Assembly: GCA_907165135.1 (NCBI GenBank)
Contig: OU015568.1
Coordinates: 3,224,001-3,288,000, forward strand
Direction: 5' to 3'
Length of the DNA: 64,000 bases
Source of the DNA: Oikopleura dioica
Taxonomy: Eukaryota > Animalia > Chordata
Every line of letters begins with the position of its first letter. Position 1 is the stretch's first letter. The notes under the pieces were generated by a model. That model had not been told where the DNA came from. It saw only the letters and a program-made list of their open reading frames with translations, and ran no database searches. A program made the translations under genes and the position numbers. Shown in pieces: positions 1-64,000 of the stretch.

Positions 1-2028
1 ATTTACCTTTCGTTTCTCTCGCAAATTTAAGCTTCATCACATGAACATCCTGTTTCTCCCTCTCCAGATCTGCCTTGAGCTTTTCAATTTCGTCAACCTT
101 GCTCTGCTCCTTTTTCTGAACTTTGAGTTCTTCGTCGTGAACTTTTTTAAACTGCGCATTAAACATCTTCGACATGAGATTCGTTGGCTTCGCAACTTCT
201 TTTGTCGGAGTTGAGAAACTCGGTGTACGGTCATCTTCCTCTTCCGCTTCTTCTTTATCCCAGGGCTCGGAATCGGAGAAACTCATTTTGCTCTGAGCCA
301 TGAAGCCGCGATTGAAGCCGTAAGGAGAGTTTTCTTCTTCGGAATCAAGCACAGAACTCGGCAGAGAGAAGTTTTCAGGTACTTACCCAGTGGTTCCTTC
401 ATTATTGTCGATTTATCTGTGTACATGATGTCCGTGGATCTCTCGACTCGAGGCATATTTCAGATAATATCAATCAATTATAAGTCGGAACCCTTCCTTG
501 AAATCTATTACTTTTTCTGGTCATAACAGGTTTATCTTCTGGAATCTCCGGAGTCCTGAATCGATTTCCCGCAGCAATAAAGCTGTCCGACTCATCCTCT
601 CCATATTTTCCCGGATCAAAGCTGTTCGCCCCTTCGACAGTCGTATCACCGTCCTCAGCAATTTCGCCATACTCATCTTCAATTTCATAATCGTCCATCT
701 TTATGCTCGCGAGTTCTTTTTCAACGGAATTAACAGTCAACTCGGGGTTGGTTGAAATGATCTTTTCCATGAGCGCGAATTCCTCATCTTCCTTCTTTTC
801 TAGTTCGCGAAGGATTATGTCTTGCTGCCTTTCATTGGCGATGGAAATATCAATTGAGTCGTTGTAGCCTTGGAGGTCAGCGTTCTTGAGGTGTTGACTA
901 GCGATCAGGTGAAACGGGGCGCTTTGATGGAGTGATACTGAAGGTAACGAGGGAACAGAGCCAGCTGAAGGATGAACAGAAGGATGAGCGGCAGGGAGTT
1001 TGGACGAACTTGAACTTGAAGAGGGACCGACGGTCTTTTTAGCGGGGACTTACTTTTGGCTGTATAAGTGTTTTTTAGTTTGAAAAGATCATAAAAAGCT
1101 TCAAATGTCAGATTCTCCGACCTTTAAATGGTACTAAAAATAAGCCATTCCTGACGTCTTGGAGAATTTTTGTTGTGATGGTCTGACCAACGGAATCGGC
1201 GCGGTTTTAGCGCCTTTTTTCGGTTGAAGCTGAGTAGTAAGGCATTCACTTTGTTTTGGTCGGTTTTTCGAAGTCACTTTTCGTGTTGTTGTTTGTGAAG
1301 AAGGTGCTTTTGCTTTTGAAGTTTTGGTTGGTTTGGGTTTTTGTGGAGCGGGCTTCGAAAACCCTGCTTTTTTCGCTCGTTCCTGGCGTTTTTGAAGCTC
1401 AAGAGCTCTTGCCCCGGCGGCACAGGCATTCCTTCCTTGTCCCCGTTTTAGAAACGGACGCTTGGGCTTTGCATCTCCAGCTCGTCCAGTTGAAGATGTA
1501 CTGGATTCGATAAAATTTTCCTTGCCAACTGATCCTCCGACGGGCGTGTCGTCGAAGCTCTTTTGAATCGGCATATTCGAGATTCGCAAATTTTGATTTG
1601 GTCTAAATGGCTTATCATCTTCTTCTATTATTTCTGAGGGCTCGGAAAGCTGCTCGACGACGGAGTCATCGTCAAACTGATTAGTTCTTGAGTTGAGTCC
1701 GCTGAGAATGCTCCGCCGAACACTTGCTAGGTTCGAGCCACCGGAAGAAGAGCCGAAAGATTTCGCGAGACTAAATATAGCGTCAAATATATTTCATGCA
1801 TTGGTTAATTTTCTAGTCGTGCCTCGATGCGCATGACTGTTTTTGGCCGTATAAAAAGCGATTCTGGCTAATTTTTGAATGAATAAAATGAAACATAATA
1901 TTTTTCGCTAGAATAAAGCTTGCTTAATAAATAACCTGATAATAATAGATACTTAGCTGGGAGTATGCCTACCTGAGTGATGTATCAGAGAGCTCAGCAA
2001 TGGTCGTCAAGTCAGGCCTGAAATTCAT
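1..2028 (-). CDS. CENPJ: Centromere protein J / SAS-4 / CPAP-like, 5' part; gene continues past the left edge
   Basis: Motif KPKRPFLKRGQG (ORF 1134..1589) resembles the CPAP KQPFLKRGEG motif. Exon MNFRPDLTTIAELSDTSL joins in phase through GT-AG intron 1771-1972. Coiled-coil exons follow downstream. Confidence 0.65.
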
Positions 2029-2294
2029 CTCTACTTGAAAATCGCCTTCTCGAACGGAGTCACTTCTAACTTCTCTGTCTGAACAAACAAAAGTTAAATT
2101 CTCTTAGATATAAAAAAATTTGTACAATAAAATGAATTTGCAGAAGAAACGGGCGTTGAATTTTCAATTTGAGCGGGGTTGAATTTATAGAAACGAAATG
2201 AATTACTGTCGTGTTACTGTGAAGGAACGGTTATTGAAGCGGTCTTTAAGAATTTCACGAATTTTTATCTGTCGAGTATTCTGAACAGTTGATT

Positions 2295-3136
2295 TTAAAA
2301 AGCAGAGCCTGGCGGATAAGCTGGGAATCCCGCGCCAGATGTTGGGTAGGGCATTTGTTGTCGCTGTTGTTGAGGCTGGCCGTAAGGAACGGAAGGATAG
2401 GGCACTGCAGCGTTTGGTTGCGAAGGAGCAGGAACGTACTGATTCATGTAAGGTGCCCTGGGTTGGTTTGGATACGGACTGGGAGCGCTTGATGGGTTGC
2501 TCGGACGAGATTGGCGGTTTTGCGAGGACTGGAAGACTTTTACCATATTTTCTGCCTTGTGCTACGAAATTTCATATTCAAAGATGGTAAAGAAGAGCAC
2601 GGTACCTTGAGATCGTAAGATTTAGCCCTAGCATCGAGAAATTCTTTCAAAAAGTCGCGAACATCTATTTCTCCTCTGACAAATCCGTCTGCTATCACTT
2701 CCGAGTTCTGTTCTGCCTCAGCAGCTGATGCTTGGAGAATTGCGGCTGCGGAATCAGGAGAGTAAGAACCTAAAAAAGTAGCGAGGAATGCATTCAAGGC
2801 GAATTAGTTTACTTCTTTTGGATTGAAGCTGCCTCTGTTTCGCCTCGAGTTGATCCTGTTTGCTTGCCAATTGATTGTGCACTTCAATCAGTGCATTTCG
2901 CGACTCTTCCAATCGCGGCTTCAGAGCCAGATTATCCTCTGCCATTGTCCTGTTCGCGGCCAGAACTAAACCGTCATTAATCTGAAGCCAGCGATTTTCT
3001 TACTCAGATCTTTTTCCATAAACAAATGTTGTATTGGTTCAGAATTGAGGACAATTTCGTTGATTTGATCTTCATCGCCAGCGAGTTTTTCCAGCTCTTC
3101 GCGATATTTTTCTTTCAAAATAGTCGAAAAATCCAT
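2295..3136 (-). CDS. VPS37: ESCRT-I subunit VPS37 (Mod(r) domain, Pro/Gln-rich tail)
   Basis: MDFSTILKEKYREELEKLAGDEDQINEIV...MAEDNLALKPRLEE...LQASAAEAEQNSEVIADGFVRGEIDVRDFLKEFLDARAKSY, then a P/Y/Q-rich C-terminus. Confidence 0.85.
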
Positions 3137-3291
3137 TTCTAAAATAAAGAAAAATTCAAAGACTGCTTGAACTGTGAGTTTTTATTAATAATTAAAATAA
3201 TCTAGGTCTTCAATTTTAGAAAATCATCAGTAAAAAGAAGAAGTCTTGCAACTCAAGAAATGAAGGAAACAATTGAAATAAGGAATAGTGG

Positions 3292-4448
3292 TTAATTCTG
3301 TTTTGATTTCTGCGCTTTTTTAAGCTTTGCGTAAGCATATCGTATGCTTTTTGAAGGTCCGGCGGTTATTGCATTGAAAGTTGTTTGGGAAGTCGAGGAG
3401 CTTTTCACGATTTCCTAAACAATTTTGAATCTTTTTCGAGAAAAAACGCGCACCTCAATTCTTTCGGATAAATATTGCTTCATAGAAATATGATCGTAAG
3501 GCGCTAGATCCGCTATTCTAAGGGGATACAAAGCGCTTGGCATGTTTTCGACTTGTTTGGTGATCACTGCAGCGGAAGTGTCGATGTCGATCTTGCCATT
3601 TGAGTACTCAAGGCCTGTCATTTCATTTATTCTAGAGTAGGTTAAGGGTAATGATGACAGGGGAGACAAAAGCCAACCTTGGTTCGTAGAGTTGCTTTAA
3701 ATTGTCGTAGCTTCCTTCAAAAATCTTGTTTACCTTCTGTTGATCTTCAAATCCCTGTGTTCTGATATCGCCAGTGTATGATAATTTACAGATGTTGAGC
3801 AGGACATCGTCCAGCGTTGTGGATTTACTGTGATACGAGTGAAGATTGAGCATAATTGCTGTTCGAATGGCGGAGTAGAGATTCAGTCGTAATGCTCGAC
3901 CGATCGGATCATCGATGGAAGGAAGGGACTGGGACAGATCTAATGCTGAGTTTTCTGGATGCTGAGGCGTACAGAACTAAAAGAGGGGGTAAAAAAGAGG
4001 CTTTTGCGCGAGATATTTTACTTTGACGGGCTTGTGAAGTCTGCCAGAAAGATACAAAGATGTCCAGTTTTCAAGGTCGTCGACCGCTCTTTCAGTGGAA
4101 ATCACTCCATATTTCAATACCCCAAGATCTGTTTCTACAAAAGGGTTGAAAAACAGCCCTGCCGCTCGTTTGTTGAAGCTGGTGACAATTTCTGGCCCTC
4201 CGAATCGCATCGAATACGAGTAGTCCCTTTTGTTGATCTTCATATTTGCTGAAAAGCGAATTTACTCAGAGCAAAGAAGAAGTTATACTTTTGTGGAATT
4301 CCTGTACATCGTCGACAATGAGGATCATGTCGATTTGCCGATCTTTTCCATCATTCCCTTTTTGCGGAAAAACTGATGAGCCGTAGCCAAAGCCTGTTCG
4401 AACCAGTCGCGTTGGAAAACGCTTCATAAGATCTCTGACGATGCTCAT
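3292..4448 (-). CDS. TAMM41: Mitochondrial phosphatidate cytidylyltransferase Tam41/Mmp37
   Basis: GFGYGSSVFPQ..IDMILIVDD, LKYGVIS..DLENWTSLYLSGRLHKPV, ICKLSYTGDIR..EDQQKV, and C-terminal TAGPSKSIRYAYAKLKKA. Confidence 0.92.
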
Positions 4449-4502
4449 TTTTTTCCGATTTCTAAAAAGCATTTGATGGAAAAAATGTTTTTCAAGCTGT
4501 TT

Positions 4503-5262
4503 TCAAGCTGATGCAGGCAGAGTTTCAACAAATTCAGCTCTAATTCTGGCAGTTTTTCTTGGCTCTTTCACTCCCGTCAGCGGGCATCTCATTTCATTCC
4601 ACGAAATTGGCTCCAGTCGCACCCCAGCGCGGCTCTTTGCCAGAACCACTCCGAGTTCGTCGCCTCCTGTCGACAGCAAATAGCTCTGCGAGTCCCCGAG
4701 ACTCATAACTTTGGCAAAGACGATGTCGTTTGGTCGGAAGCATTTGGAAAGTTCGACTCGATCGCGCTCGGTTCGACGGACGTCTTCTCGGCGGATCAAA
4801 CCCTTGAAAGGAGACCTAAACGAGCTTCATAAACAAACGTAAGGAAAGTGGAAACATACGATGTGGCGATTCCGTCAACAGCATAAATCGTCGCACGGCA
4901 CTGTCGCTGGGTTACTTGCACGATCTTTACAGTCACAATCGAGCCAACTTGCGGTAACGGCGGCTCATCCTTTCTCACAACCTTTGAAATACAGTTAGTA
5001 ACTGTTTTTTGAGCAAACAGAAATCTCTCTTTCTTCATGGAAACAAGGAAAACTTACTTCAATCAGAATCTTTTTATTCGCGTCGACTGTATTTTTCACC
5101 TTTCCAATCCTACAAAGAAACTGATAACAACTCTGACAGACCATTTTAAAACCTCGATGCGTAGATGAAACTTTTCCTGACATAAGTGCCCCTTCCTGCT
5201 TCACACTCGTCTGTACTGCCCAATCTTTCCCCTGGAACGCAATTCACATCTGTAGTGCTCAT
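4503..5262 (-). CDS. EXOSC1: Exosome complex component Csl4
   Basis: CVPGERLGS, LPQVGSIVTVKI, CFRPNDIVFAKVMSLGD..YLLSTGGDELGVV..MRCPLTGVKEPRK. Confidence 0.92.
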
Positions 5263-6379
5263 TTCTTAACAAAAACACGGAATGAAACACGGTTTATCTT
5301 TTTGTTTATTGGTGCCCTTTTTGTAATTGAAATAAGAGAAAAGGAGAGAGGGAATTAAATTTTGACGAATGGTAGAAATTTCAAATGATAACGATCTATC
5401 TATTACAGTTTTTTACAGTGAAAAGGGTGGTTTCTCTTGCGGATTTGCAAGAAAAAATACACAGATAGACAGGATTTTTTTGTGAACAAGTGGTTTAAAA
5501 TGAAAAAATAGGGAAAAGATCTGAACTAATGTAACACGAACAGAAAAGTTTTCTGAGAAAACTATTTTTTTTTCTTTGAATTTTAAACTTGGCACTGAGG
5601 AAACTGTAAATGAGCCTATTTTTTTTTAAATGAACTGAAAGGCAATTTATTAATTTGAGGGGTCCGAATAATGAAGATTTTTAATATAATTTACGAAAGA
5701 AAATTAATTATTGAGGTAGTTAAGAAACTCCACTAGAAAAACTCCGATTGAATTTGCAACAGCGAACATCTGATATTGTAAAAAATAAATAAATGAAACG
5801 AAATCTAAAATTTTAACTGTTTATAAAGAGCCCTGCCCAATTAACTAAATATAAAGGCACTTTTCTGATGACAGGAAAAAATGAAAATCTGTTGATCAGA
5901 GGATCATTTTGAGTGATAAATGGTGAAAAAGAAGTGTAAAATGTTCCTTATTATTAATAAATTCCTAAATAAACTGACTTCTGATGACGCTCAGTCTGAA
6001 AAAGGGTCTTTGACGACTGTATTTACATTTGAAAAATGGTCTGGTATTCTTTATCATTGTGTCTCTGAATTTACAGCATAGGGCTCACATTTCATGCATA
6101 ATTGGAATTTTTTATTTTTTTGGGCTGGGATAATGTAAAAATGAAGATAGAAATCTACAAACTGGTAGAAGCTAAAATGGCACACTTCTGGAACACTTCC
6201 TGTGTGGGAATATTCAATTTTCAAGATTTATCTTTGTATTTTCAGTATTTAAAAATTTGCATTTATTTAAAAAAAGCTAGTGATTACCAAGCGAGCCCTC
6301 TTTTACAGACACTTGTTGTTTTGGTAACGGTTTTTCATGGGCATTTGTTTTTGGTTGATTGAATAGTGAAACGCATATC

Positions 6380-9300
6380 TTTTCTTTGTATTGGCTAAGC
6401 GAGAGCTTCAAGAAGCTCGCAAAGAAGCTGGAAACTTTCAACAAGACAACTCTGGTGAAGTTGTTGAAGTCAAGATGAGTAGATCACCGTCTTGGAGCAG
6501 CCGTTTTTGTGCTTGTTAAGGAGCTTCTGATATTCTGAAATTTTCGTAAGACAGGGGAAAAGAGGGTTTTCTTACTTGTATTGTGAAATTGAACGATTTT
6601 TCGGTGGTACTCAGTGGGTTCCTCAGTTCGGACAGGTGCTGACTTTAGAAGCAATTGCTGGATTTCCTCGGCGTTGAAACTTCGCTTTCCGCTTTCTTTT
6701 GGACTCTTCTCTTCTATGTCTTCATCCGTCCAGGAAGCATTCGCCTCGCCGAAAGTCACCTCAGCCTGTACGGTTACCTTTGACTGTACAGGGTTCTCAA
6801 CCTACCAAAGAACAGATTGAAATCAAGGAAGAGACAAGTTGCTCCTACCTTTTCTTCCTCCGGAAAATCCAATTCCTCGTCGGAATGCGTCACCATGAAG
6901 TTGAGTCCCATTTTATCGCCGAGAATATTTTCCACCTCATCGGTCTCCCGCGGCTTTCTCTTCGCGTTCTCCGCGGCGAGCCGCGCGGCTTCGGCTTTTT
7001 CTGCTTCAAGTCTTGCGGCTTCTGCTCGCTCGGCTTCGAGTCTCGCTGCTTCGGCTTGGATTCTTGCCTGTTCTGCTTCTTGGCGGGCGGCTTCTTCCTT
7101 TGCAGCTTCGATTCTGGCGGCTTCGCGGCGCGCTGCTTCAGCTTTTTCAGCCTCAATTCGAGCTGCTTCCTTTGCAGCTTCAGCGGCTTTCAAGGAAGCT
7201 ACAGCTCGAGCTGCTTTTGAAGCTTGTCGCTGCTCGTAACGAGTTCCTACACCTCGATTTGGTTGTGGTCTGATAAAGAATTAGATAAAGAGTGATTTTC
7301 ATGAGAAAGGTACTTACAGAATCTTTGGCGCGTCGCCCTTGCTCGTCGGGCCGGGAAGACCAGGCCATTCTTGCGTAGAATTGACTTTCAATTCCGGTGT
7401 ATTCTGACGCACAGGGCGGTTGGAAGGAAGTTGAGGGAAATCTTCTTCCGGTCGGAGAGAAACAGGGGCTCGCTGTGGGGAAGGAGCGCGCTAGAAAGAG
7501 ATAAGCTCTTATTCGAAGAAAAGGCAAGATCATACAGGAGGGGTTCGTCTTGGAATGGCGCTGGAACTGGGCGCTTCAATGCGAGCGGGGACACTTCGGC
7601 GATCGGTCGGTTTGGCAGCTTTGACGCCAATTGTGGCCCAGTCATCATCGTCGTAGAGAAGGGATCGCTCGTCAATGAGCTCGATCGAGTGACGACGCTC
7701 TTTCTTTTGCGGCTAAACTGAAGTTAAACAAACAACTATACGATTACCCTGGTCTGACCTTGGAAACGATGGGCTGGTCTTTACCAGGGTTTTCTGAAGA
7801 GGAGATGCCTGCCGTTCCATTCGTCGTCTCAACGCTGTTTTGTTTCTTTGTCGAGTTCTGCTGGTTTTTGTTGTTTTGCTTCGCGTTGCTTTCTCCCTTT
7901 CCTTTCTTCCCTTTTTTGGCCTTTTTACCGGTGGCTTTCTTTCCGGTCTTCTCCTGATTCTTCTTGTCCTCTTCTTCCAGAAGAACCCAATCAGGAATCT
8001 GGTACTTTTCCCGTTCCTTTTCAAGTCGTTTCATTTCCTCCTTTTTCTCTTCTTTCTCCTTTGCTTTCCTTTCTTGCGCTTCTTTTGCTTCTCTCGCTTC
8101 TTTGGCACTATCCTTTTGTGGCTTTGGAGGCTCAGCTTGTTGAAGAGAAGCAGCTAGAGGTAAGATACGATTTTTAAAAATTTTCAGCTTTATATTAATT
8201 TCACAAACCATTATGAAGTACCCACAATGGATGATCTGTTGCCTGCACTACAAAAGGGCTAACAGTAGATACATTAGCGACAATAAAAACATGCACGGAC
8301 ATAAAATAGGGGTTCTCATTTTTGCAAGCGATTTCTTCAAGTGCTAAAATGGTGATATCCTAGTGGAAGTTGCCCGTTAAAACGAGTACCCCGATTTTAT
8401 TTCTCATTCATTTTCAAACTGTCATTTCCAACACATACACTTTTCAAACAGGGCAAGCTACGCTTTCTATTAGCCCTACCTAAGAAGGCTGACCGCTGGA
8501 GCCTTTCCTTTCCTTCATTTCTTTCACGTTCTTCTCGTTCTTTTCGAAATTCCTTTACAGTCCTTTTCCTTTTTCTTTGAAATTCTGTCTTTTCTTCTTG
8601 TTCAATCGAATTTGTCGGTTCATTCGTTCGATAAAGAATGACTTCTTGATGGTCTCCCTGCCCAGCTTCAAGTTTTCCACGGTTGGTTTGGACCAGAGCG
8701 GCTTTTGGGTTTGGCATGTCCTGAAAATATAATGTAAGACTGATTCTTGCGACGCAACCTCGCGGCTTTCTGGCTCCTGAATCAGATATATAGACAGTTA
8801 TGTCGAGCCAAGATAGTAAAACACCGAGCTAGACTACCCTTACCAAAGAATGACTCTTTTCTTTCGTCGGTTTCTTCTGCTTCCTTCGACTTTTTGAACT
8901 AGAAGTTGTCTTGCCTTCAAGATCAACAGGGAGCTCTTCGTCGTGAATGTAAGAGTTTCCGCCGAGAGTATTGAATGAAATCGGATCGTCGACTTGGGAA
9001 CTGGGCAATGTTGGCATTTCGACCTGGACCCATTCTTTCTTTCGCATTCCTAGCTCGTTCGTGAAGAATTCCTCTTCATCGTGGTAGTTTTTGAAGAAAT
9101 CTTGGCGCGTCTTAAGACTGGGATGAATCTCTATTTTCATAGAAAAACTAACCTCGTTCTTCACGTCGCTCATCGGCTTTCTCTTGTAGTTTTGATTCTT
9201 ATCGCTGCTATAAAGAGTTAGAACGAATTTCTTTCCGATGATCACTCACTTTTTCGGACTTGGGTTTCCAATCATGTTTCCAACAACATTTCTGATTGTC

Positions 9301-10125
9301 TCTCGGCTTTCCTTGAATTCCTTTTCTTCTTTCGCGATTTCTTCCATGTCCCGTCGCAACTCGGCGTCCAATTCTGGCTAAAAACAGAATGAAAAATGAA
9401 GAAACGAGGGTGGGCTGAATATTTACTGTTCTAGTGCTTAGATCTTCGAGTTTTCTAACGAAATCGGGAATTACCATGTCCTTATACCAGCCCATTCTAG
9501 CCTTGAGCGTCATTTCTGGTAAAGAAGCGTCCTTTCGAGCTTGTTCCTTGATCCAAGTAAGCTAGAACAGAAGGGATGAAAAGAATCGAACGATATTTTT
9601 ACCTCTTCAAAACCGAGTCCACTGAGGGAAGGTTTATCGTAAGCCTCGCAAAATTTGTCCCCGTCTCCGTTTTTCAGCGCCAAAGCGAGCTTCAACGCCA
9701 AAAAGTTGTTCCTTGGATCTTCGGCTGTCCGGGTCGCTTTTCGCGACATTCCAGATTTGAGTTACAGTAACCTACGGTTCGCCAAGGGTACTTTTACTCT
9801 CTCGCTTCATCAATCTAGGAGGTAAATGCTCTGTAAAATAACTGTAACTGGCTGAAAGCACCTGACAAAAAGAACAACGAAGGTTTAAAAATAAAAATAG
9901 TGGCTTTATTGTGTGTAGATTCTATGCTCTGTTTTGATTTACAGTGAAAGAGATAGTCCTGCCTTTTGCAGAAATATTTCTATATTGCTCCATGAAGAGT
10001 GCGCATGGGAAGAAGACCAGTGTCCGTAGACAATCATGGTATGGCAGCTCTTCCATCTTCTTGAAGACAGAAATCCATTCTCTTCGGTCGTAAATTTGCA
10101 GTCCATGGAATCCAGAAGAATCCAC
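6380..10125 (-). CDS. Uncharacterised multi-exon low-complexity protein(s) with K/E-rich and EAAR-repeat helical segments; may be more than one gene
   Basis: Successive minus-strand exon-like ORFs (9922-10125, 9510-9749, 9208-9513, 8829-9245, 8397-8717, 7744-8211, 7388-7675, 6774-7193, 6484-6759) with GT/AG boundaries. No family recognised. Confidence 0.45.
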
Positions 10126-10410
10126 GGTCGCCTCAAGATTTAATCATAATGATTACTGTTTCGATTATCTAAAATAATTTTCGTTAAAGACAAATCTCTT
10201 TAATATCTCGATAAAATAAAGATGACAGCTTCTAAGAAGAATAACTCTCACAGAATAACGAGTTCGTATCAGTAAAATGGAGGGTAGAAAGTTGAGTGTG
10301 TGGGCTTTATCTACGCGCGCCCACGCTTTTTCGAGCAGGTGATTACATCATCTAGAGAAAATTAGCGGAAAGGAGGCGGTGATTTTGGAAAAGAAAAAGT
10401 CTAGAAAAAA

Positions 10411-12956
10411 ATGGAATTCAATTCTGAAGTCAGACCCAGGCGGGAATTGATGAACCCGAACTTCGAGGGTTACAAATTGTCCCTCAGACAAGTCTCTACG
10501 GAAAAGGTAAAATTTCCGATTTCGATGAGGGCAATTTGAAGTTTTCAAATGGACTTCTCTAAATGAATTCCCGGAATCATTGATTCCGAATAAACCCTTG
10601 AATTTATAGTTTCGACGAATTACGGTGATGAAATCATTCTAATTCCGTATTTATCAATTATTCTTGGATAATACGATATTGAAAATCATAAACCTTATGT
10701 CACCCGAAGCTCCCGTGCCCTCTAAATTACAGTAATCATCAGACAATGATGACCACTGCGCTTGGAGCAAGTCGATGCCCTCCGCGCCAGCTCGAATTCT
10801 TCTTCTCGTGGTTCACGGGGATAGACCTCGGCTGAAGCGCCGAGGGAAAGTTCGCTGCGGTGAAATATAGTTTTCAACCTGAGTCCCTATTCAACATCTC
10901 TTTCAGACAGAATTGGAACATCCGGCAGCAGTTTTCACAGCTCGACAAAGCGAGATTCAGTTTTTGACGCTCAGTTTGTACGCCCAACATTCCCTGCTTT
11001 TCGTCGATCGCTGGACTAGTGCGCTTTACTGGTTTTCACAGGTATCTAACTTGTCAATCCCCACTTTACCACGTATGTAAAAACTTCCTTCTTTGATTGT
11101 GATATTTTTTAGCCTAATGAAGAAACTTTCGAATTAGTGACCTTCAATCCCAACAATAACGAAAGCTCTTCCCTCCTCCAGCTTCCTATTCCAGACAACC
11201 ACGCTCTCCCAACCATTCACTTTCCCCTTTCCAATGTCTACTTCATCTCTTACGGCGATGGAAGCTTCGCAGTCTATCAAGGACCGGACAAGAAGTTTTC
11301 CTCGGCGATTTTACAGAACGAAAAAGACAAAGATTGCAAAGTTGTGCTAGTCAACGATGTTAAAATTGATGAATCAAAGGGATTACTCTACGTTGCCGCG
11401 AGTTATATTCGAGGGAAAGAAGCTATTGTCGTTCTAGCGCGATTTGATAAAGGTAGACTAGGAATTTGACTCTAACCGTGACCAAAGGCCCAGAAAAGGG
11501 GGGGGGGCGAACTACTAGAAACAAACGGGGTCCCCTTTTCCTCGGCCTCCGGTAGAAGGACCTACAATAAAACTCTTTCAAGGACCTAAAATGACTTTTT
11601 TAGATGGAAATTTTCTTGCTTCGGACGAATTTAAAGGCGGTGCAATTTGTTCTTTCGTCGCCATTTCCAACGATTACGCGATAACGTTCATTTCCGACAA
11701 GTTATACCGACATAAATGCGACGATAAAGCGCCTGAGCCAAAGAAAATTCTCTACAAGTGGCGGCAGAACCTCAACGACTTGGTTTTATTCTTCGAGTTT
11801 GAGAAAAAGGTCGAAAAGAACGAAGTGAAAGTGTCGATACGAAGAAATCACCTAGAAGTGGAGATCAGAGATGTGAAACTCGAAGGAGAGCTGTTTCAAG
11901 CCATCGATCCGGACCAGTCGAGCTGGGAAATATCGCCTGGAGGAGTCGAAGTGACGCTGGAAAAGGCGGTTGAGAGAGGTTGGAGTCAAGTTTATAGGGA
12001 TTTTGACAATGGAGAGGAGGTTTACAACAAGGAATTCGTCGATCAAGTCAAGGTACAGCCTTTATCTTGGATAAAATAGCTCTCCTTGGACCCTAAGAAC
12101 CAGTTCAAGTCTTTTTTTTACTTAAATATAAGCGTTTATATCCTTTTCGTTCTAGGGACGATTGGGACATTTGACGACAGAAAGCGCGATGCCAGAAGAA
12201 GCAGAGAAACCAGGCGTAGATTGCAATCAATATGAAGATATCGACAGAGAGACAGAATTCGAAAGAAGCATCTTTAGATTCAAAGACGGTGACTGGACGC
12301 ATAAAGCATCTTTATCTTCAAATTTGCCGCTGTTTTGGAATTATACTACCCCAACGGAGAAAGGAAATGGTTGAATAACTTTTTGATTATAGCTTAACCC
12401 GTTAAAAAGCCGCTTGCGGCTCTTTCCGCCCGTTTTATTGAAAAATCTCGACTTCTTGGTCGCTAAATGCATTCAACTTTGTATCATTTCAATTCATTCT
12501 GACTTTCAACCCTTTGAAAAGCTGTAGCAATGAGACACGATGTCGATGCCTGTCTCTGGTCATCAGTTACCAACGATGATCGCGTTCCCCTTGGACATGT
12601 TGCAACATTCGACGCTGTAGGATACATTCACGCTGGAAAACAAAATCTAGCTTTCATAAACGCTCCTCCCAACAACGGATATGTCTGCATCTGTGAACAA
12701 AAACGACGCATCCTCCTATACAAGTATGATTTTTAGCATCTCTTTCTTTCTAACTATTGTTCAAAGGCACGAAAACCTGGACACGAACTTGCGTCACCGA
12801 GGAACAGGGCGAAAAGTAAACGAAATTGGAAGGCAACAAGTTGTGAAAATCGAAGACGATGATGCTTTTCTCGGACTTCAGTGCAATGACGATGCGCTCT
12901 TTTTGCTCACGAAGAACAGTCTTTGGCGCGTAAGCCCTGACGAAGAAGGAAACTAG
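10411..12956 (+). CDS. NUDCD1: NudC domain-containing protein 1 (CML66), CS domain
   Basis: Exon 1 MEFNSEVRPRRELMNPNFEGYKLSL, PTIHFP...ISYGDG, CS domain LYKWRQ...LEGELFQAIDPDQSSWEI..VEVTLEK, RHDVDACLW, HVATFDAVGYIHAGK. Confidence 0.9.
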
Positions 12957-13317
12957 AATTGAAAAACTGCTCAGAAACTGACCCACACTTTCATGTTCAC
13001 TTACTGTTAGGACAATTTACTCCACGGATAATAAAAACATTGGAAAAGAAAAAACTAAGGGTCATTTGTCCCAAGATTCGGAAAATGATTTGTTTGTTGA
13101 ATGTTCTTTTCTCCAGTTATCAAATTAATCCGTCCATAACCAACGTTTTAAATATAAGCTTAGATAATCAGGTGATGACGATTGAACGTCTTCTCAATTA
13201 CAGGCACTTGGACACCTCATTTTTGAAGAAATACGATAATGACCCTGAGCGTTTTAAATCCCTTCATCGGTACTTATACGCGCTCATCTGATTCGGAAGG
13301 ACACAAGCGATTAAAAT

Positions 13318-13852
13318 ATGAGAGTTTTTATTTTTGTTTTCTTTTGCTTTGCCGAAGTATCAGGAGCAACGTTCGATTATTATGCGACGAACGATACTTA
13401 TGGTATCGATGCAACCGAGAAAATGTTCGCCAATGTCGATAGGCTCAAACATTTTAGCGCTAAGGAATTCGAAAGAATAAGCAGCTCTGAAGACGAATTC
13501 GGTAGGGCATATCGAAGGATCGATAAATTTGTGATGAGAGTGATGACAATAAACCAACGACTTTCGCAAAGAAAAGACTGTCCATTTCGAGAAAATCGAG
13601 AAGAGAAAGAAGTAAGGTAAGAATATTAGTTATTTTCTTTCTTGAGTTGATTTTCTATTCAGAGATGGCTGCCCTGGGCTCGATGATTACGAATATAATA
13701 TGAAAGTTTGGGTGTTAGGACGATTGCCGATCCAATCCGCAAGCTGCAGGAAAGCCGAACGGCCACATCGACGATTGGCAAACCTTGTCGAGAAAACATT
13801 CAACGAAGAAATGAAGATAATCAAATCTTACGCCTGCCCCGACCAGTATTGA
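13318..13852 (+). CDS. Small secreted protein of unknown function (2 exons)
   Basis: Hydrophobic N-terminus MRVFIFVFFCFAEVSGA. Exon 2 DGCPGLDDYEYNMKVWVLGRLP...YACPDQY*. Confidence 0.6.
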
Positions 13853-14019
13853 TTTCAAAGACTTCTTTATGAAGATTAATAAAAGTCAGAATATATTCCA
13901 CTTATTTTTATTGTACTGCAATATTGGTGAAGAATGAGTTTTTGCTAGTAATGGTGTACTAAGGCTCTTACAGCTGTAAATGTGTACTTTTAGGCTCATT
14001 AGGTTTCGAGCTGTAGACT

Positions 14020-15733
14020 TCATTTTGTACTTGGGGCAGTTGACATTAGATAATCGGGAATTCCATATCCGAAGAGCTCAAAATCAAGTCGGTAGGTGTC
14101 GTAAAGTTTTATCTTTCAGCGGCTTTTTAACAATTTTTTCATTCAAATTTATTTGTTTGATTTGAAAGCCGTAACAAGGTTTCCCTTGATAGTCCTTGAT
14201 AGTACTTTTTGATCGTGTCCGTTGCTGTTGCTTTTTTGAAGTAAGGATAGCTGACCAGATTTCCAACTCCAGCTTCGTTCTAAAATGCTCGGCGTAGAGA
14301 AAGAAAGGATGAAGATTTAGTACCAATAACCACGTGGCGTCCTCGTAAATGCTCTCGACTTTTCCGATGAAGTCCCAGTCGATGGCGCAGAAGTGGCAAA
14401 TGTCATAGAATCGAGTCCAATGTCGGACTCGGACACCATAGTGTCCTCCTGCAGCGGCTTCAGGTCCCCTGGCAATTAGATACTGTAAGAAGGGGTGAAA
14501 TTTCAGATAAATAAACGATCTAAAATTGAAATTTGATGATTGCTCCCATTCCTGAACGAAAGCATGGAAGCTTTCAATGTCGTATTCTTCAAAATCTTTG
14601 GTTCGATTTTGATTCTTGAGCAATTCTTGGACCTTTGCTCCAGCTTTGCCTCGGAATTCTTCGTGAGCCTTGTCTTTGTAAGCTGAAAGAATCCGCTCGA
14701 TTGGATCTCGGACAACTGTGAATTTGTAATACGTTCTTTTTAATTTTCAGAAGCAATTCTGAATAATTGGATTTTTAGGTTTTGAAAATATTTCCTGAGC
14801 ATTTCCACGCGCTCTTCATAAGGATAGGCGTTGATTTTCTTCAAATTGTAATGATCGTATTTTCTAGGCTTTCTGATTGCCAAGACATTTCGAATGTCGG
14901 AGAATCGTGGGTCAGTTAGCTTGATGAGGACTCGTTTCCAGTTGGAGCTTCCCACTTTCGGCAGCTGAAAATGCATATGAAACGAATCAGCTGACATGAA
15001 TTCAGTGGCAGACAGTTGATTCTTAGGTTATCTTTTGCTTAAAAGCTCCGGTGCAGTTAAACAAAAATATGAGTTTTTAAATTCGAATATGAGAAACAAA
15101 ATGAATTTTATTTAAATGAACGTTATTGGGGTGAGCGATGGTCTAATTTCCAGTTTGAAAATATATCTTGTTTTATGTTTTACTCAAACATTATTCTGAC
15201 TGTTACTGTTAAAATGACTTCATCTCATTTCCTTCTTTTATTATTTATCTAACTCTATTGCACTCTCAAGTACATCTCAATTGCCAATTTGATACTTACC
15301 TCACAATAAAGAATCTTATGAATCGGATCCACCACCATCGGAAAATCCGCTTCATTGACTTCATCCGGTTCTTGCATCTTCATATCCGCAATAATCGTAT
15401 CATTTGGCATGTATTTGCAGTATTCTCTCACTCTATCCGTTCTCTGTTTATAAATTTCTGCTCTGACAGAATCGCTGAGGTATTCCATCGGCTTGGAAAG
15501 AATCTCTGGTGCTCTGAGCTCAGCAGGAACATCTGGCGAAGAGCTTCGTTTTGTAACTCCCAGGACCCAAGGAGTATTTGGTTTTGACAGAAACCAACCG
15601 ATAGAAATCGCCATCAGAGTCAGCACCGCTGCTAGATATCCTAAAGGTCAGCGTAAACAAAAGCGCGCTCGGGGTGGAGGAAATTGGGGTTCGAATAAAG
15701 TCTACCTGTGCTGGAGCGGTGGATAACTTTCAT
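14020..15733 (-). CDS. Carbohydrate sulfotransferase, CHST8-14/HNK-1ST (Sulfotransfer_2) family
   Basis: Type II anchor, ILYCEV-PKVGSSNWKRVL (5'-PSB), VVRDPIERILSAYKDK (3'-PB), HWTRFYDICHFC..DFIGKVESI, LYDTYRLDFELFGY. Confidence 0.9.
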
Positions 15734-15897
15734 TTTTGAAAAAATTCAAAACCGCAAGAATTTTTTTTTTTACTTTTTATATTTAATTAGGCGGACAGTT
15801 GGAACTTGCCGACTATCACGCCCGCGGGGCGCTGTAACTGAGATTAGGGACTTCAGGAGTTTGCCAAAAGGAGATTTCTAGTCAGTGATTTCTTTAT

Positions 15898-16409
15898 TTA
15901 TTTCATCAGGATGGTGTATTGTTGGGTTTGCTTGTTGTATTTGATTCTTCGTATCGGACTTGGGAGGTCGAGAAGATCCTCAATTAGGGGAAATTTCGAG
16001 AAATGGATTTTTTCGCCACTTTGAATTCCGATTTCAGCAAGAATGGTGTTCACGAATTCTGTCGGAGACGGTTCAGAAGGGGGCTCAGGACAAATCTGCG
16101 AGGAAAAATGGTTTTCAGAAGTGATTTTTGCTTTTTTGTCACTTTCTTCGTTGATTTTTTCTTCATTTTTCACTGAAAGAAAAGGTGTTGGGCTTTTCGA
16201 TCGTTCTTGTTTTTGAAGAGTTTCAGCTGGTTGTTCTAATTGCAGCTTCTTTTGGACTTCAGCCATGATTTTTTCGCAAGAAAGTTCATCTAGGAATGAA
16301 GCATTTCACAACAGCTGTTTTGCTTCTTACCGATTCTTTTGGAAACCCTACTTGCAGCATGAGCAAAAGCTTCGAGTTCTTTTTGGAATCTTCTTTTCTC
16401 CTCTGACAT
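15898..16409 (-). CDS. Small uncharacterised protein (2 exons)
   Basis: MSEEKRRFQKELEAFAHAASRVSKRI joins in phase (GT-AG) to DELSCEKIMAEVQKK...ORF 15898..16266. Confidence 0.55.
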
Positions 16410-17138
16410 TATGTGTTACTGTGTCTGCATGTACGCAAATGAACAGTAGGCAATCTTACCATTATTTATGGCGCAAGAAAGAATCCGAAGACACGTGCCA
16501 ATTTTCTACCTGTGCGACTACTGATGATATTCGAGAATAAAGGCTACTACTGAACATATAACTGTAAATTTGCCTGAAGCTTTCTTCTGTGTCAGAAATC
16601 AGAGAATAACGGAATATTCAAAAAAACTTTCGCAAACTGGATCTGAACCAGAAAAGGACACTTGGTTCTTTTTTCCATCCGAGCGCATTTGCAGAATTCA
16701 CGCGTATTTTGTTTTGCATAATCATTTGCGGATGTTCCAGTCAAGTGCCTCTCTCACTGAACAGATCGCATCTGGAATCTGTGCTTCTCATAAAATTGCG
16801 GCGCAACTGGGTCGTGCCTCTTCTGAGCTTCCGATTTTCTCGCGTTGTGGTTCACTGACCATTGTTTTATATACAAAATGGTTTAATTTGACTTGGATGG
16901 GAGGAGGATGAAAGACTTTTTATGACTGAAAAGATGGTCGGTGGAAGATGGGACACGTTTTTCTGATGCCATAAAAAGGGAGGGAACGAAGATTTATTGA
17001 CCCTTCATCAATTTGATGAAGGATGATTTTGGAAGTCAGAAATTATTTCATCTTTAAAATCAAAGAACAATCATATATTTATTCAATCTTAAACAGAGTC
17101 AAATTATGTCTGTCAGACATTTTTTTCTAGTCAAAAGT

Positions 17139-17964
17139 TCATTCAAACTTTTTCATCTTCAGTTGCTCGTCACTGTATGCTCGAATAAGTGCAGTCGAGG
17201 GCCAGCCGTTGAGCAGCGTGCTCAGCCACCACGCAAGCTTAGATCCAAAGCCGTCAATGTTCTAGAAATGAGTCCGGATTAAAGAGGCCCATTTATCGTC
17301 CGAAATCCCTCACTAAGTGCGGGCACTAGTGTCCGATTTCTTTGAACCTTTTCTCTCGAATCCGAGGCGCCAAAATCAGTCGCTTGTGACGAACTTCGAT
17401 TTTAGAGGATTTTTTCGGAATATAGAGTTGAAATTCCCTCGAACTCAAATAACCGATAAGCTAAGAGGCAGGAGCACTAGAATTTCAAGCTCAAATTCTA
17501 GGGAAAGCCAAAAACTTGACCCGATAAGCAACCCGCCGGAGGAATTTCCGATAAAGTTGTCAAAACAGCGAAAAAACCTGTGTTTAACATATGCACTTGT
17601 GGCATTTCAAAATAGCAGGTTTTAGCGGCAAACTTTGAGGGATGAAAAATGTCAAAAACTTACATGAAGATGACAAAGACCAAGGACATATGTGCATTCT
17701 ACGAAGAAATGAGACAGGGAGATGGTCCAGAAAACCACGATTCTTGCCAAATCTGGTACATTCTGAAAGATTTTTTGAGACAAAGGCGATGAAATATCCT
17801 TTTCTTTTTCTGCCTGAAGTAGAAATAAGATCTGGTACCTCTTGATATTTGTACTGCAAAAGATACAGATACTTGGTGTACTCGCAGTCGCAGCTTTTCT
17901 CCATCAGCATAACCTCATCAGTCGAGTAAAAGCATCCGATGAGTATGGTTGGCCACATAATTGC
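17139..17964 (-). CDS. Small uncharacterised membrane protein, 5' end not resolved
   Basis: Exons AIMWPTILIGCFYST..YKYQE / NVPDLARIVVFWTISLSHFFVECTYVLGLCHLH / FAAKTCYFEMPQ / NIDGFGSKLAWWLSTLLNGWP..KKFE*. Confidence 0.4.
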
Positions 17965-18260
17965 CTAAAAAGAGGGTTGAAATCTGGTAGATTATTATTT
18001 GTTGCCATAAAACACCGGCGATTCTTCACATCCTCACTGAACGAACCACACGATTTTTATCGACTTTATCGTCGGCAACTATCTCAACTATCGTGGAAGA
18101 CCTTAATTCACGGTTGAGCGCGCTAAGACCACCTGTTCTAAAAATTTTTGTAGGTGCCTCGGAGCCGCGCGGTGTCGCAACGCAAGGCCCATATTTTAAC
18201 CCCGCTGGTGCTGGTGGAAAGTATCACTCACAGGTTTAGACTCTCTTGTCTAAGCCGAAA

Positions 18261-21200
18261 ATGTTGAGTTTAGCACTTTTGGCTGCTTCGGCTTCGGCCC
18301 AGTCTTATTATATCAACCAATATGGTCAGAGAGTTTACACTACAAATGCACGAAGCTCAAGCTGGTGGGACAACACTTACTCAAGAAACGGCGAAATCGT
18401 CAACCAGCCAGAGACTATTGTTAACTACATAGACAGGTAAATTCATCATTCTTTTATGAATATTTTGAGCTTCAAAGTTTTACTCTTCGGTTCATTTTCG
18501 AGCATTTTTTCCTAATTTTTTCTCTAGAATCATCGAAGAGCCTGAGCCTATCATCCGATACGTCGATACTGTCATCACTCCTGCTCCCACTCTTCCTCCT
18601 ACTCCACCTCCTCCATCCTGTCGCTGGCTCGACTGGGGTGCATGGAATGAATGTACTTCCGTCTGCGGCAAAAACACTCAATCCCGAATCCGACGATGTG
18701 AAGGTGGCCAGCCCGGTGTCAACGGCTGCTGCTCAGGCGATCACGATTCCTACAAATCCTGCTCCAACCCCATCCGAGAAGAACCCTGTGCTTACTGGTC
18801 CGGCTGGTCCGAGTGGGGTGCCTGCTCTACTTCTTGCGGCGAAGGATTCCGACGAAAACAGAGAACTTGCCTCGGCGCGGATATTTTGAAAGACGATGCT
18901 GACTGCCCCGGCCTTCCCTACAAAGAAGAATCGTGCACAATTGGAACCGGTTTGGGCGGATATCGAAACTGGGGCGCCTGGTCTGCCTGCTCAGCCACCT
19001 GTGGCGATGCAATTCGAACTCGCGAGCGGGGCCATACTTGCAACGCTGGAATTGAAGCCGACTCCGAATCATGCAATTTGCTCGCTTGCTGCGATCCATT
19101 GCCCTGGGCTGAATGGTCCGTTTGCTCCACTTCCTGTTTCATGGGCACTCGAACCCGAAAACACTCCTGGACATGCGACTACAAAGCCGATGTTGTCCAG
19201 ACTGAGGCTTGCAATGCTGGCGATGGTGTTTACTCAATGTGGTCCGAATGGAACGTTTGCTCTCAAACCTGCCTCGGCGGCGTTCAGAACCGATTCCGAG
19301 AACACACTTGCGGTCTCCGAGATGCCCGAGGAATGGCCTACGAACTTTCTCAAACCCAATCTTGCGGATCTGAAGGATTCTGGTCCGAGTGGTCTCAATA
19401 CTCGACTTGTTCCCAGACTTGCGAAGGTGGATTCATGAGCCGAACTCGACAACACACTTGCTCTCGAAAACTCGAACGCGATACTGCTTCCTGTGGCAAT
19501 CCCGGCGGATGGCGAGAGTGGTCTGAATGGTCTGGATGCTCGAGCTCTTGCTTCGGCGGCCAGAAATCGAGAAGACGAACTCACGAATGCACCAGCGAAA
19601 TCGATGTTGAACAGGCTCCTTGCGGCGAAGTCGGCGACTGGATGGCCTGGTCTGCCTGGTCTGGCTGCTCCAAGACTTGCCTCGGTGGCGAACGATCTCG
19701 ATCACGATTCCACGCATGCGGTGCTCAAGCTGTCCTTGCTGATCCATCCATCACTTCCGCCCGAGAAGTTCAAACTGAAGCTTGCGGCTCTGTTGGCACT
19801 TACGGTCTCTGGTCTCGATGGTCCGGATGCTCTGTCACTTGCGGTGGGGGAGTCACTACTCGCAACCGATACCATCAGTGCGACGGTACTACTGACACTG
19901 AAAACGCTGTCTGCAACGATGTCTGCTGCCCAGCCTGGAACGAATGGTCTCAATGGACTCCTTGCTCTGTCTCTTGCGGTCGAGGCGTTCAGAACCGAGG
20001 ACGAAACAACGTTTGCACTTCCATCGCCGATCAAGCCCAAACTAGAACTTGCTACGCTGAACTTCCTGACTATCCTTACGGCGCATGGGCTGAATGGTCT
20101 GTTTGCTCGAAATCCTGCCGAGGCGGTTCTCGATCTCGATCTGCTGAGCACATTTGCAACGCTGCTGGTATTGTGGATACTGAAGCTTGTGGCAATCCCG
20201 GCTTCTGGATGGAATGGTAAGATCTATTGAAATCAACAAGGACTCATTGATAATTGTCATTTTTTAGGTCTGCTTGGTCCGGTTGCTCAGTGACCTGCGG
20301 AGTCGGCATCAAAACTCGATCTCGACGAGATTCTTGCGGCGACAACTACCCCGAAACTGAAACTGCTTCTTGCGATGCTGGACCCGGCCAATACTCCAAC
20401 TGGGGAATCTGGGGCGCTTGTAACCAAACTTGTCCCGGCGGTGTCTCCCGACGATTCCAGCAACACAACTGCGGAGCTGAGCCACTCGTTGATGTCCGAA
20501 CTTGCGGTGAAGAGCGATGGGGCGCTTGGACTATGTGGTCTGCTTGCTCTCAATCTTGCGCTGGCGGAATCTCCACTCGAACCAAGACTGAATTCTGCTC
20601 CAATGAGGTTGTCCAAGAAACTCGAGAATGCGGTACTCCCGGTGCTTTCCTCAACTGGTCTCCATGGACTGTCTGCTCTCAAGAATGCCAAGGCGGTATT
20701 TCCACTCGACAACGGGCTCACACTTGCGATGCTGGAATTGAACAAGAAACTCGCACTTGCGGTCGACCTGGCTACTACTCTCAGTGGTCTTTCTGGACTG
20801 ATTGTCTCCGCGGCGGTGTCAAGGTCACTTGCGACGGTGGTAAACGATCTCGAACTCGAAACGGCTACTGTGGATTTGACGATGAAATCCAGGAACAAGA
20901 CTGCAACATGGCTGAGTGCTGCGATTTGACACCATGGACTGCCTGGGGAACTTGCTCTGTCTCTTGCGGAACTGGCTACGAAGCTCGCCATATTCAAGAT
21001 TGCAAGGGCCGAAATGTCCAGACCGAGCGACGAACCTGCAACATCCCAATTGTCTTCTACGAATGGACCGAATGGACTGGCTGTTCTCGAGAATGCGGCC
21101 CAGGTATCAAGCGACGAACTCGATCCGGCCCATGCACTGGCGTTGAAGAAGAAACCGCTCGATGTGACAACGGACCTTGCCCATTCTACGAACTCTGGTC

Positions 21201-23410
21201 AGCCTGGTCTCCTTGCGATGCTACTTGCGGCGAAGGTGTTCGAACTCGCCAACGAGCCTGCCGACACGGTGTTGCTGGAATTGACTGCGTCGGTGAAGCA
21301 TTCGAATCTACTGTCTGCCTTGCTGTCGATCCTGGCTTCACTCAATGGTCTGCTTGGACTGCCTGCTCTGCTTCCTGCGACTACGGCTTCAAATCCCGCG
21401 ACCGAACTCGAATCTGCACTGGCGAAGTCGACAGCGAAACCGTCCGATGCCTCGTCGATCCTGGCAACTGGTCTCCCTGGTCCGCCTGGGCTGGCTGCTC
21501 TGTCTCCTGCGGTGGTGGTGAAACTACCCGACAACGAGTTCACTCCTGCTCTGGCGAAGCTCAATTCCAGGAAATCAGCTGCAACACTTCTCCAGGTGTC
21601 TATCTCCAGTGGGGCGAATGGTCTGCTTGTTCTCGATCTTGCGCTGGCGGTAACAAGTTCCGAACTCGACAACACACTTGCGGCGGCGAAGATCAAGTTC
21701 AAACTGTCACTTGCGGCTCTCTCGGCGTTTACACCAACTGGTCCGAGTGGTCATCTTGCCCACGATGCTACGACTTCGGAGAGGAACCCGTTCTTGCTTT
21801 CCGACAACGAGGACATTCCTGCTCCGACATGGCTGAACAACAGGAAAAGACTTGCCTTGCACCTCGATGTGCTTACTGGGCTCAGTGGGGCGACTGGGGC
21901 GTTTGCTCGACCAGCTGCGGCTTGGGCTTCCGAGAACGAGTTCGAAGATGCATGGGCGATGATGCTGACTGCTTGAACCTCTTCGGCGACAAACGAGAAA
22001 CTCAATCTTGCGATGGCGGAAGCGGCCGAGACTTCGCCGGACAATGGTCTCCTTGCTCCACTTCCTGCGGCACCGGTGTTCAAACTCGCTCTGTGCAGAA
22101 CACTTGCACTGATATTGTCAACCAGGAACAACGCGCCTGCTCCAACAACCAGGGATTCTACTCTGAATGGTCAATGTGGTCTAGCTGCTCGGCTTCATGC
22201 GGCGGTGGCATGCAAACTCGACGAAAGACTCATAGCTGTGGCGAAGACGATTATGTTCAGGAGCGATCTTGCAACGTTGCTACTGGCAGTTACGGTCAAT
22301 GGTGAGTCATTGTCTTATATAATCTCAATTTTGAAATCAAGAAGGAAACCGAATAGATTTTAACTCTTTTCTCAGGTCTGCCTGGTCTGCTTGCCCAGTC
22401 AGCTGCGGCGGTGGCACTATCTCTCGAACTCGATACCACTCTTGCACTGGTGAGGCTGAGGTTCAGTCTACCACTTGCAACCAGCAACCATGCTCTTACT
22501 ACGGCGTCTGGTCCAACTGGGGCGCTTGCTCTGTCTCTTGCGGCCTCGGAACTAAATCCCGAACTCGGTAAGACTCACTCGTATCAACACAGATGATTAA
22601 TTTTCTTCTCTAGATACTGTATTGGTGGATCTGTCGGTTCCGGTCTCTGCAGCGACGATGATGTCACCACCGTCGACACCATCGCTTGCGACAACGTAAG
22701 AATCTTTTAGCAAAGCTCGATTCTAATTTATATTCTAGGGCGATTGCTGCAACTACCTCTGGTCTGACTGGACTGGCTGCTGCAACCACAACAACCGAAA
22801 CGTCCGACTTCGATTCCGAGGCGGTTGCACCGGCGCTGATCACCAGCAGGAAGAGAAGCCTTGCGGCACTGTTGGAGTCTCTGTTGAGGAGTGCTACTTG
22901 ATGATCCAGACTTATCACCAAACCGGCTACTTGGCTTATTCTTACAACACCACCGGCTACACTACCTACCAGCAGGGCACCGACTACATCACCACTTCCG
23001 CTAGCTACCGAACCTTCTACACCAACACCGGCGCCAGTGTCAACGTTGCCGGCTCTTACCAAACCATCAACGGTGTCAGCTACTTCGTCACATCGAACAC
23101 TGCCTACTACGGAAGCCAGTTCATGAGCGGATACTTCGACAACACTGGTCGATTCATCGAGAACAACAACAACAACACTTACTACGTCGGTGGCGGCACT
23201 TACGATCCCAACCTCGTCTACAACACTGGATCTAGCTCCAACACCTACAACACCGAACTCAAGTTGGTCTACTCCAACGGCTCTCCAGTTACTGTAACTG
23301 GTTACAATAACAACGGCGTCTTCTACACCCTGAGCTCCGAGCACTTCGGCACCATGTACGACAACGGCGCCTTCGACATGTCCGGCCGCTGGAATCCTTA
23401 CATGCCCTAG
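18261..23410 (+). CDS. Large secreted thrombospondin type-1 repeat protein (~29 TSRs) with Tyr-rich termini
   Basis: Signal peptide MLSLALLAASASA. Repeated WxxWxxCSxTCGxG...RxRxC units in ORFs 18886..20220 and 20254..22305 and later exons. Short GT-AG introns near 18437, 20218, 22302, 22568 and 22697. Tyr/Asn/Thr-rich tail 22898..23410. Confidence 0.9.
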
Positions 23411-23594
23411 ACTTTTCAATTGAAAACTTCATCCAACTACAATTCATTCACTTTTTCTGTAAAACTCGATAACTAGATATCTGAAGAATTCAGATAATAC
23501 CTATCAAAACCCCAAAACCCAACTCGTTACAGACCTAATCAATGAATATTTTAAACTGTGAAAAAAGTATCTACCTGTAATTTTCTCCAGTTGA

Positions 23595-24135
23595 TCAAAA
23601 TTGAATAAAAATCAAAAAATCATCAAAAAACAAATTGTTTTTACTTACATTGAAAATCCAAAACGGCAGGGCAGGAAATTGAACAAAAGAATTTGATCCA
23701 ATAGTTCTAGGTTTTCTGCCGTCATCATTTGCCACAAGATGTCGGAATGAAAACACCCTTAAATTTTTACTGACTAGAAAATTAGAGAAAAACTTACCCA
23801 AAAAGAAAAGTCTGGAAGAACCAAAAAAGCTTATCAGATGCTCCATAGCCTTTTCTAGCGGCCAAATCCGCAGCAAGAAATGCTTCAAAAGTGTGGGCAA
23901 TTATGACACTGAAGAAAGTCGCTGGGAAGAAGTTTTCGCTCTTGATTATTTTTCGGAATACTGAAATTAATGAATAACATGAATAAATCATTCGCTTATG
24001 GATTTATTTACCCGTTTCATGTTCATTCAAAAAGCTCAAATCGAAGGCATCATTGTCAAGGTACAACTGATAAGTAAACCAGTAGAGTCCGCTTATTAAA
24101 ATTGCTGGTAAAAAACCGAGAAATTGCTTTCCCAT
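23595..24135 (-). CDS. TMEM254: Transmembrane protein 254 (DUF4499)
   Basis: MGKQFLGFLPAILISGLYWFTYQL... spliced to IIAHTFEAFLAADLAARKG...LFWFFQTFLFG-VFSF, matching the TMEM254 pattern IH.GE....LC..KG.....WF.QT..FG. The 3' end is approximate. Confidence 0.75.
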
Positions 24136-25263
24136 TTTCTCTCTGTCAAAAAAGAGGGCGTGACTCAAATTATGGTAAACAGCTCTTCTCCAATTCGTTT
24201 TTCAATATTTACAAAAACAGCTTCGACAAATATTAAAAGGTCGTTGAAAAGAAGGAAGAGTTCACTTTTAGTCCGTTCATATCATGAAACCTCATTCTGG
24301 AGCATTTTTCCTGCCCTCGGGCGGTCAGAATTGACTTCAAGAACTTTTTTTGGGATAAAAATTCCTAGCAGGAAAGTTCCTAAAAGAACGTTGCTAGAAG
24401 TCTACGAGCTTGTAAAAAATCTGAGTTTTGTTATTATTGCCTATTCAAAAGTGCTGACAAAGAAATCAACAATGATCCTGGACCAGGGCCAGCGATAATT
24501 GGGGATTTGCTCTCACAGCTGGCCCGCATATTCGAATGATCCGAGTTTTTGTTTGATTATTCTGAATTACTAAATTTGTTCAATAAATATCTCAAGTGCT
24601 TCAAGTTGATTTATAATTAAAAAAAAATAAACATCATCAGGCTTTGAAAAAAAATATAAAGATTCTCGATGATAACAAAGAATTCCTTTCTTCTATCTGA
24701 ATAAACTGAATATACTTTCATATGGGATGGCCTTGCTCATCGAATCGAGGAAGTAAGAGGCTGAACAAGGTCACACATGCAAAAGTTCAAAGGTGAACAA
24801 GGCCACCCCTATTCAATGTTTTTTGTTTCAATTAAACCCTCTGATAAATACCAAGTTTACTCGTTTACATCATTTCCGCTTATCCATCACAATCGTAGGA
24901 CAGAACTTCCTGCTGTCAGGTTTTAACCGCATATGATAATCATAGGAAGGGACCTTTTCGAAAGATGAACTGTTCACCGTGAACGTAGGAATGAAAATAA
25001 CAATTATCATAAATATGTGCGCTTATAAAGAGAAGCTGTCGGATGCGCTGTTCTCAGTCCAGAGCGTCGAGAGTTCCTTTGAGAGTCGCTCTCCCCGTGA
25101 CGACTATTATAAAGAGCTTAACTCTACTTTCAACCAGAAGTCGAAAATTACCAAAAACCAAAACGGAACAACTCAAATCAGATCATTTCCTTACGTTTAT
25201 TTTTGACATCAACGAAGAAAAAGATCAACAAAAACGCTGAAAAAAGAGAAAGAAAAAGAATAA

Positions 25264-28200
25264 ATGGCGGGGGATGAAAAACCTGAGCCATGGGACGCTA
25301 CGAAAAATATCGGTGAGTTAATGCTTACCCAAACTCTCATAAGTACAACACTCCTATTCAACCTTTTTTTCAGACGACCGACTTTTATTGAAGCAGCAAA
25401 AATGGCGACCTTATGTTGATTTCATTTTAAAATGCTTCTTTGCGCTTATTCTTTTCTGCCTCAATCTTGGAATTGATGTTCTGAGTCGGTCTCTTTTCTT
25501 GCTACTGTATGGAGACCATCAACTGTTAGTCAATTTGGATGATTTTGAAGAGAAAAAGAACGAAACAGAGTGCAATCTTCCGAGTAGAACCGTGGTTTTC
25601 GATAATTTATTGTATGTTATTCGACCATACAGGAACCGGCTTAGAGTTTTATTTAAAAGTTTTCTCCAAGCTTGTGGAGGTCATGTTGAACGTCATTTTT
25701 GTAGTTATCTTCTGAGCCGTGATAAACAGGATTTTCATGCTGACAGTGCCGATAATTTTGACCATAATAGGAGGGCTTTACCGGACATTTTTTCGGCTCA
25801 AGAGGCCGACCTTTGATCGTGCGATGGTCATTCATTCTGCTTATGAGCTTTTTGCTGGCGCTGTTTTGGCGTTTTTCGTCCTCAAAGTTGTCCACCACAT
25901 GCCCTACTTGGCGATTATTGCGATTTGTTACAGCGATAATTTGGTCACTGGATTTTATCAGATTCTCTGTCTGCTCAAGGTTGAATCTGGAAGACTGGTG
26001 TATCACCGAAATTCAGTCTTTGCCGAAGAATCATTCCAAAACGTCGACACTTATGGTCGCCAACTTGACCGACAAAGAACCAACAAATGCGAATTAACCT
26101 TCGTCTTGATTGGGTTTTTGCTTCAAGTTGCGTCCCTCGTCTTTGTTGGAATTTTAGGCATAGAATTTTTCGAAGGAATAAATCTCAACGACTGGATGCT
26201 GGAGGCAAGAGGATTTTTCTTGCTATTTTTCTTGGTCTTTACGTCTGGTCGTCACTGGATGACCTACCTGCCAGAAGTGAGCAAAAGCGCTTTCGATGCA
26301 TCAAATCAACGAGATGCCATGGCAGGAATCGACGTCTGCGCTGGGATTTTCAAAGCGATCGGCATTCTCATCCCCGCCCTGACCTTCATCTACATCCCTG
26401 ACGAAGAAATTGATCCCTCCATCATTGACGAGCGCCTTTGCTCCGCATTCACTACTTTTATTGGTTACATGATTGCTTTGTACATTGCCATTGTTTACGT
26501 CCAGCGCCACCTTTTGGGCCTTTCTTGTCAAATCCGCCTTCAATTTCTCTGTTTTTCTCTTCCAAGTCTTCTTGGACCATTGGTTTCCTTTGGAATTTGG
26601 TATAAAATGAGCTTCTCAACTGGACTTGGATTCGTCGAAACCGAGCTAATTTTATTCTTCAATAATGGAACGAATACCACGACTGCAACTTGCGAATTTG
26701 ATGTTCTCACGAGCCTGGATAATTTTCAAATCATCAATTTGCCCTCTGAATTCGTGCCGAACATCCCCTCATCCCTAACTGACCTGACAGAAAACACGAT
26801 TCTCGCCAACATGAATCTAGAGCTCATCGATCTCCTCTGGATCATCATCATCTCCGGTTTCGTCTCCAACATCATCCTCCTCCGCCATGTTTTCACAAAT
26901 CTCAACAACAAGCCCTACGCTAGAATCCGCGATCAATTCGTACACACGAGTTTTGAGCTCTTCAACATGCCCGTTCAGGAAATGAGTAACAGACGAGTCA
27001 AAGAGTACAACACGCTAGAAAAACTCAGCGTTAGCGATATGTCAGGCCATCCGCCGTACATTTTCATTTGCGTCCCACTCTGGCACGAAGAAGAAATTGA
27101 AATGGAGACGATGACCAGGTCGCTTTATCGAATGATCGAGCATCAGAAAATCAAGGCGAAGAGTGACCCAGCCTGCTACGAGCTAGAAGTTCATATCTTT
27201 TTCGATGCGCCATTCGAGAAAAAGAACTTGATGAAAAATCGCTCTGAAATCTACGATCGTGACATTATCGAATGGAAAGTCACAAACGAATGGGTCAATT
27301 GCTACATCAATGTGCTGAGAAAAATCGTCGATGGAAATGGAGAAGGCGATTGCTGGAAATTTGGCCAGGTTTATCCGACGCCGTATGGTGGCAAGATCGT
27401 TTATGATGTCCTTGGAACTGAATTTACGATTCATCTGAAGGACCCGGATAATGTCAAGAGGGGGAAAAGATGGTCGCAGATCATGTACCTTTACTATCTC
27501 TGTGGATGGAAAATGGACCAATGTCAGGAAAGTCGCAAAAAAATTCTTTTGAAACCTTATTAATTGTTAAATGACTTATTTATGCGCCTATTGAAAAGAT
27601 GACCAATTCAAAGGGCCAAAAGCTAAAAAAAGAAAACACTTACATTTTGGCGCTCGATGGCGATGTCGACTTCTTCCCAAATGACTTTGAATTAGTGCTT
27701 GCTCGGATGGTTGCTTCTCCGGATGTTGGGGCGTGTTGTAATCAAATTCATCCGAACGGATCAGGTACCATAAAAAGCGCCAGATCCGCGTTTTTTCTCA
27801 CCATCAATGAAATGAGTGTCAAAATTATTATTCATTTAGGACCGATGGTTTGGTTCCAGCGATTCGAGTACGCAGTTGGCCATTGGTTTCAAAAAGCGGC
27901 AGAGCATATCCTTGGCTGTGTGCTTTGCTCGCCCGGTTGTTTCTCTCTCCTACGAGTTTCAAATCTGATGAAGGATAATGTTATGGCTACATACAAAGGG
28001 ATCGCTACTGATGCCATGACAAAGCTCATGTACGATCAGGGAGAGGACCGCTGGCTCTGCACCCTGATCCTCCTCTCCGGCGGCAGAATCGAGTTCGAAG
28101 CAGGAAGTCACTGCCAAACCTTTGCTCCTGAAGACCCCGATACTTTTTCAAACAACGACGGCGCTGGGGACCAAGTACTTTTGTCAACATTTTCGAGCTC

Positions 28201-31200
28201 ATTTCCAACAAAAACATCGCTACGAAAATGAATCCTTATTTAACTTCCGCGTACATATTCTATCACATGCTTTCCATGTGCCTTTCGACTATTGGAGTGA
28301 CGACAACGCTCTTTGTCATTTGGGAAGGATTGGAGCTTGGGCTTGGGTCGGCCATAACGACGGGAGAAGCTTGGGCGCTGGTTTTCCTGCCTGTTTTGCT
28401 TTACGCGCTGATTTGCTGGAGAGGATCCGGGAAGAATCAACTTCTTTGGGCGAAGATTCTTTCAATACTTTATTCCATAATTATGGTCTTATTGATCGTC
28501 ACTGTGGCGATTGGTGTTAATGAATGCTCTTGGAACTTGACAGGATTGTTCATTCTCTTTCTGTCCGGAATTCATCTGGTCGCAGCGCTTCTTCACTGGG
28601 ACTTGAAGACGGCCATTTGCGGAATTATCTACTGGGTGGGTATTCCATTAAACTTCATATTCCTACAGATTTACATGATCGCAAATATCAACGATGTCAG
28701 TTGGGGAACACGATCTGCAGCAACAGGGCCCAAGAAAGAAAAGCTCACTTTCAAGCAAAAACTACGCGCTCTTGGGAAAAAACGATGGCCGGGCTTGAAA
28801 TTTTTCTGGAACTATTTAGTCAAGGGCGCCCCAGAAGGTATAGAAAAACCTGATGTTCCAGCTACGCCGCCAGTTGTCAGCTCCAGCAGCGAGATTGAAT
28901 CTGAAATGGACAAGAAGGGACCTGGAGATACTCCGGCTAGAAATGCGAGGCAATCTACTGTTGACTGGGCTACTGGGAACTTGATTGCGTTGGAGGAGGA
29001 TGATAAGTTTATTTCACCGTTTACAGTTCTTGGAGGAAATACGATTGCAGAGGCTAGATCAAGAGCGGGAATCGGAAGGAACAGCAATTTTCAACAATCA
29101 GTATACAGCGTTATGCAGGAATTGGATGAATAGATTTAAATAATCGGCAGATTTTTTAAGATCGAAATTAATGAATTTCGGCAATTTTGGCAATTAAAAA
29201 TTGATAGGCCTCATTTTGCATAAAAATATAGCGCAACATTTTCAGGGTGAAATAAGAATGTTCATCTCAGCAAAAGACAAGCGTAACCGCCCGCAAACGA
29301 TTACTACAAAAGACCAACTACAACATGCGGATGGCTCAAGACCTTCAGAAATTCGAAGCCCTCGCTGAGTCGCCAATTCAAGGTGATCCGGAGAAGATTA
29401 TCAAAGCTCTACAGGAGGAAGCAAAAACGACGATTCAGCTTAACGATGACACGAGGCCGCTTCTTGTCATGCGTGAAGTCGAAGAAAGTGCTGAAGCAGA
29501 GGAGGATGGTGAGGAAATGGAAAGCAAAGCGTTGGTCTATCGCTGGGTCAATAAAGAAATGGAGCAACGATTCATGGAATATTGCGCTTCGGACAAATTT
29601 TCAGCTTATGATCTTCCTACGATAAAAACGATTAGGGAACGAGAGTACAGTAGCTACAGAAAATACAGGGGCTTCAAAGAGTCACAAGGTTTTCCAGTTT
29701 TTCTTTCATGATCTCAACTTTTATTCAGGAATATGGGAAGACGGAAAATTCAATCCTCGGCCAGAAGAATCGCCGCGAGGAAAGAGCTCCTATTTGGACT
29801 GGGTTTTGAATATGCGCTCTCCGTTGTCCGACAAAATGAAGGTCTACGCTTTACCAGAAGCAGAACATGTTTTCTGGCAGCAAATGACTGCCCCTGGAAC
29901 GGGTTATCTAAGAGTGCCAAGCGCGGCGGAAGAGAAAGAAACGCGAATGAAAAATGATGAAATGGCGCAGCAGCTGACAGATTTTAGGTAAAATAAGGGG
30001 GACCATAATCGTGATTTCGACAAAAGTGTGTGGATTTTTCTCCAGCTAAAATTAAACGATGCGGCATCGTCGATGCCGAATATGCATATTACCTTTCAGA
30101 CGGGTCACGTAATGGGTAATCTACTAATCTCATAAATCTATTTCATAAATTGAAAATTCATAAACTTCATGAACATTCATAAATGAAAATTATTTTTCAG
30201 GAACAAAGTTGCGGGAGCGATGATTTTCATCAACATCCTCTTTTTTGTTTTCGCTCTCGTCATGAAACTACAAGGTGAGAATTCACTATTATAATTCATC
30301 GTTGATGAATCATCGTTACCTTTAAATTCAGCTGAACAGCTGCCCCCTGTCGAGTTGATCCTGCCCGTCGTTGCCGTAACCTGGGGACGCTATGATTCTG
30401 GATGTGACTGGATCAACTCTCAAGTACCAAAGGAGCTCAACCCTGAAAAATATCATATAAGCGCATCGAACTGTTCTCTTGAAGATACCGAAATAAGTCC
30501 ATTTTCTATCATTTATGATACACAGCAACTTATTCAACGTGAAGGCGAAGTAGAAAATTTTGCTTTTCAATGCTCTGACTACATTGCCGTGAGTAAAAGT
30601 CAAATTGAGGAAGAGATAACGAGAAATATCGTCATCTAAAATGATTTTTTCAACATATTTTTAGTCGCTGAATGGTTGGGATGAAATCGAACTCCGGCTT
30701 CCAATTTTCCAACTTTTCTTCCTTGTCCTCTACATTCTGCTTATGTCTATGCAAGTGATTTGCATGTTGATTCATCGATGGTCGACCCTGATGCACTACT
30801 TGGCCAATATCAGCTACAAATCCTTCCGGCTCGAGCTCAGTAGAATCAACGATACTAACAGACGTACGTCAATTCTTTTCTTTACCAAAAATCATTATTT
30901 TCAAAGAAATGGCGAGCATACGCGAAAACGGAGTGCACAAAGATGATAAACAATGGTCGATGGCTTTTAGGGATTTCGCCCTTGACTTGATGAAATTGAC
31001 CTTTGCCGTGAATTCGAGCGCAGGGAATGACGGAAATTCTCGGGAAGACAAATGGATGGAGCTTTACCGAAGGTAATTTCTTTTCAAAAGCAATGCTTCC
31101 CATTATTTATTCTCCAGAACAACTCATCGCGCGTTGGAAATGAACCCAGACATGCCGAAAAAGGGAATGTACCGCCTCTCAACACGAAAATCTCAAGCTC

Positions 31201-31403
31201 CTTGGATCCCATCCGGCCCGAACAGATTTAGCGAGCGCTTCAGCCGGTTTCAATCGTCGATCAGAAAAAGCATGAAAAAATTTTCTCGGCGAACGTCTGA
31301 GAAAATTGAGAAAGAAGACGAGAGACGACCAAAATCTTCCAAGTCGGATTCAGCGACTCATAGAGCAACGAGATTTATGATAGACGATGAAATTATAGTT
31401 TAA
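25264..31403 (+). CDS. CHS: Chitin synthase (metazoan type); 1-nt frameshift in this sequence at ~28144-28148
   Basis: KRWSQIMY, ILALDGDVDF, WFQRFEYAVGHWFQKAAEHILGCVLCSPGCFSLLR, DQGEDRWLCTL, QRRRW (shifted frame), NDVSWGTR, and C-terminal FRNK..FINILF and MLIHRWSTLMHYLA. Confidence 0.95.
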
Positions 31404-31465
31404 ATTGTGTATGACTGTAAATATATGAAAAGACTCTTACCACTGACCCTTTGATTTTTTTTTCT

Positions 31466-31795
31466 TTAGTTGACTTTTGTGAACGCTCTCACTATAAGTG
31501 CGGAAGCAACAAAAGGCGCAGCGATTGATGACAGGAAGTTTATATTCGCACCGATAAGGTGCTCCAACAGAGAAATTCTCCTATTTTTGCCATATTGTTC
31601 ATCAAAAAATGCAATTCTATCTTGCTGTAATTTGATTGTTATGCTTTGATTTTCGACTGTTTTCTTGAGATCATTGATCGTCTTCTTCATTTCGATGTAT
31701 TCTTCTCGGAGAAATCCGTTGTCTTTCTCAAAATGATCTAATCGTTGAAGCAAGGACTCGAATTGAGCAGCAGCAGCACTTGATTCCCAGTCCAT
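31466..31795 (-). CDS. Small coiled-coil protein with a C-terminal hydrophobic segment
   Basis: MDWESSAAAAQFESLLQRLDHFEKDN...APFVASALIVRAFTKVN*. The ATG directly follows a ctctcAG acceptor. Confidence 0.55.
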   Translation of the reverse strand: MDWESSAAAAQFESLLQRLDHFEKDNGFLREEYIEMKKTINDLKKTVENQSITIKLQQDRIAFFDEQYGKNRRISLLEHLIGANINFLSSIAAPFVASALIVRAFTKVN

Positions 31796-31964
31796 CTGAG
31801 AGTTTTGATCATTTTGCCGGTCCTTTCTCTGGTAGTACGATCCGAGAGTACTCTCTGAATACGTTGAAGTCATTCTAGACGAAAAAAAATGTAGAATTCC
31901 GAAAAACCCGATTTGAGAACTAACCGCGCGAATTCTTAAATCATTTATCATGGAAGTCCGCAAA

Positions 31965-33277
31965 CAGGGTTCCAATTTTTCTCAAAAAATATTTGAGCGG
32001 AGCGAGCGGCTGAGCGGTCGACCAAAAAAAATATTGAGCTGAGCGAGCGGCTGAGCGGACGGTTGAAAAAAAAATTTGAGCGAGCGAGCGGACTTTGAGC
32101 GGAATTTTTTTTTATGAAAAAAAATATTATTTTTCTTTCTATTTGATAATATTTCGACAAAGGTCAGTAGATTTGACCGCAGTACGAAGGGCCGAGATCT
32201 GTCCGCGAGAGAAAAGATAAAGATATCGAGCAATTGCTCTCGTTTCTTCCTAAGACAACCTTCTCTAACTTCTCTAGCTGACATTCGGACATCGTCGCCT
32301 TCGATCATCTTCTTTCTTATAAGGGATCGGAAAAGAGGGTTGAAAATCTGTAAAAAGGATTAGGAGGGTAGACAGCTAACCACGGAGGGTCCACTTAGTC
32401 CTCTCCACTAAGTCCTGTCCACTTCGCACATCCAGGCATAAGTTAATGCGGCATAACCCTTTCCTTTTTTCTGAAGGAATGAAAAATTACGCGCAAGAAA
32501 GCTTATAAGGAAGCAAAAGGGCGCTGAAAAAGGGATTGAAAAAATGGGGAATTTTCGATTGAAAAAGGATCGGGAGGTCAAGGGTAGACAGCTAACCACA
32601 AAGGGTCCACTTCGCACACCCTTGCATAACCTTCTCATTTAGGTAGTATGTGGTAATTCGTCGGGGTCGCCCCGACAAATGAAAGATGAAATAACAGTCA
32701 TTCGTCGGGGTCGATCCCGACAGATTGAAGACCAAAAATACAATTGTTCAATTGTTCGACCCCGACAAATAGGTGTGTTTTTTATCTTCAATCTGTCGGG
32801 ATTGAACCCCGACGAATAACCGTTATTTCATCTTTCATTTGTCGGGGCGACCCCGACGAATTACCACAGACTACGCTCATTTACAATAAGGGCCTTATTA
32901 TAAGTGTGTCAAAGATTTCAGGTTAAAAAAAAGATAGGGAGGCCAAGGGGGACTAGGGTTCTGATTTTTTCTCTGGTATTCCTCGAGTAGAAAGGGAGCT
33001 TTTAAGCTTCTTCCAATCAGAGCATGAAATGGTCTGACTAGCTCTGAGTGATCATTTCGCGATGCACTCGCAGGGGACCAATAGAATTGCAAGAAAAATG
33101 CCACTAATGCTTAGTCGCCGCTCACTCCGCTCAACTGCTTTCGCTCAATTGAGCGAGCGGGTGAGCGAGCGGAAATAATCTGGCTTTGATCTGAGCGAGC
33201 GAGCGACCGCTCACCGCTCGCTCATTGCTCGCTCACGCTCAAATACCGCTCATCGCTCAACTAAAATTGGAACCCTG
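31965..33277. mobile_element. Non-autonomous hAT-like DNA transposon, 1313 bp
   Basis: Perfect 15-bp TIR CAGGGTTCCAATTTT, 8-bp TSD TCCGCAAA (31957-31964 and 33278-33285), and subterminal GAGCG/CGCTC arrays at both ends. Confidence 0.9.
32642..32875. mobile_element. Palindromic MITE (234 bp) nested in the hAT-like element
   Basis: Long inverted arms (TGTGGTAATTCGTCGGGGTCGCCCCGACAAATGAAAGATGAAATAAC and its reverse complement). 8-bp direct flanks CTCATTTA at 32634-32641 and 32876-32883. Confidence 0.88.
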
Positions 33278-33732
33278 TCCGCAAATATTGAAGTTTTTCG
33301 ATATTAACATCACCTTCTTCATCAAATAGGACTTTCTGTCCAAAGGATACTGCAGTTATTCATAATATGAAAGAAATAAGAATATGATGAAAAGTCTCGT
33401 CGAATGATTTACAATAATTTCTTTTTATTAGCAATGATACGTAATCATAATAACGATTTACTTCATTTTGGAAGAACGATGTTACACGTGGGCGTGGTGC
33501 ATAATGATGAGTAAATATTACGTTACGGTAAAAACGTGGTGCTCAAACAAAAGCTCAAATTGGCCTATTTCGTTTCGATTGAGCCCGTTTTCGACACGGC
33601 AATAGTCCGCCCGTAGGCTCCGTTTCTCGCCTCTGACCACGCAGCGGATAACCCAAAGTGGTCGGCTTTTTCCCTTTCAAAACAAATCAAACCTACTTTC
33701 AACTCAAACAAAGGAGCCCTAGAGAAAGAAAA

Positions 33733-34600
33733 ATGGATACCTGGACTGCTGAAGAAAACGCTGTTGAAGTTTCCGCCGCCCCAGAGCAGGCACCAGAGGT
33801 CAGCCGGAATTTGAACTTAGAATTCTTTAGTTCAATGAATCTTTTTATTCAAAATATTTAAAAAGTCCATCATAAATATATTTTAAATATTTTATACGAA
33901 AAAGACAATAATCTAATAAAGTTCTTGAGACAAAAAAAACTGTCTTATAATTGGAAAATCTTTTCGGATAACTTTGAGTTCTGAAAAACTAGAATTTTTG
34001 AAATTTGCTATGTAATCTTAGCAAAATCTAATTCATTCTTTCGTAGGAAGCTCCAAAGCAGAAATCAATCAATGCCAGCGAACTGAGCATTCCCCAACTT
34101 CAGCAGCTTGGAAGTAAGATCCTCCTCCCTACGCCCCTTTTTTACTCCATTCTAGAGCGAGTTCATGCCGAGTCTCAACAACTCAACGCCGCTGTCGGCT
34201 CCCTCAAATCCGCAGGCACAAACTACGTTGGTTCCAAAATGGCCGTCAGCGACTGGAAAGCGGCGAAAGAAAGGAACGACCTTGACATTTTCGTCCCCTA
34301 CACGAATCTGCTCTTTGTTCGAGGAAAGATTGATGTTGAAGCTCCTATGCTTGTCGAGCTCGGAGCTGGAGTTCTCATGGAGAAAAATGATGAACGTAAA
34401 GTTTTAAAAGAGAACTCTTCTCATGAATTCATTTTTCAGAGACAATCGAGTTCTTCGAAAAACGACTTCAAATGGTCTCTGGCTCACTGAACAAAGTCGG
34501 CAACCAGCTTCAGCAAAAGCAGTTCGCGAAAATGGCGATCGGCAAAGAAATCGAGCAGAAGATGAAAAACATGCAGCTTTACAACAAAATCTACGAGTAA
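33733..34600 (+). CDS. PFDN5: Prefoldin alpha subunit (PFDN5-like)
   Basis: LSIPQLQQL, IFVPYTNLLFVRGKID..MLVELGAGVLMEK, TIEFFEKRLQMV; four exons in phase. Confidence 0.8.
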
Positions 34601-34896
34601 CCCTAGTTCCTATCCTTTAGTTTCAATACCCTATTCTACCCCAATTTCTATTCTATTTGTAGCTTCGAATATTTAATACAAGAAATTCTAGAGTTCTGTT
34701 ATTTATCACTTGCGTTTTTGAACTGAAAATGCTCGTTGAATAAAAAAGTTTTTGTTTTGCCAAAGATTTTACTTTCAGTTTTTATTCTCTTCCCCTCGAT
34801 GGTGCTTCCTGTCTTTTGATTTGATATAATAAATATTTCAATCAATTGAGAATTTTTTAAAAAATAAGTTTTTATTTCTTTTTTTTTCTTCCATAG

Positions 34897-36378
34897 CGAA
34901 ATGACACCCCCTCTTTTGTCGTTTTCTTGGAGTTCCTACAACAAAGAGCTTGCAATTTCCAAGCAAAAATGCCAAGAGAAGTTGAAGACGTCTACGCAGA
35001 TAATGATCTTACTCTCTCCCTCGGAGAAGTCAATGCTTTCGGCCTTTTGATAATTATCTACATCGCCTGTATTTCTGTCATTGTAACTAAGAAACAGATT
35101 CGCGGGGAGTTCAAGCCATGTCATTTTTGGTTCACAGGGCTCAAGAGAAGAAATGGAGGTGTTTTTGTGAACGCAAGGAAAGATGACTTCTCTTCGAGAG
35201 CGCTTTTTCTTGTCTACCGAATAGTGAGCCTAGGATATTGGCTGGCTTTATGGTTAAGGGAATCACTCTTATATTTTTTTCTTGATTTTTTAATTCTTGA
35301 TTCTCTATGAAAGATCTATTCCTTAGTTCTGCAGATTTCAAATGGGGAAAACTACATCAAGATTTTCCCGAATTGGAGCGATACTGCTGTCCTTCTGTTT
35401 CTAGCAGTGTCGACTTTCGAAACGATTTGGCAATTTGCCCTTCTGAGAAAAGGAGATAGAGAGCAAAACTCCTCGGAAAGCGCCTCCTGGTTGACTTATT
35501 TTTCTCAATTTTTATTTGAAACAGCGCTGATGCTTTCTTTCATCAATACTGCTCTCATCCATACTTTCCGGTAAGAAGCCTTTTTTATTATCTTTCTGAT
35601 CATTTCTAGCTACAAACTCCCGCTGCTGAAAATGCCATTCTACCACTTTCATAGTTTCGTTTCTGGAGCTTTTATCATGTCCACCGAGCTTTTTATTGGA
35701 AGTCTTCCAGTGCGATTTTATCACTTCATCTACTCCATTCTGGTGTTGCTGATTTATTGCTTGACTCAGTTTGCCCTCGATCCTCAAAATTTGCACCTCT
35801 TTCCATTATGGGATGAAACAAGGCTTTTATCTTCAAGCAGAAATAAGCTCAAAGAATCGATTTTGACTGGAATTTTTCTTGGTCTTTTTGTCCATTTGTT
35901 TCTTTTTTCCCTATCTGCGGTCAAGGTAATTGACAACAAGAGTCAATTTTTTTAGTTTTAGTGGCTATACTGGCTGAACCCAACGAGTTTTGTGAAGAAT
36001 GAATACCGAGTGGTCGTTAAAACACGTGATCTTCAACAAGAAAAAAGTGAGGAAGCAACTTGCGATTTTCTTTTTTCTTATATTTTCTAGTGATTTCCGA
36101 TCCAAAGGCAAAACTGAAGTACATCAGCCGAGTCGCTGGAATGCTCGCAAGCGCAGGTATAGAACATCAAGACTTCATCAACCGAGATATTTCTTTTTCT
36201 AGACAAGCAGCTTGAATCGCTGAGAAGACAATCAAGAACCTCTTTATCCACGAAGCTTTCCGAACTAACAGAACAACTGAAAGCGATGTCACGACCACAG
36301 ACTCGCCAGAAATCGCAATCTGCGGAACACCCAAGCGATGAGTATTTAGGCATTGAAAATCGAAATTACACGATGTAA
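34897..36378 (+). CDS. Multi-pass membrane protein, rolling stone-like
   Basis: LFLVYRIVSLGYWL and HSFVSGAFIMSTELFIGSLPVRFYHFIYSILVLLIY...LFPLWD...LFVHLFLFSL resemble the rolling stone family. The 3' exons join in phase to ...ENRNYTM*. The start is uncertain. Confidence 0.6.
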
Positions 36379-36478
36379 AGATTCTTTCAAATAAAATAGT
36401 TTTTTTAATTGAATGGTTTTATTAACAGCTGGCAGTTTTTAAGCGAAATATACAGTCATATGATAAACAGTTGTTTGA

Positions 36479-36865
36479 TTAGATAAAGCGCATTTCTTTA
36501 GCAATTCTGTCGAATCTTCTACCAGATGAATATACTGGAAGTTTTTTATACAGTCTTCTTTGACGTCTGAGCTCTCGATTTTCAGTTTTTGTTGATCGCT
36601 TTCTTGAGTTTTTATGAACTTTGCTTCTTGCTGAGCTTTTGAGCTTTTTCCAAGATCGTGATTTTCTACGACTTGATTTTTTATCATTTCTGATTTTCCT
36701 TGATTGCTTCAATTTCTTGGTTTTTCGTCTACTTTTCGTATTTGGAAAGGTTACGGTTGTTTCAAGCTGCGTTCTGGTGGATTCAGAGAGCTCTTGAATT
36801 GGTTTGGCCTCTAGAATTGTTGCGAGAAAAGCTGTCAAAAAGAGGAAGCTGAGAAAAGTATTCAT
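36479..36865 (-). CDS. Putative secreted Lys/Arg/Ser-rich protein; reading frame of the 3' half uncertain
   Basis: Signal peptide MNTFLSFLFLTAFLATILEA, then a highly basic ORF. An overlapping alternative frame (36439..36687) is also open. Confidence 0.45.
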   Translation of the reverse strand: MNTFLSFLFLTAFLATILEAKPIQELSESTRTQLETTVTFPNTKSRRKTKKLKQSRKIRNDKKSSRRKSRSWKKLKSSARSKVHKNSRKRSTKTENRELRRQRRLYKKLPVYSSGRRFDRIAKEMRFI

Positions 36866-37239
36866 TTTTTCTTGCTGTTTGTTGTTTTGATTTTAGTAAA
36901 TGTGAGTTTCCGGCAGGACTCATTGCCTATAAAACACGCCAGAACCACCCAGTCGACTATTTTTAGAAGCAAAAGTGTCAAGAGCTACCTTAAAATAGTA
37001 ACCTGGCCGACATTTATTAATCTCCCAGATGCGCGCTAATCAAAAGAACAATTTATTGGTTCGTGAACTCATCAAGCCTGCTTTTTTTCTTTCTTGTTAT
37101 GAAGAATTGATAGTACGGAAATTTTTCGTGAAGAAAAGAAAAGTAAGTACAAGTATCGGCAGTTTATTTGAGTTTTTAGAAAAATGAGTGATAATTTAGA
37201 ATATAATATTGGTAGACAAGAATTTAGGCTTCAGCTCAG

Positions 37240-39240
37240 CTAGTTTTTGTTTTCAGGAATTTCGTCCGGGCCCCAGAGCCCTCGTTCTTTGAAATTTTCT
37301 ATCTTTTCGTAAAATATCTTTTTGATGAAGTCGTACAGTTCGTATTCACGTTTCAGCCCTTTTCGAAGGTATTCGACTGTTGCTGGATCTGGCTCTTTTT
37401 TGTGTGCGGTTTTTGACCTGAAGACATTGATGAGAAAGGAAGAAGAAGAGAGGCTTTTACCTGTCGTGAAGGACCTGATTCGCCTTGCCAAGAAGAACTG
37501 ATGCTCCCATGAAGAATCGAGGCGAAACGACTTCAAATGCTTTCATAGTGCTATGAAAATCCTCCATGATTCCCACGATTGCGTATCTGTCGAGGACGTT
37601 CTGTTTTGCTATCGCTACTGCTTCGTCGCCACGTTTTTGACAGAGGCTAGTGATGATATTTAATTAAATTCTCTACCCTTTTTGTCGACATTTTTTTAAC
37701 TCAAAGAAACTACTAAAACTCAAAATGCCGCCTCAGGGACAGGTAGCTCAGAGACAAGCAAGAACTTTCAATCGTAATCGGCGGGTTGTCCCTTCTCGGC
37801 CTGGTGCACAAGTCGCCGATACTTCAAAAGCATCAATAACAAGTGGAAAGTAAGAACAATCGAAAAATACTGATATTCATAAAATTAAGAGCTCTGGGTA
37901 AACTCAATTATAACAAGGAGAAGGCTGACAGTTTTGAAGAAGAGCGTAAAAAACTTGATAAAAACATGCATGAAAATCTTAAGAAAAAAGAGAACGATCT
38001 TGAATTTGCAAAAGGTCTGAAAGATTGTTTTAGCACAATAATATAACATTTTTAAGATGAAAGTAAAGCATTACAAGAGCAACTCCGAGAAACAGAGGCA
38101 AAGATCCAAAAACTTGAAGAGGAAAGAAGTCAACAAAAGAAAAGGGTCAACGAAAAGTATAAATTGTATCAAATTACAAACAGATCACTATTTTTATAGA
38201 ACCGCTGAAATACGAAAGATCGAACAGGATATCATGAAGATCAAGAAAAAGCACGCGATAGAAAAAAATATGCTCGACAAACGAATCAATGTGTATTTCC
38301 CAAAATCTCCTCGCGAATAAATTTTAGAAATCTTACCTTGAAGAGCCACAAAAGAACGGAATGAGATTCGAATATGGCCTCGCACACTCTTGAGCTTCCG
38401 TTTTCACACAGTCATCGATTGACATTGCTCTTCTTTCATCCGGCATGTCATGTTTCCAATTTTGTGCATTTGTTGTATTCTTCGCAGTCTTAACAAGCAT
38501 TTTCATAGTGAAAGCATTTACTATAACGTACCTGAAAACCAAAGCGGAGGTAAAAGTAATTTGAAATAAATAATGAAACTGGATCTCGTGCAATGTTGAT
38601 ATACAGCGGGTCTCTGTAGCCGTATTTCGGAAAGTCGATGAAGTAAACGTGGCGAATATACAAAATTGGTCGCTTGTACTGCGTGATATTTCTGACCAAC
38701 CCTGAAAACTGTGTCAAAAGGGCATAAATTTTGGAAATTCACCGTATTCTTGCTCGTCAGATTCCATGAAATGCTTCATTTTTGGAGCGATGTCATTGAA
38801 AACATTGTAATGAAGCTTTTTTCTCAAAAATCTGATGATGTCCAGAGTCGTTGTCGACCCACATTTGGGCACACGATTGTATACGACGATCTGAAATTTA
38901 TCAAGGGGAGTTCAAAAGCTCTTTTTACCTGAGGATTTGGGGTCAAGCCAAACCCCTTTAATTTTTGCTGCTGCATTTTGATCACTGAAGTGAGGGAGAT
39001 ATTCTGATTGTGTGTAAGATTGTCATTTGAAAGAGTTCGAAGCTCATTTTGGACGATGTCGGAAGGATCTAATTGCGTGATTGCTTCGTAAGCTGGGCCG
39101 GTCGAGGAAAAAAAGACTGTTAGCACATCCAGAAATATTACTGCTATTGCTAGTTTCGGTTGAAAAATAATTAGAACTAGAATTTCTCTCTTGAAATTTT
39201 TTTTCAACCTTTATCCTGAAATTCGAATCCAAGGTTTCAT
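37240..39240 (-). CDS. Uronyl/heparan sulfate 2-O-sulfotransferase family (UST/HS2ST-like)
   Basis: VVYNRVPKCGSTT, RHVYFIDF..YINIARDPVSLFISNYFYLRFG, LIPFFCG, AKQNVLDRYAIVGIMEDF, EYELYDFIKKIF. Confidence 0.9.
37725..38320 (+). CDS. Nested 4-exon coiled-coil gene inside the sulfotransferase intron
   Basis: MPPQGQVAQRQARTFNRNRR...GK / ALGKLNYNKEK...FAK / DESKALQEQLRE...NEK / TAEIRKIEQD...PKSPRE*. All three GT-AG introns are phase-compatible. Confidence 0.8.
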
Positions 39241-40261
39241 AATTTTTCTCTTTCTTCTTTATCAGAAATAATTTTTTCTCTACTAGAAAATCCTAAAAGA
39301 AGCCATTTTCATGGCTTAAACATTATGTCCGGAGTGTATTTTCGAAAATGTCATTCTTTTAGTGCGCTGGCCGGAATGTTATCACTCACTAGTCGGCGGG
39401 GGCTTAGCCAGCGGCCAATCGGTGAGTTGGAACCGGGCGGTCACAGCTCGCACTAGATCAATATTTCAAAAATGAGAAAATAAATAAGAAAAAATATGAA
39501 ATTTATGGAAACCTTCTGTAGGCTCTATGCTTATACAATATGAGTATCATTGATGATGATGCTAAAACCATAAAAAGAATATACAAAATGCAGTCAAAAC
39601 TATTTTTTTCACCAGTATAAAACTGATACTGTAAATGATTACATCTGCTGATAAATGAAGTCGAACTAAGAAGAGGGAGGAAAATTTTGGATATGAGTTT
39701 TTATTGGCCGGTAGGTCAAATACAACAACAAGCTAATTGGTCTTTCAAAAAAGCACTTCCTTTTCTTGGTTTGTGCCAATAATTCTTAACTTTATTTTGT
39801 TATCCATTTTTCAAAAACATCTGCAATAAATGACTTTTATTAAAACCTTCATCAATCGCCTTCTGTCTAAATACTTCAAAAAGCAAATCGACCTCGCAAA
39901 CTTGACAGTTTTAATTTCCGCTTACTCGTGCAATTTTCACATCACACTGGCAAATAGTTACCTAACGATGGTAACTCTCCCAAGACTCCTTGAATCCATG
40001 AACAAGTTTATACTTGTCTCTAAACAGCCGCTTAGCAGGTTCAAGTGCTCTTTTTGAGCAAGGAATGTTTGAATCTGGCCGGACAGGATTAAGGGCGTCA
40101 TATGATAGGGCAGAAGCAAGAGGGAAGATAAAAGAAGAAGAAAAAGTATCGAATCTTTATAATTATTGTTGCTTAGGAACGGATGTTCCATAAACGCCCG
40201 GGCTCGAATCCTTCTCACTCTCAAGATTACCACAGTTGTTCTTCAACAGAGAAAAGCTAAT

Positions 40262-42119
40262 ATGGGTTGCTCAGATTCAAAGCCAAAGGTTGAGGAGTCA
40301 ACAAAAGACTGCCCAAAAGATTACCCGCCAAATGGTCTCCCAGAGAGCATCAAAAAGCTGCCAGAGTGGATTCAGCTCGGTTGTGGTGATGCTGAGTACT
40401 ATTGTGAAGAGAAAGGCGCTGTTTTTAAACCCTCGGCGATGCCGGAAGAGTGCCCTGATTTGTCGGAACATAATAACTTTTTCTCGGAAGTGATGATCGC
40501 AAACCCAGAGTTGTATGGAAAACTGAGAGGCCTGACTACTTCACAGGTAAGCTCTCCAAAAGCATCAAAAATTTGCGATTAATTTGTTAATTTGCTATAA
40601 ATAGGCTGCTTTGGGGAGTTCGCATTGCAAAATTAGCTTTTTTGCATAATATTGAATTAATATTTCCACATTATGCCGTAGGATTTGAATAATTACAAGA
40701 GTTCTTGAAATTGAATTAAGATATTTGCCAATCAAATGAACATGATAATCAAAAATTCATTGGAAACGAGATTTGAATTCAGGGAGTCAACCTTGGTCAT
40801 TGCATCAAAACCGGAATCGACAACCCCGGTCATCCAATGATCAAGACCGTTGGCATGGTCGCTGGTGACGAAGAATCTTACACGCTCTTTGCTGAGCTCT
40901 TCGATCCAGTCATCTCCGGTCGGCACAATGGCTATGCTGCTGATGCTGTGGTAGGCTCATTATTTTCTTTATTTCTTTCTTATCATTTCTAGCACCCAAC
41001 TGACATGAACCCTGAAAATCTTTCAACAACGAAAATCGACCCAACTGGCAACTACGTCCTCACCACTCGCTGCAGAACTGGCCGATCAATTCGAGGATTC
41101 CGTCTTCCTCCATGCTGCTCTTTCGAAGAACGACGAGAAATCGAACGAGTCATTGTCAAAGGTATTCTTCTTTGATTTCAGAAAAAAATGAAGAAATTAA
41201 GGTCTTCTATCCTTGGAGGGTGAATTGAAGGGAGATTATTTCCCTCTTCATGGATCCAGATCTTACGGCCCGAAACCGACCGGAATGTCAGAGGAGAAAG
41301 AGGAATCGTTAAGAAATAACGGAAATCTCTTCCAGGTACGGTTATTTTGGAAAAAATTTCTTTCCCTTTTTCCATCTAGGAGCCAGACTCGACGCTCCTC
41401 CTCTCTTCCGGCTGCGGCCGACACTGGCCCGACGCCCGAGGAATTTTCCACAACGAAGCTGAGAATTTCTTCGTCTGGGTTAACGAAGAAGATCAAATGC
41501 GAATCGTCTCGATGCAGAAAGGAGACGACGTGGCCGCCATTTTCCGCCGATTTGCCGACGCCACCGAAGGCATCAAAAAAGTGCTCGAAGCGGAAGGCCG
41601 CGAGTTTATGCATAGGTTTGCAATTTTAACGATGATTGATTTTTGACAATTGTCTGTTTCTTAGCGACCATCTTGGGTGGATTTTGACCTGTCCTTCGAA
41701 CTTGGGAACTGGTTTGAGAGCTGGATGCATGGTCAAGGTCCCGCTCTTTTCTGCCAGGGAAGATTTCAAGGCTATTCTTGGCAAAATGGGACTCCAGGTG
41801 ACGTGTTAAAGGGGGAGAGACCCTTATTTTCTCTAGGCGCGAGGAGGTGCTGGTGTTGACTCTGAAGCAAAGGGAGGCATTTTTGACATCTCAAACGCTG
41901 ATAGACTTGGAAAGTCAGAAACGCAACTTGTCAACATTTTTATTGAAGGAGTCGCGCAAATTATCAGATGGGAGCAGGAACGGTTTTTAGCTCCGTCTTC
42001 GATCAGTTCTTCAGAAGAAATGTAAAGAAGGGATGTTTTAAGACCGTATAAAGGCCTTGGAAGCAGGAGAAGACATTGAAGAAGCTATTGCGGCCGCTGG
42101 ACTGCCTGAGAAATATTGA
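40262..42119 (+). CDS. Phosphagen kinase (ATP:guanido phosphotransferase), creatine kinase-like
   Basis: [89 protein letters not shown]. Confidence 0.93.
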
Positions 42120-42292
42120 GCTTCTGCTTATTTTATAAATATGACATAAATTATATCATTTGAATAAATATTATTTCTATTACTTTCATTAACACTTTTA
42201 ATGTGATATCAATAGATGAGATATGAAGAGATGTCATATCTCAGATATGAACGTTGGCAGAAGAAGCTTCATAATTTTTGGTAGGATTTTTA

Positions 42293-42451
42293 TTAGATCT
42301 GAAATCGCAGAAATGCCATTTGTCTAAAAGTTGTTTCAACAATCGCATTGTTTCTCATCATTCGAAATCGTCGTCGTTGAAATTGTCGAAAGCTCATTCC
42401 ACTCACATCCATTGCGCAAACAACAACAAGAAGCATTTGAAATACGTTCAT
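42293..42451 (-). CDS. Candidate 52-aa secreted cationic peptide
   Basis: ORF MNVFQMLLVVVCAMDVSGMSFRQFQRRRFRMMRNNAIVETTFRQMAFLRFQI*, preceded by a ttAG acceptor. It is below the ORF-track length cut-off. Confidence 0.35.
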   Translation of the reverse strand: MNVFQMLLVVVCAMDVSGMSFRQFQRRRFRMMRNNAIVETTFRQMAFLRFQI

Positions 42452-43564
42452 TCTGTTACTAAGTTATGTATTACCAGCCTCGGATTGAGAATTTATAGCA
42501 GAGATTGAGTCTGACAGAGCACTGGACCGACGACTTCAATGCTGACTCAAAGTCTGTTTCCGAATTTTGATTTCCGTTTTGGATAAATTCCATAAGAGAA
42601 AAAGTGAAGAAGACGTAATCTAGCAGAAAACCAATAATGAATTGCGTCAGCAAAAAGGGGAAATTCGTCCAAAGCTCTTTTGAAGCAAGGTACTTGAGAA
42701 AATCATAAGCGCGATGTTGTAAGCCGTTTAAAAACAGGTGGCGGGCGTCATTTTATTTTAAAAGGAGGGTTACCGTATTACTAAGTGAGCAGCTTGCCCT
42801 TCCTGTTTCAATCTAGCATTAATTGAAGGTTGATCAATTCAGGACCTGCGATAAGAAAAATGCGCATTATGAACTTTCTAAAAGGCGCTTTATCTAATAA
42901 TTCTTCTGATAATAATCAAAAGAACTTCCTAAGATTTTTTTCTTGGCGATCCGGATTTCGGAACCGGGCTTTACTTTCCTGCACTTCCCCTCTTTTTTAC
43001 CATTATCTAACGACCCAAAACTCCCTTCAAGGAGCCAAAACATGTCTCGAAACTTAAGCTTATTGCATATTTTAAAAACACAATTTTTTAATGTAATAAG
43101 GGTTTTTAAAAAATATAGCGTAAATTGATCAAATCCGGGTTTTAATTCTAATTTTCACTTCACGTATTTATTTTATCCCAAAATAAAGTGTTCGATCATC
43201 GTATTTAGTAAACGCTTGTTATGGCAAAATGGATTTACGGTTTTTTTTCCCAGGTTTGGAATATAATCGAGTTAAAATTGAACCTTGATTCAATTTAGTT
43301 AAACTCTCTAACTTCGCAATAAAAAATCATGTTCAAAAACCGCAGATTCTTGAATTGCTTCTTAAAGTGCGCAAGAGTGACTTATTTTTAGAAAGGAAAT
43401 ACTCCAATTCTTGAATAAGAATTTGTAAAGACTGGATCAGAAGAGGTTGACAAATAAGCGATTAATGATTAAATAAGTCTGGATTTTTGCAAGGTTGTAA
43501 AAATCCAAGTCACTTGGATTTGTTGCTCAAGAACTTTTGAGTCGAAAAGTATGGAAACTCAAGT

Positions 43565-43680
43565 TCGGCAGTCTGTGTGGAAAACCTGAGTCAGGGCCCT
43601 GACAGAGCTTATTAGGTTTCTCTTTTAGCTCTTTTAGGACCCTGACTCAGGTTTTTAACACAGGCTCAAATTTGCCGACC
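43565..43680. mobile_element. Short MITE-like inverted repeat
   Basis: AAAACCTGAGTCAGGG ... CCCTGACTCAGGTTTT inverted pair with imperfect outer arms. No clear TSD. Confidence 0.55.
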
Positions 43681-44473
43681 CCAGCCTTTAAAACTAGACG
43701 CAAACACTTTTGGATTGAATTCTGTCTGCTAGACAGAGGAAAAACTTCAACGCTGATATAAACGAACCGCAAGGCTCAATCTTCATCCTTCCTGTATGTC
43801 TCCTTCGTTCAAGAACTTTGAATTTGAGCTTCGATCCTTGTCTAAGATAAGTTATCTTTCGTAACGGAATGAAAATAAGGAAAAATTGGAGGGCTGTTTT
43901 TGGAAGAAACATGAGTTCATTCATTCAATTCGATTTAGAATGAACTTTATTATCTAATTAACCCAAGATAATATATTACAAGAAAAAAAAATGAACTGAA
44001 AAACTCTGAGAAAAATGATTTTGCGTCAACTAATTCGATATATTATATATGTTGCGTTTTTTTTTTAATCTGAAAAATTATCTTTCAAGAAATACTTGTA
44101 ATTTTAATTGCCGAGGCTCTTGGCTAAAATGAACATGATGGAATTTCCTCGATGAGGTTTCCATTTCATGAAAGATTATGTACTCGCGTTGAGTTTGTTA
44201 ATTTACTGTAGATTTAGAAGCAATCGGGAAAATGCCAAAACATGTCCAATGATCGCGAAAGAGAAACGGAATTGATTTAACCCGTGAATTTTGATAAGCC
44301 GATATTAAATTCCACCACGTTCCAATTAGATTCAAGTGAAATGCTTCCTACGTTCTTTGTTTTTGATCACAGTTAGTTTTATGCTTACGATTTAGAATTA
44401 GAGAGTAGCTTGCTTATACCAAATTTGTTCACGAAAACGAGAGTTCTATCATCTTTTTACTGTCTCAAAGTAA

Positions 44474-44540
44474 CTGAGTCTAACCCTTGAGGTTAGGGTT
44501 AGGCTTAGGCTTTCAGTTCCTAACCCTAACCCTGACTCAG
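44474..44540. repeat. Hairpin with telomere-like TTAGGG/CCCTAA units, CTGAGTC...GACTCAG ends
   Basis: GGTTAGGGTTAGGCTTAGG opposite CCTAACCCTAACCCTGACTCAG. Shares the CCCTGACTCAG end motif with 43565-43680. Confidence 0.55.
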
Positions 44541-44710
44541 GGGTCTCAATTCGCTTTGCGAACTCGCTTTTTTGCGAAGCGAACCAAAGCGAAGCGAATT
44601 CGCTTTCGCACTTGGTAGTAGAATTCGCTTCGCTTTGCTTTCGCTTCGCAAAAATTTGAAAAAAAAGTTCGCTTTCGCTCTGGGATTTTTGGCTGATTTT
44701 TCAACCCGTG
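44538..44710. mobile_element. Degenerate MITE with TTCGC/GCGAA internal repeats
   Basis: Starts CAGGGGTCTCAA and ends TTCAACCCGTG (degenerate TIR). More than ten TTCGC/GCGAA units. Confidence 0.45.
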
Positions 44711-45902
44711 CCTGACCTACACCTTTAGAAAAAAACGCTGGGTTCTCTTGGCATCATTATAAAATACAATGAGACCCAACTTACTTGACATCAATTACAT
44801 AAAAATATAATTTTCATGACTACATTTGTCCCGCATTTCTAATAGTGCTTATAGTAAGCAAAAGAGACAATGTCGCCTAACAAAACGTGATCAAAGACTA
44901 ATTGATACCAAAACTCTCACTTTTATTAAATTTGAAATCGTCCGTTACAAGATGTTCCCAAGGAAAACGAGAAGCATCAACACATTCTACAAGAATCTTT
45001 CCTGTAAATTAGATGAGTGCTAAAATTGTAGAAACTAACGCTTGGCAAAAATTGATAAAAAAAGTGCGATTTAATGATTTCTGGAAATGACCGCAAGAAG
45101 TCGCTAATTGAGTATTTACGGTAATATTCTAAGAAGTTCAATCCTTGCATGAGTCGGTCTGGGGCTTGGTTTATTTGATCCTAATCAAACATGCTTTCCC
45201 TATTTACCTCATAAAGATGTTCTATTTTGAATATTTCGGTCGGCGCAGACGTTTTTTAGAACCCACCAAAATTTGAGCTGTTGGTCAAGTTAAAATTTGA
45301 TTCTTCATATAAATCAATAATTGCTTTCTTAAAAAATACTATGGATAATTTAGCTATTTATTTTGAAAATTTCTGCTAACAAAAAAAAACTGCCAGAACA
45401 TGAAAAATGTAAAAAACCGTTGCGTTTTGTAAACTTGAGCGCAAAGCTCCTAAAGTCTTGACTTAAAGTTGTGACACAAGCTTAATCCGCGGAGTCTTTT
45501 TGACTTAGCGACCAAGAACACTCAACGAATTTTAGGAAGAGCGTAATCCAATTCTTTTCCGAAGAGAAAAAATTTCAAGCTGTCTACAAGCTTAGAAATG
45601 CAAAAAACCAGCGCACTAGGCGTTGATAAGAAAAGTCCGTAAAATCAATATTTTCAAAACTTTTTGTCAGAACGAGAATTATCGCTTTTCAAAAACGTGT
45701 TCTCAGAAATACTATACTAGCTGTTTTTTAAAAATGGGGGCCTCTATTTTAGCAATACAGCAAATACGATAAACGCTCACTTAAAAAATTGATCCCTTCG
45801 AGGGTTTCTTGATGTGTTTTTTAGAATTTGAGTGGTTTTTATGAAATCAAAAAGCGGTTGAAAAATGAGCTGGCTGAGGAATTGAGGGTTGCGGCTTTTA
45901 TT

Positions 45903-46531
45903 TCAGATATCTTCTTCAAAAACAGGGGAAAGAGTTGGAATCCAAAAGACGTTAACTTTCCGGAGAGGATCATGCGCGCGGCGAAGTTTTCGAAAGGCTT
46001 GGTAGTTGATTGGACGGTCTTCGAACTTTCCTTGAGTGTGGAAGACGGTGAGGATGCCTCGCACCTGAAGAAAAGTGATGTTATAACATGTGCGTTCGAT
46101 TCTTTAAATTTATAAACAGACTCCTTGTTACAGGGGTTCATGCGATATAAATAAGTGATAGCTTTTCTTAAAATCGCAAGTACGTGGTGTTGCAACAACC
46201 ATCGGCTAATCTGATTACAAACAAATCGAACAACGCAAAATCTTGAAATCTTGAAGATAAACACTTAAAAATTTTTAAGATCACTTCTTCTTACTAGCTT
46301 GACTTTTTCTCGATCCGGCATCTTTTTGATATTTCTGAGAATCGATCTGTCTCGTCCAAAACTCCGGATCACATCTTGAACCTCGTATTGTATCGGCTTC
46401 CTGTTTCGCCGCGAGTTGCTTGCTTCAGGATGTTGCTCAATAGCTGGGGGAGATTTTTCTAGCCCAAGGAATTGGCGAAGAAGCTTGTTGATTGTTTCCC
46501 AGCCATTGAGCAGCATAACTGATTTTTTCAA
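45903..46531 (-). CDS. Uncharacterised protein (about 3 exons)
   Basis: MKKSVMLLNGWETINKLL...REK / ISRFCVVRFVCNQ... / VRGILTVFHTQGKFEDRPINYQAFRKL...FEEDI*. The last exon follows a ttttcttcAG acceptor. Confidence 0.4.
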
Positions 46532-46954
46532 TGGAAGAAAAGGGACGGAAAAACAAGCTTATCTAGAATTAAATTAAAAATTACATCATAAGTGTTTTTG
46601 TAATATAACATGTAAATTAAACGACTTTCTGGATAAAAACTTGACAGTTTTTATTTTTTTGTAATTGTCTTGTTAAACATTTTTGTTTTACAAACTTCAC
46701 GATCACTTTTCAAAGTGTCTTGTAATTTTGGAAAATAACATGGGCTAAAATGGGCTCTACAATTTACATTTGCAAAGAGAGTATTTTGATAATCCTGGCC
46801 CGTGATTTTTGGTTACGCTTATTCGAGTACCGTTCCGTTTTGGTCAAAATAATCGCTGAAAACGATTCTTGTTATCGACAATTCCTGATTGATGAACTTT
46901 GCGGAGATTCGCGATTCAAGTAAAAGAGCAGAATTCAGGAAATAATTTAGGAAA

Positions 46955-47070
46955 TCTAAGCTAAGCTTGCTTGGCAAATTTAAGGCTTAGCTGAATCAGA
47001 ATTGGAGAGCCTTAGCTAAGCTTACCCTTACCGTAACCCTAAGCCAGGCTACGCTAAGCTAAGCTCAAGG
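46955..47070. repeat. Degenerate CTAAG/CCCTAA-rich repeat patch
   Basis: Repeated CTAAGCTAAGC and CTTACCCTTACCGTAACCCTAAGCC. Confidence 0.4.
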
Positions 47071-47439
47071 AAATTTAAATTTAGTCTACCAAAGAAGCTT
47101 GTTATTTTGATTTGTTCATAGCCCTTATTTTATTTTTTTATGGTAAGGGTATCACGACAATATCTATTACTGAGAGAAAGTCGGTTTTAAAAAAGGTATC
47201 TATTGTTATTGAAAATTTAAAAATGAAAGGATTACATGATAAACAACGCACAATCCAGATTCGCCCTTCATTTCATAAAAATGATATCATGAGTACTCGT
47301 ACTCGCCTCGCGCGCGCCCTCAGTACGCGCTGCGCTCGCACTTTTCCGCGCGCATAAAAGCGCCGCGTTTTGTCGATCAAATCATCAATTAAAAAAATCC
47401 TCTTTTTCCCTTTTCTCGTTTCAGAAGATATATTTTGAA

Positions 47440-48309
47440 ATGAAGATCTTCTCCCTCCTCGCAGTTTCTGCTCTCGGTCAATTCGATGAAGACGGTGTCT
47501 ACGACGGCGAAGGCTGGATGACGAACGGCATCGTCGAAGCTGATGAGAATGACTCATCACCACCCGGTCGATCGTTTGGTCTCGCCAGAACTGGTGATCG
47601 AGGCCTTCCAGGATCGAGAAGATACGCGGATCTCGAGCAGATGGCGAAGAGAACTTGGAAGAACGCCGGGTTCAAGAAAAAGGACAGGTTCGACAGTAGA
47701 AAGTACTGGGCCTACGGATGCCACTGCTATTTGCTCGGCGATCGACCTCTTAGTGAGATGGGCAAGGGAACTCCAAAGGTAAATTATATTGAAAGTTAAA
47801 GAGATAAAACTTCAAAATTTCAGGACGGTTTGGACAGCAAATGCAAGCGCTACAAAGACTGCCAAAAATGCGCCCGAGAAGAGTTTGGCGAAAGCTGCAT
47901 CGGTGAATTCGTCCAGTACACTTGGAAGTATTCCAGGAAGCAGGGCGATTTCATCACTCGAGATGCAGTTGGAACATGCGAAAACGCGCTCTTCCAGTGC
48001 GACAAGCAGTTTGTAGCGGATACTCTCGCCGTCAAAGACATCTTCGACGAACAGTACCACGCTTTCTGGGGCAACTTCGACAATCGAGACCCCGACAACT
48101 GCCCAAGCGGTGGTGGAGGAATTCCAGCGCCGCATCAGTGCTGTGGAGGAGACGGATTTCCTTAGTAAGTCGATTAACCACTTCTTCCTTTTCTTGAACC
48201 CTATTTTTCGACCTCTTTTTTATCCTTCTTTTCTAGCCAATGGATGAACGAAAACAGAAACAAGTGCTGCAACAACGAAGTCATCGGCATTTCCGACATG
48301 TGCTACTAA
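47440..48309 (+). CDS. Secreted phospholipase A2-fold protein lacking the catalytic His-Asp
   Basis: Signal peptide MKIFSLLAVSALG, YWAYGCHC...GKGTPK-DGLDSKCKRYKDCQKC, TCENALFQCDKQFV, and a Cys-rich tail. Confidence 0.8.
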
Positions 48310-48776
48310 TTATCTGTTTCAATAATTTTCTCGACAACTCAGCTTTTTCTCGCTGAAAGATTTTTACTCTTGGCCTCGACAACATGAAGAAAATCATGTG
48401 GCCGTATTTATCTGTACATACATCAACCATTTTTAAGTGTTCTTCATACTTATTATCAAAACAATTTCAATAAAATCGATCGATCAAAACTTTATTTTCT
48501 CGTTTTTTCTTTCCATGCAAATAGCATAAAATTGATTACGAATTGAATTTACGAATTTCTAATTTTCTAATTGTATCTTTTGCCCTTGAAAAAGAGTAAA
48601 TTTGAGACAAAAAAAGAAGCCCGCTGGGGGATTCTGATGATAATAAGATTCGGGAAAATAAAGCGAAAATTGATTCGCGCGATTCTACTTGATGAGCGAA
48701 AATAAATCAGCAGAAGACAGGAGATAATTATTTTTCATCGAACCTTTTTTCTTTCGCAGAGGTTCAGAAAGAGAAA

Positions 48777-49208
48777 ATGGACAAACATCGACATGGAGCG
48801 CAGTGTGAATGCAAATGCACAACAGTAAGACCAATTTTTCTTGAGCAGAAATTAATTTTCTTAGGCGCATTTTGGCAAGTTCCCGAACTCGATCGCGATG
48901 AAATGGATTGAAACAAGCAACGACACTGAAGTTGAGACGGATTTTTACTCAGAGCGCGAGGCTTTTTTCGAATTCATGCTTCCAATGCTCGGCTTGTTCT
49001 TCGCCCTGGCATTTATTTTCTACTTTATTCATGGCTATTCTACTCCTGGTTAGTTTTTTCTAGTTGGGAGACTCTGAGTCTGACAGTCAAATCGTTTTCA
49101 GAGAAGCTTGGGAAACTCAAATCAGCGCTGAGCCCAAAATCGTCGCAGAAGTTCGAAAATTGTCGAAATTCAACGATTCCAATTGTCAAAACTCCAGCTT
49201 TGCGATAA
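48777..49208 (+). CDS. Small single-pass membrane protein
   Basis: MDKHRHGAQCECKCTT / AHFGKFPNS...FFEFMLPMLGLFFALAFIFYFIHGYSTP / final exon ambiguous. Confidence 0.45.
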
Positions 49209-49728
49209 AAATGCATTATTTCAATAAATCATTAGATGACTTATCTCATTGTTTTCTCGCTTGAGTAACTCCTACATGAATTCTTTTACGACTTCGTTTA
49301 TTCTGCATAAAAGGGATGAAGGCGTTTCCGTCTGGAGGACGAAAGGTGCTCCATCCAATGAGACCGCGCCATTGATTTGACACACTTGACGAGAGAAAGA
49401 AAAAGAGACTCTCCTATTTTTTCCTTATTTAGTCTCGGCGCTCAGGAAATTCCCCGGCGGCGAGTTCAGATAAACTCGCGTTCGTTTACTTTTTTTTTTT
49501 TGTTTGCTCGTCTGATAGCTCCCTGCAGAGTCCACTGAACAGTCTTTCGAAATCGCACGCCGAGTTCAAATTTATCGCCACAAGAAGAGATAAAAAATAG
49601 AAGAAAAATGTGTTCGATGGTGAAAGTTGAAGAGAAAATAAAAATAAATTGCGGAGAAGATGAAGAATTAACAACAACACAGCTTATAAAAAAGGTTCGG
49701 CCCTTTATTTGGCCAGATTCAGAAACAA

Positions 49729-52129
49729 ATGGATCAACGAGGTGATAAAAATATCGAGAATAGCACAGAAAATAAAATTTTTAGAATAAAATTCTCCGTT
49801 CTGAAAACGATCTTCTTGATTTTCGCGGCGAAGGGTTTGAGCTTGGCGATTCCTTTTTATTGGAAAGATCTTGTTGATTATCTAACGGGTAGGTTCTTTT
49901 GTTTGATGAAAAAATTGAAAAGGTCGTTAACCCGGATTCAGAAGAACAAACCTAACTTTCTGTTTACAAAATCTTTTTAGCAATCGACGAAAAAGATGTC
50001 ATCTCGACCGCCGAAACCCTTGCTGCTCTATCGACCCCTTTCGTCACCTATGCAGCCGTCAAATTGATGGAACCGACTATTGATCAGTACAAATCTTACA
50101 CCTTCGCCAAAGTGAAACAAAGCACAACGCGTAAAATTGGAAAAGCGCTCGTCGAAAAATTATTTGGACTTGATCATGCTTTTCACACTAATCGCGAAAC
50201 TGGCGCGATTTTAAAGGTACGTTCATTTTACATAATTTTCATGCAATATAAATATTTGCTCTCTTCCGAAAAAGAGGGAAGGAAATTGAATTAATTTCGT
50301 TTTCAGGCTGTGGACAGGGGAAATCGAGCAATAGCGACTGTTCTCCATGCGTTATGCATCGTCTTTTTACCGGCTTTATTTCAAGTAATTTGCACTGGCG
50401 GTTTTATTTGGTATTTTTGCGGAGCTGTCTATGCCTTGTCCCTCTTTCTTGCGATGTTTGTTTATGCGACCTTCTCAATCAAATACACCCAGGTAAGAAA
50501 TATTCTCCTACAAAAGCCACTGTAATTTTCCAGTATCGAACTCCCTTCCGAATCGCCATGAACAAAGCAGACATGGAAGCAGGCAATCTTGCAACAGACT
50601 CGCTCCTCAACTACGAAACAGTCAAGTTCTTCGCCAACGAAAAATACGAAACAGAACGATACGACGAAAAACTCGCCAAATTCGAGGAAGCCGCGTTGAA
50701 GACCGATCGAACACTGGCGCTCCTGAACATGGGTCAGTTGGCGATTTTGGCTTCGTGTCTCCTTTTCAACTTGGCAATGGTCGCCGGCGTCGTCGATTTC
50801 GGACAAGGATCGATTGCGAATGGAGAATTGACGATTGGTGAATTCGTGATGATGGCAAGCTATTTCCAGCAAATTCAACGACCGCTTTTCTTCCTTGGCT
50901 CGACTTATCGAGACTTGATTCAAGCAAGAACTGATTTTGACAGTATGTGGCGGCTGATGGAGCAAAATCCAGAGCTCGAGGAAGGTCCGAAAACTCTATC
51001 GGCCGAAAAACAACTCGACATTAAATTCAAAGACGTCCGCTTCGCCTATGGCAATGGCAACATCGTTCTCGACGGGGTCAACTTTTCCATCTCTCCCGGC
51101 GAACGAGTCGCAATCGTTGGTGGTTCTGGCGCTGGAAAATCGACACTGGCGAAACTTCTCTTCCGATTCTACGATCCGATTGAGGGTTCAGTTGAAGTGA
51201 ATGGGGAGGACATCCGAAACTTTAACTTGAAATCCTTTCGAGAAAATATCGGGGTGGTTCCTCAAGATTGCGGTAAGAAATCTCTTCATTCCTCTTTTTT
51301 CCACATTTTTCGGCATTTCATTTTTTTCTTTTAGTATTTCTGTCACGCTTTCTTGTCTAAACACTAGAATAAGCACTCAGTAGTCAACAAGAGAACCGGG
51401 TAAGTATCGTATGAAACTATAAACGTATTTTCATCCAGTAGTAACTATCTTCCAATCCCAGCTTTTGACGCGTTTCATTTCAGTTTTGTTCAACGACACA
51501 ATTTACAACAACATTCGTTACGGAAACCTGAACGCGACGGAGAATCAAATTATCGAGGCCGCGAAAGTCGCTGATCTCCACCGATCCGTTGCGGAAATGA
51601 AACAAGGCTACCAAACTGTAGTTGGCGAAAGAGGAGTCAAACTTTCTGGAGGCGAGAAGCAAAGACTTGCTATTGCGCGTTGCTTTTTGAAAGATCCGAA
51701 AATTGTAATCTACGATGAAGCAACAAGCTCGTTGGATTCTGTAACCGAACAGGTGAGATTTGCTTTCAAAAACCTTAGGTTATCTCGTTTCTAGCGCATT
51801 TTGGAATCGCTCGAAAAAGCCACAAAGAACAAATCCCTTCTCGTTATCGCTCATCGACTATCAACGATCGTCAAGAGCGACAAAATCATCGTCTTGAAAG
51901 ACGGAAAAGTCGCCGAAGTCGGCAACCATTTCGATCTCTTCGTCCTAAACAACCACTACAGAAAGATGTGGGATATTCAGTCGAATCAACAGGACACGAT
52001 AAAGAAGAAAGCAGTCGACGTACGCAAGCAACACATATATTTCTAGTTCATCTTTTCTTTCAGAAAAACAAATGCAGAAAAACGATCGAAAGAAGTCTCG
52101 AGAAAAAAGGCTGCTGCGCCAAATGTTAA
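49729..52129 (+). CDS. ABCB7: Mitochondrial ABC half-transporter ABCB7/Atm1; 5' end uncertain
   Basis: RETGAILK-AVDRG, DSLLNYETVKFFANEKYE, Walker A GGSGAGKST, signature LSGGEKQRLAIAR, DEATSSLD, IAHRLST, and C-terminal KGCCAKC*. Confidence 0.93.
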
Positions 52130-52755
52130 ACAATTCATCGTCAAAAAATCTTCATCCATAAAATATAAACACAAATAAAGGAAAACATAATTACTAAGAA
52201 TCTACGTGTGTTTTGTCTATATTTCTCATCGAAAATATCCGTTTCTTCTTTTGTCAGCGGGAATAACCTTTCATCATCGTGTTCATGCATGTTAATGAGT
52301 GCTTTTGCAAGTTGAAGTGTGGAATTAAGCCCTTATTGTCTCATTTTAATACGACTCGATAGACAGTCTTTGACTTGAAAAAAACGGATAGAGATGCATC
52401 TTCTTCTTCAATTCTATCCTCCGCGAACTGACTTTCTTGGAAACTCAAAAACCACTGTAGGAACGTCAGCATTTTTTCATTAAAAAGTAGTAGCCCACTA
52501 ATGAACTTCAAAATGCATGTTTAGTGAAGAATCAGCCAGAGTCATTTCAAGGCGAAGAATCAAAGGCTGGACTTTTTAGGAAAAGATATCGATCTCACTT
52601 TAGCTAGTTTTTCATATTTTGAAATCTATACGAAAGGTGCTTGTGCGATTACATTCATGTATGTACACTTTGCTGCTGCCCTTGTCTGGTGCATCTTTCT
52701 ACAGACGAAACCGAACTGTCTCCCGTTTAATTCTCTGCTTTTTTATTCAATTAAA

Positions 52756-55112
52756 CTAACAGCATTTTAAATAAATACATGAGGAGAACCCTAAATCTTT
52801 GTTCGCTGATAAGCTTCGTTGACAACTCCGGTCTCGTTCTTCGAAACAGTTCTTGATCGAGCACCCTTTGAAGACCTCGAAATTGTTCTAGAGCGAACTG
52901 CGGATGCAGCTACCACTGCTCGGTTGCAAAAAGCATCGTCGTAAGGTTTAAGGGAGCGCAGCCAGATGGGTAGGATTTTCCAGTCATCGCGAATTACCTA
53001 AAATTAAAGGACTTTAATACTTTGTCTAAATACCTCTGGGAGAATTTCAGGCTTTGAGTCACGCAAATGATTGATGACAACGACAGTCAGGATGATAATG
53101 AAGACAAGGAGGAATAAAACGCCTTCAAGGATTGTTTTGCAAAAGAAAAGAAGACACACTTGGTATTAAAATGAACCCTTCCTGTAAGAATAGGAGCAAC
53201 AAGAGAGAGCACAAAAGCCAAACCCGGGATCGCAACAAAAAGTCCGATAATGTAACAAAATGCCCACCACCGATATTTTTCTGTCTCCGCTCCTGCCCAA
53301 AGAGCCAAGCGAATAGGCAGTCTTCTGGCAACAGGAACAATGAACCAAAGGAGAAGTCCCACCATATTGAAGAACAGATGAGCCAGCGAAACCTGAATCT
53401 TTAACAAAGATTAACGAAAAAGGGCAAAAACCTGCATCGATTCAGCAAATCCATCCCCCAAATTTGCCAAAGCAGCAATCAACCCCGTCGTTGTTGTCCC
53501 AATGCAACAACCAACAATCAAAGAATAAGCCCTTTCAAGAGAAATGACGCCGATTCCACACAGTGGAGTGATTACCGCGCAAACGATACTGGAGCTTTGG
53601 ACAGCGACAGTCATCAGAATTCCAACAATAACATAGATATAATCGGTAAGTGGGCGGAAAATACCCGGAAGATCTTTGTCGATATATTCTCGAATGATCC
53701 GATTGATGTGTCCGGAGAGGACGGATTTTAAGCTTCGGACGATCATTGCAAGCTACAATTTTTGACTCGAATACAAAAATAAGACAGCCATTTACCGAGT
53801 AAAACATGATCACAAGCGCAAGAGCAACAGTGCATAAGCCAACAACAGTATCGGAATAACAAGCTCCTAGAGAAAAATGAAGATGGTGATTCAGTGAATA
53901 ATCTTGCCTGTGAAAATATGATCGTTTATCCTTGCGCAATTCTCGCCGAACATCGCAAGAAACGAAGAAACATTATCTCGCTCATTCCAACTGCAGCTCC
54001 AAGACTGATCTGCTTCCAAACACGCATCCTCGTTGTTTTCAATGCAGCGCTCATCGCTCAATCCGCAGAATGTAGCGCAAGAAGAGATAGTTTTGCCACA
54101 GTAAGCGACGAAACTTCCGTTGTAATACTCGTCTCCAAGGGCTGCTTTGTTGACGGCGATAATTTTGCTTTTTAGTGGACCTAAGAATTATCGAGTGGAT
54201 AGAAGAACATTGAACCTGTGATTGTTTCGATAGGATTGTTGATTTCATCAACAGCAGACGTATTTGCTTGATCAATTGAAAGAACACACGCTGCTGTGAG
54301 ACGATGCAGTGGTTGAAACGCCATTTCTAGAGGAAGCAAGACAACTGCCGTGAGCAAATTATACATCGACAAAACCACTGCTGAAGCAATTGCCCGGCCG
54401 AACTCAGCGCGTTGAGTTGCATTACCAAACGCAACGAGAGTGCTCGTGATGGAAGTACCGACGTTGCAGCCCATCACCATGTAAATTGCCTATAACGAGG
54501 GCAACTTATTCGAATTGTTTGAGTTCAGATGTTCTGAGAGACGAGCCCTTTCCTGGGGCACGGTAAGGATGCGTGCGCCGACCATGGTGATGATGATTGA
54601 GGTTGATGTTGATGAGCTCAATTAGGAGATGCCAAATCGACTCTTGTTTTGAGTACAATACGGTTGATAAGGACTCCGTTCCTTTGAACAACAACTGTCA
54701 CAATAATTCCAATTATAAGACCACAAAGCGGGTTTGAAAGAGTATCTTAATGATATCAATTCTAGATCAAAACTCTAGCTGACCTTGATAATCTACGAGG
54801 AATCGGTTGAGAGATGCACCGCCCAAAACTTGGAAGGCGCTTGATAAGATCCCCAGACTAACGATGAAGATATAGAGAAATCCTTGAAAATTGGGAAAAT
54901 CTGTTATTCAAAGAAAACAAACCGATCGCAAGGAGAATTTTGTAGACGACTGTACATGGTGGAATAATCTCATCAGGATCTTTTATTGGAACACTAAAGG
55001 AATACCAAATAAATCAAAATATTTCTCATTAATTTTTGAAGCGTTACATGCTGATTTCTGGCTCTTTTTTCTCGTCTCGGTTATCCTCGGGAATTTCTTG
55101 TAAAGTGGACAT
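52756..55112 (-). CDS. SLC34A: Type II Na+/phosphate cotransporter (NaPi-II)
   Basis: VQSSSTSTSII..MVMGCNVGTSITSTLVA, VAVQSSSIVCAVITPLCGIGVISLERAYSLIVGCCIGTTTT, LAHLFFN, KYRWWA, LPIWLRSLKPYD. Confidence 0.93.
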
Positions 55113-55303
55113 TCTCTTTTCTAGCTTTGCTTTTCGAAAAAGGATGACGATGGGAGCCAAATGAGTACACAAGGCCCGAGAGTGAACTTGGCCAACATAC
55201 AAATAAAGCGCAAACATTAAGATATCTTGATAATTGCGTAATAGACGAATACCTAGACCTGTGTTATTAAAAAACGAAAAAGAAGCAAGGTTTGAAATAA
55301 ATA

Positions 55304-55790
55304 TCAAATTTTATTGCAAATTTTGATGCAACAGCAGCATAAACATTCGAACCATCCAAAATTATCTCTATCATCTGATTCTTCGGGTTTTTCTATGCTA
55401 TCCCAGCTTGCAGTGGAGACATTTCTAGTTGCCGCGTTTGACTGCTCATCTTCTTTTTCTTTTATGGTAGTTTTGAGACTTTCTGGTCCAACAGTGTACT
55501 CAATCGGATCTGCGAAAGAAACAACACTGATTCAGGCTTTCAAAAATTGCGAATCACAAAAAATAGAGGGCCCAACTTATTCTCAAGGGGTCCTTATTTC
55601 TGGACACTCTTTTTCATTAATAAGCCCTTCCTAGTCCTCCTCTTATCAAGAAATGCCATTCTCTTACTTTTGACGGGTTCGTCAAAATAACTCGTAAAGA
55701 TCACTCTTTTCAGAGTGAAATAAAATGATGGCTGTCCTGCTTTTACTACATCGGCGAAAATAAAAACGCGCTGCCAAAAAGAAGACACAA
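55304..55790 (-). CDS. Small protein ending in a cysteine cluster; 5' exons uncertain
   Basis: Last exon DPIEYTVGPESLK...DNFGWFECLCCCCIKICNKI*. Confidence 0.45.
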
Positions 55791-55989
55791 AAGTAACTTT
55801 AGGAATAATTAATTTATTTCTAAGCTTGTTGCGAATATGAACTGAATATTCGTAATTGGGTCGTATTGCACAGGTGTAAATCGCTTGTTTAAAGTTTTGT
55901 AAAATTGCTCCTTTTTCTACAGATTTTTTTGTTTTTGGAGCAAGCAGTCACTTGACGGCAGCTTGGAAACTTGAAATAGTTATTTTTTT

Positions 55990-56758
55990 TTAGTTCTTCT
56001 TTGACTTCGTGTAGCGAGACTTGGACTTGTTGTAGAGCATGTATGGGAAGAGAAGGGATGGAATGGTCAGGATGAAGAAGATCAACCAGTCCTGAAAATT
56101 GATGGTCAAGAAGATTCTCTTAGTTTTACTCGTTGCTTCTGAATAAGAGCAAATATTCTTGTATATTGATGAACTTACAACTCCATGTGATGCATGATTT
56201 CGGAGGTATTCCGTTTCTGGAATGATGTTGGCAACTCCGTAGTCTGACGAGAAGGATCGAACAGTCTCTTCGCTTTCTAAAATACGTATTTTGAAGAATT
56301 GTCATGGCTTTGCTCCTTACCAGAAGGTCTGTAATTGAGAACAGCAGAGGTGATATTCTGTGCGCCGGCTTTGAGTGGCTTTACGACGATTTCGTGAACG
56401 ACGGAACTGTCTGGCTCGATCTTGCTCCAGCTTGTCTGAAATCAACGATGAAGATCATTTAAATAAGGAGAGGAAGTACCTTGACATCTCCACTAACAAC
56501 GGCCCAGTCCTTGGCGAAGTTTTCTTCGTTGAATTCAACCTAAAACGGGGTTTTAAACGATATTTGACGGTAGATGCTTACGTCAAGAGCAGCGGATTGA
56601 CCAATGTTGTAGATTTTGTAGGTAAAGGTCATATCAACATTTTCGGCGAGGATTTTGGTTTCTGTTTTCTTTGACACAAGAAGTCGTGCTTCAGTAGGAG
56701 CAGCTTGTTCTTCGGCAAGAGCGCTACCGATCAGGGCAAAAATTCCGAACAATTTCAT
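55990..56758 (-). CDS. SSR2: Translocon-associated protein beta (TRAP-beta)
   Basis: Signal peptide, ARLLVSKK...DMTFTYKIYNIGQSAALDV, VVKPLKAG, and TM DWLIFFILTIPSLLFPYMLYNKSKSRY. Confidence 0.9.
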
Positions 56759-56959
56759 ATTCTGAAAACAAGAAAAATAACATTTCCGAACAAATATGCG
56801 TGAAGAAGAATTTCAAGGCATAAAATGACGATAATTGTAAGTTTAAATCGAATTTTGTGACACTTAAATAATGAGTTAGTCGATTGTCTCTAAATCTTCA
56901 ATTTTCCTTCTCCAAAAGTCTCTCTAAAATGATTGACTCCGACTAAATCTTGAAATTTC

Positions 56960-57090
56960 CCCCTTATTGCGCGCTTGGTGCCACGTCTTTTCGCCATATC
57001 TGCCGCGCGATTATTGGTCGCGCTTGCGCGCGGGCGGCGCTATTTGCGCTAAACGCGCATCTCGCGCATTTCGCGCTGCACGCAAAAATT
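56960..57090. promoter_or_regulatory. CGCG-rich putative bidirectional promoter between SSR2 and RRP8
   Basis: GC island of repeated GCGC/CGCG motifs between two divergent starts, in AT-rich flanks. Confidence 0.4.
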
Positions 57091-57100
57091 GATAAGGAAA

Positions 57101-58445
57101 ATGACGGAAGTCGTGGAAAAAGTTGAAGAGGGAAAAGTGGCGAAAAAGTCGAGAAAGAACAAATTCAAGAATCCGGGATGGCAGGAGAAGAAGATTTTGA
57201 AGGCAGAACAAGTGAAAGAGATCTTGGAACAGAAAGCGAAGAATAATGAAGAAAAGATCGGAAAGAAAAAGGAAATCTTACAGAAAAAGAAAAAGTCGAG
57301 AAGAGGCCAGAAGAAGGATAAGTTAAAGGTGAGCTCGTACGCGCTATTGAGTAGCTATTATTATAATTGTTATCAACAAGGTTTATTCCTTTTTATCGTT
57401 TTTACGGAGTCCTTATTTTTTATGAAATAATGAAATCTGACCATCATTATCTTAGATAATTTATCTATTCAGAAAAAGAACGATTCCTCAAAACCCCCAA
57501 AAACTCCTTCAAAGCCACAAAAAGTCGAAAAAGAAGACGAAGAATCGGACTCAGAAGAAATGGAAGTTTCTCCCTCAAACAATCCCTTCGCCGCGTTGGA
57601 AGACAACGAAGAAATACCAGAAATCAAGCCCGTTAACCCCGCATTGGCGCGAAGAAGAGCGTTGAAAGAAAAGCTCGAGACACAGTTGAAGGCGGCGGAA
57701 TTCCGATTTATCAACGAGCAATTGTACAGAAGCGACGATAAAAGTTGCAAAAAGATTTTGGCTGGAGATGCGGCGAAAATTTATCACGAAGGTAAGAATA
57801 TAAATCTGATTCTTCTGAAAATGTGTTCAACATTTCAGGTTTCGCAAAGCAGGTAGAAAAATGGCCGGTTAATCCAGTCGACTTAATCATCAGTTACATC
57901 GACAAAAAGCTCCCCCGAAACCACGTGATCGTCGACATGGGCTGCGGGGAAGCCAAATTATCTGCGTCACTCAAGCACAAGGTACACACTTATTCTCCTC
58001 CATGATTGCGAAATTTATCTGTAGGTTCACTCATTTGACCTGGTGAAACACAACGAGCGAGTCACAGCATGTGACGTTCGAAAAACGCCACTTGAAACAA
58101 ACGAAGCCGACTGTGTTGTTTTCTGCCTCGCCTTGATGGCAGAAAGAGTCGATGAATTTATTAAAGAAGCGAATAGAATAACGAAAACTGGCGGAAAATT
58201 GATCATTGCGGAGGTCAAATCAAGGTACAATTTTGATATCAAGCCCTCATTTATTTTCATTTTTCAGATTGGAGAATGAAAAGAAATTCAAGAAAGCCCT
58301 GGGGTCTTATGGCTACACGATGGTATCCGAAAATGACAGCAACACTCACTTCACACTTTTGGTTTTGAAGAAGTTCCGCGACATTGAGCCAAAAGCCAAA
58401 TTGCCTGCGTTGAACTTTCGTGCCTGTCAATACAAAAAGCGATAA
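57101..58445 (+). CDS. RRP8: Ribosomal RNA-processing protein 8 (nucleomethylin) methyltransferase
   Basis: LKAAEFRFINEQLY, YHEGFAKQVEKWPVNPVD, IVDMGCGEAKL, VHSFDLV, VVFCLALM, ALNFRACQYKKR*. Confidence 0.93.
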
Positions 58446-58497
58446 ACACTCATTTTTTTTATCATTTTGCATTTTTAAGACATTCTGTCGAAATCAG

Positions 58498-61400
58498 ATG
58501 AAGACTCGTAGAACGGCCGATGCCGAGGGAGATACAGATGAGCATTCGGACCATCATGATGATCAGACAAATCGCCGGTCCAACTACAGATCTTACGGGT
58601 AAATACAGTCATTAATCTCGAGAGTCATTTTATTTACAAAAAAGTGGTCGAAGTTCCGGGCGAAGAGAGCGAGTAACTCGTTCCCAAGTCATTGTCATCA
58701 ATTTGTCCGGATCAGAATCAGACGATGGCGGTCTTGGATCCTTAGCTCCCAAAAGAGAACGTCGGCATCTGCCTATTCGCTCCGTTCGCTCTAGAATCAG
58801 AAACAGTCAGTCAAGGAATGGATTCAAAAAGCCTTTATTTGCTCTTGGTTTCGCATCTTTTTTACCTCAAAAATCAAAGGAAATCATCAATTGAAAAAAT
58901 CATAATTTTGAAAATTTCTCGTCTCTAGAATTGGTCCCAAAAACCTGTTGTCTTATCAAGATTTCCCAAGAAAGTTAAAAACGCGGCAAAATGCGCTTGA
59001 GAGACCGGAATTCCCTCGGCGTTTTGTCGGAATTGACAAACTCGATGAAAAATATGAACTTTCCAAGTGACCGACGAAATTCTTTTGAATCCAATGAAAG
59101 CGGCCACAGCCTGCGCTCGCACTCGAGCAGACGCCATTCGCCGGCATCAGGTTATCCGCTTCGAAGTCGGGAATCAAATAGACGAACAAATAGCGAAGTA
59201 AAGGAAGAATACGAGGAGTATAACGGTAAGTTAAGACCTTTTCGGGTGATGCATGGAATTTTACTCTGTTTTTTTTCAAATTTGCTTATGAATGTCGGTG
59301 TTTTTGCATGATAACAGTGAGAATATCTTCAGAAACTCCAGAAATCAGCCTTGCCAACAATTCCGCCCACGACGAAGAAGACGATGAAGAAGAAATCCGC
59401 CGACCGCCTTCTCGCTCTCGTAAATCCCGAGTACGGCCAGTTCGCCCATCCGGTCTTGCTCGCGAACTCAACAATTTGCAACAACTGGCCAAGGAAAACT
59501 ACGGCAGCGATTTTGGTGAACAAGAAATGAGTCTTCACGATCGTGTCAAAGCTAGAAGCCGACGATCGCAAAGTATGCGGGAAGAAAGGCGGCGACAGGA
59601 GGAAGAAGAGCAGAATGAGGAGCAAATGGATGATGATGACGAGAATGGCGATGAAGATGATGAGGAAGGCGAAGAAGAAGAAGACGAGGAAGAGGAAGAA
59701 GAAGAGGAGGAGCAGGATCAGGAAGAGCACGGATCGCGATACCCACGAAGAACGCGTCGACAAAGAATCGTCCCGGAGCGCTACGGTCAGCAAAGAAAGA
59801 ACATCACGATTACACGATCATCCACACGGTCAGGTTCAAGACGAGCGCCAGAGATATCGATTCGTCGCTCCTCAAGCGCCCCGAAGAAGAATCGACAAGC
59901 ACGATCGTATCAGTGGGACTTTAGAAAGAAAAAAGACCGAAAGGTATTTACTCTTGAGACTAGATGCTTATATCTTAACCTAGTAGGTAGTACATATGTA
60001 GTAGGTAACTAGTAGGTAATGTAGTACATTAAAGGCGCATGAATCGGACGATTCCTCGTCAAGCAGCGACGAAGAGCATTTCCAGAAAAAGAAACGTCGA
60101 GAAATGGAGCGTTCCCGCAATACCATGCTTCCCATGAATTTGAACATGAAGGATGCCAATCATCGTCATGGATTCCGCGATCGGGAGCGAATCGGAGCTT
60201 CTCTCGCAGATGTGGATCCGATGGATTTCGACAAGTCCATCACCTTCTCCAGTGTGGGTGGTCATCCAGACGCGATAAGGCAGTTGAAAGAAATGGTCGT
60301 CTTGCCGATGTTGTATCCAAACGTCTTTGAAAAGTTTTCCGTTCAGCCGCCTCGTGGAGTCTTATTCTACGGCCCGCCTGGAACTGGAAAGACATTGATG
60401 GCCCGTGCGCTGGCCAATGAATGCTCACAAGACGGCAAGAAAATGGCGTTTTTCATGCGAAAAGGAAGCGATGTTCTCTCGAAATGGGTCGGCGAATCGG
60501 AGCGTCAACTCCGCCTTCTCTTTGACCAAGCTTATCGCATGCGCCCCTCTATCATCTTTTTCGACGAAATCGACGGCTTAGCCCCTGTCCGCTCGAGCAA
60601 GCAAGACCACATCCATTCATCCATCGTTTCTACCCTCCTCGCGCTCATGGACGGTCTCGACAGCCGCGGAGAAGTAATCGTCATCGGTGCTACCAACAGA
60701 GTCGACGCCATCGACCCTGCTCTTCGACGACCAGGGCGGTTTGACAGAGAAATTCTATTTCCCTTGCCAAGTGCTGAAGCAAGAATGCAAATTTTGAAAA
60801 TTCACGCGAAAAAGTGGGAAGCAAAACCAGAAGATAGCTTTTTCCGCCGCCTTTCGTTGAAAACCACGGGCTACTGCGGTGCTGATCTAAAGGCTCTCTT
60901 CACCGATGCTGTTTTGAACGCGCTTCGACGAACCTACCCAGCTGTTTATCGAACAACCCAGAAAATTGACGTCAACTTGGGAAACATCACCCCAGCAGAA
61001 GAAGACTTTGAAAACGCGATGAAGACGATTGTTCCATCAAGTGTTCGCTCTGATTCTTCCGCAGCTGTGCCCCTTGACGCTCATTGCAAGCCTCTTTTGA
61101 TCGGAAAGTTCAACGAGCTCTTGGAACACGTGGGCAATCTTTGGCCGCATGTCAAGCTCAAGAATTCCAGCTCGAATCGAACCGATAGAACTATTTTTGA
61201 CCAGCCATCAAGCTCGAAAGACGAGTTTCTCATTTTCGAACCTCGTTTACTTATAAAAGGGATGCCCGACAACGGACAAAATCTCCTTGCCCAAGCCCTG
61301 CTCGACTCGATGGACAGTTTCAAGATCATCAAGGTCACTCTCCCCGCCCTTTTTGCTTGCTCGACCAGAACTGTGGAAGATACCCTTGCTGAGATGCTGC

Positions 61401-64000
61401 GAGAAGCGTCCCGTGCTGGAAAAGCAGTTTTGTACATTCCAGATATTGACAGTTTGTGGCGCGCGTTGTCCGAGGTCTGCCGGGGCATACTCATTTCGAT
61501 GATCAAATCTATGCCTTACAGCCAACCAACTTATTTAATTTTTACATCGTCGGCAAACCCAAGCAGCATGAAAGATGATACTCCTAGTGAAATCACAGGT
61601 ATTCGAGAGAGTTTTTAGCGATTTCAAAAACAAGCTACTCCCTAACCCATTTTAGACCTCTTAAAAAGTCCAGACAATACCTACACCGCCGCGCTTCCAT
61701 CCTCCACTGAACTTACCAACTTCTTCGCCAAAATCAAAGACAGCTGCCTCATTGCTCCAAAGTCATTCGCCGCCGAAGCCCAAAACATACTAAAACCATC
61801 ATTTTACGTTGAAGTAAAAAAAGACGAAAAAGTCCTGACTCAGGAAGAAGTCGACAAAGTCGAGCAAAAAGAAGAAAGTACGATGCGAACTTTGCGCATT
61901 TTCTTGCGAAATTGCGTGACCATGCTTGCTAAGGACAGTCCTAGGGTCGGACTCCTTTCCTTTATTTTTTCCTTACTAAGGGTCCTTTTTCCTTAATTCC
62001 TTTATTTTTTCCTTACCCTTTTTCGGATTTTGAAGAAATAAAACCCTTTCCTTAATTCCTTTCTCAGTTTTCAGTGACCCTTAGTAAGGACCCTTAATCC
62101 TTAGTGATTTTTCCTTTTTTCCTTCCCTTACTAAGGGTTCGAGAAAGGATTTTTTCTGTCAACCTACGCACTTGAAAACCGATTCTTACGAAAAACCTTT
62201 TTAAAACCCTTAGTAAGGAAAGGGATTAAGGAAAAATTGCTAAGGAATCACAAAAAAATGACTTTTCCTTTTTTAAATCCTTACTAAGGAAAAAACCCTT
62301 TCCTTTATCCTTTGTCAGGTTTCAGAAAAGTCCTTAATCCTTTCCTTAGTCCTTTTTTGATTTTCCGCAATTTCGAAACCCTTACCCTTAGCGACTAAGG
62401 AATCCTTAGTAAAGGGTCCGACCCTAGGGACAGTCGTTTCAAAGAATTTGTCGGTAAGTTTTTCAAATCAAGTAAAGCCATGAAAACTGCCATAACGTTA
62501 CATAATTTCTGTAACACTCAATCTTCCAGACCCTGTCGACCCGGACGAGTTACCCGACTACCATGAAGTCATCAAGAACCCAATGGACCTGACAACGATG
62601 ATGTGCAAAATCGACGCGCACGAATACCAAACGGTCAAGGAGTTCCTATCGGATGTAAAGCTCATGTGCGCGAACGCACTTGAATACAATCCGATTACCT
62701 ATCAAGAGGAACGGATGATTCGCCACCGAGCGTGCCTGGCAGTCGGTATGTTTTTTTACTTGTTGAAATGATTTTTACATGGATCTTTAGATGTTGCACA
62801 TGAATATGTTGAGACCGAGCTTGATCCTGAGTTTGAGACTGTTTGCGAGCAGATCAAAGTCGCCAGAGCGCTCAGAGGAAGTGAAAAGTAAGTGAAAACA
62901 TCGACAAGCCACATGCAATTTCGCAAGAAGTTCTTGCTTCTTGTTCTTTTTCTTTATTCCGATCCCAATTTATAGGAAGAAATTCGCTCCAGACTACGTA
63001 GAAATCCCGAAAACGACGCCGGAAGAGCTTGCCGAGCAGCAGAATGAAATAAAAAACCGCGAAATCAAAAACGAGTTCGAAGATGGAGAAGAGATCTGGT
63101 GCCTTCATTCTGATGACAACAAGTTCTACATTGGCCGGCTGAATAGGACCAATCATGAAATGCATCCAGACGCGCCATTTTATGTTCATTATGTTGTCGA
63201 CATAACAAAGGTTTGCCTCCGTTACCTGTTAATGCCTGCTAAGTGATTTAACTATTAAGCGATATACTGTCTGGGCCCCCGCCTCTAGAATTCGCTACCG
63301 TCTCACCACAGACAACATCACAGACGTAAGCAAACTTCTGACAATTTTCGTCAGCATCAAGCTCATTTTAGAACGTAAAACTGACGATTTCAAAGCGAAA
63401 ACGAAAGCGAAAGTCGAACTGGGCGTCTGGAATCATTAAGCGCCGCTCCACCCGTAGATCTATGGTCGAGAACGATGAAATGATCGATGCGGATGAAACG
63501 ACGAGGGAGTTCGATGAGGAGACAAGGCAGAGCATGTTCGATAATTGCGAGAACTCGAATGACTCCAACAAAGGTAATTTCAATTTTGGGGATTCTTTCG
63601 AGGAGACTCTCAATTTTTCTTTAGAGAACGTTCCAGTTGCGCCAGTCGCAACCACTGCTCTCGAAGAAAAGCAACCGACTGTATCGTTTATGTCCACCCG
63701 TCGATCTTTCGAGCAATCCAAAATGGATGTCGACACACCGTCCACCACCAAAACAGCCACCAACCTTGACGCTTCCCAAAAACAAGCAACTCCCGAAAAA
63801 GCTGCTGAATCTTCCCCTGCTCCGTCAAAAAAAGTCAATCTGGAAGATATCTGGTCTGCTGAAGAACTCGCCTTGATCCGCTCCGAGGCTGAGAAGCAGC
63901 CAAAACCGGTTGAAATCGACGAGCACGCCCTAGAAAAGATCTTCCAAATGGCGGTCGATGTATCTTCAGGAAAAGTAGTCAAGGACGTGATGCGTGTGGG
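58498..64000 (+). CDS. ATAD2: ATPase family AAA domain-containing protein 2 (AAA+ with bromodomain); runs past the right edge
   Basis: SSSSDEEHF..LPMNL, GVLFYGPPGTGKT, FFMRKGSDVLSKWVGESERQLRLLF, FFDEIDGLAPVR, LRRPGRFDRE, and bromodomain LRIFLR..PVDPDELPDYHEVIKNPMDL..NALEYN. Confidence 0.95.
61941..62427. mobile_element. MITE (487 bp) inserted in the ATAD2 bromodomain exon
   Basis: 12-bp TIR CTAGGGTCGGAC/GTCCGACCCTAG, 8-bp TSD GGACAGTC (61933-61940 and 62428-62435), and internal CCTTACTAAGG/CCTTAGTAAGG repeats. Confidence 0.92.

Follow-up and report, generated by a model that had tools for sequence, protein, structure and literature searches.

A miniature transposon in the bromodomain exon of ATAD2 in Okinawan Oikopleura dioica, a probable damaging insertion allele

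The window considered here, meaning the whole 64,000-nucleotide stretch that was analysed, corresponds to positions 3,224,001 to 3,288,000 of OU015568.1 in the Oikopleura dioica assembly OKI2018_I69, NCBI GCA_907165135.1, to which it is identical at every position of the 15.5 kb compared, and the locus under study lies on the short arm of this pseudo-autosomal scaffold, which measures 17,092,476 bp (PMC8008620). This agrees with the species that the initial annotation had named. The downstream end of the window is occupied by a gene whose annotated protein in this assembly, P0285 of 1378 aa, is reproduced exactly by 14 exons, the annotated model ending 157 nt past the window end. Pfam places an AAA domain (PF00004) in the exon whose last base is 61598, and a bromodomain (PF00439) in 62530-62745; both the top named matches and the top solved structures are ATAD2 and ATAD2B, with vertebrate ATAD2 about 50% identical. 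Judged by this similarity and domain order, the host gene can be assigned to the ATAD2 family, which comprises an AAA+ ATPase followed by a bromodomain. The gene features that surround the locus are:

58498 to 64000, + strand: ATAD2 orthologue, continuing past the window (P0285 mapping; Pfam AAA and Bromodomain)
61599 to 61655, + strand: native upstream intron, 57 nt, GT..AG (P0285 mapping)
61656 to 62453, + strand: interrupted coding exon (borders from P0285 mapping)
62454 to 62529, + strand: native downstream intron, 76 nt, GT..AG (P0285 mapping)

The interrupted exon, which codes for the linker plus the first helix of the bromodomain, measures 798 nt with the inserted element and 303 nt without it, the two flanking introns both being in phase 1; the downstream one lies at a position shared with the Bergen gene and related lineages. 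In the crystal chain 7m98_A of the human ATAD2 bromodomain, residues 7-43 are matched by the residues that lead up to LAKD (TMRTLRIFLRNCVTMLAKD) and residues 52-120 by those of the next exon, so that the insertion falls within the bromodomain fold. Removal of the element together with one copy of the target-site duplication (TSD) restores the reading ...LAKDSRFKEFV.... All exons 3' of the insertion are wholly intact, a condition that for a very young insertion is uninformative either way.

The inserted element extends over 61941-62427 (OU015568.1:3,285,941-3,286,427 in record coordinates), comprises 487 bp with a G+C content of 36%, and displays the following parts:

61933 to 61940, no strand: left 8-bp TSD, GGACAGTC (exact 8/8 match with 62428-62435)
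61941 to 62427, no strand: MITE, a non-autonomous transposon with terminal inverted repeats (perfect TIRs, TSD, no coding capacity)
61941 to 61952, + strand: left TIR, CTAGGGTCGGAC (one of two matches in the 64-kb window)
62098 to 62246, no strand: internal 56-nt inverted repeat, with arms at 62098-62153 and 62191-62246 (repeat-pair detection)
62416 to 62427, - strand: right TIR, reverse complement of the left one
62428 to 62435, no strand: right 8-bp TSD, GGACAGTC (exact 8/8 match with 61933-61940)

The TIRs match perfectly at 12 of 12 positions and their arms extend to 18 nt with 89% complementarity. The 64-kb window contains the CTAGGGTCGGAC 12-mer just twice, the two copies being inverted relative to each other, against a shuffle expectation of 0.03, and at least two occurrences were seen in none of 100 shuffles; the bases just outside the GGACAGTC copies are unlike each other at either side. 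Internally, a palindromic motif of the CCTTACTAAGG type has 12 matches in the window, where 0.5 are expected, and all but one of them fall within the element, and the RNA of the element folds at -168 kcal/mol (z = -8.9), which is more stable than its shuffled versions. Searches for a transposase returned a longest open reading frame of 50 aa in the element and no Pfam match, and the Rfam and tRNA scans of the window gave no matches. The element is a miniature non-autonomous DNA transposon. A second copy was sought in the window and 10 kb beyond (74 kb in total) and none was found. The 26 matches to the TIR end in JGI metagenome contigs were set aside as chance, each being a single match that lacked both a second end and any further similarity.

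The ends of hAT transposons follow the consensus (C/T)A(A/G)NG. The 8-bp TSD suggests a hAT-like affinity, as no more than a lead, given that the ends begin with CTAGGG and that no transposase partner was found. Compared with that consensus, the motif TAGGG begins at base 2 of the element and not at base 1. The structure otherwise resembles the MITE insertion polymorphisms of hAT-like type, which are likewise short and non-coding, with TIRs, an 8-bp TSD and strong hairpin potential, and are present on some haplotypes only; the differences are (i) the CTAGGG ends, (ii) the failure to find a transposase partner, and (iii) the single copy in 74 kb.

With the element taken out, the restored exon aligns collinearly and without indel to its counterpart in seven other sequences. 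A comparison with other haplotypes and assemblies had been suggested by the initial annotation of this DNA, and an empty site was indeed found: in both Bergen alleles of O. dioica (CBY40264 = P0284 and CBY08628 = P0288; DNA L036 and L037), where the homologous exon is an uninterrupted 303 nt; in three marine-metagenome contigs and one sequencing-run contig from related lineages (L001, L002, L003 and L034), whose coding DNA matches the window at 74-75% identity; and in the transcript-like contig P0292. The alignments all break at 61935 and pick up again at the next exon, and the exon borders are the same in the empty-site sequences. As the Bergen alleles, the related contigs and P0292 all have an empty site, this sequence comparison identifies the insertion as the derived state, and the perfect ends and perfect duplication argue for a recent event. 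The Okinawa and Bergen ATAD2 proteins share 76% identity, a value that fits the deep split of the O. dioica lineages, dated at about 25 million years (PMC11067885).

The same codon boundary is occupied in a distant larvacean, as a separate observation: contig L004 carries a 79-nt intron (6930-7008) at LAQ/DKRF, readable only as GA..AG and with a 9-bp inverted repeat near its ends, and P0286, a spliced sequence from another larvacean, reads LAQDKRFKEF across that boundary.

The initial annotation's description of a 487-bp TIR element with an 8-bp TSD in the ATAD2 bromodomain exon is borne out by the 12/12 TIR match, the 8/8 TSD match and the seven collinear sequences. The same evidence bears on the reading of the element as an artefact of assembly or polishing, present on no real chromosome at this site. 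The assembly is Nanopore-based, and a 99-Mb draft was merged by HaploMerger2 into a reference half and an allelic half (PMC8008620), which leaves room for such an error; nevertheless, perfect inverted ends bounded by an exact 8-bp duplication are what real transposition, and not misassembly, leaves behind, the flanks are base-collinear with relatives, and an artefact is considered very improbable.

Translation across the element locates the first in-frame stop:

61994 to 61996, + strand: first in-frame stop on read-through, TAA (translation across the element)

A transcript that is read through would gain 18 residues before this TAA, the position of which the initial annotation had given correctly, and would meet 8 in-frame stops altogether.

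The initial annotation went further and proposed an introner-like intron gain in progress, in which the element is spliced out as a new intron, either (i) through a GG..AG intron at 61933-62427 that restores the coding sequence exactly, or (ii) through a GT donor at 61938 at the cost of 4 or 7 residues. On this reading ATAD2 would stay functional, and pairing of the TIRs would help. The frame arithmetic of the proposal is correct: exact removal of 495 nt is possible in nine registers, of which 61933-62427 alone combines an initial G with a terminal AG, and the GT at 61938 is in frame both with the AG at 62443-62444 (4 residues lost) and with the native acceptor ending at 62529 (7 residues lost). 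Its background also stands, in that 11-12% of O. dioica introns are non-GT/AG (PMC8008620), that GA-AG introns are frequent, and that transposon-derived non-canonical introns occur in another appendicularian, Fritillaria borealis, according to the summary of Henriet 2019 given in PMC11282704. Within the window itself, probable GA..AG introns are present, and the ends of the element are predicted to pair strongly in RNA.

The splice sites were scored with position-weight matrices from a reference set of 19 short GT..AG introns of the window, hand-checked or derived from the annotation, 10 of them from the annotated ATAD2 mapping and 9 from neighbouring genes. An automatic iterated intron finder was dropped after it drifted into false positives, as was a codon-usage exon score, which was dominated by a thrombospondin-repeat gene. 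In leave-one-out scoring, the real sites reach medians of 7.0 bits (donors) and 6.5 bits (acceptors), these scores being crude, as they come from 19 introns and place one real acceptor as low as -5.3 bits.

On this scale, all three of the proposed new sites look random: with its dinucleotide excluded, the GG donor at 61933 (TAA/GGACAG) reaches -4.8 bits, which is the 48th percentile among all G positions, the GT at 61938 lies at the 44th percentile among all GT, and the acceptor at 62427 at the 51st percentile among all AG; the acceptor at 62444 reaches the 84th percentile among all AG. The exact-restoring intron 61933-62427 has a joint score of -7.9 bits, compared with at least 6.6 bits and a median of 18.0 bits for real introns, and ranked 32nd among 79 frame-preserving, stop-free G..AG options in an earlier scoring with 18 introns. 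The sequence GGACAG lacks the rest of the donor consensus, unlike the non-GT donors of the window, CAG/GAAAGT in a chitin synthase gene and AAG/GAATGG in the annotated ATAD2 model, which reach the 98th-100th percentile. The proposed intron is also about ten times as long as the norm, 495 nt against 42-107 nt (median 46) for the reference introns. The sole canonical GT..AG pair that the duplication provides, 61938-62433, removes 496 nt and shifts the frame.

In the predicted RNA fold, both candidate sites are base-paired within the long stem formed by the inverted ends, although such pairing could draw distant sites together instead of hiding them. From these scores we infer that the element lacks usable splice signals of its own. 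A search of the protein collection for Okinawa transcripts found P0285 alone in its 90% cluster, and three protein searches returned no near-identical fragment. No second copy serving as an intron was found in the window and the adjoining 10 kb, or in the JGI metagenome contigs, and the hint-based annotation, which accepted a GA..AG intron in this very model, uses none of the junctions proposed. The claim of an intron gain in progress is thereby left unsupported, and the new-intron reading is regarded as unlikely; removal of the element at a function-preserving junction, exact GG..AG or near-exact with the aid of TIR pairing, would be improbable on these sequence data. The fallback that the initial annotation had offered, a disruptive allele, fits better.

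The public gene model, an AUGUSTUS prediction guided by RNA-seq hints from the laboratory culture (PMC8008620), passes the element by a different route:

61878 to 62399, + strand: annotated intron of 522 nt (GT..AG) that bridges the element (spliced mapping of P0285, exact)

This intron deletes 21 native codons (STMRTLRIFLRNCVTMLAKDS), which are identical or nearly so across lineages, and keeps the last 28 nt of the element as coding sequence, the annotated protein reading ...EQKEE-RILSKGSDPR-DSRFKEFV... across the junction; the Pfam bromodomain match accordingly starts at profile position 13 in P0285, compared with 7 in the Bergen protein and 2 in that of another larvacean.

A further reading takes such a junction at face value: cryptic splicing at 61878-62399 or 61878-62529 would be regular, within the Okinawa culture the allele would be common or fixed, and the product would preserve the AAA ATPase and most of the bromodomain without its first helix. 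The hint-based model uses exactly 61878-62399, the donor at 61878 is the top cryptic donor within the exon (5.8-6.4 bits, 97th percentile of GT), and 61878-62529 is the top-scoring in-frame junction of all. On the other hand, the acceptor at 62399 scores -2.1 bits, a random level that is below the nearby acceptor at 62414, and the public model is not evidence of splicing, because a predictor must invent an intron in order to pass 8 stops. The junction of the model might have RNA hints behind it, in which case the product would be regularly spliced but altered; that product would still be deprived of the 21 conserved residues, and this route is held to be unlikely.

The 5' end of this model is also in doubt: the annotated GA..AG intron 58816-59100 (285 nt) removes a segment, running from the ATG at 58991 (MRLRDRNSLGVLSELT...), whose match is the beginning of the Bergen protein; on this match, the true ATAD2 start is probably the ATG at 58991. 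The intron carries an 11-bp perfect inverted repeat near its ends and was considered as an older case of an element turned into an intron, which was rejected as the removed segment is conserved with the Bergen start and the fold is unstable. An annotation problem or an alternative 5' end is more likely.

The best explanation, to which we assign a probability of about 0.6, is that of a recent transposon insertion allele that damages ATAD2 in the Okinawa lineage. According to this explanation, a miniature DNA transposon recently entered the exon for the first ATAD2 bromodomain helix. Since the element appears to provide no usable splice signals, transcripts would be expected either to keep it or to be crudely rescued. 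An mRNA that retains the element would stop 18 codons in, losing the bromodomain and the C-terminus, with mRNA decay probable. Crude rescue could take two forms, (i) cryptic splicing from the exon donor at 61878, and (ii) skipping of the whole exon, which would be in frame and cost 101 residues, and both routes would lose the conserved helix. The allele would act as null or weakened, because the expected transcripts keep the stop or lose the helix.

Such a disruptive allele is possibly heterozygous. OKI2018_I69 derives from one male with a heterozygosity of about 3.6% (PMC8008620), which may carry the insertion on one chromosome only, and a normal ATAD2 copy may have existed in this animal, as the pseudo-autosomal region is diploid in males. 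The presence of the insertion in the reference would be accounted for by the merging of haplotypes from one heterozygous male, and the reference probably acquired it through the choice of one haplotype at a heterozygous locus.

The damaged-allele reading can be set against the known systems in which transposons give rise to introns. Introners were reportedly described by Huff in 2016 as creating introns in bulk. These elements have since been documented as transposons making introns in bulk in Micromonas, Aureococcus and others (Gozashti 2022, PMC9860276). The present case shares with them a TIR transposon with a TSD in a coding exon of a conserved gene of an aquatic eukaryote, the TSD holding both a GT and an AG. 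Two differences stand out: introners carry or co-opt good splice sites that allow removal in frame or with a few codons added, whereas here the TSD pair is out of frame and the candidates are weak, which in silico (sites at the 44th-51st percentile) falls short of competent splice sites with in-frame removal; and introners exist as many copies in introns, whereas here there is one known copy and none further in 74 kb.

The transposon-derived introns of Fritillaria are closer in their host, which belongs to the same appendicularian class, and also show TIRs and a target duplication at the exon borders, but they need the altered splicing machinery of that species, whereas O. dioica is described as having non-canonical introns of the G*-AG kind. 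Among the exact-removal registers of the element, 61937-62431 reads AG..AC, the commonest Fritillaria type; we know of no case of AG..AC splicing in O. dioica, and this register is treated as a coincidence. The exact-removal register GG..AG does agree with the O. dioica type. The GA introns of the window, however, display a strong consensus, the better-supported one being 71 nt long, as opposed to TAA/GGACAG and 495 nt for the candidate.

If the insertion is merely disruptive, it serves as a caution to users of the OKI2018_I69 reference and of its ATAD2 model, in both of which the copy of the gene is damaged by a transposon, the annotated ATAD2 protein being without a conserved bromodomain helix and containing transposon-derived residues. 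If the element is spliced, the locus would represent a rare dated birth of an intron from a transposon in an animal, in a lineage known for its loose splice-site rules, and, should function be kept, a very recent transposon-to-intron conversion for which the empty ancestral site still exists in sister lineages.

Five genes neighbouring ATAD2 within the window, each recognized by a Pfam match or motif, comprise introns of ~42-75 nt throughout. The genes and the introns considered here are as follows:

Window 18469-23407, thrombospondin type-1 repeat protein
Window 25716-29700, chitin-synthase-like gene
Window 40166-41650, creatine/arginine-kinase-like gene
Window 47440-48162, phospholipase A2-like gene
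Window 50252-51331, ABC half-transporter
Window 27528-27598, putative GA..AG intron, 71 nt (CAG|GAAAGT ... GAAAAG|AT)
Window 58816-59100, GA..AG intron of the ATAD2 model, 285 nt, from the public annotation
L004:6930-7008, larvacean intron, 79 nt, with GA..AG as the only possible reading

The putative intron at 27528-27598 probably links two chitin-synthase-like exons, and no frame-keeping GT..AG alternative with plausible splice signals was found at this position. The annotated GA..AG intron of ATAD2 carries a perfect inverted repeat of 11 bp close to both ends, and excises coding sequence for MRLRDRNSLGVLSELT..., starting at ATG 58991 and matching the start of the Bergen reference protein. 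The 5' end of the public ATAD2 model is probably wrong, or else an alternative 5' end.

Directly upstream of the interrupted exon, the native intron 61599-61655 follows the AAA exon; in two contigs of a related lineage (L003:99-2411 and L034:137-2551), the AAA exon and the homologue of the interrupted exon share one continuous open frame, of 770 and 804 aa, respectively, so that the counterpart of this intron is either absent or in frame without stops.

Nine registers would excise the element precisely, and one of them, 61937-62431, reads AG..AC, the commonest intron type reported in Fritillaria borealis; AG..AC splicing is not known to occur in O. dioica.

The L004 intron, from a more distant larvacean in Tara metagenomes (L005 represents the same species), lies exactly at the codon boundary occupied by the element in the window (LAQ|DKRF) and displays a GTTCAAAAA/TTTTTGAAC inverted repeat close to its ends. 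This intron may derive from a separate insertion into the same AG|G site, or the shared position may be coincidental.
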